64,000 bases of DNA from Mustelus asterias (Eukaryota): assembly GCF_964213995.1 (NCBI RefSeq), contig NW_027590163.1, positions 1 to 64,000 on the forward strand. Reading direction: 5' to 3'. Positions 1 through 64,000 of this stretch are shown piece after piece. Within the stretch, counting starts at the first letter, position 1; each line of letters starts with the position of its first letter. The translations under genes were made by a program, and so were the position numbers. The notes beneath the pieces are model-generated. The model saw nothing but the letters and a program-made list of their open reading frames with translations, searched no databases and was not told the origin of the DNA.

Positions 1-170
1 CGCATGCTTCACACAGCCCCGCCCCTCATTCACTCCGATTGGTCGGAGGACCAGCTGCTCCCTCGCGACCGTCCAGCCTCCTCTCCCTCTATTGGCCCGG
101 AACTGCCGTCAATCAGTCCCTGGGCATTGTGAGGTGTCGGGTGAGAGGTCAGTGCCGGGGGGCGGGGTTT
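1..170 (+). promoter_or_regulatory. CpG-rich promoter / first exon of ZNF gene 1
   Basis: CGCATGC (NRF1-like), GC box CCCCGCCCC, inverted CCAAT boxes (ATTGG 38-42, 91-95). Reverse-complement paralog of the promoter at 25590-25710. Confidence 0.6.
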
Positions 171-490
171 ACAATGAACATTCTCCACTCTCCCTGTCCA
201 CCGCTTCCGGCTTCTCCCCACAAACCATCTCCAACAAAGAGAGAAGGGGACACACTGACCGAGTGACAATGTCACTGCATTAGTAATCCAGAGAGACAGC
301 ACAATGTTCTGGGGACAGGGCTTCAAATCCATTCAATTAATACAATCTGCAATTTAAAGTTAGTCTCAGTGAGGGTGACTGAGGCTCCTCTGCGAAAATC
401 TCCACACATTCCATTCTGGGCACAAGATTCAGATTCCTGTTTTGTCACAAGGTATGAATGAAATTATGTTCAGTTTGTTATTTTTGTTAA

Positions 491-833
491 ATCATAGAAA
501 CCCTACAGTGCAGAAAGAGGCCATTCGGCCCATCGAGTCTACACCGACCACAATCCCACCCAGGCCCTACCCCCATATCCCTACATATTTTTACCCGCTA
601 ATCCCTCTAATCTATGCATCCCAGGACACTAAGGGGCAATTTTTAGCATGGCCAGTCAACCTAACCCGCACACCTTTGGACTGTGGGAGGAAACCGGAGC
701 ACCCGGAGGAAACCCACGCAGACACGAGGAGAATGTGCAAACTCCACACAGACAGTGACCCAAGCCGGGAATCGAACCCAGGTCCCTGGAGCTGTGAAGC
801 AGCAGTGCTAACCACTCTGCTACCGTGCCGCCC
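491..833 (-). mobile_element. tRNA-derived SINE (HE1/V-SINE type)
   Basis: Minus strand reads GGGCGGCACGGTAGCAGAGTGGTTAGCACTG (A box) ... GGGTTCGATTCCC (B box), the V-SINE core TGTGTGGAGTTTGCAC..GGGTTTCCTCCGGGTGCTCCGGTTTCCTCCCAC, and a TTTCTATG tail. Many copies in the window. Confidence 0.9.
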
Positions 834-876
834 TTAAAATTGGGTTTTTTTGTTAAATTTGTCAAAAATTTGACAA

Positions 877-1170
877 ATGGTACAGTGGTTAGCACTGCTG
901 CTTTTCAGCGTCAGGGACCTGGGTTCGTTTCCCAGATTGGGTCTGTGTGGAGTTTGCATGTCCTCCCCGTGTCTGCGTTGGGTTTCCTCCGGGTGCTCCG
1001 GTTTCCTCCCACAATCTGAAAAATGTGCTGGTTAGGTGCATTGGCCGTGCTAAATTCTCTCTCAGTGTACCCGAACAGACGCTGGAGTGTGGCGACTCGG
1101 GGATTTTCATGGTAACTTCATTGCGGTGTTAATGTAAGCCTACTTGTGACTAATAAATGGACTTTACTTT
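877..1170 (+). mobile_element. V-SINE, subfamily with alternative 3' tail
   Basis: Same tRNA head and core; tail ..AACTTCATTGCGGTGTTAATGTAAGCCTACTTGTGACTAATAAA. Confidence 0.85.
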
Positions 1171-1755
1171 AAAAGGATCTGGAAAAAATTATCTAAAACT
1201 TAATTTGGATATCCAGAGAGTGTGTGGGACGGGAATTTACAGATTTGGGGGAACAAGAGAGGATAAAATGTTCCAGAGAAACTAGAATTACCTGTTCATA
1301 GTTTCTGTCCTGGACTGACATTTGGTTACATTTGTAAACCCCATTGACAGAATATTAGAAGCTGAGGATTTGTGGAGAAAATATTTAATTAAGGATCAAT
1401 TCAGGGTCAAAGTCATTTGGGGGATGAAAGTGAAAAATATTCCACCAAATGAGAACTGTCTGTTCTGAATTTCTATCTTGTACTGACAGTGATGACTTTT
1501 TAAACTCCTTTATCAGGTTATTAGAAGCAGAGGATTTGGAGATAGGAAATGCAAACCAAACATCGCATCAACATCTGATACTCAATGAATCAGAGTGTGA
1601 GTATCATTGGCCTTTGAATGTGGAGGGAAGATTGTTTTAACAAGTTGCATAGCCTTTAAAACATTTCAACATTTGAAGCAGATAGAATCCACATGTACTG
1701 TGTATGAGGCTTGAACTGATCAACCAACCTGGAGAGAAACAAGGATACCAGCCCC

Positions 1756-2430
1756 ACAGAGAAACCGTGTAAATGTGGGGATTGTGGAAAGGGATTCAAG
1801 TATCCATCCCTGCTGGAAATTCATCGACGCAGTCACACTGGAGAGAAACCATTCACCTGCTCTGTATGTGGGAAGGGATTCACTCAGTCAACCACTCTGC
1901 TGAGACACCAGCGATTTCACACAGGGGAGAGACCGTTCCCCTGTTGTGTGTGTGGGAAGGGATTCACTCAGTCATCTGAGCTTCTGATACACTGGAGAGT
2001 TCATACTGGAGAGAAGCCATTCACCTGCTCTGTTTGTGGGAGGGGATTCACTCAGTTATCCCAGCTGCTGACACACCAGCGTGTTCACACTAGGGAGAGG
2101 CCATTCACCTGCCCTGTGTGTGAGAAGCGATTCACTAATTCATCAAACCTGCTTACACACCAGCGAGTTCACACTGGCGAGAGACCATTCGTTTGTTCCA
2201 TGTGTGAGAAAGGATTCACAACTTCATCCAACCTTTTGACACACCAGCGAATTCACACCCGGGAGAGGCCATTCACCTGTCCAGTGTGTGCAAGGGGATT
2301 CAGTCAGCTAGCCCACCTGCTGACACACCAGCAAGTTCACACCCGGGAGAGGCCATTCACCTGTTCAGTGTGTGCGAGGGGATTCAGTCAGCTAGCCCAG
2401 CTGCTGACACACCAGCAAGTTCACAAGTGA
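1756..2430 (+). CDS. C2H2 zinc-finger protein, 8 fingers; canonical start codon lost (possible pseudogene)
   Basis: Frame is open from 1720 to TGA 2428-2430 and reads [33 protein letters not shown].. continuing into ORF 1948..2430. The ATG of the family MEKPWKC start is ACA at 1756. Confidence 0.75.
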
Positions 2431-3060
2431 CTGAAGGGTTTGGATTCCACTGATGTTGCTGGCGTTCTCTGTACCCAGGACTGAACCGTGTTCATTCTGA
2501 CAATTCAGGTTTGTCTCTCTGATGTTACCAACCATAGTTCTGGCTGGAGTTTAAGATTCTAGTTAGTTTGCTGATTGTGTTCCTGGGCCTGCAGCCTCCC
2601 TTTAAGAATATGTGTCTGTGATCATTCCCCTGAATTCAGAGAATTCCACCAGCAATCAGTTTGCCACAAATATTGAACTTTTACTTCAATCCTAAATTGA
2701 TCTTTGATTCAAACTCGACAATTCAGTGTCTGAGAGGTTCCACTGATGAACATCTCCAATTAGAAAGTGCTGATTAATCCTTGCTGACAATTCTTACTGA
2801 CCTGCGCGTTACACACAGTGACACCTCCATTATCCCCCAGAAAGAAGGGGAATGGGAATTGGTGGAGAATCAAGCGTTCCCAAATGTTACCCCTCCCGTC
2901 TGGTACAGAAATCCCCTCGGCTCGGGAATGAAGACAGGTCCAATTGAAATAACAAACTTGTGTATATCTTTTATGAAAAAGGGGCTACAAAATCATCAGA
3001 TAGGAGAGATTGGTATCAATCTTATTGAGTAAACAAGTAAACTAAATCAAATTAACTGAG

Positions 3061-3240
3061 GAGAGGGGATTGGTGTCAGTGACTGTGGGGTTTACATCAG
3101 TCAGCAGGAGATTGGTGTCAGTGTGGAGATTTATATCAGACAGGAGGAGATTGGTGTCAGTGACTGTGGGGTTTATATCAGACAGGAGGAGATTGGTGTA
3201 GGTGACTGTGTGTGTGTGTGTGTGTGGGGGGGGGGGGGGG
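3061..3240. repeat. ~42-bp minisatellite (3-4 copies) ending in (TG)n and poly-G
   Basis: Unit GAGGAGATTGGTGTCAGTGACTGTGGGGTTTATATCAGACAG repeated. Confidence 0.85.
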
Positions 3241-3271
3241 GAATGCCGGGGGGCCTGGCCAGGCTGGCGGC

Positions 3272-4228
3272 CTTGGCGAGATGTTCGTCTTCATCAATGA
3301 CATGTTGAAGGCTCTGGAGGAGATGCCGTAGCTTCTCCGCATCTCCTCCAGAGCCTTCAACATGTCATTGATGAAGACGAAGATCTTGCCAAGTCCACAC
3401 CCCCACTTCTTGCCTTCAAACAACCGCACAACCTCAAACAGATCATTGTCCGCAGCAAACTACCCAGCCTTCAGGAGAACAGTGACCATGACACCACACA
3501 ACCCTGGTACAGCAACCTCTGCAAGACGTGCCGGATCATTGACACGGATGCCATCATCTCACGTGAGAACACCATCCACCAGGTACACGGTACATACTCT
3601 TGCAACTCGGCCAACGTTGTCTACCTGATACGCTGCAGGAAAGGATGTCCCGAGGCATGGTACATTGGGGAAACCATGACGCTACGCTACGACAATGGAT
3701 GAATGAACACCGCTCGACAATCACCAGGCAAGACTGTTCTCTTCCTGTTGGGGAGCACTTCAGCGGTCACGGGCATTCAGCCTCTGATATTCGGGTAAGC
3801 GTTCTCCGAGGCGGCCTTCACGACACACGACGGCGCAGAGTCGCTGAGCAGAAACTGATAGCCAAGTTCCGCACACATGAGGACGGCCTCAACCGGGATA
3901 TTGCGTTCATGTCACACGATCTGTAATCCCCACAGCCTGCCTGGACTTGCGGAATTTCACTGGCTGTCCTGTCTGGAGACAATAGACATCTCTTTGACCT
4001 GTCTTGGTGCTCTCTCCACTCACATTGTTTGTACCTTTAAGACTTGATTAGCTGTAAGTATTCGCATTCCAACCATTATTCTGTAAATTGAGTTTGTGTC
4101 TTTATATGCCCTGTTTGTGAACAGAATTCCCACTCACCTGAAGAAGGGGCTTGGAGCTCCGAAAGCTTGTGTGGCTTTTGCTACCAAATAAACCTGTTGG
4201 ACTTTAACCTGGTGTCGTTAAACTTCTT
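3272..4228 (+). mobile_element. Penelope-like retroelement, 5'-truncated (GIY-YIG endonuclease plus pLTR)
   Basis: Translates PLLAFKQPHNLKQIIVRSKL..CKTC..YSCNSANVVYLIRCRKGCPEAWYIGET, then after a frameshift TLRQWMNEHR..VGEHF..EQKLIAKFRTHEDGLNRD: a GIY-YIG domain with the PLE CCHH residues. The 3' repeat is shared with short copies elsewhere. Confidence 0.9.
4135..4171 (+). ncRNA. Minimal type I hammerhead ribozyme motif (Penelope pLTR)
   Basis: cac-CTGAAGA-a-GGGGC ttgga GCTCC-GAAA-GCTT-gtg: conserved core, stem II, palindromic AGCT stem III, stem I cac/gtg. Confidence 0.75.
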
Positions 4229-5248
4229 AACAACCCTACAACTGGCTGAAGTTTAATAATCTGGAGATGTCCCTTTTTAAAGGCACTATCTGTGATCTTT
4301 CAGCTGAATTAAAGAACTGTCAACAGAAACTTGGTTGCAATAAAATTATGAACTTTTTACTTCAATCCTAAATTGATCTTTGATGCAAAATCTACAACTC
4401 ATTGTCTCCCAAAGGTGATGGGTTCCCATCAAGTGGAGGTGACTTTTCCAGCTCAGGTACATTCACAGGATGGAGGAAGGTCACTCCAGCAGCTCAGCAA
4501 CAAGAGCCAACACTGAAAACAACAACCCACAACCAGACCTGAGAACCGCTTCACTCGTGGCAAAACCTGCCCCTCACGGATTGGTCCCTTCAGCCATCAG
4601 TAACAGTGAAGCAGAGGGTGCGTGGGCCTTCAGAGTCTCAGTGACCAGGAGAGAAAACAATTCTGCACAGAGGGGCCTGAGAGCTGAACCCAGACAGAGT
4701 GGAGGGAGGGAGAAAACTGAGTGGAGAAAATAATTGGTGGAGAGGGTGAGATGGGTTTGGATTTCAGCCCAGGGAGGGGGGAGAGTGTGTGAGATGGGGA
4801 TTTACAGATTTGGGGGAAACGAGAGGAAAAAATGTTCCAAAAACAAAACTAGAATGATCTGTTCAGAATTTCTATCCTGGACTGACCGTGATTAATTTTG
4901 TAAACTCTTTTTCCAGGTATTAACAAGAGAAAGATTTGTAGATGCAAAACTCAAAACAAACATTTTGGTTTGAGTCACTCGACCATTCATCAATCTGTGA
5001 ATGTGGAAGGAGAAATGTTTATCTCTTGAAGATTTTAAACATCGTGCAACTGGAAAAACACCGAGACACACACACACACCCGAGTGAGAGTGTTCCAGTG
5101 AACTGACTGTGGAAAGAGCTTTAACCAGTGACACAGCCTGAGAAAACATCACACCATTCACAGCAGGGAGAAACTGTACATGTGTTATCTGCATGGACGA
5201 GGTTTCAACTGATCATCTAACCTGGAGAGACACAAGGACACTGGCACC

Positions 5249-6049
5249 ATGGAGAAACCTTGGAAATGTGGGGAGTGTGGTAAAGGATTCAAGTCTTTAT
5301 TCCGGCTGGAAATCCATCAACGCAGTCACACCGGGGAGAAGCCATTCGTCTGTTCTGTGTGTGGGAAGGGATTTACCAAGACAACCTACCTGATGTTACA
5401 CCAGAGAATTCACACTGAGGAGAGGCCCTTCAGCTGCACTCACTGTGGGAAGAGGTTCAACAGCACATCCAGCCTCGCTACACACCAGCGGATTCACACT
5501 GGGGAGAAGCCGTTCACCTGCTCCGTGTGCGGTGAGAGATTCACTCGGTCATCCAGCCTTTGGACACATCAGCGAATTCACACTGAGGAGAAACCGTTCA
5601 GCTGCACTTCCTGTGGAAAGAGTTTTGGACAGTCATCCACCCTGAATGCTCACCAACGCACTCACACCGGGGAGAGACCATTCACCTGCTCCATATGTGG
5701 GAAGAAATTCTCTCAGTCATTCGATCTGGTGAGACACCAGCGACTTCACACCGGGGAGAGACCATTCACCTGCTCGGTGTGTGGGAAGGGATTCGCTCGG
5801 TTATTCACCCTCCAGTCCCACCACCGCACTCACACTCAGGAGAATCCATTCAGCTGCAGTACCTGTGGAAAGAGTTTCAAGCAGTCATCCAACCTCCTGA
5901 CTCACCGACGCACTCACTCTGGGGAGAGGCCTTTCACCTGCTCCTTGTGTGGAAAGGCATTCACAAGGTCCTCCAGCCTGCTGAGACACCAGCAAATTCA
6001 TAATAGACTGCAAGGATTGGATTCTGCTTTTAATCACAGCCAGGATTGA
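5249..6049 (+). CDS. C2H2 zinc-finger protein, 9 fingers, no KRAB
   Basis: Intact 266-aa ORF starting [14 protein letters not shown] with TGEKPF/TGERPF linkers. Upstream splice acceptor TTTTTCCAG near 4916. Confidence 0.92.
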   Translation: MEKPWKCGECGKGFKSLFRLEIHQRSHTGEKPFVCSVCGKGFTKTTYLMLHQRIHTEERPFSCTHCGKRFNSTSSLATHQRIHTGEKPFTCSVCGERFTRSSSLWTHQRIHTEEKPFSCTSCGKSFGQSSTLNAHQRTHTGERPFTCSICGKKFSQSFDLVRHQRLHTGERPFTCSVCGKGFARLFTLQSHHRTHTQENPFSCSTCGKSFKQSSNLLTHRRTHSGERPFTCSLCGKAFTRSSSLLRHQQIHNRLQGLDSAFNHSQD

Positions 6050-6549
6050 TAGTCTGACAATATTGGTTCGATTTTGCTGATATTAACATCCCTATAAGTA
6101 GCTGGAGTTTAATATTCTGGAGATGTCACTGATTTTCGGAGCTGCAATGTCCCTTTTTAAAAACGCCTTCTGTGATCTTTCCCCTAAATTCAAGAATCCT
6201 TAACAAGAACCTGTTCAACATAAAATGATGAACTTTACTTCAATCCTAAATTAATCTTTGATGCAAATCAGTGTGTGAGAGGTTCCACTGATTAACATCT
6301 CCAATTAGAAAGTCCTGATTAATCCTTGCTGACAATTCTGACTGATGTCTTCACAGTGACACGTACATTATGAAATTAAATATGAAGGAACATAAACAAA
6401 ATAGTGAAATATTATACAGGCACAGTTAAATCTTACATAAAATCCTTAACAATCAATATTGAAGTTGATGAAACTTGGAGGTCTCTGAGTTCACTCATTT
6501 CTGACACAGCAGCAGCAGTTTCACGATCTTGCGATTAAAGTAATACAAT

Positions 6550-6800
6550 AAACAAAGAACAAAGAACAATACAGCACAGGAACAGGCCCTTCGGCCCTCC
6601 AAGCCCGCGCCGCTCCCCGGTCCAGGATTGAATCCTGAATCCAGGATCCCCGCCCAATTTTCCAGCCTATCTACATACCAATATCCTATCCACCGAGCTG
6701 TCCCTCACAGCTACGATGCTTTGTTCATTACAACCTATTAACTCACCCCCACCCCCCCATTCCAGACCATGTGATCTCCAGGGAGAGGCGAAAACCCAGA
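6550..6800 (-). mobile_element. CR1/L2-type LINE 3' end fragment
   Basis: Minus strand ends ..GAGGGCCGAAGGGCCTGTTCCTGTGCTGTATTG(TTCTTTG)n, the typical shark CR1 tail. Confidence 0.65.
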
Positions 6801-7059
6801 GTGAATATCACCATCTGCTGGCGACGTGCACTTACGGCAGGCGCTGGCATCTGTGAGTCTCGGGGAAGTTCAGTCACTGGATGGCTGGAACTGGCATCCG
6901 GTTGATGAAGTGCCAAAATTGAATAACATTGTTCATTCCCTGTTGCAAACTTTCATTCCTAAATTGGAATGAAAGTTTGCAACAGGTTCTTGGGTGGCGC
7001 GTTCGCCCATTTGTCACCAGGCACCGTATAAGAATTTTGTTCCCCATTCCCCATGGGAG

Positions 7060-7307
7060 ATATTGTCTGGAGTTGCAGTTCGGGATTATTGTGTGCATTA
7101 GTATTTAAAATAAATATTTATTGAAGATCTATAACACTGGAAATACGTTTCCAGATCTAGCGGAAAGATTTTCTTGCTGTTTTGCGCAAAGGAAATAAAA
7201 CTGTTCTTTTTAATGTTGCCGGGATGCTTCTCTCTGACACCGCCGTGTATCACTGTGCCACGGAGCCCACACTGCTGCAGAGATAGAGCGGATCCCGGAC
7301 AACAACC
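7060..7307 (+). pseudogene. Degenerate TCR alpha/delta V remnant with RSS
   Basis: ..PDLAERFS.. then a stop/frameshift, then ..GMLLSDTAVYHCATE, heptamer CACACTG (7268-7274), 24-nt spacer, ACAACAACC (7299-7307). Confidence 0.65.
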
Positions 7308-7333
7308 CCACACATGGGAGTTCCAGTTAGGTA

Positions 7334-7347
7334 CCACCAGAGGGCGC
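7334..7347 (+). promoter_or_regulatory. CTCF motif
   Basis: CCACCAGAGGGCGC matches the CCASYAGRKGGCRS core; ~30 bp 3' of a V RSS. Confidence 0.6.
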
Positions 7348-8123
7348 TCTTACGCTGATAAACAGAACCAATAATTCACTCTCCATGTGAGTCACAGGGA
7401 CCTTCCCAAGATATCAGAAAAAAAACACAACCTCAACAAGAGGTGAGCAACATTTGAGGAGTTATATTAGTTTATTTTAACTTGCATTTGTGCTATCGCC
7501 GATCTTCTTAAATCTATTCCATTTTGTTAGTTCAGTTGTTGCCCTTGGATGAAGTTTCCGTGTCTCTAATATTGAGCAACTCGATCCCCATCTCCCCAGA
7601 CAGTTTCTGAAGTCTATTACCGCGGCCTGGTCACTGGGTTTATTTGATCCGAGAGATGTGCTGCTTCCGAGAAAGTGTATACACAATGAAGAAATTTCAC
7701 AATGAAGTGACTGTGATCATTTAAATAGACATTGAGCACAGAATTCCCCCAATGACCAGTGAACTTCAGAATGTTTCCGTAATGCTGTTTTGTTACTATA
7801 AGCAACCCAGAATTTGCAGCTGCTAATTAACAGAGCAGGGTTTCATCCCCGCAACCCCATCCGGAAAAGTGCACCCGTTCCCCTATCGAGGTGCTGAAAT
7901 CAGCTCGGCTCGAGGGATTTCCTTTCGATATCAGCCAGTTCACAACTGAGAGATCTCACAGATTCATAGAGACACAATGATTGAAGTGGCAGGATGCTGG
8001 AAACACTTGGACTGATCACAGGTTAATGAGCAATCTTGCATAACTGACAGTCACATTATGGCTGCATCTGCCCGCGATTCTGAGCAACCCGCAGCAGACA
8101 GGATTTTCAACCTATAGTTAAAG

Positions 8124-8617
8124 GCAGTTTTTTCAGGGGTCACACTGCTTTCCATCACTGTGAGTTTCAGCGAGAGCGCAGTAATACAAGGCAGCGTCAG
8201 TCAGCTGCAGACCCCAGATGGTCAAACTGGTAAATTTACTCCATGCCTGAAGTTCTCCAGAGAAACGGCTTTGAGCGAAATCTGCTACATCGTCACCAAA
8301 CATCGAGTTCTTCCCCACTGTAACACAGGGTGTTGCCGGTACCAGTGTAAATTGTAGTTGCTCATTGTAGTATCATAGGTACAGTTTAAAGTCACAGTTT
8401 TTCCTTCTGTCTGTTATTCTGAGGACAGCGACTGAGTAACAATCTCCATGACCCAGATCTGAAAAACATGTTCGAACGGAAACAGATCAGACCGACTGAA
8501 TCCGTAAAATTCAGTTCAAAAACAAATTTGTAAAATTAAAGTAAATATGAAATGCGTTTGGTCCATAATTCCCTGTCAGGAATGTTCCCGCACAATCCAG
8601 AAGCTGAGTAGCAGCAT
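8124..8617 (-). pseudogene. TRAV: TCR alpha/delta V pseudogene (leader, V exon 8458-8163, RSS)
   Basis: Leader MLLLSFWIV.. has a frameshift and lost GT. Exon fragments read TEGKTVTLNCTYDTTMSNYNLHWYRQHP and DFAQSRFSGELQAWSKFTSLTIWGLQLTDAALYYCALAE, with stops and frameshifts. Heptamer CACAGTG at 8162-8156 plus an A-rich degenerate nonamer. Confidence 0.9.
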
Positions 8618-9182
8618 CGTTGTTGTCTGCTCTGTAAAAGTGGAGTTGGATATTTGAAGACACCCTTTCCAAACTTCACCCTGTATATTTTGCTGTCGTG
8701 TCTCGGAATGCTCTCGCTGCATTTCCCTGTATCCGCTGTGGTGCTGTGGGGTTGGTAGCTGATGAGCTGTCTGCCAGTGAATGGATTCACCCCGAGCTGG
8801 GTTCACTCAGTGTTCTGATAGGGCGAATGGTTTCCTAGTTAGACACGTGGGAAGAGATTTGTAACCGGAAACATGGGGTCACTGATGGGGTTTATTTATT
8901 CCGGCTTCAATTCTTCATCTCCGATTCCAGTAGAATCGATGCCAGTGAATGTGGGCGGATAAAACCCGAGTCTCAGCTTCTTTCATCAGTTCGACAGAGA
9001 GACGCCTCAGTTGGACACGAAGCAGGCGTTTGACTCCTTGTAAACTCTTCCGAATATTAAACCCAGGTCCTGGTTCCAATCTGAACTCCTTGGACAACTG
9101 CTTCAGCAGAAATTTCATGTGATCTGAAAAATGTTCCGAATTCACAGACTCTGTTTGCTGAGTTTCGCTCTGACCTGCACTG

Positions 9183-9464
9183 GGGTGACTGGAGCAGATG
9201 AGGTGATGCAGCTTCCTCGGTGGAAATGTTGTGAGTGAAGGGGGATCCGTATCCATGAACTGCACCACGACCACTACATTTAGCAACGCATATTGGTACA
9301 GACAGTCTCCGAATCAGCCACCCCAGTATCTGGTGATGGCCACAAGAGAAACCGATCAACGCGGGAGGATCACTGCCTCAATCGGCGGAGGCAGCAAATT
9401 CAGCGCCCTGACTGTGAGAGACGCCGGAGTTACAGACACTGCCACCTATCTCTGCGCCGTGAGC
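9183..9464 (+). pseudogene. TRAV: TCR alpha V pseudogene
   Basis: VTGADEVMQLP, then a 1-nt frameshift, then VSEGGSVSMNCTTTTTFSNAYWYRQSPNQPPQYLV..DTATYLCAVS. The acceptor appears mutated (GCACTG for GCACAG). Confidence 0.85.
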
Positions 9465-9503
9465 CACAGTGTGACAAACATAGGGTGAGCCCATACAAAA
9501 ACA
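9465..9503 (+). other. 23-spacer recombination signal sequence
   Basis: CACAGTG + 23 nt + ACAAAAACA. Confidence 0.95.
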
Positions 9504-10926
9504 TGCACAGACTGCGAGAGCAAGTCTGCTGAGTCCGGAGTATCGGCAGAGTGAATGGAATTATAAAAAGTCCATTAACAAAGGAAATGAGCGCAACACA
9601 AAATAAAATATAGAATCTAATTATTAAAATTCGGTCAGAAATGAAGAGAGATGAAAACAGAGATGGAGAAGAAGAAAGAAGGAAGATGTAAACCGCAATG
9701 AGCGAGCAGCAAATAGAAATAGAAAAGTTTAATCTTCATAGGAGAAGTGGACAGAAAATGAGGAAACCATCGAAAGGGAAATGGAAGAGACTGAAAAGCA
9801 CTGATTTTGATGGACAGATTGAAGATCAGATTAAATCATTAACAAAGAGAAGCTTTAATAAAGCAGCGTGTGATTTTTCCAGAACATCAACATTTACTTG
9901 CTATTTCAATAGTTGAATGGTCTGAAACATGTCACCGAAAGACCGGCCACTGGAAATTGCCCTATCGGTAAATTTGGGCTTTGCTCATTATCCCGACTAG
10001 GAGATTTCACATTAACTTCATTGCAGTGTTAATCTAAGCTTCCTTGTGACATTGGTGAATAAATTTTGCAACAAAAACGGAGAACAAGCTACCGATGGTA
10101 TTGAACAGATGCAGCACCTGAGGTTTATTAACAACGACGCAGATTTCAGAACACAAGCGGACACGTGTAACCCTGTACACATCATTGTTGAGGACACAGT
10201 TCAAACACTTGGATCTGTGCAGTGACTCTTCGTTCCTTTAGCGTTAATCTCAGACACAATGTGTAAAACAGACTGGGAAAGATGAAGTGGGGATGAGAGA
10301 GAGAGCACAGTGCTCAGCGGAGACTTGAGCAACTGGGGACATTTTCAATGGAGCTGCAATTCTGTTCAGAAGTGGTTGGCAGACTTGTACCCAATCGGAG
10401 CAGGTTTGGAAAAGGTTGAAAAGGAACTGGTCTCTCAGTGCGTGACTGGATAGCGGTATTTCTGGTGATCTTTATTAAACGGAGGGAGAAGACTTTTGTG
10501 TTCTGTGCAGTCGGCTGCTAGATGGTTCATGCTAAACTGTAATGGGGACAGAATCTATAAGTAATTTGCAGAGACAAGTGGATAAATATTTGACCAGCAA
10601 ACTGAAATTTTAAGTATATAAGATACATCGAATGCAATCTGCTGATAAAGAATAAGTGGGGAACCCATCAACAGAGACAGTACTTGAGCAATGAGCCGAA
10701 TGGTCTCTGTTAGTGCTACAACTGTCTACGATTCTAAGATTATGAACGGCTCTTTTCATTTAGAAAGGCACCAGAGCACAGCCGTTATGAAACAATTTAC
10801 TCTGTTGTTACACACAGGAAGCAGATAGTGGTGACACGGTGGCTCATCAGAGTGTAAAGCTCTCGCCCCTCCTTCCCCTCTCCACCACTCAGAGGCTAGG
10901 CCTCGGCTGCAAGTACCAGTCTAGAA

Positions 10927-11026
10927 ATGAGACCCGGACTGATCCTCCTGGGCATCTTCATCAACATGGAGAAGAACACCCGCAAAAACCGCTTTCCAGT
11001 TGGGACTCTGATGCTGTTGATATTGT
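10927..11026 (+). CDS. Leader exon of the intact TCR V segment
   Basis: MRPGLILLGIFINMEKNTRKNRFPVGTLMLLIL (alternative ATG at 10966), ending in phase 1 at donor GTGAGT 11027-11032. Confidence 0.7.
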
Positions 11027-11074
11027 GTGAGTTTATTTTTCTATTATTCATTATTTCAACACTCTCTTCATATT

Positions 11075-11416
11075 ATCATAGAAACCCTACAGTACAGAAA
11101 GAGGCCATTCGGCCCATCGAGTCTGCACCGACCACAACCCCACCCAGACCCTACCCCCATATCCCTACATATTTTACCCACTAATCTCTCTAACCTATAC
11201 ATCCCAGGACACTAAGGGGCAATTTTAGCATGGCCAATCTACCTAATCTGCACATCTTTGGACTGTGGGAGGAAACCGGAGCACCCGATTGGAAACCCAT
11301 GCAGACACGAGGAGAATATGCAAACTCCACACAGACAGTGACCCGAGCCGGGAATCGAACCCAGGTCCCTGGCGCTGTAAAGCAGCAGTGCTAACCACTG
11401 TGCTACCGTGCCGCCC
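11075..11416 (-). mobile_element. HE1/V-SINE inside the V leader intron
   Basis: Near-full copy of the 491-833 element. Confidence 0.9.
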
Positions 11417-11451
11417 CATGCGGTTTGTGAGTGATTTTCTTCTGTTCACAG

Positions 11452-11733
11452 CCGTTCAGTGTGAGGATCAGAGCTCCCACCCTGAGCAGATGGTGTCTCG
11501 GGAAAGGGAACAGTTTGAACTGAATTGTCGGCTCTCCATTGGTCCAGACGTTACCGTACTCTGGTACAGACAAACACTGACATGGGCTCCGACATTGATC
11601 GCCTCCATTTACGATGGAAGTGCGACCAAAGGACGTTACACACTGTCCTTTGACCGAGTAAAGAATTCAAAAACCATCTGTATTGATGACACCTCGGTCC
11701 AGGACTCCGGAATGTATCTGTGCGTGAAGCAGA
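11452..11733 (+). CDS. TRAV: Intact TCR alpha/delta-type V exon
   Basis: Acceptor TTCTGTTCACAG, phase 1. Reads SVQCEDQSSHPEQMVSREREQFELNCRLSIGPDVTVLWYRQ..GRYTLSFDRVKNSKTICIDDTSVQDSGMYLCVKQ with canonical C, W, C. Confidence 0.85.
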
Positions 11734-11772
11734 CACAGTGAGACAAAGAGCGGATCCGGATGAACAATATCC
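11734..11772 (+). other. 23-RSS
   Basis: CACAGTG + 23 nt + ACAATATCC. Confidence 0.9.
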
Positions 11773-12208
11773 TGCTCACTGCCCTGCCTCCGCTGCATGT
11801 TTAAATTTACCCAAAACTGGTGCCTTTAGCAATGCCGGTGATATTAGAAGTATCAATTTTCCATTTTTAACCTTCCATCTGGATAGAGTTGCAATATCCG
11901 ATAACTGTCAGTACAGGTGCAGTGTATGGAAACATATTAAGTAAACTCTCTTGTTTCCTTGTTCCACACACTGAGTAAAGAAACAAACAGGAAAAATAAC
12001 TGCTTCTCAGACACCGAAGCGGATAGAAATGCAACAGAAAGATGGCTAAACATGAAAAAAAGGAAGATAGAAAGATCTATAATAAGTAGATTTGTTCTTT
12101 GTTCTTTGGATAGATAGACGCATAGATCAGTTAATTCTGTCTATGTACGCAAGCACTTTATTTATCCCTGTATGTATCTTCATGTTAATTGTATTCTTAT
12201 TGTGACAG

Positions 12209-12489
12209 ATGTTCCTTTTCACTCGGAAACATTTCAGGTGTCGCTGAATCGGGTAAAACTGGGACAGACCGTCTCCCTTCACCACAATGTTACTGTCACT
12301 ACAAATGACTTTGTATTCTGGTACCGGCAATTCACCAATCAAGCTCCCGAGTATCTCGTATCCACATTCAGAGATGTAACAGTTGAGGGAAGGTTTAAAG
12401 CATTTGTGGACCGTGTGAAAGGCTTCACTGCTCTCACTGTTAACACGGTTGAGTTGTCAGACGCTGCGGTGTATTACAGTGCAGTGAGG
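12209..12489 (+). pseudogene. TRAV: TCR alpha V exon with open frame but both canonical cysteines replaced
   Basis: Acceptor TTATTGTGACAG. Reads ..GQTVSLHHNV..FWYRQFTNQAPEYLV..GRFKAFVD..LSDAAVYYSAVR. No intact leader donor found. Confidence 0.85.
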
Positions 12490-12528
12490 CACGGTGAAAC
12501 AGAGAGATGAGGAGCCTGTACAATAACT
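12490..12528 (+). other. 23-RSS
   Basis: CACGGTG + 23 nt + ACAATAACT. Confidence 0.9.
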
Positions 12529-12533
12529 CACTC

Positions 12534-12790
12534 ATGATGTGGAGATGCCGGCGTTGGACTGGGGTAAATACGGTAAGAAGTCTTACAACACCAAGTTAAA
12601 GTCCAACAGGTTTATTTGGTAGCAAAAGCCACTAGCTTTCGGAACAGGCTGTTCCTTCGTCAGGTGAGTGGGAGTTCTGATCACAAACAGGGCACAAAGA
12701 CACAAACTCAATTTACATGAATAATGATTGGAATGTGAGTCTTTACAGCTAATCAAGTCTTAAAGGTACAGACAATGTGAGTGGAGGGAG
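12534..12790 (-). mobile_element. Penelope pLTR fragment with 13-bp TSD
   Basis: Reverse complement of the 3' repeat at 4010-4228. TSD CAATAACTCACTC at 12521-12533 and 12791-12803. Confidence 0.9.
12630..12666 (-). ncRNA. Minimal hammerhead ribozyme motif
   Basis: cac-CTGACGA-a-GGAACA gcc TGTTCC-GAAA-GCTA-gtg. Confidence 0.75.
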
Positions 12791-13839
12791 CAATAACTCA
12801 CTCGACATGGGGACAGTGGGCACAACAGCCCATAGACTTTAGAAATGAGTGTGATGCAAGTAAAATCGACAGAAAATGTTCTTGGTCCGAGTAATATGAT
12901 GGGATTGAAAATGCATGTTATTATTTCTAATAATTGAACTTGCAGATTAACACTCAGAAGAAACATGTAAATCATTCTTTGATACATTGGCTGATTGAAA
13001 TTTGGTTGTCATAATTGTTTTATTGTCAGCGAGCTTTCAAAACTTCCGTTCGTTCGAAATGAACAATTCAAGCATATCAGTTGTGGATTTATGAGTTTAT
13101 TAAAGCAAAATTCATCCATCTACACAGCTGAACATGCACTGTGCTAATGGCGCAGGCGCACCTGAAAACTGAGATAAATGATTTGTATCAATACTAAACA
13201 GCAAATGTAGCAAAATCAAAATGACAAAGGCAGCAGATGTCGCAATAACATCAAAGTAATAAAACACATAATAAACTGCAACAATAAAAATCCTGCAATA
13301 TGATGCAGCAACATAAACAAAATTGAGAATCGCTGTATCACAGATGACGCCCCAAGACCTCATCTTTCGCTAAAACTTGCAGAACCGTCAGTTCCCCTGT
13401 CACAGGTGACAGCTGGAGCATTTTGACACCACCACAAACTACAGCGCAAGAGCCGATGTGTGAATTACGGAAGTTCTAAACCAGAAACTTTGGGATCTAT
13501 CCCCAATTCAGGGCATTGTGGCAACAGACATTATCCAGTCACAGAGGTTGATGATCTGTTTGTAAATTCTTCCAATAAGCCGAATGACAAATGATAAGAA
13601 CAGGAGAGTTGCCTGGCCAGCCTTACTGCAGGAGGTGATGGAAACCACTGCAGGACTTTGCCAGGCATAATCATGGAGCAATCAAATGGAATTCTTTGAT
13701 AAACCAGCTCCACCTCAAGTAAGAAAACATATCTTGTAATTAATAGTTTGAGAAATCACCAGGATTTCAGGTTTCATTTCAGACTCACTCTGATCATAAT
13801 GTTTTCCTAACGCTCTGTTATGTTGAGCGAGCCTCTGAC

Positions 13840-13878
13840 AGTTTTTGTACAGGTTCAGCCCAGCTCTGTGTCTCTGTG
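13840..13878 (-). other. 23-RSS
   Basis: CACAGAG + 23 nt + ACAAAAACT on the minus strand. Confidence 0.9.
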
Positions 13879-14302
13879 GGTCTCAGTGCGCAGTAATAAA
13901 CCCCGGAGTCTGCCAGCTCTGTTTTAGACACTTTCAGCGGGACGGTGCGGGTTGTATCATTGAGCTCCGCTAAAAAACGGTCCCCTGAGGATCTCCCTGT
14001 GTTTCCGCTGTATTTATTTGTCTGCAGCAGGAACTCCATGAATCCGCTGGGATACTGACGGTAACCAGAACAAGTATAGAGTGTTCGCACTTGTAGCTGA
14101 ATAATTACAGAACAACCCTACATTGACTCCTTCAGTGACGGCGACTGCAGGTGTCTGTGAAACAGAATCTCCTCGACAATGCCCTGTAAAAACACAAAGG
14201 AATATTAAGTTACACAATGCGCCTGCACTCTGTTTCCCCCAGGACTTGCTCATCAACCTGAACATAACCTCAGAGAGAAATCAGACAGCTGAACAGAAGC
14301 AT
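13879..14302 (-). pseudogene. TRAV: TCR alpha V pseudogene (V exon 14183-13879)
   Basis: HCRGDSVSQTPAVAVTEGVNVGLFCNYSATSANTLYLFW, then a 1-nt insertion, then YRQYPSGFMEFLLQ..LADSGVYYCALRP. Leader MLLFSCLISL* has a GC donor. Confidence 0.9.
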
Positions 14303-14708
14303 ATTTTTCACAGTTCAGTGGCTGGAACGGGAAGGTGCTGGCGGTGATTAAATAAAACTTCCAACATAAACATTCTGTACTTTCTAACGAGATTAGTTCC
14401 TCGCCTTCATTCCCTGTGACTGGAACGGGAAATTGCTCACTGTCTGTGTGTTTGAAAGTCTAGTGATTGTCAAATCATTTTTTGTTATCAGAGAAGTTTG
14501 AATCTCGGCCTAACTTCGAAAATGTGTCGACTGCCATCAAACAGTGTTCAGTGTTGAAATCAGCGAGATCCGAATGACTATTCGAAGTTGGGATCAAGCC
14601 AATCCTCCGATCACCTACCCTCACCCCCTTCCACTGAACGAACTGCCCGATATAATATAGTGTGAGGGAAACATGTGAAACACAGTGTTGAGCAACTTGT
14701 GAACTTAC

Positions 14709-14760
14709 CAGTTAAAAGAGCTGCTGCTGTGAGGAATAAATATAGGGTAACAGGAGACAT
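14709..14760 (-). CDS. Orphan signal-peptide (leader) exon
   Basis: MSPVTLYLFLTAAALLT + G, perfect GTAAGT donor. TGAGTCA and a CRE-like GATGTCAT lie upstream. Confidence 0.7.
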
Positions 14761-15132
14761 GTTTGCAGAGAGCTCGCAGTGGATGTGACCAGAAAGGGTT
14801 GAAGCTGAAATTGTTTTCGTCAAGAGTTGGGAAGAAGTTGAGTCATATCCGGGCCCCTATTGATTGGTTCATTGCTGCCAACCTCATCATATGACATCCA
14901 ATTGGCTTCAAATAATAAAATTCAGTCTCACCAATTCCAATTCAGAATTCTCGGAAGAAGATATTTGGTGAGGTATGTAAATCAACAAGCCCCAAAATGT
15001 TCTCAATGACCCCATTCCAAACCTGATTGAACAGAATCTGATGTGGAGATGCCGGCGTTGGACTGGGGTGAACACAGTAAGAAGTCTCACAACACCAGGT
15101 TAAAGTCCAACAGGTTTATTTGGTAGCAAACA

Positions 15133-15169
15133 CCATAAGCTTTCGGAGCGCTGCTCCTTCGTCAGATGG
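15133..15169 (-). ncRNA. Minimal hammerhead ribozyme motif
   Basis: ccat-CTGACGA-a-GGAGC agc GCTCC-GAAA-GCTT-atgg. Confidence 0.75.
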
Positions 15170-15466
15170 AGTGGAAATGTGCTCTCAAACAGTGCACAGA
15201 GACACAAAATCAAGTTACAGAATACTGAATTAGAATGCGAATCCCTACAGCCAGCCAGGTCTTAAAGATGCAGACAATGCAGATGCAGAAATAGGCAGAG
15301 CCCCCAGGATGGGTAATTAGCAGTAAAAAAAAATTAGCAGACAAGTCCCTCCACCCACATTGTCTCCATCTTTAAGATCTGGTTGGCTGTAGGGATTCGC
15401 ATTCTAATCAGTATTCTGTAACTTGATTTTGTGTCTCTGTGCACTGTTTGAGAGCACATTTTCACT

Positions 15467-15503
15467 CCATCTGACGAAGGAGCAGCGCTCCGAAAGCTTA
15501 TGG
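15467..15503 (+). ncRNA. Minimal hammerhead ribozyme motif
   Basis: ccat-CTGACGA-a-GGAGC agc GCTCC-GAAA-GCTT-atgg. Confidence 0.75.
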
Positions 15504-15574
15504 TGTTTGCTACCAAATAAACCCATTGGACTTTAACCTGGTGTTGTGAGACTTCTTACTGTGAACAGAATCTG

Positions 15575-15588
15575 CCAGCAGAGGGCAC
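15575..15588 (+). promoter_or_regulatory. CTCF motif upstream of a V promoter
   Basis: CCAGCAGAGGGCAC, followed by E-box CACGTG and TGAGGTCA before the V leader region. Confidence 0.6.
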
Positions 15589-15860
15589 CGAATCCCTGCA
15601 TGCTCATTAGAAGGTCACGTGGGTCCAACGCCGAAGCCAAAAGGGATGTGTTCCTGAGTGAGGTCACAATGGGGCTGGTCCCTGCATTGTGTCTCAATCA
15701 TCCCATTCCCATTCACTGAGATACTCAGTCAGACAGACTGGCGGCGCTATGTGACAGTAAGTGAAGAATTATGTTCATTAACACAGTTTAGCAGATTGAC
15801 GACAATAGATTGTAATCTGATTTAATATAGTTCACGGTATATATGTATATAATATATATA

Positions 15861-16198
15861 TCATAGAAATCATAGAAACCCTACAGTACAGAAAGAGGCC
15901 ATTCGGCCCATCGAGTCTGCACCGACCACAATCCCACCCAGGCCCTACCCCCATATCCACCCGCTAATCCCTCTAACCTACACATCTCAGAACACTAAGG
16001 GGCAATTTTAGCATGGCCAATCAACCTAACCCGCACATCTTTGGACAGTGGGAGGAAACCGGAGCACCCGGAGGAAACCCACGCAGACACGAGGAGAATG
16101 TGCAAACTCCACACAGACAGTGACCCGAGCCGGGAATCGAACCCAGGTCCCTGGAGCTGTGAAGCAGCAGTGCTAACCACTGTGCTACCGTGCCGCCC
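15861..16198 (-). mobile_element. HE1/V-SINE inside a V leader intron
   Basis: Near-full copy of the family. Confidence 0.9.
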
Positions 16199-16299
16199 AT
16201 GTATTTATATATGGACAGGTTGTAAAATGGAAACTTACGCACACATACAGATATATCGTTCCTCTTTAACCTTGGACTCTTATTTATCTACTTTTACAG

Positions 16300-16597
16300 G
16301 CGGAATATGTGCAGTAACTCAGTCTCTGGTGCCGTTAACTGTGCAAGAAGAAGGTTTAGCGCAGTTAGATTGTGAATAATCAGATCAACTATGCAATTGC
16401 ATCAGCAGAAATAGGCAGAGCACCCAGGATGGGTAAATAGCACTAAAAAAAATTAGCACTGGGAAAGGGAAAATCTCAGCAACATTTGTGATGGCTGTTG
16501 ACGAGTCTGGTTCCTCAGTATAGGCGGCATGAGCGCGGAGGATGGAACGGCCGATTACTATGCTGTGAGGCACAGCGTCAGGAAAAGCACATAAACC
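16300..16597 (+). pseudogene. TRAV: TCR alpha V pseudogene with short-spacer RSS
   Basis: Acceptor CTTTTACAG. Reads GICAVTQSLVPLTVQEEGLAQLDCE* .. SAEDGTADYYAVR, then CACAGCG (16571-16577) + 11 nt + ACATAAACC. Donor GTAAGT near 15757. Confidence 0.8.
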
Positions 16598-17249
16598 TCA
16601 GCGCATTCGGTCAAATGTTTTTGGGGCCTTTACCTGAGACATTAGTTTCTTTCTAGCTTTACAGAGTCAGGTTTTTATATCAAACGTTTGGATTGCTGTC
16701 CCTGCCCTTGTTGAAATCAATGGGGAGCCTGTCTGGGAAATCAGAATTCATAACTGTACCCCAAGTGATATCAGCTCAGTAAATAACTTGGAACATAGTG
16801 TGCCGGCCGAGGTGGAGAATACCGACAGGCGTGCAGTAATGCCGCTCATTATGGGCTGTTCATCCTGCCAGTTAACTGAAAAGGATCCCAAGGCAGTGAG
16901 TCTGTGTCACTGGGTTCTATATCAAAAACAAAATGTATAAAAGTCTGGGATTGAATTTAACCAATGAAGTGAAAAATGGTCCTTTAGAAAGCAAATCACC
17001 GAACAGCACAACCAGGACATCAGAAAGGTCCTTGGACAGCAACTGTGCCTGGTGTAGATTCGGACAGGCAATAACTCACATCTAACAGTATGTTGTTCCT
17101 TCTCGCCTGAAGTTAAATAAGGAACGCAGATCAGGAATATATTTCACTTACTGGGAGACTGGAGAAAGTTTTCCAGGGACAGCTTTATATAAATGCCCAG
17201 TTCTCTGATGAAGCACAGGCTACAAACATGCCAGGACTGTTCTTCTGCC

Positions 17250-17330
17250 GGTTTTTGTACGACCGATATTGATCTTCACTGCACAGAAATAGGTGGCGGT
17301 GTCTGTGATCTTGGCGTCGCTAACATTTAG
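17250..17330 (-). pseudogene. TRAV: 3' fragment of a TCR alpha V
   Basis: LNVSDAKITDTATYFCAV, then 18 nt, then a perfect nonamer ACAAAAACC; the heptamer is missing. Confidence 0.75.
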
Positions 17331-17944
17331 AACGTTTCGAGTCCAGATGACCCTTCGTTAAATTGTTGTTGTGAGCTGCATTATTTGTGAGAATGAGAGT
17401 GACGGAGTGGGATTGATCCACAGCCAGTGTCACCAGTTTGAGGACAGGAGGGGAGAGAACCTAGAGAGAAGACTAGAAACTGAATCGAGCAATGAGCAGA
17501 GAGGGAGAAGTGTGTGTGGGGCACAGAATTGTTTGCTCTGAATTTATGTCCTGTACTTACACTGATAACTTCTGTAAACTCCTTTTGCAGGGAGTTCGAG
17601 GGAGAGAATTTCCAGATGGGAAAGTCAGAACAAACATCATATCAAAATCTGACAGTCACTTGATTCATCAGGACCTGAATATCATCAACCTCTGAATGTG
17701 GAAGGAGAAATGTTTGTCTGTTCTGTCTGTGGGGAAAGATTTTAAACATCAGTGTAACTGGAAAAGCACCGAGACACACATACACCCGAGTGAGAGTGTT
17801 CCAGTGAACTGACTGTGGAAAGAACTTTAACCATTAAACAGCCTGAAAAAACATCATACCATTCAGTGTGGAGAAATGTACAGGTGTTCTGTGTGAGGCT
17901 CCAACTGATCATCCAACCTGGAGAGACAAATGAATAATTGAATC

Positions 17945-18940
17945 GCGGAGAAAGCGTGGACATATGGTGACTGTGGGATGGGATTAATTTTCCCTTTTGA
18001 ACTGGGACATGATCAATGCAGTCACACTGGGGAGGGACCTTTCACCTTCTCCATGTGTGGAGATGGATTTACTCAGTTATCCAGTCTGTCGACACACCAG
18101 CCAGTTCATACCCAGGAGAGGCTGTTCAGATGCTCCATGTGTGGGAAGGAATTTACTGACTCATGTGACCTCCTGGCTCATGAGCAAGTTCACACTGAGG
18201 AGAGCGCATTCACCAGGCCTGTGTGTGGCAACAAATTCACTCAGTCATCCCAGGTCACTGAACATCAACATGTACACAGTGATCAGAGACTTTTTAAATG
18301 TTCTGACTGTGAGAAGAGCTTTAAAAGCAAGAAGTATCTGCAAATACACCAGCGACTTCACACTGGGGAGAAACCGTTCATCTTGTGTGTGAGTGGGAAG
18401 AGATTTGTTCAGTCATTTGACTTGCTAATTCACCAGCGACATCACATTGGGGTGAGGCCATTCACTTGCTGTGTGTGTGAAAAGGGATTCACTCAACCAC
18501 ACCAGCGAGTTCACACTGAGGAGAGGCCATTTATTTGCTGTGTGTGTGGGAAGGGATTCACTCAGACATCCCACCTTGTGACACACCAGCAGGTTCACAC
18601 TGGGAACAGACCATTCATCTGCTCTGAGAGTGTGAAGGGATTCACTCAGTCATACCAGCTTCTGTTGCACCAGCGAGTTCACATTGGAGAGAGGCCATTC
18701 ACCTGCTCCACGTGTGCTAAGGGATTCATTCAGTGATCAGACAGTCTGGTGCACCAACGAGTTCATACTAAGGAGAGGCTATTCACCTGCTCTGTTTGTG
18801 GGAAAAGAATCTCTCAGTCTTCCCAACTCCTGAAACACCAGCGAGTTCACACTGGGGAGAGGCCATTCACCTGCTCTGAGTGTGGGAAGGGATTCACTCA
18901 GTCATCACACCTTGTGACACACCAGCGAGTTCACAAATGA
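17945..18940 (+). pseudogene. C2H2 zinc-finger pseudogene
   Basis: Same-frame ORFs 17978-18736 and 18749-18940 split by TGA. Several fingers lack Cys or carry deletions; the start is decayed. Confidence 0.85.
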
Positions 18941-19649
18941 CTGCAAGAATTAGATTCTGCTTTTAATCATATTGAAGACTGAATGTGTGGGTTAATCCTG
19001 ATGTGTGTGAGGAAGCCACTCTCTTCCATGGTTTAGAGCTCCTAGATATGGAACAGAAGCTCCTTTACAACTATGTTTAGAGTCAGGAAGAATGCTGGAA
19101 ACATGCTGTCAAATCAGAGATTGGTGTAAAACTGGGATCTGTTCCTGACTGAAAGTAAAACGGCAGGTTTAACTTTACAGTCTGAAAATAGTACGAAGAT
19201 TGAAAATGTTTGTGTGACATTCCTGGATCTACAATGTAAGGTAATGATAACATCAAGTTACATTTCTATCTGGAACCTTTAACCATCTCTCACCTTCCAT
19301 TGACTTCACTGTGATAGAAACTGACTGTTGAAATCTGTCAACATTAGAAACCTATTTCTAAATAATTTGCAGGTTCTTTACCGTTGGGATCTTTCTCTGT
19401 TCGCTCCACTCAAGGTATTAGATACCAGACTTTCTCCTGTGAATATCCAGCTGGAGTATTGGGCTCTGATGTGTTTCTTTGTTCATCTTATTGACTCTAA
19501 ATATTGAACCTTGTAGTTTCAGACACCAGATAATCAAATCCCCAACAACAGATTGTCTTTTACTGACTTTATTAACAGCACTGCAATAATACAGACAGAG
19601 TAATTCCTCACATGGTTCCAGTACTCAGTGAAATACTTATTTTTTATTC

Positions 19650-20022
19650 ATTCATGTGATGTGGATGTCACTGGCTTGGCCAGCATTTAGTACCCACCCT
19701 AATTACCCTTGGACTGAGGAGTTTGCTAGGCCATTGCAGAGGGCATTTAAGAGTCAACCACATTGCTGTGAATCTGGAGTCAAAGATGTGCCAGACCAGG
19801 TAAGGATGGCAGATTTCCTTCCCTAAACACATTCGTGAACCAGATGGGGTTTTTTTTACAACAATCGACAACAGTTTCATGGTCATGAGACTTTTAACTC
19901 CAGATTTTTATTGAATTCAGATTTCACCACCTGCCGTGGTGGGATTCGAACCCTGGTCCCTGAAGTATTACCTGGGACTCTTGATTACTAGTCCAGCGAC
20001 AATATCACTCTGCCACTGCCTG
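19650..20022 (-). mobile_element. DeuSINE (SacSINE1-like)
   Basis: tRNA-like head GGCAGTGGCAGAGTG..GGGTTCGAATCCCACC and core CACAGCAATGTGGTTGACTCTTAA; paralogous to 27849 and 30683. Confidence 0.75.
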
Positions 20023-20686
20023 CCTTTTATATGAAATTTATCTGCATCCCCGAGCCTGTAATGGTGTATTGGTCTGTAATTTTAACATAATCTAATTCAA
20101 TATTCCTTCTTTAATATCCTGTCTACCACTTCCCTATTACCTGGTGAATTTGTTAATTGTTATTATTACTGGATTGTCACAGGTTTCCATGTGTTTAACA
20201 TGATTATTTGGTCTGTACCTGAATTTTATGATTTTTTGATATAAGTTACACAGCAATTCAGCCTTGTGGCTGTGAGCCTGTTTCTTGAATGAAATATCAT
20301 TCGATTTAAAAAGTTACCCAGTCTGCAGAACAGAGATAATACAGTGGATTCAGAACTCTCTCCTCCTCAGCTCTGATCTAACAAGCTGCAGCTACACTAG
20401 AGATATTCATGTTTAAATTGTTCACGACAGTTGTGATCTGACCCTGTTCAAACTGTAACCAGAATGATATCTGTGCATTGTTCTGAGTGTGAGCACAGGT
20501 TGTGTCACTGTCACAAACAGATACCATTTCCTTGGTTCATATCTCCACACAAAGACCAGCTCTTTACACATCCCCTTTCTGCACAATCACAGCAACATGA
20601 GCAAGGATATGAGGCTCATTACTTTTCACCCACATTTCATAACAGCAAAGGCTCCACTGTACAGGAGCACACTGACTGGAGAAGAG

Positions 20687-23460
20687 TCTAATCAGCCTGC
20701 AGGCTCCTGTTAAATACAGAGCAGCAGAGGAACACGCTGACAGTGTAACACTGTCTCATCAGCCTGCAGGCTCCTGTTAAATACAGAGCAGCAGAGGAAC
20801 ATGCTGACAGTGTAACACTGTCTCATCAGCCTGCAGGCTCCTGTTAAATACAGAGCAGTACAGGAACACACTGACAGTGTAACACTGTCTCATCAGCCTG
20901 CAGGCTCCTGTTAAATACAGAGCAGTACAGGAACAAACTGACAGTGTAACAGAGTCTCATCAGCCTGCAGGCTCCTGTTAAATACAGAGCAGTACAGGAA
21001 CACACTGACAGTGTAACACTGTCTCATCAGCCTGCAGGCTCCTGTTAAATACAGAGCAGCAGAGGAACACACTGACAGTGTAACACAGTCTCATCAGCCT
21101 GCAGGTTCCTGTTAAATACAGAGCAGCAGAGGAACACACTGACAGTGTAACACTGTCTCATCAGCCTGCAGGCTCCTGTTAAATACAGAGCAGCAGAGGA
21201 ACACACTGACAGTGTAACACAGTCTCATCAGCCTGCAGGTTCCTGTTAAATACAGAGCAGCAGAGGAACACACTGACAGTGTTACACTGTCTCATCAGCC
21301 TGCAGGCTCCTGTTAAATACAGAGCAGTACAGGAACACACTGACAGTGTAACACAGTCTCATCAGCCTGCAGGCTCCTGTTAAATACAGAGCAGCAGAGG
21401 AACACACTGACAGTGTAACACAGTCTCATCAGCCTGCAGGTTCCTGTTAAATACAGAGCAGCAGAGGAACACACTGACAGTGTAACACTGTCTCATCAGC
21501 CTGCAGGCTCCTGTTAAATACAGAGCAGTACAGGAACACACTGACAGTGTAACACAGTCTCATCAGCCTGCAGGTTCCTGTTAAATACAGAGCAGTACAG
21601 GAACACACTGACAGTGTAACACTGTCTCATCAGCCTGCAGGTTCCTGTTAAATACAGAGCAGCAGAGGAACACACTGACAGTGTAACACAATCTCATCAG
21701 CCTGCAGGCTCCTGTTAAATACAGAGCAGCAGAGGAACACACTGACAGTGTAACACTGTCTCATCAGCCTGCAGGCTCCTGTTAAATACAGAGCAGTACA
21801 GGAACACACTGACAGTGTAACACAGTCTCATCAGCCTGCAGGCTCCTGTTAAATACAGAGCAGTACAGGAACACACTGACAGTGTAACACTGTCTCATCA
21901 GCCTGCAGGCTCCTGTTAAATACAGAGCAGTACAGGAACACACTGACAGTGTAACACAGTCTCATCAGCCTGCAGGTTCCTGTTAAATACAGAGCAGTAC
22001 AGGAACACACTGACAGTGTAACACTGTCTCATCAGCCTGCAGGTTCCTGTTAAATACAGAGCAGCAGAGGAACACACTGACAGTGTAACACTGTCTCATC
22101 AGCCTGCAGGCTCCTGTTAAATACAGAGCAGCAGAGGAACACACTGACAGTGTAACACAATCTCATCAGCCTGCAGGCTCCTGTTAAATACAGAGCAGTA
22201 CAGGAACACACTGACAGTGAACACTGTCTCATCAGCCTGCAGGCTCCTGTTAAATACAGAGCAGTGCAGGAACACACTGACAGTGTAACACAATCTCATC
22301 AGCCTGCAGGCTCCTGTTAAATACAGAGCAGTACAGGAACACACTGACAGTGTAACACTGTCTCATCAGCCTGCAGGTTCCTGTTAAATACAGAGCTGTA
22401 CAGGAACACACTGACAGTGTAACACTGTCTCATCAGCCTGCAGGTTCCTGTTAAATACAGAGCTGTACAGGAACACACTGACAGTGTAACACTGTCTCAT
22501 CAGCCTGCAGGCTCCTGTTAAATACAGAGCTGTACAGGAACACACTGACAGTGAACACTGTCTCATCAGCCTGCAGGCTCCTGTTAAATACAGAGCAGTA
22601 CAGGAACACACTGACAGTGTAACACAATCTCATCAGCCTGCAGGCTCCTGTTAAATACAGAGCAGTACAGGAACACACTGACAGTGTAACACTGTCTCAT
22701 CAGCCTGCAGGTTCCTGTTAAATACAGAGCTGTACAGGAACACACTGACAGTGTAACACAATCTCATCAGCCTGCAGGCTCCTGTTAAATACAGAGCAGT
22801 GCAGGAACACACTGACAGTGTAACACAATCTCATCAGCCTGCAGGCTCCTGTTAAATACAGAGCAGTACAGGAACACACTGACAGTGTAACACTGTCTCA
22901 TCAGCCTGCAGGCTCCTGTTAAATACAGAGCAGCAGAGGAACACACTGACAGTGTAACACAGTCTCATCAGCCTGCAGGTTCCTGTTAAATACAGAGCAG
23001 CAGAGGAACACACTGACAGTGTAACACTGTCTCATCAGCCTGCAGGCTCCTGTTAAATACAGAGCAGTACAGGAACACACTGACAGTGTAACACAATCTC
23101 ATCAGCCTGCAGGCTCCTGTTAAATACAGAGCAGTGCAGGAACACACTGACAGTGTAACACAATCTCATCAGCCTGCAGGCTCCTGTTAAATACAGAGCA
23201 GCAGAGGAACACACTGACAGTGTTACACTGTCTCATCAGCCTGCAGGCTCCTGTTAAATACAGAGCAGCAGAGGAACACACTGACAGTGTAACACAGTCT
23301 CATCAGCCTGCAGGTTCCTGTTAAATACAGAGCAGCAGAGGAACACACTGACAGTGTAACACAGTCTCATCAGCCTGCAGGCTCCTGTTAAATACAGAGC
23401 AGCAGAGGAACACACTGACAGTGTTACACTGTCTCATCAGCCTGCAGGCTCCTGTTAAAT
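20687..23460. repeat. 67-bp tandem repeat array, ~41 copies
   Basis: Unit TCTCATCAGCCTGCAGGCTCCTGTTAAATACAGAGCAGCAGAGGAACACACTGACAGTGTAACACTG; variation limited to a few fixed positions. Confidence 0.98.
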
Positions 23461-24059
23461 TTGCTGAGACGATTTCAATTTAAACCAGGTTTGCAGGCAT
23501 CATGTTCCATTCACACATCAAAGAAGAGAGAGATGTTTTGGGACAGGGGTGAAGTCCAAGAGTCAGAAACAACAAGCAGATTTGGTTTTTGCTTTATTGA
23601 TCACAGGACTGTGACCGATAACTTCCCTGGATCCCAGCGCCAGGAGAGACACTCTGGAAAATATGGGGAGCTGAGAATTGTCCATGAGAATAACCGAAGG
23701 CGTGAGAACTGAAATAATCTAGAGTTCGAAATGATAAAAGGCCCCAAAATGAAGCTGGTAGCAGGACATCAATTAGTCTCCTCTTCCATTGGAGAAATAT
23801 TAACACAGCACTGCGCATTTCCATAAAAACTGACTTAGTGACATTTATCTAGAATATCAATAACTCCTATAACAGGGTTGGAGTTTAACATGAGCAGAAA
23901 CACACAATGGAAGTGATTGACAGAATCCCACCCTTGCACAAAAACTTACTGATGTCTCAATAGGTGTTGTGACTGAATAAGTCCCTTCCCACAGACAGAG
24001 CAGGTGAGCATCCACTCTTCAACACAAATGCATTGGTGTGTCTGCAACTCACTCGTCTC

Positions 24060-24593
24060 TCATTCGTAATGTTTAAAAAGTAATTTTTCAGTGTGAACAT
24101 GTTGATGCAAACTGAGAGTGTCTAACCGAGTGAATTCCTTCCCACACTTGGAGCAAGGGAACGGCCTCTCCCCAGTGTGAACTCGCAGATGCCTCCGCAG
24201 GGTGGATGACTGAATGAATCCTTTCCCACACACTGAGCAGGTGAACGGCCTTTTTCCTGTGTGAGTCTGCTGGTGTCTCATCAGGGTGGTTGGCTGAGTG
24301 AATCCCTTCCCACACACAGAACAGATGAACGGCCTCTTTCCAGTGTGAATGTGTTGGTGTTGTTTCAAGTGCTTTTTGCTCTTAAAGCCCTTCTCACAGT
24401 TGGAACATTTTAAATGTCTCTTATTGGAATGAGAGCGTTGGTGTGACTGCAGGTGTTGTGACTGAACAAAACCTTTTCCACACACACAGCAGATGAACGG
24501 TCTCTCTCCTGTGTGACTGCGACGATGAGTTTCGAGATGGGAAGGATAATTGAATCCCTTCCCACAGTCCTCACATTTCCATGGTTTCTCCAT
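24060..24593 (-). CDS. C2H2 zinc-finger protein, 6 fingers
   Basis: 177-aa ORF starting MEKPWKCEDCGKGF. Decayed fingers continue past the stop; AATAAA at 23598-23593. Confidence 0.88.
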   Translation of the reverse strand: MEKPWKCEDCGKGFNYPSHLETHRRSHTGERPFICCVCGKGFVQSQHLQSHQRSHSNKRHLKCSNCEKGFKSKKHLKQHQHIHTGKRPFICSVCGKGFTQPTTLMRHQQTHTGKRPFTCSVCGKGFIQSSTLRRHLRVHTGERPFPCSKCGKEFTRLDTLSLHQHVHTEKLLFKHYE

Positions 24594-25439
24594 AGTGCCA
24601 GTGTCCTTGTGTCTCTCCAGGTTGGATGATCAGTTGAAGTCTTGTCCACACACACAACATATGTACAGTTTCTCCCAGCTGTGAATGGTGTGATGTTTCT
24701 TCAGGCTGTGTAACTGGTTTAAGCTTTTTCCAGTCAGTTCACTGGAACACTCTCACTTGGGTGTGTGTGTCTCAGTGCTTTTCCAGTCACACTGATGTTT
24801 GAAATCTTCTCCTCCAGGCAGAACAGACAAATATTTCTCCTTCCACGTTCAAAGTCTCAGGATATTCAGGTCCAAATAAGTCGATACTCAATCTGATTTT
24901 TATGTGATGTTTCCTCACCTCACCTGTAAAAGGAGTTAACAAAAATCGTCACGGTCAATCGAGATAGAAATTCAGTCCAAAGATGTGCGAGTTAGGTTGA
25001 TTGGCCATGCTAAAAAGAAAATTGCCTCTCTTGTTCCCCCAAATCAGTAAATCCCTGTACCACACACTCTCCCTCCTCCCTGGGCTGAAATCCAAACCCA
25101 TCTCACCATTTCTTTCCTCCACTCCCAGTTTTCTCCCTCCCTCTCCTCTGTCTGGGTTCAGTTCTCCAGCTCCTGTCTGCAGACTGACAATAAAACCAAT
25201 GGGTCTTATTGGGGGTGTTGGGGCCTCCAGCGGGTGTTTGTGAATCCTCCCCGCCCACCTCCCAGGGTTTCCTTCCTTCCCAGAGATCAGAGTCCTCATT
25301 GATTTGAGGCCAAAGTGTAACCTCTTATTTATTGTCCCCCTCCCCCATCCTCTGATGTGAACGATCCTCCAGTGGCTGAGCCAGGATGGGGCCGTTAACC
25401 TGGGCCTGTTCCCGGGAGGGAGGGAGGGAGAAGCCCCGC

Positions 25440-26170
25440 AGCTGCAAACCAGGGAGCTGACAATGATTCTGAAGGGTTTGCGGATCCACAAAGTGTTTCC
25501 AAATCCTCCCAGCCACCGCCTAACGCTGACTCCGCTTCTCCGGGACAAACAAGCGCCAAGGCCAGCAATGACACTGCGCATGCTCCACATCACAATGCCC
25601 GGGCACTGATTGACGGCCGCTCCGGACCAATAGGAATAGGGGGCGGGGCTGGAGGACCGAGCGGGAGCGGTTGGTCCTCCATCCAATCGGACTGAATGAG
25701 GGGCGGGGCTGAGGTGTCCCCATGGAACGCACGGGAAGGGGTTCGCATGCGCAGTAATGTTACAGTCTGGAGCATGCGCAGGAAGCAACGGCGTTTGCAG
25801 CACGCAGTGTGGGTGATCGCAATCGGAGAGAAGTTCCTCTGTCTCATCAGCAGCCGGTAAGGATGCGGAAACATAGAGGGAGCAATGGAACCGGCGGATG
25901 GACGTAGAGGGTTTCTAAATACCTGGTCAAGGCCCCAAATCTCGAAAATGAGCCCGTCGGTCTGTGTTTGCAGCTTCCGGTCTTTTTCCCGAGACGAGAC
26001 TCAGGTTAACGGCCGCCATCTTGATTCAGCAGGGAGGAGAGCGCATGCTCTCGGTGACGCAACATCGAGTGGGCGGGGCTTCATGTTTCTGCTTCCCCCT
26101 CCAGGTCCGAGCTCCCGGTTCGATAGCACAACGTGCAATAGGTTTTTAAACAGCTTCACCCACCCTCAGG
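25440..26170. promoter_or_regulatory. CpG island, probable bidirectional promoter for the divergent ZNF genes
   Basis: Several GCGCATGC (NRF1-like) sites, two GGGGCGGGGC boxes, CCAAT at 25627 and 25683, ETS-like CTTCCGG, YY1 GCCGCCATCTTG near 26012. Lies between the minus ZNF (24.6 kb) and the plus ZNF (28.7 kb). Confidence 0.7.
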
Positions 26171-26599
26171 CTGCAGCTGCTGTTTGCAGCCTCGATGAGT
26201 CCATGGGCCATGTACATATTCAGTGTGAGGTTGCAAACTCTGTATAGTTACCTAAAGCGGTTACACAGCTTTTGGTTACACTTCAGCCCCAGGCTCCTCA
26301 TGTTTACATAGAAACATACATAGAAAATAGAAGCTGGGAGTCGACCGTTCGGCCCTTCGAGCATGCGCCGCCATTCATTATTGGCATGGCTGATTATCAA
26401 ATTCAATACCCTGATCCCTGTCGCCCCAAGAGATTTATCTAATTGAAATCAGACTCTACCTCCACTTTTGAAGAACGTGAATTCAAAGATTCATGACCCT
26501 CTGAGAGAAAAACATCTCATCTCTGTTTTCAATGGGCAATGCTGTTTTTTAAAACAGCGACTCCCTCGATTCTCCCCTGAGAGGAAACATCCTCTCCAG

Positions 26600-27045
26600 A
26601 TCCAAAACAGAAAATGCTGGAAAGTCTCAGCAGGTCAGGCAGCACCTTTTCTCCCCCTTTGCTTCTCCTTTCCCCCTTTTTCTCAATTTTACCTCCCTCC
26701 AATCCACTCCCCCCCCCCCCCCCCCCCCCCCTGCCATCTTCATCCATCACAACTTCTTCAGCTTCTCTGCTGTTTGGCCATTCACACTTCTATACTCTCT
26801 ATGGACTGCCATTAGCATCCTTTCCCCTGGTTCCTGTGGCTTGGACCCATCTTTCATTCCCTCAGTGTAAATATCTCCCACTTTCTATGCCTTTTTAATG
26901 CTTTGACGAAAGGTCATCTGGACTCGAAGCTTCAGCTCTTTTCTCTCCTCACAGATGCTGCCAGATCTGCTGAGATTTTCCAGCATTTTCTCTTTTGGTT
27001 TCAGATTCCAGCATCCGCAGTAATTTGCTTTTACCTTTCTCTCCA
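26600..27045 (+). mobile_element. Second Penelope-derived repeat family with inverted terminal segment
   Basis: 26604-26645 is the reverse complement of 26954-27000. Related copies at 17331-17362, 58361-58540 and 62255-62400 carry a hammerhead-like TTGACGA..GGTCATCTGGACTC-GAAAC motif. Confidence 0.55.
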
Positions 27046-27848
27046 TATCCACCCTGTCAAGAGTTTTCAGAATCTTGAAGGTTTAAATTAAGTTGCCTCT
27101 TACTCTTTTGAAGTCGAGCAGAAGCTAAACTCAAGCAGAGCCTGTCTCACTGCTCCTCATCTGACAATCCACCTATTCCAGGTATTAGTCTACTAAACCT
27201 TCCATGAACTGCTTCTCATAAAGCAGTTAAGGAATAATATGCACTCATATTCTTTCTTAAATAAGGAAACCAATAATGTACACACTGCTCCAGATATGTC
27301 TAACCAATGCCCTGTGCAACTGAAACATAACTTCCCTGCTTTTACTCAATTCCCCTCATAATAAATAATAGCTTTCTGAATTACTTGTACCTGAGACAAT
27401 CTTGCGATTTTCTATCGTGATGGATTTTGGATACTTTTTCTTAAACAGGGGGTTAGAAGGGGAGGATTTACACACAACAAGCTCAAACTAAGAGAAAAAT
27501 GTTGTCTCTTCTGATATAGGCTTTCTGAATGGGATAAGTAGGTAGATGTGAATGGACTTGTTGGTGTTTCTAATACTGGGAACCATGAACAGACAACAGA
27601 GACGAATAAATCAACAGGAGGAGATATTTATTTCTTCGGACAGTTGTTAGAATATGGAACTCACTGCGACTGGAAGTGGTTGAGACAACTACTTTAGATG
27701 CTTTAAAAAGGAAACCAGATGAGAACATGAGAGAAAAAGGATTAAAAAGTTGAGCTGAAAAGCTGAGTTAAGGTGAGCAGAATGAGAGGAGATTTGTGTG
27801 GATTAGAAATTCCAGTACAGATCAGGGCAGGGGTGGGAGGGTGGTGGC

Positions 27849-28190
27849 GGAGGCAGTGGCACAGTGGAACTATCACTGGACTAGCAATCCAGAGACCCAG
27901 GATAATGTTCTGGGGACCTAGGTTCGAATCCCACCACAGCAGATGGTGAAATTTAAATTCAATTAAAAGTCTGATGATGACCATGAAACCATTGTTGATT
28001 GTCGTAAAAACCCATCTGGTTCACTGATGTCCTTTAAGGATGGAAATCTGCTGGCCTTAACTGGTCTGGCCTACATGTAACCACAGCAATGTGGTTGACT
28101 CTCAAAAGCCCTGTGAAATGGAGGGCAGTTGGGGATGGGCAATAAATGCTGTCCCAGTCGGTGACGCCCACACCCCGTTAAAAATGAATT
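27849..28190 (+). mobile_element. DeuSINE (SacSINE1-like)
   Basis: GGAGGCAGTGGCACAGTGG..GGTTCGAATCCCACC..CCACAGCAATGTGGTTGACTCT. Confidence 0.75.
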
Positions 28191-28234
28191 TAAAAAATAG
28201 ACTGGCCTGTTTGTGTATTGTGTATCTCATGTAT

Positions 28235-28525
28235 TCATAGAATCCCTACAGTGCAGAAGGAGGCCTTTCAGACCACCCCACCCAGGCTATTCCCGTAACC
28301 CCACATATTTACCCCGCTAATCTCCCGAACCTACACATCTTGGGACAGAAAGGGGCAACCACCTAACCTGAACATCTTTGGAGAGTGGGAGGGAACTGGA
28401 GCACCCGGAGGAAACCCACACAGACACAAGGAGAATGCGCAAACTCCATACAGACAGGTAACCAAGGCTACAATCGAACCCATGTCCCTGGTGCTGAGAG
28501 GCAGGAGTACTAACCACTGTGCCAT
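28235..28525 (-). mobile_element. HE1/V-SINE, diverged
   Basis: V-SINE core and tRNA head on the minus strand. Confidence 0.8.
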
Positions 28526-28673
28526 CCATGTAATTCTTTGTAAACTTATTTTACAGGAAATTGAAGAGAAGGATCTGCAGTCTGGATGATCGAATCTCAC
28601 GTCAGACAGAGTCAATCGGTTCATCGGGATCTGAAAATTTGTGCATCTGAAGGGATTTAATTGACCATCTCAG

Positions 28674-30617
28674 TTGGAAACTGGTGAGAATCTGTTTCCT
28701 TGCTCCTCCTGTGGGAAGGGATTGATACAGCTGGAAAACATGCTGACACGACAGCGAACTCGCAATAGTGAGAGTTCATTCACCTGCTCCGTGTGTGGGA
28801 AGAAATTCATGTGTTCGTCCAACCTGCTGGCTCACCAACTCGATCACATTATTCAGAAGCCTCTTCAAAGCTCTGACTCTGGGGAAAGCATTGAAACCTC
28901 TGAGGAACAGGCCCAACACCAGCTCCTTCACACTGACGAGAGACCGTTCAGCTGCTCCCACTGCGGGAAGAGGTTCAGCCAGTCCTCCTGCCTTGCAGAG
29001 CACCAGCTCCTTCACACACACGAGAGACCGTTCAGCTGCTCCCACTGCGGGGAGTCGTTCAGCAACTCAGTGCATCTCACTGAGCATCAACCAGTTCATA
29101 CCAAGGACAGGCCATTCAGCTGCTCCCAGTGTGGGAAGAGATTCACTCAGTCCTCCCACTGCACCGTTCACCAACTGGTTCATTCTCAGAAGAGACATTT
29201 TAAATGCTTTAAATGTGAGAAGACCTTCAAAAGAAGGATTAGTCTGCTGAGACACCAGGACACTCACACCGGGGAGAGGCCGTACCCCTGTTCTGTTTGT
29301 GGGAAGAGATTCGCTCATTCATCTCATCTTCTGACACACAAGCGAGTTCACACTGGGGAGAGGCCTTTCCTCTGCTCCCTGTGTGGGAAGAGATTCACTC
29401 GATTTTCACACCTTTTGACACACAAGAGTATTCACACTGGAGGGAAACCATTCACCTCCTCAATGTGTAGAAAGGAAGAAGTTCAATCAACTGACCAGCT
29501 GACACACCAGCGAGTTCACACTGGGGAGAAGCTGTTCACCTGCTCGGTGTGTGGGAAGGAATTCACTCGGTCTTACTATCTTCTGAGGCACCGGCGAGTT
29601 CACACTGGGGAGAGGCCATTCCTCTGCTCCGTGTGTGGGAAGATGTTTCCTCATTCATCCCAGCTTGTGATACACGAGCGTGTTCACACAGGGGAGAGGC
29701 CTTACGTTTGCCCTGTGTGCGGGAAAGCATTTGCTTCTTTACAACACCTGCTGAAACATCGGCCTGTTCACACCGGGGAGAAGCCATTCTCTTGCTCCAT
29801 TTGTGGCAAGAGATTCACTCAGTCATCTGACCTGCTGAGACACCAATACATTCACACAGGGGACAGGCCGTTCACCTGCTCTGTGTGTGGGAAGGGATTC
29901 ATTGATTCATCCCGCCTGCAGACACACCAGCGAGTTCACACTGGGGAGAAGCCGTTCACCTGCTCTGTGTGTGGGAAGGGATACACTCAGGTATCCAGCC
30001 TGCAGAGACACCAGCGAGTTCACACTGCGACAGAACCATTCACCTGCTCTCAGTGTGGGAAGGGATTCACTGATCCATCCCACCTGCAGACACACCAGCG
30101 AGTTCACACCGGGGAGAAGCCGTTCACCTGCTCTGTGTGTGGGAAGGGATACACTCAGGTATCCAACCTGCAGAGACACCAGCGAGTTCACACCGGGGAG
30201 AGGCCGTTCCTGTGCTCTGTGTGTGGAAAGGGATTCGCTCAGTCGTCTGGCCTGCTGAGACACCAACGCATTCACACCGGGGAGAAGCTGTTCACCTGCT
30301 CTGTGTGTGGGAAGGGATTCACTGATTCATCCTATATGCAGAGACACCAGCGAGCTCACACTGCGACAGAACCATTCACCTGCTCCCTGTGTGGGAAGGG
30401 ATTCACTGATCCATCCCGCCTGCAGAGACACCAGCGAGTTCACACTGGGACAGAACCGTTCACCTGCTCCCTGTGTGGGAAGGGATTCACTGATCCATCC
30501 CGCCTGCAGAGACACCAGCGAGTTCACACTGGGGCAAAACCTTTCAACTGCTCCATGTGTGGGAAGGGATTTAATCAGTATTACAGCCTGCTGAAACATA
30601 GACGACTTCATGTGTGA
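28674..30617 (+). CDS. C2H2 zinc-finger protein, ~20 intact fingers
   Basis: 647-codon open frame; first ATG at 28740; acceptor TTTTACAG near 28557. Confidence 0.92.
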   Translation: METGENLFPCSSCGKGLIQLENMLTRQRTRNSESSFTCSVCGKKFMCSSNLLAHQLDHIIQKPLQSSDSGESIETSEEQAQHQLLHTDERPFSCSHCGKRFSQSSCLAEHQLLHTHERPFSCSHCGESFSNSVHLTEHQPVHTKDRPFSCSQCGKRFTQSSHCTVHQLVHSQKRHFKCFKCEKTFKRRISLLRHQDTHTGERPYPCSVCGKRFAHSSHLLTHKRVHTGERPFLCSLCGKRFTRFSHLLTHKSIHTGGKPFTSSMCRKEEVQSTDQLTHQRVHTGEKLFTCSVCGKEFTRSYYLLRHRRVHTGERPFLCSVCGKMFPHSSQLVIHERVHTGERPYVCPVCGKAFASLQHLLKHRPVHTGEKPFSCSICGKRFTQSSDLLRHQYIHTGDRPFTCSVCGKGFIDSSRLQTHQRVHTGEKPFTCSVCGKGYTQVSSLQRHQRVHTATEPFTCSQCGKGFTDPSHLQTHQRVHTGEKPFTCSVCGKGYTQVSNLQRHQRVHTGERPFLCSVCGKGFAQSSGLLRHQRIHTGEKLFTCSVCGKGFTDSSYMQRHQRAHTATEPFTCSLCGKGFTDPSRLQRHQRVHTGTEPFTCSLCGKGFTDPSRLQRHQRVHTGAKPFNCSMCGKGFNQYYSLLKHRRLHV

Positions 30618-30682
30618 CTGGCAAAGTTGGATTCTGTTGTTTCTGCGCCCTGAGATAAACAGTAACAATTGGATCAATAGTT

Positions 30683-31030
30683 GAGGCAGTGGCACAGTGG
30701 AATTATCACTGGACTCAGGGTAAGGCTCTGGGGACCCAGGTTCGAATCCCACCACAGGCAATGGTGAAATTTGAATTCAATTAAAATCTCGAATTAAAAG
30801 TCTAATGACAAACCTTAACCATTGTTGATCGTCGTCAAAACCACTCTGGTTCAGTCATGTCCTTTAAGAAAGGAAACCTGCTGTCCTTACCTGGTCTGGC
30901 CTACATGTGACTCCAGACCCACAGCAATGTGGTTGACTCTCAATGCCTTCTGAAATGGAGGGCAGTTAGAGATGGGCAAGAAATGCTGGCCCAGCCAGTG
31001 ACGTCTATATCCAGTAAAAATGAATTTTTA
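30683..31030 (+). mobile_element. DeuSINE (SacSINE1-like)
   Basis: Paralog of 27849-28190. Confidence 0.75.
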
Positions 31031-31159
31031 AAAAGTTCCTCAGGATCTCAGTAACCTCCTCCAGTCCCACAACACTCTGTGTAAATACAAGTTGTTGCTG
31101 ATTATGCCCTGAGATAGAGAATGTGAACCCGATTCCCCTCGTCCACCAACACAGCAACT

Positions 31160-31960
31160 TCTTCACAAAAATTGAAGCACATGGGATTGGGGCGAATGTA
31201 TTGAGATTGAAAACTTGTTGGCAGACAGGAAATAGAGTAAGAGTAAACAGGTCTTTTTCCAACTGGCAGGCAGTGATTATTGTGGTAATGCAGGATCAGT
31301 GCTGAGACCCCAGCTAGTCACCTGCCATGGGTCTGCTGTTTTATTCCCCCTGTTTATTATGCATAATTTCTAAATTGCTGCTTCTTCATATTCTGATTTA
31401 AAACCATGGATAAGCTCAAACCACTTTTGGATAACCTGTGACTCCCTGATCAAGAATCTTACCGACCACTGCATGCCATTCTGGTCACCGTATTATAAAA
31501 AAGATATTTCGGCACTGGAGAAGGGTACAGAGATGATTTTTAATGATGATACCAGAAATGTAGAAAGCAGCTCACCATCACCTTCTCAAGGTCAATCAGG
31601 GGTTAGCAATAAATGCTGGCCAAGCGCGCGATGTCCACATCCCATAAATGATTTTTAAACTGTGTGTTTGGTTATCCATCAGGAAAGGATTGACACGCTC
31701 ACGCTTTCTTGAAAAATTAAGGCTGAGGAGTAACCTAATAGAGGGCTTCAAAATTATAAAAGGTTTTGAAAGAATGTTTCCTCTTGTGCAGAAGGGCAAA
31801 ACTGGAGACCATCAATACAAGACAGTCGCCAAGAAACCCAATAGGAAATCCAAGATAAATTTCTCCACCCAAAGAATGGTGAGAATATGGAAATCATGAC
31901 CACAGGGAGTGAAATGAACAGTATCGATGTCTTTCAGGGGAAGCTCAACAAATATTTGTG
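31160..31960 (+). mobile_element. Old CR1 LINE fragments
   Basis: Decayed RT/C-terminal peptides KIEAHGIG, FWSPYYKKDISALEK and RLRSNLIEGFKIIKGF. Confidence 0.7.
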
Positions 31961-32556
31961 TGTGAATTTATAATTCATTCAGGATTTATTTCAAAAAAAC
32001 TAAGAACAATAAGGTGACAGGAGATATTTTGAGGCATCTGAGAGTCTGTGTGTGTGTGTGAGGGTGTCTGTGAGTGTGTGTGTTACTTCTCATTGGTTCA
32101 CACCAACCTTCCTCTTTCTGAGCAGACATTCTGGCCCCTGATAAACCCATTGAGTGATTTGAATGGTACAATTCAGAGATTCTTCATCCAGGGTGAAACC
32201 ACAGGCTGACTGTGTGCTGTGTAAAACCAGACACCTACACAACCTAATCCCACTTCTCCTGGAACAACGTGAAGTGACTACAATTTTCCAGATTGATTTC
32301 TTTGCTCTCAATATTCTTTCAGATAGTTCATAAATTCCATGAGTACGTTATCCTTTAACACACCTATGGTGTCCAGTTTAAATACTTTCCTCAATCTGAC
32401 CAACATATAGCAATGGGATTGCTGCTATTACAGGGATCCATTCTGTAAATCTGATTCCTGGCTCTCTGGAGTAATGCATTGATCCAGACCTTCCCACTCA
32501 ACACCAATCCATATCCCCATCTGAGTTCCAGATTTTAATATGATTTCTCAAAACAC

Positions 32557-33270
32557 AGGCAGCAAAGTGGCACAGTGATCAGCAGTGCCAGGGACCAGAG
32601 TTCAATTCTGGCCTCAGGTGTTACAAGGAAGCTTACATTAACACTGCAATGAAGTTACTGTGAAAATCCCCTAGTCGTCACGCTTGGCGCCTGTTCAGGT
32701 GCACTGAAGGAGAATTTAGCACAGCCAATGCAGCTAAGCAGCATGTCTTTCGGACTGTGGGAGGAAACCCATGCAGCTACAGAGAGAACGTGCAAACTCC
32801 ACACAGTCACCCAAGACTGGAATTGAACCGGATCCCTGGCACTCTGAGGTAGCATTGCTAACCACTGTGCCACAGCTCTCTGTGTGGAGTTTGCACGTTC
32901 TCCCTGTGTCTGCATGAGTTTGCTCAGAGTGCTCCAATTTCATCCCACACTCCAAAGATGTGCAGGTTAGGTGGATTGGCCATGGCAAATTGCCTCTTAG
33001 TGTATGGGTTGGGGGAATTAATGAGGTAAATACATGTCACACAAAATCCTTCTTCATCTCAAACTATAAATCTCTGTCCCCACAGACTTCCTCCTTCCTA
33101 AAGTAAAGTTTATTTATAAGTCACAAGTAAGGCTTACATTAACACTGCAATGAAGTTACTGTGAAATTCCCCTAATTGCCACCATCCGGCACCTGTTCGG
33201 GTCAATGCACCTAATCAGCATGTCTTTCAGACTGTGGGAGGAAACTGGAGCACGTGGAGGAACCTCATGC
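32557..33270. mobile_element. Nested V-SINE fragments
   Basis: A minus copy (32625-32875) is inserted into a plus copy; a further minus tail lies at 33100-33270. Confidence 0.7.
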
Positions 33271-33559
33271 AGGCCTATTGATACGATTGATTGTAACACT
33301 ATCCTCCACTTTCTTTTTCCCCAGTTCTCCTCCCCTGAAGGTGCTGACTCTCGGGATCAGTTTCACACTCACCTGCTGTCTTCCCCAATGTCACCCAAGT
33401 GTCTAAATCTTTCCACCTGAAGTTAACAAACTGTTTTGTAAAGGGGACATCCCAATCCAATCCAGTGACTCCCCACATGTACTTTGTGTCAGGGTGGGGT
33501 CATTGCGCCCCCCACTCCCACTTTCCATCACAGTCCCAGGAGTTTAGAGACTGGGCTCC

Positions 33560-33850
33560 GGATGAGTAATGGCGGCCGCAGCTCCCACAATCGCCCACGA
33601 CGGAGAAACCACTCTATCCACCACGCGGGCGGGCCACATTGGGCTGCGCATGTCCAGAGGAGAGGGGAAGCTGCGCATGTGCAAAGAGAGCTCACCCCCT
33701 GACCTTCATGCTGAAGTGTTGACCAATGGAAAGAGTTGGAGGACCGGAAGGACTCTGGTCCTCCAGCAATCAGAGTGCGGGCGTTTTGTGAATGAACATG
33801 GAGATGCAGTCAGACAAAATCTTTCTGCTCTCTCTAATATCTGTGAGTAA
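33560..33850 (+). promoter_or_regulatory. CpG promoter / first exon of ZNF gene 6
   Basis: CTGCGCATGT twice, CCAAT at 33723, GGAGGACC..GGTCCTCC palindrome, donor GTGAGT near 33843. Confidence 0.65.
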
Positions 33851-34611
33851 AACACTTTTCTCCCTCTTTCAATTTATTTTCTCATTCTGGGGAAAATTGG
33901 GGACTTGCAGCAACTGAAGGGAAAGGAAGTGAATCCAGTCTGTACATTCCACACATTTTTACTCCAGTAATGTAGACATTTATCTATCTGGCAGCCTGCA
34001 TGGAGATTTTCAGCTCTCTGTGTCCAGGACAGGAAGCAGTGAGCATGGATCTGTCAATCAGCCTCAATCAGCACCTTCAGGAGAATTGGGAGGGTGAATA
34101 TTAGATACAGCGGAGTGAGAATGGAGGGAGAGTGTGTGGGATGGAGATTCACAGCTTTTGGGGAATGAGGGAGGAAAGAATGTTCCACAGAAAGTAGAAT
34201 TGTCTGTTCTGAATTTCTATCTTGTATTGACAGTGATGACTTCAATAAATTCCTTTTACAGAATATCAGAAGGTGAGGATTTACAGACAGTAATCTCAAA
34301 GCAAATGTCACATCAATATCTGACAGTTATTCAATTCATCATGTCCTGAACATCATCAGCCTTTGTATCTGGAAGGAGAAATATTTCTCTGTTCTTTTTG
34401 CTTCTGGAGATTTTAAACATCAGCGTGACTGAGAATTTATCAAGTCTCACGCACACACCCGAGTGAGAGTGTTCCAGTGCACTGACTGTGGAAAGAGCTT
34501 TAATCAGTGAAAAAAACATTGCGGCATTCACAGCAGGGAGAGACTGTACCCGTGTTCTGTGTGAGATTTAACTGATTGTTTAACCTGGAGAGTCACAAGG
34601 ACACCTGCACC

Positions 34612-35370
34612 ATGGAGAAACCATGGAAATGTGGGGACTGTGGGAAGGGATTCAGGTTCCCATCTGAGCTGGAAACTCATCGACGCATTCACACTGGGGA
34701 GCGGCCGTTCACCTGCTCTGTGTGTGGGAAGGGATTCTATGATTCATCCAACCTGCAAACACACCAACGAATTCACACGGGGAAGAGACCATTCACCTGT
34801 TCTGATTGTGGTACCGGATTTACTCAGTTATGTCATCTGCAGACACACCAGCAAATTCACACTGCGGAGAGACCGTTTACCTGTCCTGTGTGTGGGAAGG
34901 GATTCACTGACTTATCCAGCCTGCGGATACACCAGCGAGTACATTCCGGGGAGAGGCCGTTCAACTGTCCTGTGTGTGGGAAAGGATTCACTTGGTTATC
35001 CAGCATGCGCAGACACAGAGTCACTCACAGCAATGAGAGACCCTATAAATGCTCTGAATGTGGGAGCGACTTCAAAAGCTCTCAGGTTCTGATGTCCCAC
35101 CAGCGCATTCACACTGAGGAGAGACCGTTCAGTTGCTCTCACTGCTCAAAGAGATTTAGAATGTCATCCTATCTGCGGGTACACCAGCGAGTTCACACTG
35201 GGGAGAAACAATTCACTTGCTCTGCCTGTGGAAAAGGATTCACTCAGTTAACCAATCTGCAGAGACACCAGCGAGTTCATACTGGGGAGAGGCCATTCAC
35301 CTGCACCTTGTGTGAGAACGGGTTCACTCAGTCATCCCACCTGCAGACACACCAACGAGTTCACAAGTGA
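34612..35370 (+). CDS. C2H2 zinc-finger protein, 9 fingers
   Basis: ATG at 34612, [14 protein letters not shown]..; intact to TGA. Confidence 0.92.
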
Positions 35371-35904
35371 TCTCAGGGGTTGAATTCTGCTGTTATTGCT
35401 GCTGTTAATCACATCCGGGACTGGGCTCATTGGCAGGCTCTTTAACAGAAAGTGAGTCCCTCTAAGGTAATTGGCAAAAGAGCCAGAGGGGGAGATGAGA
35501 TTTTATTTTTGACACAGCGATGTTAGAAAATGGGGTTCAGGGAGTCAATTAACCCTTTCTCCCCTTTTCCCAAACTCTGAAATGATTCCCAGTGATAACC
35601 CTTATTGGTGACAGTGGTTAGATTTTATTCAGTATCAATAAGAGCTGACACAGGCTAATGTCTGAGCAGTCGTATCAAAGTGCAGCAGCATTACCATTAC
35701 ACTCTGGGTAGAAGCAGCATCTCCACGGAAATGCTCCCTGCTCTGCCCCAGATGCCATGGCACCAGTCAATGCAATATGTAAACCCTCGACAAATCTCTG
35801 TGCTCGGGGAATCCCTTCTTATACTTTTTTACATCACAAAGTCTATGGAGACTGATTTAACCCAATCATTGCCGAGCCAACATTTGAACGGACCAATTAC
35901 AAAA

Positions 35905-36320
35905 CCAAATGGTGCAAAGGGACAAGAGGGACATGAGTCCCTGGAAGGTGTTGAAGATAATTTTCTGCAGCAGTGTGTTTCTGCTCCAATGAGAGGGCAG
36001 GCACTGCTGGACCTGGTTCTGGGGAATGAGTTGGCCCAAGTGGATCAAATATCAGTGGGAGAGCATTGAGGGGAGAGTGACCATTGTATTATAAGGTTCA
36101 GGTTGGCCATGGAAAAGGACAAGGAACGATCCAGAACGGGGATCATTAATGGAGGGAAAGCCTCACCTTCGATAGGATGAGAATGGATCTGAGTCGAGTG
36201 AGTTGGAATCAAATGTTGGCAGAAAAGCCGCTGGCTGAACAATGGGCCACCTTTAAGGAAAATCTATTGTGGGCAATGTCAGGGTTTATTCCCTTAAAGG
36301 GGAAGGTTGGAGAACTAAAT
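35905..36320 (+). mobile_element. CR1 LINE ORF2 fragment (endonuclease/linker region)
   Basis: DNFLQQCVSAPMRGQALLDLVLGNE and MRMDLSRVSWNQMLAEK..EQWATFK. Confidence 0.75.
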
Positions 36321-36324
36321 CCAG

Positions 36325-37157
<833 letters not shown>

Positions 37158-37760
37158 ACATATAGAACAGTACAGCACAGAACAGGCCTTTCGGCCGACG
37201 ATGTGCCGAGCTTTATCCGAAACCAAGATCAAGCTATCCCACTCCCTATCATCCTGGTGTGCTCCATGTGCCTATCCAATAACCGCTTAAATGTTCCTAA
37301 AGTGTCTGACTCAACTATCACTGCAGGCAGTCCATTCCACACCCCAACCACTCTCTGCGTAAAGAACCTACCTCTGATATCCTTCCTGTATCTCCCACCA
37401 TGAACCCTATAGTTATGCCCCCTTGTAATAGCTCCATCCACCCGAGGAAATAGTCTTTGAACGTTCACTCTATCTATCCCCTTCATCATTTTATAAACCT
37501 CTATTAAGTCTCCCCTCAGCCTCCTCCGCTCCAGAGAGAACAGCCCTAGCTCCCTCAACCTTTCCTCATGAGACCTACCCTCCAAACCAGGCAGCATCCT
37601 GGTAAATTTCCTCTGCACTCTTTCCAGCGTTTCCACATCCTTCTTATAGTGAGGTGACCAGAACTGCACACAATATTCCAAATGTGGTCTCACCAAGGTC
37701 CTGTACAGTTGCAGCATAACCCCACGGCTCTTAAACTCCAACCCCTGTTAATAAAAGCTA
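37158..37760 (-). mobile_element. CR1 LINE 3' end (young, open frame)
   Basis: EFKSRGVMLQLYRTLVRPHLEYCVQFWSPHYKKD..FFTQRVVGVWNGLP, plus 3' UTR tail. Confidence 0.92.
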
Positions 37761-39146
37761 ATGTGTGGATGGGAGTCACTTGGTCATCGGAGCTGCTGGG
37801 ACACTCGGGCAGTCACACTGATTGGAGCCTTTCTTGATGCTCTGACTGTGGGTGTTAATTGTATCGATTAAGGTGAACTACATGGAGGTTATTGATTGGA
37901 TCTATAAAGGGACAGTTAGTGACGGTGCCTGGAGTTAGGAGGTATACACCTGTAATGTTTAACTCTGTGAATAAATCTACACCAAATAAAGATTGACTCC
38001 ATCCTAAGGCTGTCAGGATTATCACATTCATTGCAGCGCAGGTATCTTTCCTCAACTCCAGTAGATGTTCCGACAGTTTCAGGATCCACTTCCTGTTGGA
38101 AAGCAGCATCTCAGTAAGTTTCCCTTTGGATCATCGGTTATCCTCACCTGCTCTGTTGTGGGGTAATTTGAGATGGCCAATTATGTTTTAATTTAATGTA
38201 AAACTCATGAGGCAGGTATCTCTATGTCGTTAAAAAGGGCGGCATGGACATGTTGGGCCGAAGGGCCTGTTTGCATGCTTATACCTCTGCGACTCTATGA
38301 CTCTATCTCACCTTCCTGATTCTCCCAGATACTGATTACAGATGAGTCAGCCTCCGATTTAAATGGATGAAGGAGATATCATTATGCTGTGTTGTAAAAT
38401 GCGATTGGCTGAGCAACTTGTCAGGAATTATTATTGATGTATGTTTACTGAACGTAATTGATTCTTAAACTAATATGAGGTCGGAACGATCGGTACGAAA
38501 ATCTATAATTGATCTGTTATTGATGGTACACGTTAGATGCATCGGAAAGATCCTGCCGCTCGGTTCCAGAGCTATTTCGCCCTTTTGGTCATCTCCAAGC
38601 AGCTGATAGTTCTGTTTTTGTTTTAAATAAATGTTCCGTCCTTACACAGAGATATCTGCCACGTGAGTTTTATATTGTCTGTAGTTAAATACAGTATTGG
38701 TCATCTCAAATTATCCCATCGCACTCGCCTTAATTTGGAAATTTGTAATCTATTATCTGCTTATGTGAAATGCACCCCAGTCTCTTGGTTTCACCTCATG
38801 GTTTGCACCTCTGCTCTGTATGTGTTCTCTATCTAGCTTGTGGCATGTCTGCCTTGTAAGTATTTCATCGGACGAAATATAGAGAGATTCACACTGTTAA
38901 CCCACGCTGCAGCGACACTGATAGTTTTTTTAAGGGGCAGTGTAAAGGAAACTATCTTCTGCCACACACTGTCCTGCATCGGCCTCTGATGAAACAGAGC
39001 CTTTGCTTTTTAGAATTACCTGAAACTCGGTCAGTGACAGACCAGTTTATGAGTGAAATCACCGAGGTTCTTCTCATTCTTCACTCGCTCTGTCTCTGGA
39101 TTTTATCATAAAAAGGCAGAGATGAAGGTGTCTTTATACGGATTGG

Positions 39147-39160
39147 CCACTGGGTGGCGC
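39147..39160 (+). promoter_or_regulatory. CTCF-like motif just 3' of IgM
   Basis: CCACTGGGTGGCGC, one mismatch to the core; ~170 bp past the membrane-form AATAAA (39336-39331). Confidence 0.45.
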
Positions 39161-39786
39161 AGTGACTCTCACTGAACGGCCTTGAGTTCAAACACATCCC
39201 GCACAGGACTGGGGAACAGACATGTCTGGGAAAGAGGGGAAACCGTATAATATGGAATATGGGGCGGAGTTGATGGTCTTTGGAAAACGGAATTAAGCCA
39301 AGCCAGAGATGGTTAAATTTTCATTCAATATTTATTTTAAAAATTCAGAGAATATATTACAGCGACATTATTTTTTAAAGTTAGAAAAGTGAATTTAACG
39401 ATCGAGCTTCACATTGAGAACACAACACATGCACAGGGAATCCGTCAATATTTGTACATCTGTTACATACACCAGAAAGAGAAAACAGGACCTTAATAGA
39501 AAGAGGAATTAACAAATATGGATAAGGAATGAGAAAAGTTTCTTATTTATACATGATATTTAAACTATGGGGAAACTATTAACCACAATTACATTATAAC
39601 AAAAAATGCCTCGTACTTTTCACTCTGAAAACTGAAATACCGTCTATGATTGTCTCAGTTACAGATTCAGAATGATAAACTGAGAGAATTTTACTGATAG
39701 TCACCAAGAGCAGATATTGTATTTGTGTCATACAGAGATCATAATAATCAGCTGAGGGAAATCTGCAGCATCCAAAATTCAACCCA

Positions 39787-39795
39787 TCACTTGAT
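39787..39795 (-). CDS. IGHM: IgM TM2 exon (IK*)
   Basis: Acceptor TTTCTTTTACAG then ATC AAG TGA. Confidence 0.85.
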   Translation of the reverse strand: MK

Positions 39796-39935
39796 CTGTA
39801 AAAGAAAGATACAATAATGAAGCAGATGTTGATGATGCGGGACATTAAAGTTAGAGTTTTTAATCAGTGGAACATTGAGAGATTTTTCAAATCCATTCTG
39901 TCAGTTTGATATGTGAGTGCATTCAATCATCTCAC

Positions 39936-40063
39936 CTTCACCAGAGTGACCGCAGTGCTGTAGAAAATGCTCAGGAAGAACAGGACAATGAATGTGGAAG
40001 CCGTTGTCCAGATGTTACTGTTATCATCCTCATTGTCTTCAATCCAGATGCGGTCGGTGGAGT
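39936..40063 (-). CDS. IGHM: IgM TM1 exon
   Basis: DSTDRIWIEDNEDDNSNIWTTASTFIVLFFLSIFYSTAVTLVK (CART motif); acceptor CCCCTAG, donor GTGAG. Confidence 0.95.
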
Positions 40064-40934
40064 CTAGGGGACGGAGACCAGGATATGAAATTAGATTACT
40101 TTGTTTATCCAGGTAATCTTATTGTTATTTTTCTTTTCCCCGTTCTCCTTTTTAAACTGTTCATTTATTCTTGAACCTAATTTTCAATGTATACCTACTC
40201 TTAAGCTCAGGACACTCAGTAACCGATCTCCGTAACTATTTTCACACCTGATCTTTATTGACATTCCTTGGACAGTCCATGTCAGAAAGCACTGAAGGTG
40301 TTTTCTTGAAAATCAGTTGATTTTTTGACAATTCGGAACTATCCCTTATTGAAGAATATTATCACTGATATCGAGGAACGTTCACTGATCAATGATTGTT
40401 TTCACAGATGGTTACTGATCTGTAAACTGTGAATGCTGTTGTTTAAGAGTTGGGATGTAATTTCCGATCTGTGCTTCTTTATGGTGGAAATATTTAGTAG
40501 ATCGTGAGCTTAATTCAGTTTCTCAACGTGTTTATCTGTTCATTGTACATTGGGATAATAAATCTGTGGATATCTCCATTAAAAAATCACGTTTAAATTG
40601 TACTTTCATCATTTGCCTACCGTTTGTATTGAAGATTTTGCATTTGTGTGCGTGTGCATGAGCATCTCGTGCTCTGCATTAATCTTTGGCTCTGAGTTAA
40701 TATGTGATTATGAGTGTTAATGTGCGCGTTCATTTGCCTGTGATTGTTGATTTGTGTAGTTGTGTGTCTGCATCTGTGCGCATATTTTATTCTTTTGTCA
40801 TTGTGTATATATGACTCTATTATTGTGTGAAGTCTATGAATATATATTAATGCCATTCTTAATGCGTGCACATGTGTTTATGCCTATTGCTCTGTGTTAA
40901 TTTCTGTCACTCTAGTAATGTTTGTTTCCCTTTC

Positions 40935-41063
40935 TGTGGAGTTGCCGGCGTTGGACTGGGGTCGGCACAGTAAGTAGTCTCACAACACCAGGTTAAAGTC
41001 CAACAGGTTTATTTGGTTGCACGAGCTTTCGGAGCGTTGCCCCATCATCAGGTGACTACTTAC
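40935..41063 (-). mobile_element. Penelope pLTR fragment with TSD and short fold-back
   Basis: Flanked by TGTTTCCCTTTC on both sides; 41054-41065 is the reverse complement of 40968-40979. Confidence 0.85.
41020..41054 (-). ncRNA. Minimal hammerhead ribozyme motif
   Basis: cac-CTGATGA-t-GGGGC aac GCTCC-GAAA-GCTC-gtg. Confidence 0.75.
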
Positions 41064-41074
41064 TGTTTCCCTTT

Positions 41075-42610
41075 CTGTGTGCGTCTGTTTCTCCATGTGT
41101 CTGTGTGCACGCCTGTTAACATGTCAGTGTATGTATACACGTGTTGACATTCTTTATAACGGTGCGTTGATGTATATTTGTGTTTCGATGTGTAGTAATG
41201 TGTGCTATGGTGTTCTGTTCTATGAGCATGTTAATGTTTGCGTCTACATGTTTGTGTGTAAATGTTTTGCTGTCTGTTCTTCTGTATGCAGTCTGGTGAT
41301 TTGTTTATATGTATTTCCATATATGTTTGTGAATGTGTATAACATTGTGTGTCTTTATATCTATATTCCTATCAGCGTGAACGTGTGCTAATATATGTAT
41401 TTATTTGAGTCTAAGTATGTGCTTGTGTATTTATGTGGGTCTGCATGCGTGTGTATCTGTCTGTATTGTGTCTATGCATGTATGTGTTTGTGTTTGGGTC
41501 TGTACCTACTCACGTATGTGTATGTGTATGTACTTGTGTGTTTCATGTGTACATGTGTGCGTTTGTACATATTTGATTATGTGTGTGTATGTTGTTGTTT
41601 TAGTGTCTGTTTGTACAAGAGCGCGTGTCTATGTGTTCGTATGTGAGTTTAGAAGGATGAGGGGTGATCTTATAGAGACATATAAGATAATGAAGGGGCT
41701 GGATAGGGTAGAGGTGGCGAGATTCTTTCCACTTAGAAGGGAAACCAGAACTAGAGGGCACAGCCTCAAAATAAGGGGGGGTCGGTTCAGAACAGAGTTG
41801 AGGGGGAACTTCTTCTCTCAGAGGGTAGTGAATCTCTGGAATTCTCTGCCCATTGAAGTGGTGGAGGCTTCCTCGTTGAATATGCTTAAATCACGGGTAG
41901 ATAGTTTTCTGATCGATAAGGGAATTAGGGGATATGGGGAGCAGGCGGGTAAGTGGAACTGATTCGCTTCAGATCAGCCATGATCTTGTTGAATGGCGGG
42001 GCAGGCTCGAAGGGCCAGATGACCTACTCCTGCTCCTATTTCTTATGTTCTTATGTTCTTATGTGTGTGTGTGTGTGTGTGTGTGCGTGTGTATGTGTGT
42101 GTGTGTGAGAGAGAAAGAGAGAGAGAGAATGGGTGTGTCCCTATGTATATTTGTGTACGGATGTGTTTGTGTCTGGGTGTATTTTTGTGTGGGTGTATTT
42201 GTGTAAGTGTGTATTTTTGTTTGTGCATGTTTTGCCCATGAGTGCATTTGTGTGTGCATTCTTGTTTCTCTGCATGTGTGTTCGTCTGTGCAAGTATTGA
42301 GTGTACCTATGGTGTGTGAAAGTGTATCTGTTGTGTACTTGTGTGTTTCTGTGTCTGTATTTGAATGTGCCTGTCCCTATTTCTGTATATGTATGTGTGT
42401 GGGGGTATATGCATGCGTTTGTGTGTGTATATTTACATGTGTCTTTCTGTATTTGTGTGCATATGTGTGAGTATGTGTATTTGTGTGTGTAGTTGTGCAT
42501 TTGTGTCGATGTGTGTGTGTGTATGTGTGTGAGTGTGAGTGTGTGTGTGTGCGCTTATGTGTGTATTTATAATTGTGACAGTTTTGTGGAGTATTGTCAG
42601 TGTGTGTATT
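41075..42610. repeat. Degenerate (TG)n low-complexity tract in the CH4-TM1 intron
   Basis: TG/TA-rich simple sequence, interrupted by a CR1. Confidence 0.85.
41645..42060 (+). mobile_element. CR1 LINE 3' end
   Basis: EFRRMRGDLIETYKIMKGLDRV..FFSQRVVNLWNSLP, plus (TTCTTATG)n tail. Confidence 0.9.
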
Positions 42611-43712
42611 TTTTAGCTGTTGCTCCAAGTTTCACCGCAATCATTAACTGAAAGTGATCCAAACAATACGAATAATGGAGCATATTTTCAATGTTTTGCT
42701 GTATGAATGTAGTTTATGTGAGTGGCACGGAGATATCAGGAGAACGAATGAAATCATTCATTGATGCATCTCAGAAACATCAGGGACAGAACAGTAAAAA
42801 CCGGGGAGGATTCAACCATTTGTTTCAATTTGCATTATGGGAAATCAATGCCAGGACATGATTAACAGGAACAAGAGTGCAGAAACATTTTAAAATTATG
42901 TTGCATAAGTATATATGCATCACATTGATTAGGATAATGATACTTCAAACTCTGCAGCAAATAAGCCAGAAGCTAATTTGTACTGTTGGCAACTGGGTTC
43001 TTCTAGTAGAGAGCTGGTCCCTTCCAAACACGTTACTTGCGAAGAGGGAGGAGAGTGAGCTCATAATTTCCCTCTCTCTACCCGGTGAAGCAATGTGCCT
43101 GATGGTTCTAACCACTGACGAGGTGGAGGTGAGTGGATTAAATAATGACATTCCTCCTCTTTTCATTGAGGAAGTGGTGGTACATGGGTTAGCTACTGCT
43201 CCTCCCCTCTCTTTGTTGGGTGAGTAGGAATCCGGTATGTTCACAATTTCACTCTCCCCTCTCTCTGATGGGGGGGATTGTTGCTCCATGTTTCTGTGTG
43301 ACCCTCACTTCAGTTCCCAGTGGGTGTGGTGCAGCAGCTTAACGCTGACATCAATGGTAAAGGCATGGACAATGAGAGAAGCAGGAACACCGAGATCTAA
43401 ATTGTGTTTGTTTGTCAGAAATGTTGAAATTGTCAGATTTCTCCTCAGTGGGAGGAAAGTCGGTGAAGATATTTTGCAGAATCCTGTAATGAATGTGCTC
43501 TACTCTGTCTCTAACCCAGGGTGTATCTGAGCTGGGTGCACTGGTTCAACAAGGCTTGGGCCCGAGACGTGAAAATACCTGACTCAAACCAAAGATACAT
43601 AGTGGAAGTAAAATTGAAAACCAATCAATTAAGCAATTGGGTATTTCATTTATCGTTGGAGGAAAAAGATTTTATTCTTTTTATTGAAGTTTTTAATGTA
43701 ACCGAGTGATTC

Positions 43713-44104
43713 TCATTGACATGAATTAACGGTGTCCATCAGTGCAAGGGAAATGTTCACAAAACTGGGTTTACCGCTGGATTTGTCAACTGTTCTGTTG
43801 ATGATCTTCAAGGGGATGGCTTCATGTCCCACCACACAGGAGTAAGAAGCGCCGCTGGACCATTCCTCTGCTGCAATAGATAACAGGCTGTACATGAAGA
43901 AGGAGCTATTCCCGCTCTCCGCGACCACCTCGGTGTTCCTGTAGTTCCCAGGATTCACCGGCTTGTCGTTGACGGTCCACTTGACGAAGATCTCTCGAGG
44001 GGAGAAACGTCTCACTAAGCAGCTGAGGGAGACGAATCTCTGAGCGGAGACTTCTTCTGCCGAGGGCAAGAGGACAGAGACGAACGGTTCCCGCGGATTT
44101 GGAT
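43713..44104 (-). CDS. IGHM: IgM CH4 exon plus secretory tail
   Basis: [74 protein letters not shown]. Internal donor G/GTAAA after 43775 for the membrane form; AATAAA at 43685-43680 and 43676-43671. Confidence 0.97.
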
Positions 44105-44600
44105 CTGCAGAAAATGTACAATAAATGTCAATAAACTGGAGAATTCTGGAGACAATGAAACTGCTGGCTAGGTATCAGAAAAATGTGCTTCGCTTTCGAT
44201 TTTAAATATTTCTATTTTTGACTTCCAGCTTGGAGGAGAGGTGAACGCAATTGTTTTCTCAAATAACTCAGCGGGTTGGACTGGAAAGTTTCAGAAAGTT
44301 TACAGCACTGAATCAGGCTCTTCGGCCCAACTGATCTGCTTTTTTTATTGGTTTTCATGCTCCACATCAGTCTCCTCCCTCCTTATTCGATCTAAACCCA
44401 ATAACATCGCCTTCAGTTCACTTTTCATTCATCAACACATCAAATTTCCCCGTAAAAATATATGCAGGACCAGAGTCTTTAGTTAGTAGAGTTTCCACTC
44501 AGGGGACACCATTAATGCACTGAATACTGAATATTGACCAGTACACTGACACTGGAAGTAGACACAGTGACGCATTTATTGCTTCAATCTCTCAGCTCAC

Positions 44601-44909
44601 CTGTTTCCTTGTGGATGGATTTTCTTAAAGGAGTCGGCAGATCCTGATGGCTCACCACGCAGTCAAACACAGCCGCACTCAGCCAGGCTTGTGTCGAGAT
44701 GTTTAAGTTGCTGACCACGCTGTCAGGATTCGCTCCTGGCTTTTCTGCAATCTCTGATTTCAAATACTTCCTGTCTCGGATCCAGGACACATTGACTCCA
44801 TAAGGAGCATTAGAAATGATGCAGGTTAAGGTCACGGTCGCCTCCAGTAAGACCTGTTCTATTGGTGGTGGCTGTATCGTCACTGTGGTATCAGGGCACT
44901 GGGGAGGAT
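44601..44909 (-). CDS. IGHM: IgM CH3 exon
   Basis: [52 protein letters not shown]; 309 nt, phase 1, AG/GT intact. Confidence 0.97.
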
Positions 44910-45356
44910 CTGTGAATGACAAATGAAAATCAACCCTAGTTCCCTCTTCAGAAGCAGGACAGCAGTCTTCAGCCTGAAGGAGACGAAGTTGCCTTCGATA
45001 TATCAACCTCTAACTATCACCTTTCAACCTCTATGGAGGATGGAAAACCAGCCTGCTCTGTGAAATTATTCTCTTTTTGTTCAAGTATTTTAGCAGCGGT
45101 ATCATTCTCATGAATCAACATTGCAGTATTCCCCAACAAATATACCATTCCTGAACTCAGGAACCAAGTACTGGCAGTTAGTTTATAAGTCGGGTGGATG
45201 CACTTCCCAATATTTTACCCCTATGCTGTGACCTGTGAAACAGTCCGACACCGACTGTCTCTCCAAATCTTACCGGCTGTCTCAGGAAAAAGCTGACATC
45301 AAGACCACCTCGCTTACTCTGTTACTTCAAAATGGAAGGGAACACTATTTCAAGGG

Positions 45357-45665
45357 GAGGCAGTGGCATGGTGGTGTTGCCAATGGTCTTGTAACCCAGG
45401 GCACGACTCTGGGGACACAGATTCGAATCTCACCACTGCAGATGGTGAAATTTGAATTTAGTAAAAATCTATCATTAAAAGTCAAATGATCATCATGAAG
45501 CCATTGTTGTAAAAACCCACCTGGTTCACGAATGCCCTTTAGAAAAGTAAATCTGCTGTCTTTATCTGGCCTGGCATGCATGTGACTCCAGATCCACAGC
45601 AATGTGGTTGACACTTAAGTGCCCTCAGGGATGGGAAATAAATGCATATCTCATGAAGGAATAAC
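45357..45665 (+). mobile_element. DeuSINE (SacSINE1-like)
   Basis: Paralog of 27849-28190. Confidence 0.7.
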
Positions 45666-45829
45666 AAAAATTGCCGTTGTGATGAAATTCTGAATGGGGC
45701 ACTGTCCTAATGCAGCAAAACACATGACAGTAAATTAGAAGTTGTTCTATCTTTGTACTAACTTTAATAGATCCCTAATTTCGATTAACATCGAAATTAT
45801 ATATTTTATCGTCGGTTTGAGTCTCTTAC

Positions 45830-46141
45830 CCAGAGATCCGCTGATGTTCTGAATCTGGGTGAATTCGTGATGAGTGACCTGGCAGGTATAGACCACTTTA
45901 CTGAACCATTCCTGAGCGGAGACTGTCAGCCGACTGCTGGCCGAGAAGTTCCCATTCACTTCACAGGCGGGAGAGGTGACAATTCCTGAATCCATGAGTT
46001 GTCCATTCTTCAGCCACTTCACCGTCATTGACTTTGGCTGGAAATCGATGATTGAACAGACGATGGTTGCAAATTTTCTGGTGGTGATTTCTTCACTGGA
46101 ACTCACGGTGAGGATAACGGTTGGGGGGAGAACGCGTGGGC
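45830..46141 (-). CDS. IGHM: IgM CH2 exon
   Basis: [54 protein letters not shown]; 312 nt, phase 1. Confidence 0.97.
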
Positions 46142-46229
46142 CTTCAACAAACAAATGTTCAGACGTTACTTGAAGATTCAATTGACATCAATTAAAATTA
46201 ATTCTTTTATTTGAGCACCATAGCTGCCG

Positions 46230-46960
46230 ATTTGAGAATTATATCCATGGTTTGGTTGAATTGGCAGGGAAATGGCGAATGGAATTCAACCGTCAAAAGT
46301 GCCACACAATGCATTTGGGGAGGGAAAACAACGCAAGGCAATAAACTGGAATGTTAAGAGGGATTGAGGAAATGCAAGACTTTAGAGTGCATGTCCACAG
46401 GTCCTTGTAGATGGTAGGGCAGCTGGAAAAGTTGATCAAGAAAGCATATCGGATTAGTTCCTCTATTATGTGAGGGATTGAATACAAAAACAGTGGTGTA
46501 ATGATGGAGCTGTATAAAACGCTAGTTAGGCCACGTTTGGAGTTTGCTGTACAGTTCTGGTCACCACGTTGCAGGAATGATGTAATGACTCTGAAGAGAG
46601 ATGAGGCTGACAAGAATGTTGCCAGGGCCTGAAAATTGCAGCCATGAGGCGTGATTGGATAGGCAGGGGTTTTTCTCCTTAGAAAAAGAGGAGGCTGAGG
46701 CGTGACGTAATTGTGGTTCACAAAATTATAAGGGATGTTGGCAGAAATAATTCATTCCCCAAGTCGAGGGCTCAATTACCAGGGAGCATGGTCATTTAAA
46801 AGGTCATTACGTCTGCATCTCAGGTGCTTTAACCTGCACGGCTACGGCGCAAGGGCTGGAAAATGGGCTCCAAATGTCAGGCTAGTTTATTTGTTCTCCC
46901 TTTTGGCCAGCACAGACAGGATGGGCCAAATGGCCTCATTCTGCTCAGTAACAGTCCTGT
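46230..46960 (+). mobile_element. Old CR1 LINE fragment
   Basis: Decayed WQMEFN..KC..MHLG and LYKTLVRP.LEFAVQFWSP motifs. Confidence 0.8.
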
Positions 46961-47115
46961 TGTTCTTTGGTTCTGAACAACGTTTCAGTCAGGAGACACT
47001 TACCTGGAGTTTGCATAATTCAATTTCTTTCAGAATGCGACAGATCAGTTATAACTAAGGCCTTATACAGTTCAATCGGCGCGTTCCTGTCTTGCCCAAG
47101 TTCCACAACACTTAC

Positions 47116-47415
47116 ATTGCATTCCAATGCTGTTGACTGAGTCGCTGTGTCGAACCTCACACTTGATTTTGCTGCACTCTCCCACTGACTGGGTGATGGT
47201 TAACTGGCTGCTCAGGGTATAGGTTCCCTTCGCGTTTCTCACTGATGGATAAGTCTTAAATCCAGTGGCGATCAGCTGCCCATTTTTCTTCCAGGTCAGT
47301 TTGGAGACATCCGGAGAGTAGTCCATCGCCAAACAGCCGTAGGTGATGGAGCCGCCGGGGTTGTGTTGCTGACAGGAAGAGACGAGGCTGTAGAGAGTGG
47401 GCGGAGACGGTGTCG
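47116..47415 (-). CDS. IGHM: IgM CH1 exon
   Basis: [82 protein letters not shown]; 300 nt, acceptor TTCTTTCCCAG, donor GTAAG; typical shark C-mu-1. Confidence 0.97.
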
Positions 47416-47944
47416 CTGGGAAAGAATAGTCGATTCAACAAGTTAGACTCTTACTTGCGTTTATTAATTAATCAAACATATTTATACAAGTAAGTTTCTA
47501 TATTAGGTATAGCTCTTGGGGCTAAAGGGATCAGTGGATATGGGTAGTAGACGGGGTCAGGATATTGATGAGCTGTGATCAAAGTGAATGGTAGAGCAGG
47601 GTCAGAGGGCCGAATGGCCTACTCCTGCTTCTATTTTCTATGTTTCTACATCACGATTTGTCTAGAATTATGAACTTAACTTTATATTTCCCGATTAAGA
47701 CCTACATACACCTTTCAGCTTCTGTTACTCCTATCATTTGAGAATCGCCATCTTTGTAGAAACTCACATCACTGTCTCCACCTCTATCAGATTGGAAAGA
47801 CAAAAACATTTTGATGTCATTGTAATGACATACCATTCATTAGATTAACAGAAAAGTGTAAAGAGTTTCTCCATTACTTCAGGCACTAGCTATTTCTCAA
47901 ACAACAGCACTTTGTGATGAAGAAGTTGTCTCTTCATTCATATC

Positions 47945-48068
47945 ATCCACTCACCTGATGAAGGAGCTCCAAAAGCTCACGATTCCAAATAAGCCTGTTG
48001 TACTTTAACCTGGTGTTGTGAGACTCCTTACTGTGCCCACCCCAACCTAGCGTCGGCATATCCACATT
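47945..48068 (+). mobile_element. Penelope pLTR fragment with decayed hammerhead
   Basis: CACCTGATGAAGGAGCTCCAAAAGCTC..TTTAACCTGGTGTTGTGAGAC. Confidence 0.75.
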
Positions 48069-48391
48069 GTAGTTTTGGATATTGCCTGTGTACAAACTAG
48101 CTGATGTCCCTTCCTCTCTCCAACTCACTGCCTCTCACTCCACAAAACGAAGATTAGTGACTTTGCTTCAAAACTACCTTCGGAATGAATACTTACTGAA
48201 TGACCAGGAAACTCTAAATGTGATTACAAATTCAAATAATTGCAACATTGACTAATTGAAGGGTCAGACATTAATAGCAAGAGTTGGCCATTCGGGCCCT
48301 GAAGTCTCCTCCATTATTCACTGAGATTACAGATGATCTGGTTGTGGTGCTCGCTCTATTTTGCACATCCTCACTCCGCCCGTCGATCATC

Positions 48392-48975
48392 CACTCTCTG
48401 CCCATTTTCCCCGACTCTCTGCGCTTTCCCCTGGCTCTCTGCTATTCCCTGTGGCTCTTTTCCCCTTTCACCTGGCTCTCTACACTTCCCTCCAGCTCTG
48501 TCCCCTCTCCCCCGGCTCCCTGCCCTTTCCCTCAGCTCCCTACCCTTTCCCCCGGCTCTCTGCCCGGTGTTCCTGCTCCCTATCCACTTTGCCCTTTCCC
48601 CTGGCTCTCTGCCCTTTCCCCCTGACTCTCCGCCTTTCCCCCTGACTCTATGCCCTTTCCTCTGGGCTCTCTTGTCCTTTTCCTCGGCTCTCTGTCCTTT
48701 CCCCGGCCTCCCTGCCCTTTATCCTGGCTCTCTCCTCTTTCCCTGGTCTCTCTGCCCTTTCTCCTGGTTCTCTGCCCTTTCACCTGGCTCCCTGCCCTTT
48801 CTATTAGCTCTCTGCCCTTTCTTCTGGCTCTCTGCGCTTTCTCCTGACTCTCTGCCCTTTCCCGGCTCTCAGCCCTGTTGCCCGGCTGTGGGCCCATTCC
48901 CCAGGCTCTCTGCCCTTCCCCCCTGGCTCTCTGCCCTTTAGCACGCCTCCTGTTCTCCCCGGCTCTTTGCCATTG
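48392..48975 (-). repeat. Degenerate 20-bp tandem repeat, G-rich on the IgM sense strand
   Basis: Plus-strand unit CTCTCTGCCCTTTCCCCTGG (sense CCAGGGGAAAGGGCAGAGAG), roughly 29 copies. Confidence 0.9.
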
Positions 48976-49099
48976 TCCTTGGCCCTGAGCCCCCAGGGAT
49001 TCCCCCCAGCTCTCCACATTCGCAGGGCAGCTCCCACATTTGAACACCAAACTGCCGCTTGAGATCTTTCTTCTCTCTCGTTGCAGACCTCCACACACA

Positions 49100-50620
49100 G
49101 GTTTAGCGAGTGTGAGTGAGAGAATGTGAGTGCGTGAGGGTGAGTGATTGAAGGAGTGAGAGTGGATGAGTGATGGTGTGTGAGTGACGGAAGGTGGGTA
49201 AGTGAGGGTGAGTGAGTGAAGTTCTTTCAGTGAGGATGAGTGATTGAGGGTGAGTGAGTGAGTGTGGGTGAGGGTGAGAGAGCGTGAGTAAATGATGGTG
49301 TGTGAGAGAGGGTGGGTGAGTGAAGGTGGCTTAATGTGTGAGTGAAGGTGGGTGAGTGAGTGTCGGTAAGAGAGAATGAATGAGGGTGAGTGAGTGAGGA
49401 TGCGTGAAGGTTAGTGAAGGTGGGTGAGTGAGAGCGAGTGAATGAGGGTGAGGAGTGAATGTGACTTAGTAAGTGAGGGTGAGAGAGTGAGTGAGTCAGG
49501 GTGTGTTATTGAGGGTGGTGTGTGAGAGTGTGTGAGGGAGAATGAATGCGGATGGGTGGATGAGTGAAGGTGAGTGAGTAAAGGTGTTTGACTGAGGATG
49601 AGTGATTGAGGATCTGTGAGTTCGGGTGGGTGAACGTGAGTGATGGTGAATATGTGAGGGCGTGTGAGTGAATGTAGGTGCATGAGTCTCAGTGAGTTTG
49701 AATGGGTCAGGTGGCGTACGTGAGAGAGAGAGAGGGTAATTGAGCTTGAGTGTGTGGGGGTGAGTCTGGGTGAGTGAGGGAGGGTAAGTGTGGTGAGTGA
49801 GTGAGGATGAGTGAGAGAGATTGAGACTGGATGAGTGAGGGAGGGTAGTGTGGTGAGTGAGTGAGAGTGATTGAGACTGGATGAGTGAAGGTGGGTAAGT
49901 GGGGTGAGTGAGGGTGAGTGAGAGTGAGTGAGACTGGATAAGTGAGAGTGGGTAAGTGGGCTGAGTGAGTGAGACTGGGTGAGTGAGGGTGGGTTAGTGG
50001 GATGAGTGAACGAAGGTGACTATGAGTGTTGGTGAGTGACTGAGGCTCTGAGTGAGTGACTGAGGGTTAGTGAGTGAGGTTGGGTGAGTGATAGCGTGTG
50101 AGTGTGGGTGACTGAGTGACAGTGAGTGAATGAGGATGAGTGAGTGAGGGTGTGCGAGGGCGAGTGAGTCTGAGTCAGTGAGTGAGTGCTGGTGAGTGAA
50201 TGAGGGTGTGAATGTGAGTGAATGAGGGTGAGTGAGTGAGGATGGGTGAGAGTGAGAGAGCGAATGTGTGTGAGTGATTTTGAGTGAGTGAGGGTGTGAG
50301 GGTGTGAGGGTGAGTGACTCAGGGTGAATGAGGATCAATGAGTTTCTGAGGTTGAGTGCGTGAGATTGAGTGTGTGAAGTTGAGTGTATGAGATTGAGTG
50401 TGTGAAATTGAGTGTGTGAGGGTGGATGAGTGAGCAAGGGTGAGTGAGTTGGGATGAGTGAGTTGGGATGAGTGAGTTGGGATTTGTGAGTGGGGATGAA
50501 TGAGTGAGAGTGTGTCAGCGAGGGAAGGTGGATAAGTGAGGGTGAGTGAGTCAAGTTCTTTGAGTGAGGATGAGAGATTGAGGGTGAGTGAGTAAGTGTG
50601 GATGAGGGTGAGAGAGTCAG
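49100..50620. repeat. Degenerate (TGAG)n/(GGGTGA)n low-complexity tract
   Basis: Almost C-free plus strand; a ~95-bp block near 49185 recurs near 50520. Confidence 0.9.
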
Positions 50621-51219
50621 TGGGCCACCTCCACCTCTTCCTCTCCATCGATCTTTTCCCGATTCTCCACATTGATCAGCTTTCAGTAACAGGGATGTGT
50701 AAATCACCGGGCAGCTGCTTTAATGTCGGTGTCTTTCTTTAAGAAACACGTACCAGTGAACAAATAGTCAGACTGAGGGAGCTGTAGGGAAGCTGACAGC
50801 AAAACTAGGATGGGTCGCACAGGAATCAAACACCAAGTTTACACCAGTATTGGGGAGCCAGGCGGCCTTGGTCTCAGCCAATTCCCTTCTTATTCTTTTG
50901 GAGTTTTTGTCCGGTGTAACACATGGAAATTCCTACTTCTGACCTCATGTTGGAGGGAATGTCACTGTTGAAGCAGTAGAAGATTGTTGCTCCCAGAACA
51001 CTCCCCTGCCGAAATCCTGCAGTGAAATCTGAACTTAGATGTTTGACCTCCAACCACCAATACCATGTTGCTTTGTGCTAAGTATGACTCCAAACAGAGA
51101 AGAATTTCCCGCCGATTCTTATTGACTAGTTTTACTCGGGCCCCTTGATCCCACCCTCATTCAAATGCTACCGGGGTGGGGGGATGGGGGTATCGGGGTG
51201 GGGGGGGGGGCGGTGGCGG

Positions 51220-51530
51220 TGGCACGGTGGCACAGTTATTAGCGCTGCTGCCTCAGAGTTGGATTCCCGACTTGGGTCACTGTCTGTGTGGAGTTTGCAA
51301 GTTCCCCCGTGTCTGTTTGGGTTTCCTTCAGGTGCTCCTGTTTCCTCCCACAGTCCAAAGATGTGGGTTCGGTGGATTGGCCGTGCTAAATTGCCCCTTA
51401 GTGTCAGGGGGACTAGTTCCGGTAAATACATGTGGTTATGGGGATAGGGCGTTGGTGGGTTTGCTGTTGGTGCAGACTCGATGGGCTGAATGGCCTCCTT
51501 CTGCACTGTAGCATCCTATGATTCCACTCT
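51220..51530 (+). mobile_element. HE1/V-SINE
   Basis: GGCACGGTGGCACAG head, V-SINE core, tail. Confidence 0.85.
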
Positions 51531-51569
51531 ATGGTGTCAAGGACAGACACTCTGACGTATGCGAGATTG

Positions 51570-52299
51570 AAAGTGTGTGTGAGAGAGAGAGAGAGTGTGT
51601 GTCTGTGTGTGAGANNNNNNNNNNNNNNNNNNNNNNNNNNNNNNNNNNNNNNNNNNNNNNNNNNNNNNNNNNNNNNNNNNNNNNNNNNNNNNNNNNNNNN
51701 NNNNNNNNNNNNNNNNNNNNNNNNNNNNNNNNNNNNNNNNNNNNNNNNNNNNNNNNNNNNNNNNNNNNNNNNNNNNNNNNNNNNNNNNNNNNNNNNNTGA
51801 TAGAATGCGTTTGCACGTGTGTGAGACAGTGGGCTGTGCGTGCAAGAGGAGAGAGTGTACGTGAGAGAAAGGATGTGTGAGATAATGTGTGTGTGTGAGA
51901 CAGAATGTGTGTTTGAAGAATTATTCTTTGTGTGTGACAGTGTGACTCTTCTTGAAAATGTATATGTGTGGAGGGGCGGGGAGAGTGTGTGTGGGGAGTC
52001 TGTGTGAAAGAGTACTTCTGTGTGTGATTGTGTGTATGTTGATGTGAAAGAGAGTGTGTCTATTTGAGATACACGATGTCTGTGAAAGAGAGTGTGTGTG
52101 CCTGAGAGGGAGGGTATGTGTGTGGGAGAGTGTTGTGTTCATGTGAAAGACAGTGTGTGTGAGAGGGAGTGCCTATTGGAAAGCAAAATAATATGTTCAT
52201 CAGTGTGTGAAACTGTGCATGGGATGGCGTGTGAGTGAGAAAGATGTGTACAATGTGTGTGGGAGATAGAAGCAATGTGGGGTGTTTGAGTGTATGTGT

Positions 52300-52335
<36 letters not shown>

Positions 52336-53340
52336 AGGGGCGGGGAGAGACAGAGTGGATGCGTGAGTGTGTGTGAGTGAATTGACTGTTGAGAGAACAT
52401 GTGTCTGTGATAGGTGGAGTGTTTAAAGAGCGATACATTGTATATACATGTGTGTTCGTGTGTAAGAGAAGGAGAGACTGTGTGCGAGATTGTGTGCGTG
52501 TGAAAGAGAGGGTGTTTGTGAGAGACAGTGTTTGAGAGCAAGATTGTGCGTGTGTGAGACAATGTGTAAGGGACTGAGCGGGTGAAAGAGAGAGAAATAT
52601 GTACCTGTGTGAGAGAATGCGTGTGCAAGTGTCCGTATGAGAGAGAGAGAGCACGGGAATGTGTGTGAGACGAAGTGAGAGTGTACGGAAGAGGGAATGT
52701 GAGAGGGATAGTGCATGCGTGTGTGTGAGAGAGAGAATGTGTGCGCGAGACTGTGCTTGTGTGAGAGACTGTGTCTGTGTGTAAGAGTGTGTGTTAGAGT
52801 GTGTGCATGTGTCTATGTTTGTGAGAGAGTGTTTGTGAGAGAGCCAGTGTGTGAGAGCAAGAATGTAGAGGTGTGAGATAGTGTGTGCAAGAGAAATAGA
52901 AATATGTGCGTGTCTGTGAGCGAGAGAGAGATGCGTGTGCAAGAGGAATTGTGAGAGAGCGTGTGAAGAAATGTGAGACAGCTTGAGCATGTGTGACAGA
53001 GAGTGGGGGAGAGAGTGCATGTGAGAGTGCGTGTGCGAGAGTGTGAGACTGCTTATGTGAGAGTGTGTGTCTGTGTATAAGAGAGAATGCGTGGGTGTGT
53101 GGGATGTGATTGCTTTTGTGTATAGGGGTGTGAGAGATTGATGGAGAGAGCGAGAGGAAGTATGTATTTGTATTTGAGAGAATGCATGTGTAACGTGAGA
53201 GAGAGAGAATGTGTATGGGTGTGTGAGAGAGATCGTATGAGAGAGAAAGTAAGTGTGAGTATGTATGTGTGTGTGCATGTGTGAGAGTATATGAGAGTGT
53301 GTATGTGTGTATTTATGTGTGAGAGAGTGTGTGTGACGTG
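51570..53340. repeat. Degenerate (TG)n/(AG)n tract
   Basis: Simple sequence that accounts for the His/Thr/Ser/Leu-rich spurious ORFs. Confidence 0.9.
51615..51797. other. Assembly gap
   Basis: Run of 183 N. Confidence 1.
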
Positions 53341-54431
53341 TGAAATTCTATATCTAGTTAATTCAGTTTGGAAATGCACCCTCACTCCAGACAAACCCAC
53401 CCACTCTCACAGTAAATGGGAGTGGCAAGTGAGCACAATACGGAGCGCGGGGCAAGGGTTGGAAAAACATTTAAATCTTCCACAATCAGTCGCAATTGAA
53501 TAGTTTCCGCTTTTCTCAATGAGCGAAAACTGTAAAAACTTTTAAAAATTGACACAATCCAGGGCAAAGCCACCCACAAGATTATGCGCCCCCTCATTCA
53601 CCCTATTCGCTCTCTCCATCACTGACAAGCAGTGTCAGCAGTTTGTATTATATACAAGATGCACTGCAGCAACTCACCAAGGCTCCATACAAAACACTGT
53701 CCAAACCCGCTGCCTTTACATCCTAACAGGTCAAGGGCAGCAGCCACATAAACACGACCACCTGCAAGCTCCCCTCCAAGACACACACCATCCTGACTTG
53801 AAACAGTATCTCAGTTCCTTCACAGTAGCTGGGTCAAAATCCTGGAATTTCCTGCCTAACAGCACGGCGGATGCCTGCAGCATATGGACTGCAGTTATTC
53901 AAGAATGCTTCACATCAACACTTTCATCAAGGAACAATAAGGGAAGATTAAAAATTCTGGCCGAGCAAATGACTCTAAAATGTCTTTAGAAGATTAAAAA
54001 TAAGATGCAAAAGAACTTGACCCTTCAACTGTCATACCAAACAGGTCAGGGACTGCTATAGTAAGGAGCACAATATAGTAAATCTCACTTTGCATTTGCT
54101 CATCGAACATTCCCAAGGTCGGTACATCAAAGCTTAAAAATCACCGAAATCTCCCTCTCCAGTCTGACGTTTCTGCTCTGCCTGATGGTCACAATATGCT
54201 TTAGGGATCTCATTTCTGAGACTACAAGTCAAACATCAAGTCAAACTGTCATGTTTCTCACAGTTACAAGTTTATAAAGAAATAAATCAAATTTCACTCC
54301 CTGAAATACAGCAGAAGGAACCAGAAGGTATGCAACCAGCCAGGCAGATTCCTGGTCCCAGCACAGTGACCACGCGCACAGAAACAGAACAGACACAAAC
54401 GGTGCAACAATCCAGTGCCCAGCAGATAGAT

Positions 54432-55997
54432 CTGTTCAATCTGTCAATTTCATTCAAACTGTTGGATTCTAATTGATCAATGGTCAACTTACAACAACAG
54501 AAAATCAATAACCTATGTTAAATTAAACTGATATTCATTTCACAACTCCTTTCGACTTTTAATTATTTCTCTGTCTCACTTCTCGAAAACTATGTAAAAA
54601 TGTAATTTCGCTGAAAATAAGCAATCAAAAATAACAGGTTCAGGACAGTTCAATGTCCCTAACAGAGACGCAGTGACACAGTAAGAAGTAAACAAATCAA
54701 GAAACATTTACATTAAAAATCATTATCTGATTCGAGTTAATTTCTTAACTAAATTAATGAACAAAATAATCAAGGCAAAACACTTTATCGAGCTGAGCAT
54801 AGCTGAGTAAAGAAATGTTTTGTTTCTGAATTCATTTTCGATACAATTAAATATTCTCAAAACGGATTGTATTTTGCACGCCTGTACAGTATCCAAGTTC
54901 TTTTGTTTTAAATTAATCAGCACCAATATTATATTTTAAGTTATTGTTAATTGCCAGTTAGTTCACTTATCAGCTGATTTGAACTCTGTAATAAAATGAG
55001 TTTTCAATCATTCAAAACGCGCTTCTACCTCCAGCATTGTTAAATAATTAGGTTACAATTAAATCTTATACAATGTTAAACAATAGTTTCAAATTACTGA
55101 ATGGAAACATTCAGAATCTGTCATTCATTTACTTAAATCCAATCACATTGTAATATTTTACTTTTCCACTTTTACTACAAATGTCGTATTATAACCTAGA
55201 AACGTGTTAAAAATGCATACTTCTGAATTTGTATAGGCTGTAACGGCCTGGCAGTTTGAAATCAATAATAATGCATTCTAGATTTAAAAAGTTAGACCAT
55301 CCATATAACTTAATTATTAAACACATTGTTGAATTAAAGAAAATCTGAATTAAACAGTGCAAACACAAAGAGGACAATTGATTCAAATCCTCTAAAGCAC
55401 GATGCAGAATATAAGTCCAGACTTTTTCTTCATTATAATATTTAACAAGTATTAAACATAAGGTTCAGATATAATCAATTCTTCTATTCTGTCATTTATT
55501 CTTCCCATAATTCTATCCTGAGTTCAGCAGTAATGGGAGACATGATGTTATTATTAAGTGCAGAGCTAAGATTATTTTTATAATATCAGAATATTTTTAT
55601 ATAAATTAATCTTTTTGAATTTCAAGCATTAACTTGTCCATCTCTAGCCAGTTTGTGTTGACACTTTACTACAATTCAAACACAATCATATGAACAATTG
55701 CTTGAGTGTCAGCGAATTCCACCTGTCAGAAAACTCTGTTCGCTCTGTCAAATTTATACAAACTCTTTGATTCTAATTGATCAAAGGTCAAATTACAACA
55801 ACAAAAAAATCAATACATATTTTAAATTAACCTGATGTTCATTTCAAAACTCCCTTCGCCTTTTAACTATCTCTCCCTGTCTGTCTCAAATCCCGAAAAC
55901 TGGGCAAAAATGTATTTTTTCTGAAAATGAGCACATCAAATATAAAAGATTCAGGGTAGTGTAATGTCCCTAACAGAGATACGGTGACACAGTAAGA
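54432..55997. repeat. Dispersed direct repeat, ~260 bp (54432-54690 and 55737-55997)
   Basis: Both copies read ..GATTCTAATTGATCAA.GGTCAA.TTACAACAAC..AATGTCCCTAACAGAGA..GTGACACAGTAAGAA. Confidence 0.85.
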
Positions 55998-56393
55998 ATT
56001 GTAATTCATGATTTATTTTAATCTGTAAGCATCAGTTAACATGAATAAAAGTCCTAACATCTAATTATTTTATTTTTCCGAAACCTGTTTACTTTACCCC
56101 TACAAGAATTTTCAAACGCAGTTTTATTTTCATTTAGCCAGAAAACGTGTAACCGTTCAGTATCACTGAGTTGAACCAATACAGAAACAATTGAGAAACA
56201 CCAAACCATTTCAGAAATTTTGAGATGAGATTAGTAATTAATTATCTCGGTATCCAATTACAAATTACTTGGAAGGAATAATCTGGTTGCGACTGCGCAG
56301 AAAAAAAATGTAGTATTCGGATACAAAAATAGCCAAAAAGCAACGTCTTATTCTGCAAAACTCGTATTCCAGTGAATGCGAACTTAATCTGGG

Positions 56394-56741
56394 ATATACA
56401 CTGGGGAGAGATCATTCACCTGCTCTGTGTGTGGGAAGGGATTCACTCAGTCATCCATCTTGTGGAGACACCAGCAAGTTCACACTGGGGAGAGACCGTT
56501 CACCTGCTCTGTGTGTGGGAAGGGATTTACTCAGTCATCCCACCTGGCCAGACACCAGCGAGTTCACACTGGGGAGAGACCATTCACTTGTTCTCAGTGT
56601 GAGAAGGGATTCACTAACTCATCCAGCCTGCGGACACACCAGCGAGTTCACACTGGGGAGAGGCCCTTCACCTGCTCTCAGTGTGGGAAGGGATTCAGAG
56701 TTTCATCCCAGCTGCTGAGACACCAACACGTTCACGAGTGA
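56394..56741 (+). pseudogene. 5'-truncated C2H2 zinc-finger gene (last 4 fingers plus 3' UTR)
   Basis: Homology starts mid-linker ([16 protein letters not shown]) just after in-frame TAA 56385. No upstream ZNF exon or acceptor module; normal ZNF 3' UTR follows. Confidence 0.85.
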
Positions 56742-56902
56742 TTCCAGGGGTTGGATTCTGCTGTTATTGTTTCTGCTCTCAATTACATCCAGGACTGCAT
56801 TTAGTTCATTCTCATGGTTGGTCAATGGGGAGGGACAAGGGTTTCTTTCTGCTGGACTGGCCGGTCTCATGACTTTGCCTCCAGTGGCTGGTGCTCGGAA
56901 CT

Positions 56903-57092
56903 TCATAGAATCATAGAAACCCTACAGTGCAGAAGGAGGCCATTCGGCCCATCGAGCCTGCACCGACCACAATCCCACCCAGGCCCTATCCCCACATATT
57001 CACCCGCTAATCCCTCTAACCTACGCATCCCAGGACTCTAAGGGGCAATTTTTAAACCTGGCCAATCAACCTAACCCGCACATCTTTGGACT
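56903..57092 (-). mobile_element. HE1/V-SINE 3' half
   Basis: Matches the 3' half of 57814-58170. Confidence 0.85.
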
Positions 57093-57813
57093 TCAGAGAT
57101 ATTTAGTCAGCATTTCTGTTTGAAAACCCCCCAAATCCCCACCAAATTTCCTTTGTAATTGTTTATTGTCTCCACTTCCTCCACCCTCATAGGCAGCAAG
57201 TTCCAGCCCATTACTATTCACTGCATCAAAATATTCTTCCTCACGTTCCCCTCCCCCGCATCTCTGACCCAAAACCTTCAATCTGTGTCCCCCTTGTCCT
57301 TGTCCCATCAGCAGATGGGAACCGCTTTCCTTTGTCCACCTTATCGAAACCTGTCAGAATCGTGTCAGGAATGTAAAGCTGGAAATCCCTCCCTAACAGC
57401 ACTGTGGGTGTACTTACACCTCAGGCATTGTAACAGTTCAGGAAGGCAGTGTTGGGGTTGACCACGGCCGAGGCAGCTACATACAGCCACATATTCTGTT
57501 ATAATTGAAGGACTGCAGATTGAATGTGAGGCATTATGGGACTGGGCTATCTTGACCACATTCCTGTGACTGCTCAGTTTCTGCAATCACGGACCATTAA
57601 AGCTGCTTAGCAGGGCCCCAACAGAGGACCTGGTGAGAATATTTACTCAGAATGGGTTAGAATTAAACTTATTCCAGGATCAGCTGGTGTTCAGCAGCTG
57701 AGATTCCTGAATCTGTAAAACGTGGGTCTGATCAATCAACAAACGATGATAGGTAGTTGGTTCAGAGTGTTCTCAGGCATTATTTAAATTATTTTATCAT
57801 AAATTTGTAAATT

Positions 57814-58170
57814 AGGGCGGCACGGTAGCACAGTGGTTAGCACTGCTGCTTCACAGCTCCAGGGTCCCGGGTTCGATTCCCGGCTCGGGTCACTGTCTGT
57901 GTGGAGTTTGCACATTCTCCTCGTGTCTGCGTGGGTTTCCTCCGGGTGCTCCGGTTTCCTCCCACAGTCCAAAGATGTGCGGGTTAGGTTGATTGGCCAG
58001 GTTAAAAAAAAAAAAATTGCCCCTTAGAGTCCTGGGATGTGTAGGTTAGAGGGATTAGCGGGTAAAATATGTGGGGGTAGGGCCTGGGTGGGATTGTGGT
58101 CGGTGCAGACTCGATGGGCCGAATGGCCTCCTTCTGCACTGTAGGGTTTCTATGTTTCTATGTTTCTATG
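57814..58170 (+). mobile_element. HE1/V-SINE, full length
   Basis: GGGCGGCACGGTAGCACAGTGGTTAGCACTG..(TTTCTATG)3 tail. Confidence 0.92.
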
Positions 58171-59759
58171 ATAGTTGGTGAAGTGACGGTATACTCCAAG
58201 TAGCACTGGATTGAAAAGCAGATCTCTGAGAGTAGATTCTAATGGTTATAATCTTACCCAAGCATGGCCAGTGAAAAACCAGAGCTCGAGTGGGGACCGG
58301 ACAGGTCTCTTACCTGCCATTTGGAAACTAAGAACAAGAAGCTTATCGATTAAAACGATTAGAGAATAGAGCCAATCTTTCGAATCTGAATGACACTTCA
58401 GAAGAGCTCTTATAAAGGGTCATCCAGACTCGAAACGTTGGCTCTATTCTCTCTCCACAGATACTGTCAGACCTGCTGAGATTTTCCAGCATTTTCTGTT
58501 TTTGTTTCAGATTCCAGTATCCGCAGTATTTTACTTTTATGATAAAATGATTCGGTCTGATTGGAATCCCCACGACCCTCCCGCAAAACAGAGGGAGTGG
58601 TGGCAAAAGGAGAAAAAGGATAAGGATGATAAAGTCTGGGTTCTGATTCTCCGAGCCCATGTAGAATAAACAAAATGAGTGAACCAGTTTATAAAGAACA
58701 GAAGTTACCCATCCCTAACAAAAACTGATCAAATTAAAATAATTAGGTTGAGGAATATAACAAAAAAAAGATGAAGTTTAAATTAAGTTTGTGTTGTTAC
58801 TGAACTGTATTGTTGTCATTTTGTTGTGACCACACTGTATTCACCTCAATGTTTGTGGAATCTGTGCAGCGAGCAGGAATTGTTTAAACTAAGAATTTCT
58901 TCTTTCATTTTGATCAGCGAGAGGACATTATATTCTGTGAAATCTGCCTCAAGAATAAGGCTGATTGTTCAGTCTGAGTGTGAAAGAAAGATACAGGGGG
59001 CGATCTTACCGGCTCGACTCGCCGCTCGATTAGACCGGTGAGCCAGGAAGATAGCGTGCGAGACTAAAGGATTGCTCTCTTCCCGGCCCGTGTTTTTCCG
59101 GCTTCATTCCCAGAAAGGGAGTGAAGGCTATTTGCACAGAGTTGCCGACATTACAATGTGATTGGTGGATTCAGCATGGCTGCTTCCCCCCCTCGCTGGC
59201 GAGACGTCACATCGCCGAGAATCACTACTGGTCTTCACCAGCGGGGACCAGGTGCTTGGGCCACACTGGGTGTGTTGTGTGGGGGGGCTGTGTGTGTGGG
59301 ATCGGAGGCCATTGAAGCCACCATGGTGGTCAGGGGCAGTGCCCATTGGGCAATGCCACATTCAGTACCCTCCTGGCACCCTGGCAGTGCCCAGTTGAGC
59401 ACCATAAGTGTACCATGGGCAGTGCCAAGGGGATGGGTGGGGGTGGGTCTTAGTGGAGGGGTATTTATAATGACTGGGGGCTTATGCAAGGAGGGTGGAC
59501 GCCAAGCGGGGAGCTTTGCAGGGGGAAGGTGATCGGGTGGTCGAGGTGAATCTCTGCCAAGGGGGATGGATGTGCACGGGGGGGGGCGTTCAGGAATTGT
59601 CCACGGAGGGGGCATCATGGTGATTGAATAAGCAGTGACTCTGAATTGAGTTACAATTAATGAATCAGTCATTATAGTAAAAGACTGAATTTTTATTTGC
59701 TGTTAAATGTAAAAGCTTAATTGCTGTGTATGTAACGAATGTGAAATGAAGATAAATTT

Positions 59760-60060
59760 TTAAAGTTTATTTATTTGTGTCACAAGTAGGCTCACATTAA
59801 CACTGCAATGAAGTTACTGTGAAAATCCCCTCGTCACCACACTCCGGCGCCTGTTCGGGTTACACTGAGGGAGAATTTAGCACGGCCAATGCACCCTAAC
59901 CAGCACATCTTTTAGACTGTGGGAGGAAACAGGAGCAGCTGGAGGAAACCCAGGCAGACACGGGGAGAACATGCAGACACCACATGGACAGTGACCCAAG
60001 CCGAGAATCGATCCCTGGCGCTGTGAGGCAGCAATGCCAACCACTGTGCCACCGTGCCGC
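59760..60060 (-). mobile_element. V-SINE, alternative-tail subfamily
   Basis: Reverse complement of the 877-1170 type. Confidence 0.85.
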
Positions 60061-60519
60061 AGCTGGCGTAGTGTACTGGCGAGAGAGATCTTCAAGCTCT
60101 GATTAGCCTCAACATTTGAAACTGTGTGAATAAGGGTATTGTACACAATCAGATAAAGGGATAACATGAACCAGTTCTCTTGTATTCCTGTCTGAGACAG
60201 TGATAGAAAGTGGTGTCAGTAATTGAGGATCCAATTCAATTAATCTGGTGACCAAATTGATCAATTGTCATGTTACAACAGGCCCAACTCTGACGTGTGG
60301 TAACGGTCACTTTGGGGATAAAAGTAGAGGTTCTGAAGGTTTTTCATGTGAACCAAATTCTGAAGACTCCCAAGGCTGAATTCCAAGGAAATTGCTGTCA
60401 AAGAAGGAGCCAGACTCCCAAAGTTGATTTCCACAAGAATTCCTGACAAAGAAGGAGCCAGAGAGGGTTACTCTTCTACAGACTGATCACCCGCATGAAG
60501 CTGTAAAAGTCAATGTCTT

Positions 60520-60783
60520 AAAGTTTATTTATTAGTCACAAGTAGGCTTACATTCACGCTGCAATGAAGTTACTGTGAAATTCCCCTAGTTGCCACAATC
60601 TGGCACCTGTTCAGGTACACTTAATGAGAATTTAGCATGGCCAATCCACCTAACCTGCACATCATTGGCTGTGGGAGGAAACCGGAGGAAACCCATGCAG
60701 ACATGGGGAGAATGTGCAGACTCCGCACAGACAGGGACCCAAGCCAGGACGCTGTAAGGCAGCAGTAACCATTGTGCCACTGT
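60520..60783 (-). mobile_element. V-SINE, alternative-tail subfamily
   Basis: Reverse complement of the 877-1170 type. Confidence 0.8.
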
Positions 60784-62661
60784 GTTCAGTAAACCTTTTT
60801 CATTCAATAAACTTCTTTTTAAATTTACGATCCAGAGAATTCTGCCTTTACCACAAAGAGGGCAGGGAACAGATAAAGAGAAACCATTTGTGTCCAGAAC
60901 ATTGTGAACATCCTTTTACTCTGGTTGTCTTTGATCCTCAAGTAATTTTCTGTTTGTTTTAATCATGTTCTGTTTCATTAATAAACTTTTATCAGTAACA
61001 ATATTTGATTTTGCTGGACTTTTCCTGATGAGATTGATACACTTTAGGGAAAGTGGGTGAGAGGGGTTGGCAGGCTCTTTAACAGAAAGTGAGTCCCTCG
61101 AAGGTAATTGGCAAAGGGGTCAGAGGGGGAGATGAGATTTTATTTTTTGACACAACAAATTGTTCTGATCTGCTTGAAAGATTCAATAGTATATTTCCAA
61201 AGGGTAAAGACTTGAAAGGGAAGAATTTGCAGGGCTGTGGGGAAAGAACAGAGCAGTTGGATAAATCAGAGTGTTCTTTAAAAGAGATAGCAGGGACATG
61301 ATGGGCTGAATGGTCTCCTCCTGCAGCCTGTCAATCTCAGCCTCCTGCTTTTGTGCAGGTTAAAAGGGACAGATTTCAGTGCAGCCTCTTCCCTGTATCT
61401 GTATTTAAAGAGACAGGTTTCTCTTTAGCTCTGAGTAACTGATATAACAATTGGTTGGAGGCCCATTTCCCACTCAGTCCTCCAGCACCTTCCTGTCTCT
61501 CTATTAGTGCGACGTCCATGGCAGTTTCCCAACTGGGGCGCAGGCCCCATTATTCTCAGCTAAATTCAGCTCTCAGCTCCGTCGCCTGGCTGTCATTGAC
61601 ACGAGCAATAGAGAGACAGAAAGGTGTCCCAGACTCAAATGGGAAGTCGAAACGTGTGGCTTTAAATGAACTGTTAGGATCTCTGACGATCAACAATTTT
61701 TAAAAATGAATTCTAAACCCAGTAAACAAATTAAAGAATCACATGACAAAACTTCAAGTTTTCTGATGTTTCCTCCAACAAACTGGAAGCAACAATGATT
61801 AAACACTTTTTCATAGGGAACATAGCCCTTAAACTGTAAAATTAAACTTTGCCCTTTTACTCTTAACACCATTAAATATCCACTCAATGGATATATTTTA
61901 CCCTGCCTTGGAATGTTGACATACTTTCTCCAAAAACCAGCCCAAAGTGATTCTTTACTCCAAGGGTTTATTTCCATTGTTTTCCTTTTCCAGTCTGGCA
62001 ACCTTTAATCCCAGAACTGTCCTTCACAGTGATGGTTCTCCTGGACATTTTCCCACGAACACAAGCAAGGCGAATCTTCCAGCCTTGGTTCAGAATTCTC
62101 AGGAATTTGTGACCAACATTCGACATCAGAGCAGAAGTAACCATTTGGCCCTTTGAGTCTGCTCCATCATTTATTTAGATCATGGATGATCTTTTTGTGT
62201 TGCGTTCTCGTGCTATACCTGATACTTTTGATGTCCTTATCGAACAAGAATGAGTATAAAGGCAAAATTCTGCTGTTGTTGGAAACTGAAACAAAAACAG
62301 AAAACGCTGGACAATCTCAGCAAGTCTGACAGCATCTGTAAAGAGAGAATAGAGACAACATTTTGAGTCAGGATTACTCTTTATCAGAGGTGAAGACAAG
62401 AAAAATCGGATAAAATTTATCCTGTGAGGGTCAAGAATTGGGAAGCAATCTATTAAACCTCCTCTGAACCACTTTCAATGCATTTGTATCATTTCTTAAA
62501 TAGGAGACAAAGCTGCAGCCAGTGTTCAAGATGCAGTCTCAGCAACGCCCTGTATAACTGAAGTACATGATGTGGAGATGCCGGCGTTGGACTGGGGTAA
62601 GCACAGTAAGAAGTCTCACAACACCAGGTTAAAGTCCAACAGGTTTATTTGGTAGCAAATA

Positions 62662-62698
62662 CCATAAGCTTTCGGAGCAATGCTCCTTCGTCAGATGG
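62662..62698 (-). ncRNA. Minimal hammerhead ribozyme motif
   Basis: ccat-CTGACGA-a-GGAGC att GCTCC-GAAA-GCTT-atgg. Confidence 0.75.
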
Positions 62699-62722
62699 AG
62701 TGGTCTCTGTTCTGAGACCACT

Positions 62723-62759
62723 CCATCTGACGAAGGAGCATTGCTCCGAAAGCTTATGG
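62723..62759 (+). ncRNA. Minimal hammerhead ribozyme motif
   Basis: ccat-CTGACGA-a-GGAGC att GCTCC-GAAA-GCTT-atgg. Confidence 0.75.
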
Positions 62760-62837
62760 TATTTGCTACCAAATAAACCTGTTGGACTGTAACTGAAGTA
62801 CAACATCTTTACTTCTCTGTTCAATTTCTCTCGTAAT

Positions 62838-63625
62838 AGAACAAAGAAAATTACAGCAGTAACAGGCCCTTCAGCCCTCCAAGCCTGCACCGACCATGGT
62901 GCCTGACTTATCTAAAAACCCCTACCCTTCCGGGGACCACATCCCTCTATTCCCATCCCATTCATGTACTTGTCAAGACGCCCCTTAAAAGTCTCGACCG
63001 TATCCACTTCCACTACCTCCCCCGCCAACGAGTTCCAGGCACCCACTACTCTCTATGTAAAAAATCTGCCTCGTACATCTCCTTTAAACCTCGCACCTTA
63101 AACCTATGCCCCCTAGTAATTGACTCTTCCACCCTGGGAAAAAGCTTCTGACTATCCACTCTGTCCATGCCCCTCATAATCTTGTAGACTTCTATCAGGT
63201 CTCCCCTCAACCTCCGTCACTCCAGTGAGAACAAACCAAGTTTCTTCAACCTCTCCTCATAGTTAATGCGCTCCATACCAGACAACATCCTGGTAAATCT
63301 TTTCTGTACCCTCTCCAAAGCCTCCACATCCTTCTGGTAGTGTGGCGACCAGAATTGAACACTATATTCCAAGTGCGGCCTAACTAAGCTTCTATAAAGC
63401 TGCAACATGACTTACCAATTTTTAAACTCAATACCCCGGCCGATGAAGGCAAGCATGCCGTATGCCTTCTAGACTACCTTCTCCACCTGCATTGCCACTT
63501 TCAGTGACCTGTGTACCTGTACACCCAGATCCCTTTGCCTATCAATACTCTTAAGGGTTCTGCCATTTACTGTATATTTTCTATCTGTATTAGACCTTCC
63601 AAAATACATTACCTCACATTTGTCC
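62838..63625 (-). mobile_element. CR1 LINE 3' fragment
   Basis: MLQLYRSLVRPHLEYSVQFWSPHYQKDVEALERVQKRFTRML, plus 3' tail. Confidence 0.9.
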
Positions 63626-64000
63626 GGAATAATAAAGGATAACATTCCATTTGTCAGAACTTTGATTTGTTTGAACTAAGATTTATGGGGGTTCTCTTGT
63701 TTACAAGAACCTCCCTAATCGTAAATCACACCAGGTTCCAGTGTCTTAACCATATGGCAAGAAAGAACACTTTAAATGGTGAATTCAGAAAGTTATTAAA
63801 TCATTAAAAATTTAACAAGTCAGAAAGATAAAAAAAACAGAGTGTTGATTAACAGTTAATAGAGAAAGTTTAACATTAACAATTGAACAGACTTCTCTCC
63901 ATCCCTCTCAGACCAGGACATGAAGTGACCGCTCCGAAAACGTGGATAACTTGTAAAACCAACAGCTCTCAACACCTCTCTGTAAACATATCTCCCTCCA

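What the first reader, a model, noticed from the sequence alone, without database searches (positions are those of the whole stretch)
6800..17330. Island of TCR alpha/delta V segments walled by ZNF genes, 22 kb from an IgM constant region
Seen: at least eight V segments of clearly different families in ~11 kb, in mixed orientation (+,-,+,+,+,-,+,-). Most are pseudogenes but keep good 23-RSS (9465, 11734, 12490, 13840). No TCR D, J or C is in the window. Established: sharks rearrange Ig V segments into TCR delta, and Ig-type V segments occur in the shark TCR alpha/delta locus. Inference: this is direct physical interleaving of TCR V, IgH C and ZNF modules, either the distal edge of TRA/TRD or an orphon, and a substrate for Ig-TCR chimeric receptors.
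Basis: partly seen in the sequence, partly recalled or inferred. Interest (0 to 1): 0.75.

Follow-up and report, generated by a model that had tools for sequence, protein, structure and literature searches.

The report
Duplicated shark T-cell receptor gene island
This is a mostly dead patch of shark T-cell-receptor variable gene pieces, copied repeatedly among antibody and zinc-finger genes in a way already reported for sharks, but the same assembly also holds 19 copies of the receptor's delta constant gene, which likely means this receptor is built from many small clusters, as shark antibodies are.

Summary
Observation confirmed: eight TCR alpha/delta-type V remnants (+,-,+,+,+,-,+,-) lie between ZNF genes, 22 kb downstream of IgM constant exons; only V4 is intact. 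A second scaffold shows the same V-ZNF-Cmu order, so 17-39 kb is not misassembled. TCR V exons between IgH clusters are published (PMC12227049) and this scan noted such islands elsewhere in this genome. The island is not a locus edge but one copy of an amplified V array (a 98.8% twin of the whole island; 31 other V3 copies). Its scaffold has no TRDC or TRAC, and the Cmu has lost V-D-J, so it is no local substrate for TCR-V/Cmu chimeras. The surprise lies outside the window: 19 TRDC exons, mostly in D-J-C cassettes among about 98 IgM copies, three of them on one chromosome scaffold 6-11 Mb from TRA, which lacks an upstream TRDC. Seven of 19 D-delta segments are already joined in the assembly, one to this island's V6 family and one to an IgM D behind an intact IgM VH. 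I found no report of multi-cluster shark TCR-delta, but four key papers were not held, and copy number and germline status need confirming.

The parts
1720..2427 (+). C2H2 ZNF exon, 8 fingers, left wall
5213..6046 (+). C2H2 ZNF exon, 9 fingers, left wall
7134..7307 (+). V1: 3' remnant of an alpha/delta V with RSS (24-bp spacer)
   Evidence: 60-63% over 30 aa to V at C436 and C546
8124..8617 (-). V2: pseudogene (stop in FR1, frameshift, leader donor not found), heptamer intact, weak nonamer
9131..9503 (+). V3: leader fused to V exon without intron, frameshift in FR1, good 23-RSS at 9465; open-frame paralogs exist
10966..11772 (+). V4: the only structurally intact segment (leader 10966-11026, 425-nt GT-AG intron, open frame with both Cys and Trp, 23-RSS at 11734); divergent family
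12223..12528 (+). V5: open frame but both canonical Cys replaced, leader not found, 23-RSS at 12490
13840..14760 (-). V6: leader 14709-14760, 525-nt GT-AG intron, one-base frameshift near the Trp, 23-RSS 13878-13840; family is TRA-linked and rearranges
16300..16597 (+). V7: decayed V, RSS spacer shortened to 11 bp
   Evidence: no significant match to references
17250..17345 (-). V8: 3' fragment, heptamer lost, nonamer kept
   Evidence: (71% over 21 aa to C546 V)
17942..37130 (.). five ZNF exons in both orientations (near 18.1, 24.3, 28.8-30.6, 34.6, 36.5 kb), some with stops, and a tandem repeat at 20.7-23.4 kb
39700..47420 (-). IgM constant gene: Cmu1 47100-47420, Cmu2 45820-46150, Cmu3 44595-44915, Cmu4 plus secretory tail 43715-44110, TM1 39925-40070, TM2 near 39790
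47420..56398 (-). remaining 9 kb of the IgM J-C intron; homology to complete IgM clusters stops at 56398
56388..56738 (+). 5'-truncated ZNF exon that stands where JH, D and VH lie in paralogous clusters

Best explanation
The island is a real block of TCR alpha/delta V segments, seven broken and one intact, that was likely carried here as a passenger by segmental duplication of the shark antigen-receptor complex, in which IgM clusters, V arrays, ZNF genes and complete TCR-delta D-J-C cassettes were amplified together. Shown: the copies, their order and identity, the missing V-D-J of the Cmu, no TRDC/TRAC on the scaffold, 19 TRDC exons, 7 pre-joined D-delta segments. Inferred: unequal recombination between long repeats as the copying route; decay because this copy has no near D/J partner; RAG as the maker of the joints, in germ cells. 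The locus works as a reservoir of 23-RSS V segments: when a duplication puts such an island upstream of a 12-RSS D-delta or J-alpha it can be used (seen for the V6 family); here only V4 could still yield a chain, and only by a long-range join.
For: Whole island plus flanks is 98.8-99.5% identical to C105 over 20 kb, where ZNF genes, not D-J-C, continue for 24 kb beyond the point where the window's scaffold ends. C107 keeps V1-V6 in the same order at 76-94%. Sub-blocks recur on many scaffolds and on chromosome scaffold C71 at 6.51 and 6.57 Mb (26 of 15198 candidates scored). V3: 31 other copies at 79-94% (150 of 1289 scored). V4: 9 other copies at 91-100% and one at 59%, all open. Cmu2: 98 matches at 65% or more, 23 on C71. 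C306 repeats V6-V8, ZNFs and Cmu in order. 6 of 6 paralogous Cmu examined have VH and JH upstream; the window's copy has none. TRDC 19 matches, TRAC 2, none on C131. In C270 and C71:11.02 Mb related V islands start a few kb after an IgM TM exon, and in the latter run into a TRD cassette. V6 groups with two intact V on the TRAJ-TRAC contig C546 (99/95), is joined to D-delta at C71:11.0238 Mb and runs in frame into a TRAJ-like stretch in one public contig at 95% identity.
Against: C131 is unplaced, so its distance to a TRD or TRA J cluster is unknown. The break at 56398 occurs in 1 of 40 scored matches, so loss of V-D-J from this Cmu could be a misjoin. C105 could be the other allele and some TRDC copies allelic (one pair 100.0%, one trio 99.8-99.9% over about 6 kb). 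V2, V4 and V5 have no supported link to a TRA-linked reference in the tree, deep branches are weak, and all reference labels are my own, from position in this genome. No ZNF or repeat was shown to sit at the duplication breakpoints. The transcript-like contigs are three short pieces from other samples whose RNA status is a guess.
Confidence: 0.75

Rival explanations
1. The island is part of the working V field of one long, ZNF-diluted TRA/TRD translocon, and V4 is used in ordinary long-range V-J-alpha or V-D-delta joins.
For: Published shark V fields span megabases in both orientations between IgM genes (Table S1 of PMC12227049). V4 is intact and all 11 family matches are open. Close copies of island blocks lie on C71, which carries TRA and three TRD cassettes. 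This is compatible with the best explanation for V4 alone.
Against: 7 of 8 segments are broken; no J or C on 1.05 Mb of C131 or on the 1.5-Mb scaffold of its twin; nearest TRDC to the C71 copies is about 0.56 Mb away.
Confidence: 0.15
2. The multi-copy picture is largely an assembly artefact: unpurged haplotypes and misjoins in a repeat-rich region inflate V, Cmu and TRDC copies.
For: Most copies are on unplaced scaffolds; several are over 99% identical; one junction is unique.
Against: Three TRDC copies on one chromosome scaffold differ by 1.3-2.7%, with different D and J sets; 8 groups remain at 99% single linkage, spanning 91.5-100%. TRAC shows no allelic duplicate: 2 copies at 74%. C850, identical to C71:12.27 at TRDC, is only 87-91% alike upstream. 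One pre-joined V-D junction is identical on three diverged scaffolds.
Confidence: 0.07
3. The island and the neighbouring Cmu form a local substrate for TCR-V/IgM-constant chimeric receptors.
For: Proximity (22 kb), intact Cmu exons, intact V4 with a 23-RSS.
Against: No D or J belongs to this Cmu; no V lies upstream of it on its strand; documented chimeras run Ig V onto TCR-delta D-J-C (PMC5931798 passage), as does the C138 locus.
Confidence: 0.03

Closest known systems
Elasmobranch antigen-receptor complex, AgRC (Flajnik et al. 2025, PMC12227049; read: abstract to start of discussion, section 15, Table S1)
   Same: IgM clusters, TCR alpha/delta V exons in mixed orientation, NAR-TCR cassettes, pseudogenes and 'IgM (missing V)' are interleaved on one chromosome.
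   Different: The paper calls TCR alpha/delta a translocon; Table S1 shows one TRD model next to TRA in catshark and stingray. Here 19 TRDC copies lie apart from two TRA loci. Its main text has no mention of zinc fingers. Table S1 rests on gene models and is not a full copy count.
[quoted passage not shown] 2023, PMC10322711; passages)
   Same: 37 J with 12-RSS and one C with the TRAC signature at C71:18.37-18.43 Mb; cassette C exons carry the TRDC signature.
   Different: The 70 kb upstream of the first J hold eight ZNF exons and no TRDC, without a gap.
Newt TRA/TRD separation and TRA duplication (PMC12698447; abstract)
   Same: TRD detached from TRA; two TRA loci.
   Different: Newt loci are on separate chromosomes; here TRD is amplified and partly on the same chromosome among IgM clusters.
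TCR-mu (TRM) clusters of marsupials and monotremes (PMC7615758; abstract)
   Same: A delta-related TCR in repeated cluster organization.
   Different: TRM is a separate mammalian isotype; these cassettes are TCR-delta proper by signature, D type and NAR-TCR content.
Germline-joined shark Ig genes and IgH-to-TCR-delta trans-rearrangement (PMC6795676 and PMC5931798, passages; PMC2193156, listing only)
   Same: Coding-joint-like V-D and D-D fusions in genomic DNA; Ig V used with TCR-delta D-J-C.
   Different: At C138 the Ig-TCR joint is in the assembled genome rather than in lymphocyte cDNA.

Membership tests
TRAV/TRDV gene segment | V-domain frame with both Cys and the FR2 Trp | tested here: met
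   V4 intact; V2, V3, V6 across a break; not met by V5 (both Cys lost); V1, V7, V8 are fragments
TRAV/TRDV gene segment | 3' RSS with 23-bp spacer | tested here: met
   4 of 8 clear (V3-V6); V1 24 bp, V2 weak, V7 11 bp, V8 no heptamer
TRAV/TRDV gene segment | groups with TRA/TRD V, not IgH, IgL, NAR, TRB or TRG V | tested here: met
   V3 and V6 in supported clades with V of the TRA contig C546 (99/98, 99/95); V2, V4, V5 outside the other classes but without a supported TRA-linked partner; 40 rows, own-genome references only; PDB best natural hits TCR alpha
TRAV/TRDV gene segment | rearranges to D-delta or J-alpha | tested here: inconclusive
   shown for V6 relatives, not for any copy in this window
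IgM minicluster (V-D-D-J-C) | VH, D and JH upstream of Cmu1 | tested here: not met
   none in 157 kb upstream; present in 6 of 6 paralogs examined
Elasmobranch AgRC | IgH clusters and TCR alpha/delta genes on one chromosome, V exons between IgH clusters | tested here: met
   C71 holds 23 Cmu2 matches, 3 TRDC, 1 TRAC and copies of island blocks; C131 itself is unplaced
Elasmobranch AgRC | linkage to PSMB5, UrIg2, IgW and IgNAR | not tested
   no search made
Canonical TRA/TRD translocon | single TRDC directly upstream of the TRAJ array | tested here: not met
   C71: ZNFs upstream, nearest TRDC 6.1 Mb away. C546: no TRDC, but a 200-N run lies 8.5 kb before the first J, so that locus is open
TCR-delta (for the 19 cassettes) | C exon signature CLxxxFxP, TCR-type TM exon, D with 12/23 RSS, J with 12-RSS | tested here: met
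   19 of 19 C exons open with the signature; TM found for 18 of 19, one not reached; D in 18 of 19 C-bearing cassettes plus one scaffold without C
TCR-delta (for the 19 cassettes) | expressed and paired with TCR-gamma | not testable with these tools
   no RNA run of this organism was listed

The most novel reading that the evidence does not exclude
In this shark TCR-delta has left the TRA locus and been amplified into ten or more Ig-style miniclusters (NAR-TCR V-D-J, supporting V-delta, IgH-like V, D-delta, J-delta, C-delta) scattered among about a hundred IgM clusters, fed by duplicated V islands such as this one; germ-line RAG activity has pre-joined about a third of the D-delta segments, including a hard-wired IgM VH-D / TCR-delta J-C gene.
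Probability: 0.55. Interest if true: 0.78.

Novelty: new variant of a known kind. Interest (0 to 1): 0.55.

Why it matters
The island alone is a local view of a published arrangement. The context matters more: cartilaginous fish are said to keep TCR genes as translocons and only Ig genes as clusters (PMC6795676 passage, PMC12227049). Many C-delta cassettes among IgM clusters would break that rule, turn Ig-to-TCR-delta 'trans' rearrangements into short cis deletions (a complete IgM cluster lies 56 kb upstream of D-delta on the same strand at C71:7.06-7.12 Mb), offer a route for the birth of cluster-type TCRs such as TCR-mu, and make locus exclusion in gamma-delta T cells testable through cassette-specific substitutions.

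Tried and rejected
Protein database search for full-length chains with V3 gave nothing (139 candidates, none scored), so no named shark TRAV/TRDV/TAILV sequences were available; the tree uses position-labelled references from this genome. V1, V7, V8 were left out of the tree as too short. Run search with V6: no RNA holder listed; only 13500-14950 was laid, so V3, V4 and V5 have no expression test. Contig depth was not used. Criscitiello 2006 and 2010, Deiss 2019 and Ott 2021 are not held and may describe TRD copy number; I recall, unverified, 1990s reports of several TCR constant loci in a horn shark. Eight literature searches listed no paper on multi-copy shark TRDC; only the top 15-25 hits of each were seen, and the main supplementary PDF of PMC12227049 was not read. 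Rejected: reading the dispersed J segments as TRAJ (they follow a 12/23 D and precede a TRDC-signature exon); a supposed first D-delta at C71:7102637 (it is the end of an IgH-like V); C850 as a rearranged allele of C71:12.27 (upstream only 87-91% alike); ZNF-to-ZNF recombination at 56398 (the paralog has no ZNF there).
Full report
Observation. The window is the first 64 kb of an unplaced 1.05-Mb scaffold, C131, of a 3.68-Gb assembly. Four keep clear 23-bp RSS; 6 of the 11 RSS-like sites in the window are at these V ends. V3, V4 and V5 were searched against PDB and the best natural single-domain hits are TCR alpha chains. Only V4 has leader, GT-AG intron, open frame, both cysteines and RSS; V2, V3 and V6 are frameshifted, V5 has lost both cysteines, V1, V7 and V8 are fragments. 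ZNF exons flank the island on both sides, and a full set of IgM constant exons lies on the minus strand at 39.7-47.4 kb.

Identity of the V segments. In a 40-row tree built from V domains of this genome, labelled by their position next to J and C genes, none of the five window rows fell with IgM VH, IgH-like V, NAR V, IgL, TRB or TRG V. V6 and V3 joined supported clades with V segments of contig C546, which carries a TRAJ array and TRAC. V2, V4 and V5 had no supported TRA-linked partner, and deep branches were weak. A V6 relative is joined to D-delta at C71:11.0238 Mb: the V end is trimmed by about 6 bases (judged from the window's V6), one base is untemplated and the D is trimmed by 3 bases relative to the unjoined D on three other scaffolds. 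In public contigs of two other samples, whose RNA status is a guess, one V6-like piece (95%) continues in frame into a TRAJ-like stretch and another splices the leader to the V exon across the 525-base GT-AG intron. The family is therefore a working alpha/delta V family; this copy is dead.

Is the neighbourhood real? Scaffold C306 is collinear with window 14356-47678 at 89-98.5%, with V6-V8, the ZNF genes and Cmu in the same order. Scaffold C105 matches window 1-20104 at 98.8-99.5% and continues with four more ZNF exons where C131 ends. C107 holds V1-V6 in the same order at lower identity. Misassembly between 17 and 39 kb is thus unlikely, and the island is a copy of an older V array. V3 has 31 other copies at 79-94%, V4 ten other matches, Cmu2 98 matches at 65% or more, 23 of them on the 20.4-Mb scaffold C71. 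These are lower bounds, as only the best candidates were scored.

The Cmu. It aligns to a complete IgM cluster at C71:7.06-7.08 Mb (96% over 12.9 kb, 88% over 4.7 kb) until window 56398, where a truncated ZNF exon begins; no VH or JH follows in the 157 kb read upstream. All 6 paralogs examined have VH and JH. The junction is seen in 1 of 40 scored matches, so it is a private deletion or a misjoin. Either way the V segments lie downstream of this gene, and a TCR-V/Cmu product has no route here.

Where the partners are. A J pattern gave 68 matches, 0 for the reversed control, none on C131. Two dense arrays are TRA: 37 J and a C with the published TRAC signature at C71:18.37-18.43 Mb, and a second on C546 with a 74% identical C. 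The scattered J segments belong to TCR-delta cassettes: NAR-type V-D-J, supporting V-delta, IgH-like V segments, one 12/23 D, up to four J and a C with the TRDC signature (the names NAR-TCR, supporting V and TAILV-like are recalled). The C exon has 19 matches, all open, 91.5-100% alike over about 6 kb, forming 8 groups at 99%. Three lie on C71 at 7.14, 11.04 and 12.27 Mb and differ by 1.3-2.7%. If every locus were present as two alleles, 19 copies would still mean ten loci. Five of 19 have a same-strand Cmu2 within 110 kb upstream. No TRDC precedes the TRAJ array on C71, where eight ZNF exons fill a gap-free 70 kb; on C546 a 200-N run leaves the point open.

Pre-joined segments. Of 19 D-delta sites, 12 are unjoined, 6 are joined to a V and 1 to another D. 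Three scaffolds share one supporting-V/D junction, which argues for inheritance. On C138 an intact IgM VH with its RSS and first D, 99.2% identical over 1860 bases to the IgM cluster at C71:7.06 Mb, is fused at the D end to the last 10 bases of D-delta and continues into four J-delta and C-delta with no gap in the stretches read. This obeys the 12/23 rule and would give an IgM-VH/TCR-delta chain by two cis joins. Single-copy joints (C71:11.02, C138, C401, C850) could be captured lymphocyte DNA or misjoins; that was not testable.

Mechanism. Shown: multi-copy blocks, decayed V segments, headless Cmu, absent local partners, amplified TRD cassettes, coding-joint-like fusions. Inferred: repeated segmental duplication and unequal exchange spread IgM-V island-TRD modules through a ZNF-rich region; copies separated from a D-J-C decay; RAG acting in germ cells made the joints, as is established for shark Ig clusters (PMC6795676, passage).

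Comparison with print. The same paper and a review describe shark TCR genes as translocons. TRA/TRD separation was reported in 2025 for newts as not seen before in jawed vertebrates (abstract), and cluster organization is known for TCR-mu (abstract). Eight searches listed no report of multi-copy shark TRDC, but four central papers were not held. Earlier notes of this scan on the same genome describe V islands and pre-joined NAR-TCR cassettes; none of those shown (8 of 89 and 8 of 173) mentions TRDC copy number.

Verdict. The island is real and ordinary for the shark antigen-receptor complex (about 0.25 on its own). It led to a likely multi-cluster TCR-delta organization with a hard-wired Ig-TCR locus, which a specialist would not expect; overall interest 0.55.

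Noticed in passing
G000:C138:197039-218469 (-), L140, L168, L082: Intact IgM VH and D1 fused to D-delta, followed by four J-delta and C-delta: an assembled Ig/TCR-delta chimeric locus.
   Followed up: partly
G000:C71:7138102, 11043420, 12270565 and 16 unplaced scaffolds: 19 open TRDC exons in D-J-C cassettes, apart from TRA.
   Followed up: yes
G000:C71:18.37-18.43 Mb and C546:138-240 kb: Two TRA J-C loci with only 74% identical C exons; neither has a TRDC found upstream.
   Followed up: partly
G000:C96:1455090, C119:553650, C436:213697, C401:832, C850:36255, C71:11023757: V-to-D-delta joints in the assembly; three scaffolds share one junction.
   Followed up: partly
window 9131-9464; L119; L107: The V3 family has its leader fused to the V exon with no intron, also in open-frame paralogs on C232 and in a 2.46-kb tandem array at C71:19.36-19.40 Mb; its sister on C546 keeps the intron.
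   Followed up: partly
window 12223-12489; C232, C105: V5 keeps an open frame and RSS in several copies although both canonical cysteines are replaced.
   Followed up: no
L064 (C110:950845), C71:7097667 and other cassettes: A divergent, well-conserved V (95-100% between cassettes) sits between the supporting V-delta and the IgH-like V; long branch, unclassified.
   Followed up: no
G000:C71:18419700-18431600: About 12 kb of short-period satellite lies between the TRAC Ig exon and its TM exon.
   Followed up: no
G000:C69:30.53 and 30.61 Mb, C73:7.08 Mb: TRB-type J clusters in at least two opposed positions on C69 and an identical J on C73, suggesting duplicated TRB loci.
   Followed up: no
window 20700-23450: Tandem repeat of about 67-bp units between two ZNF genes.
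   Followed up: no
window 16571-16597: The RSS of decayed V7 has an 11-bp spacer, close to a 12-type signal.
   Followed up: no
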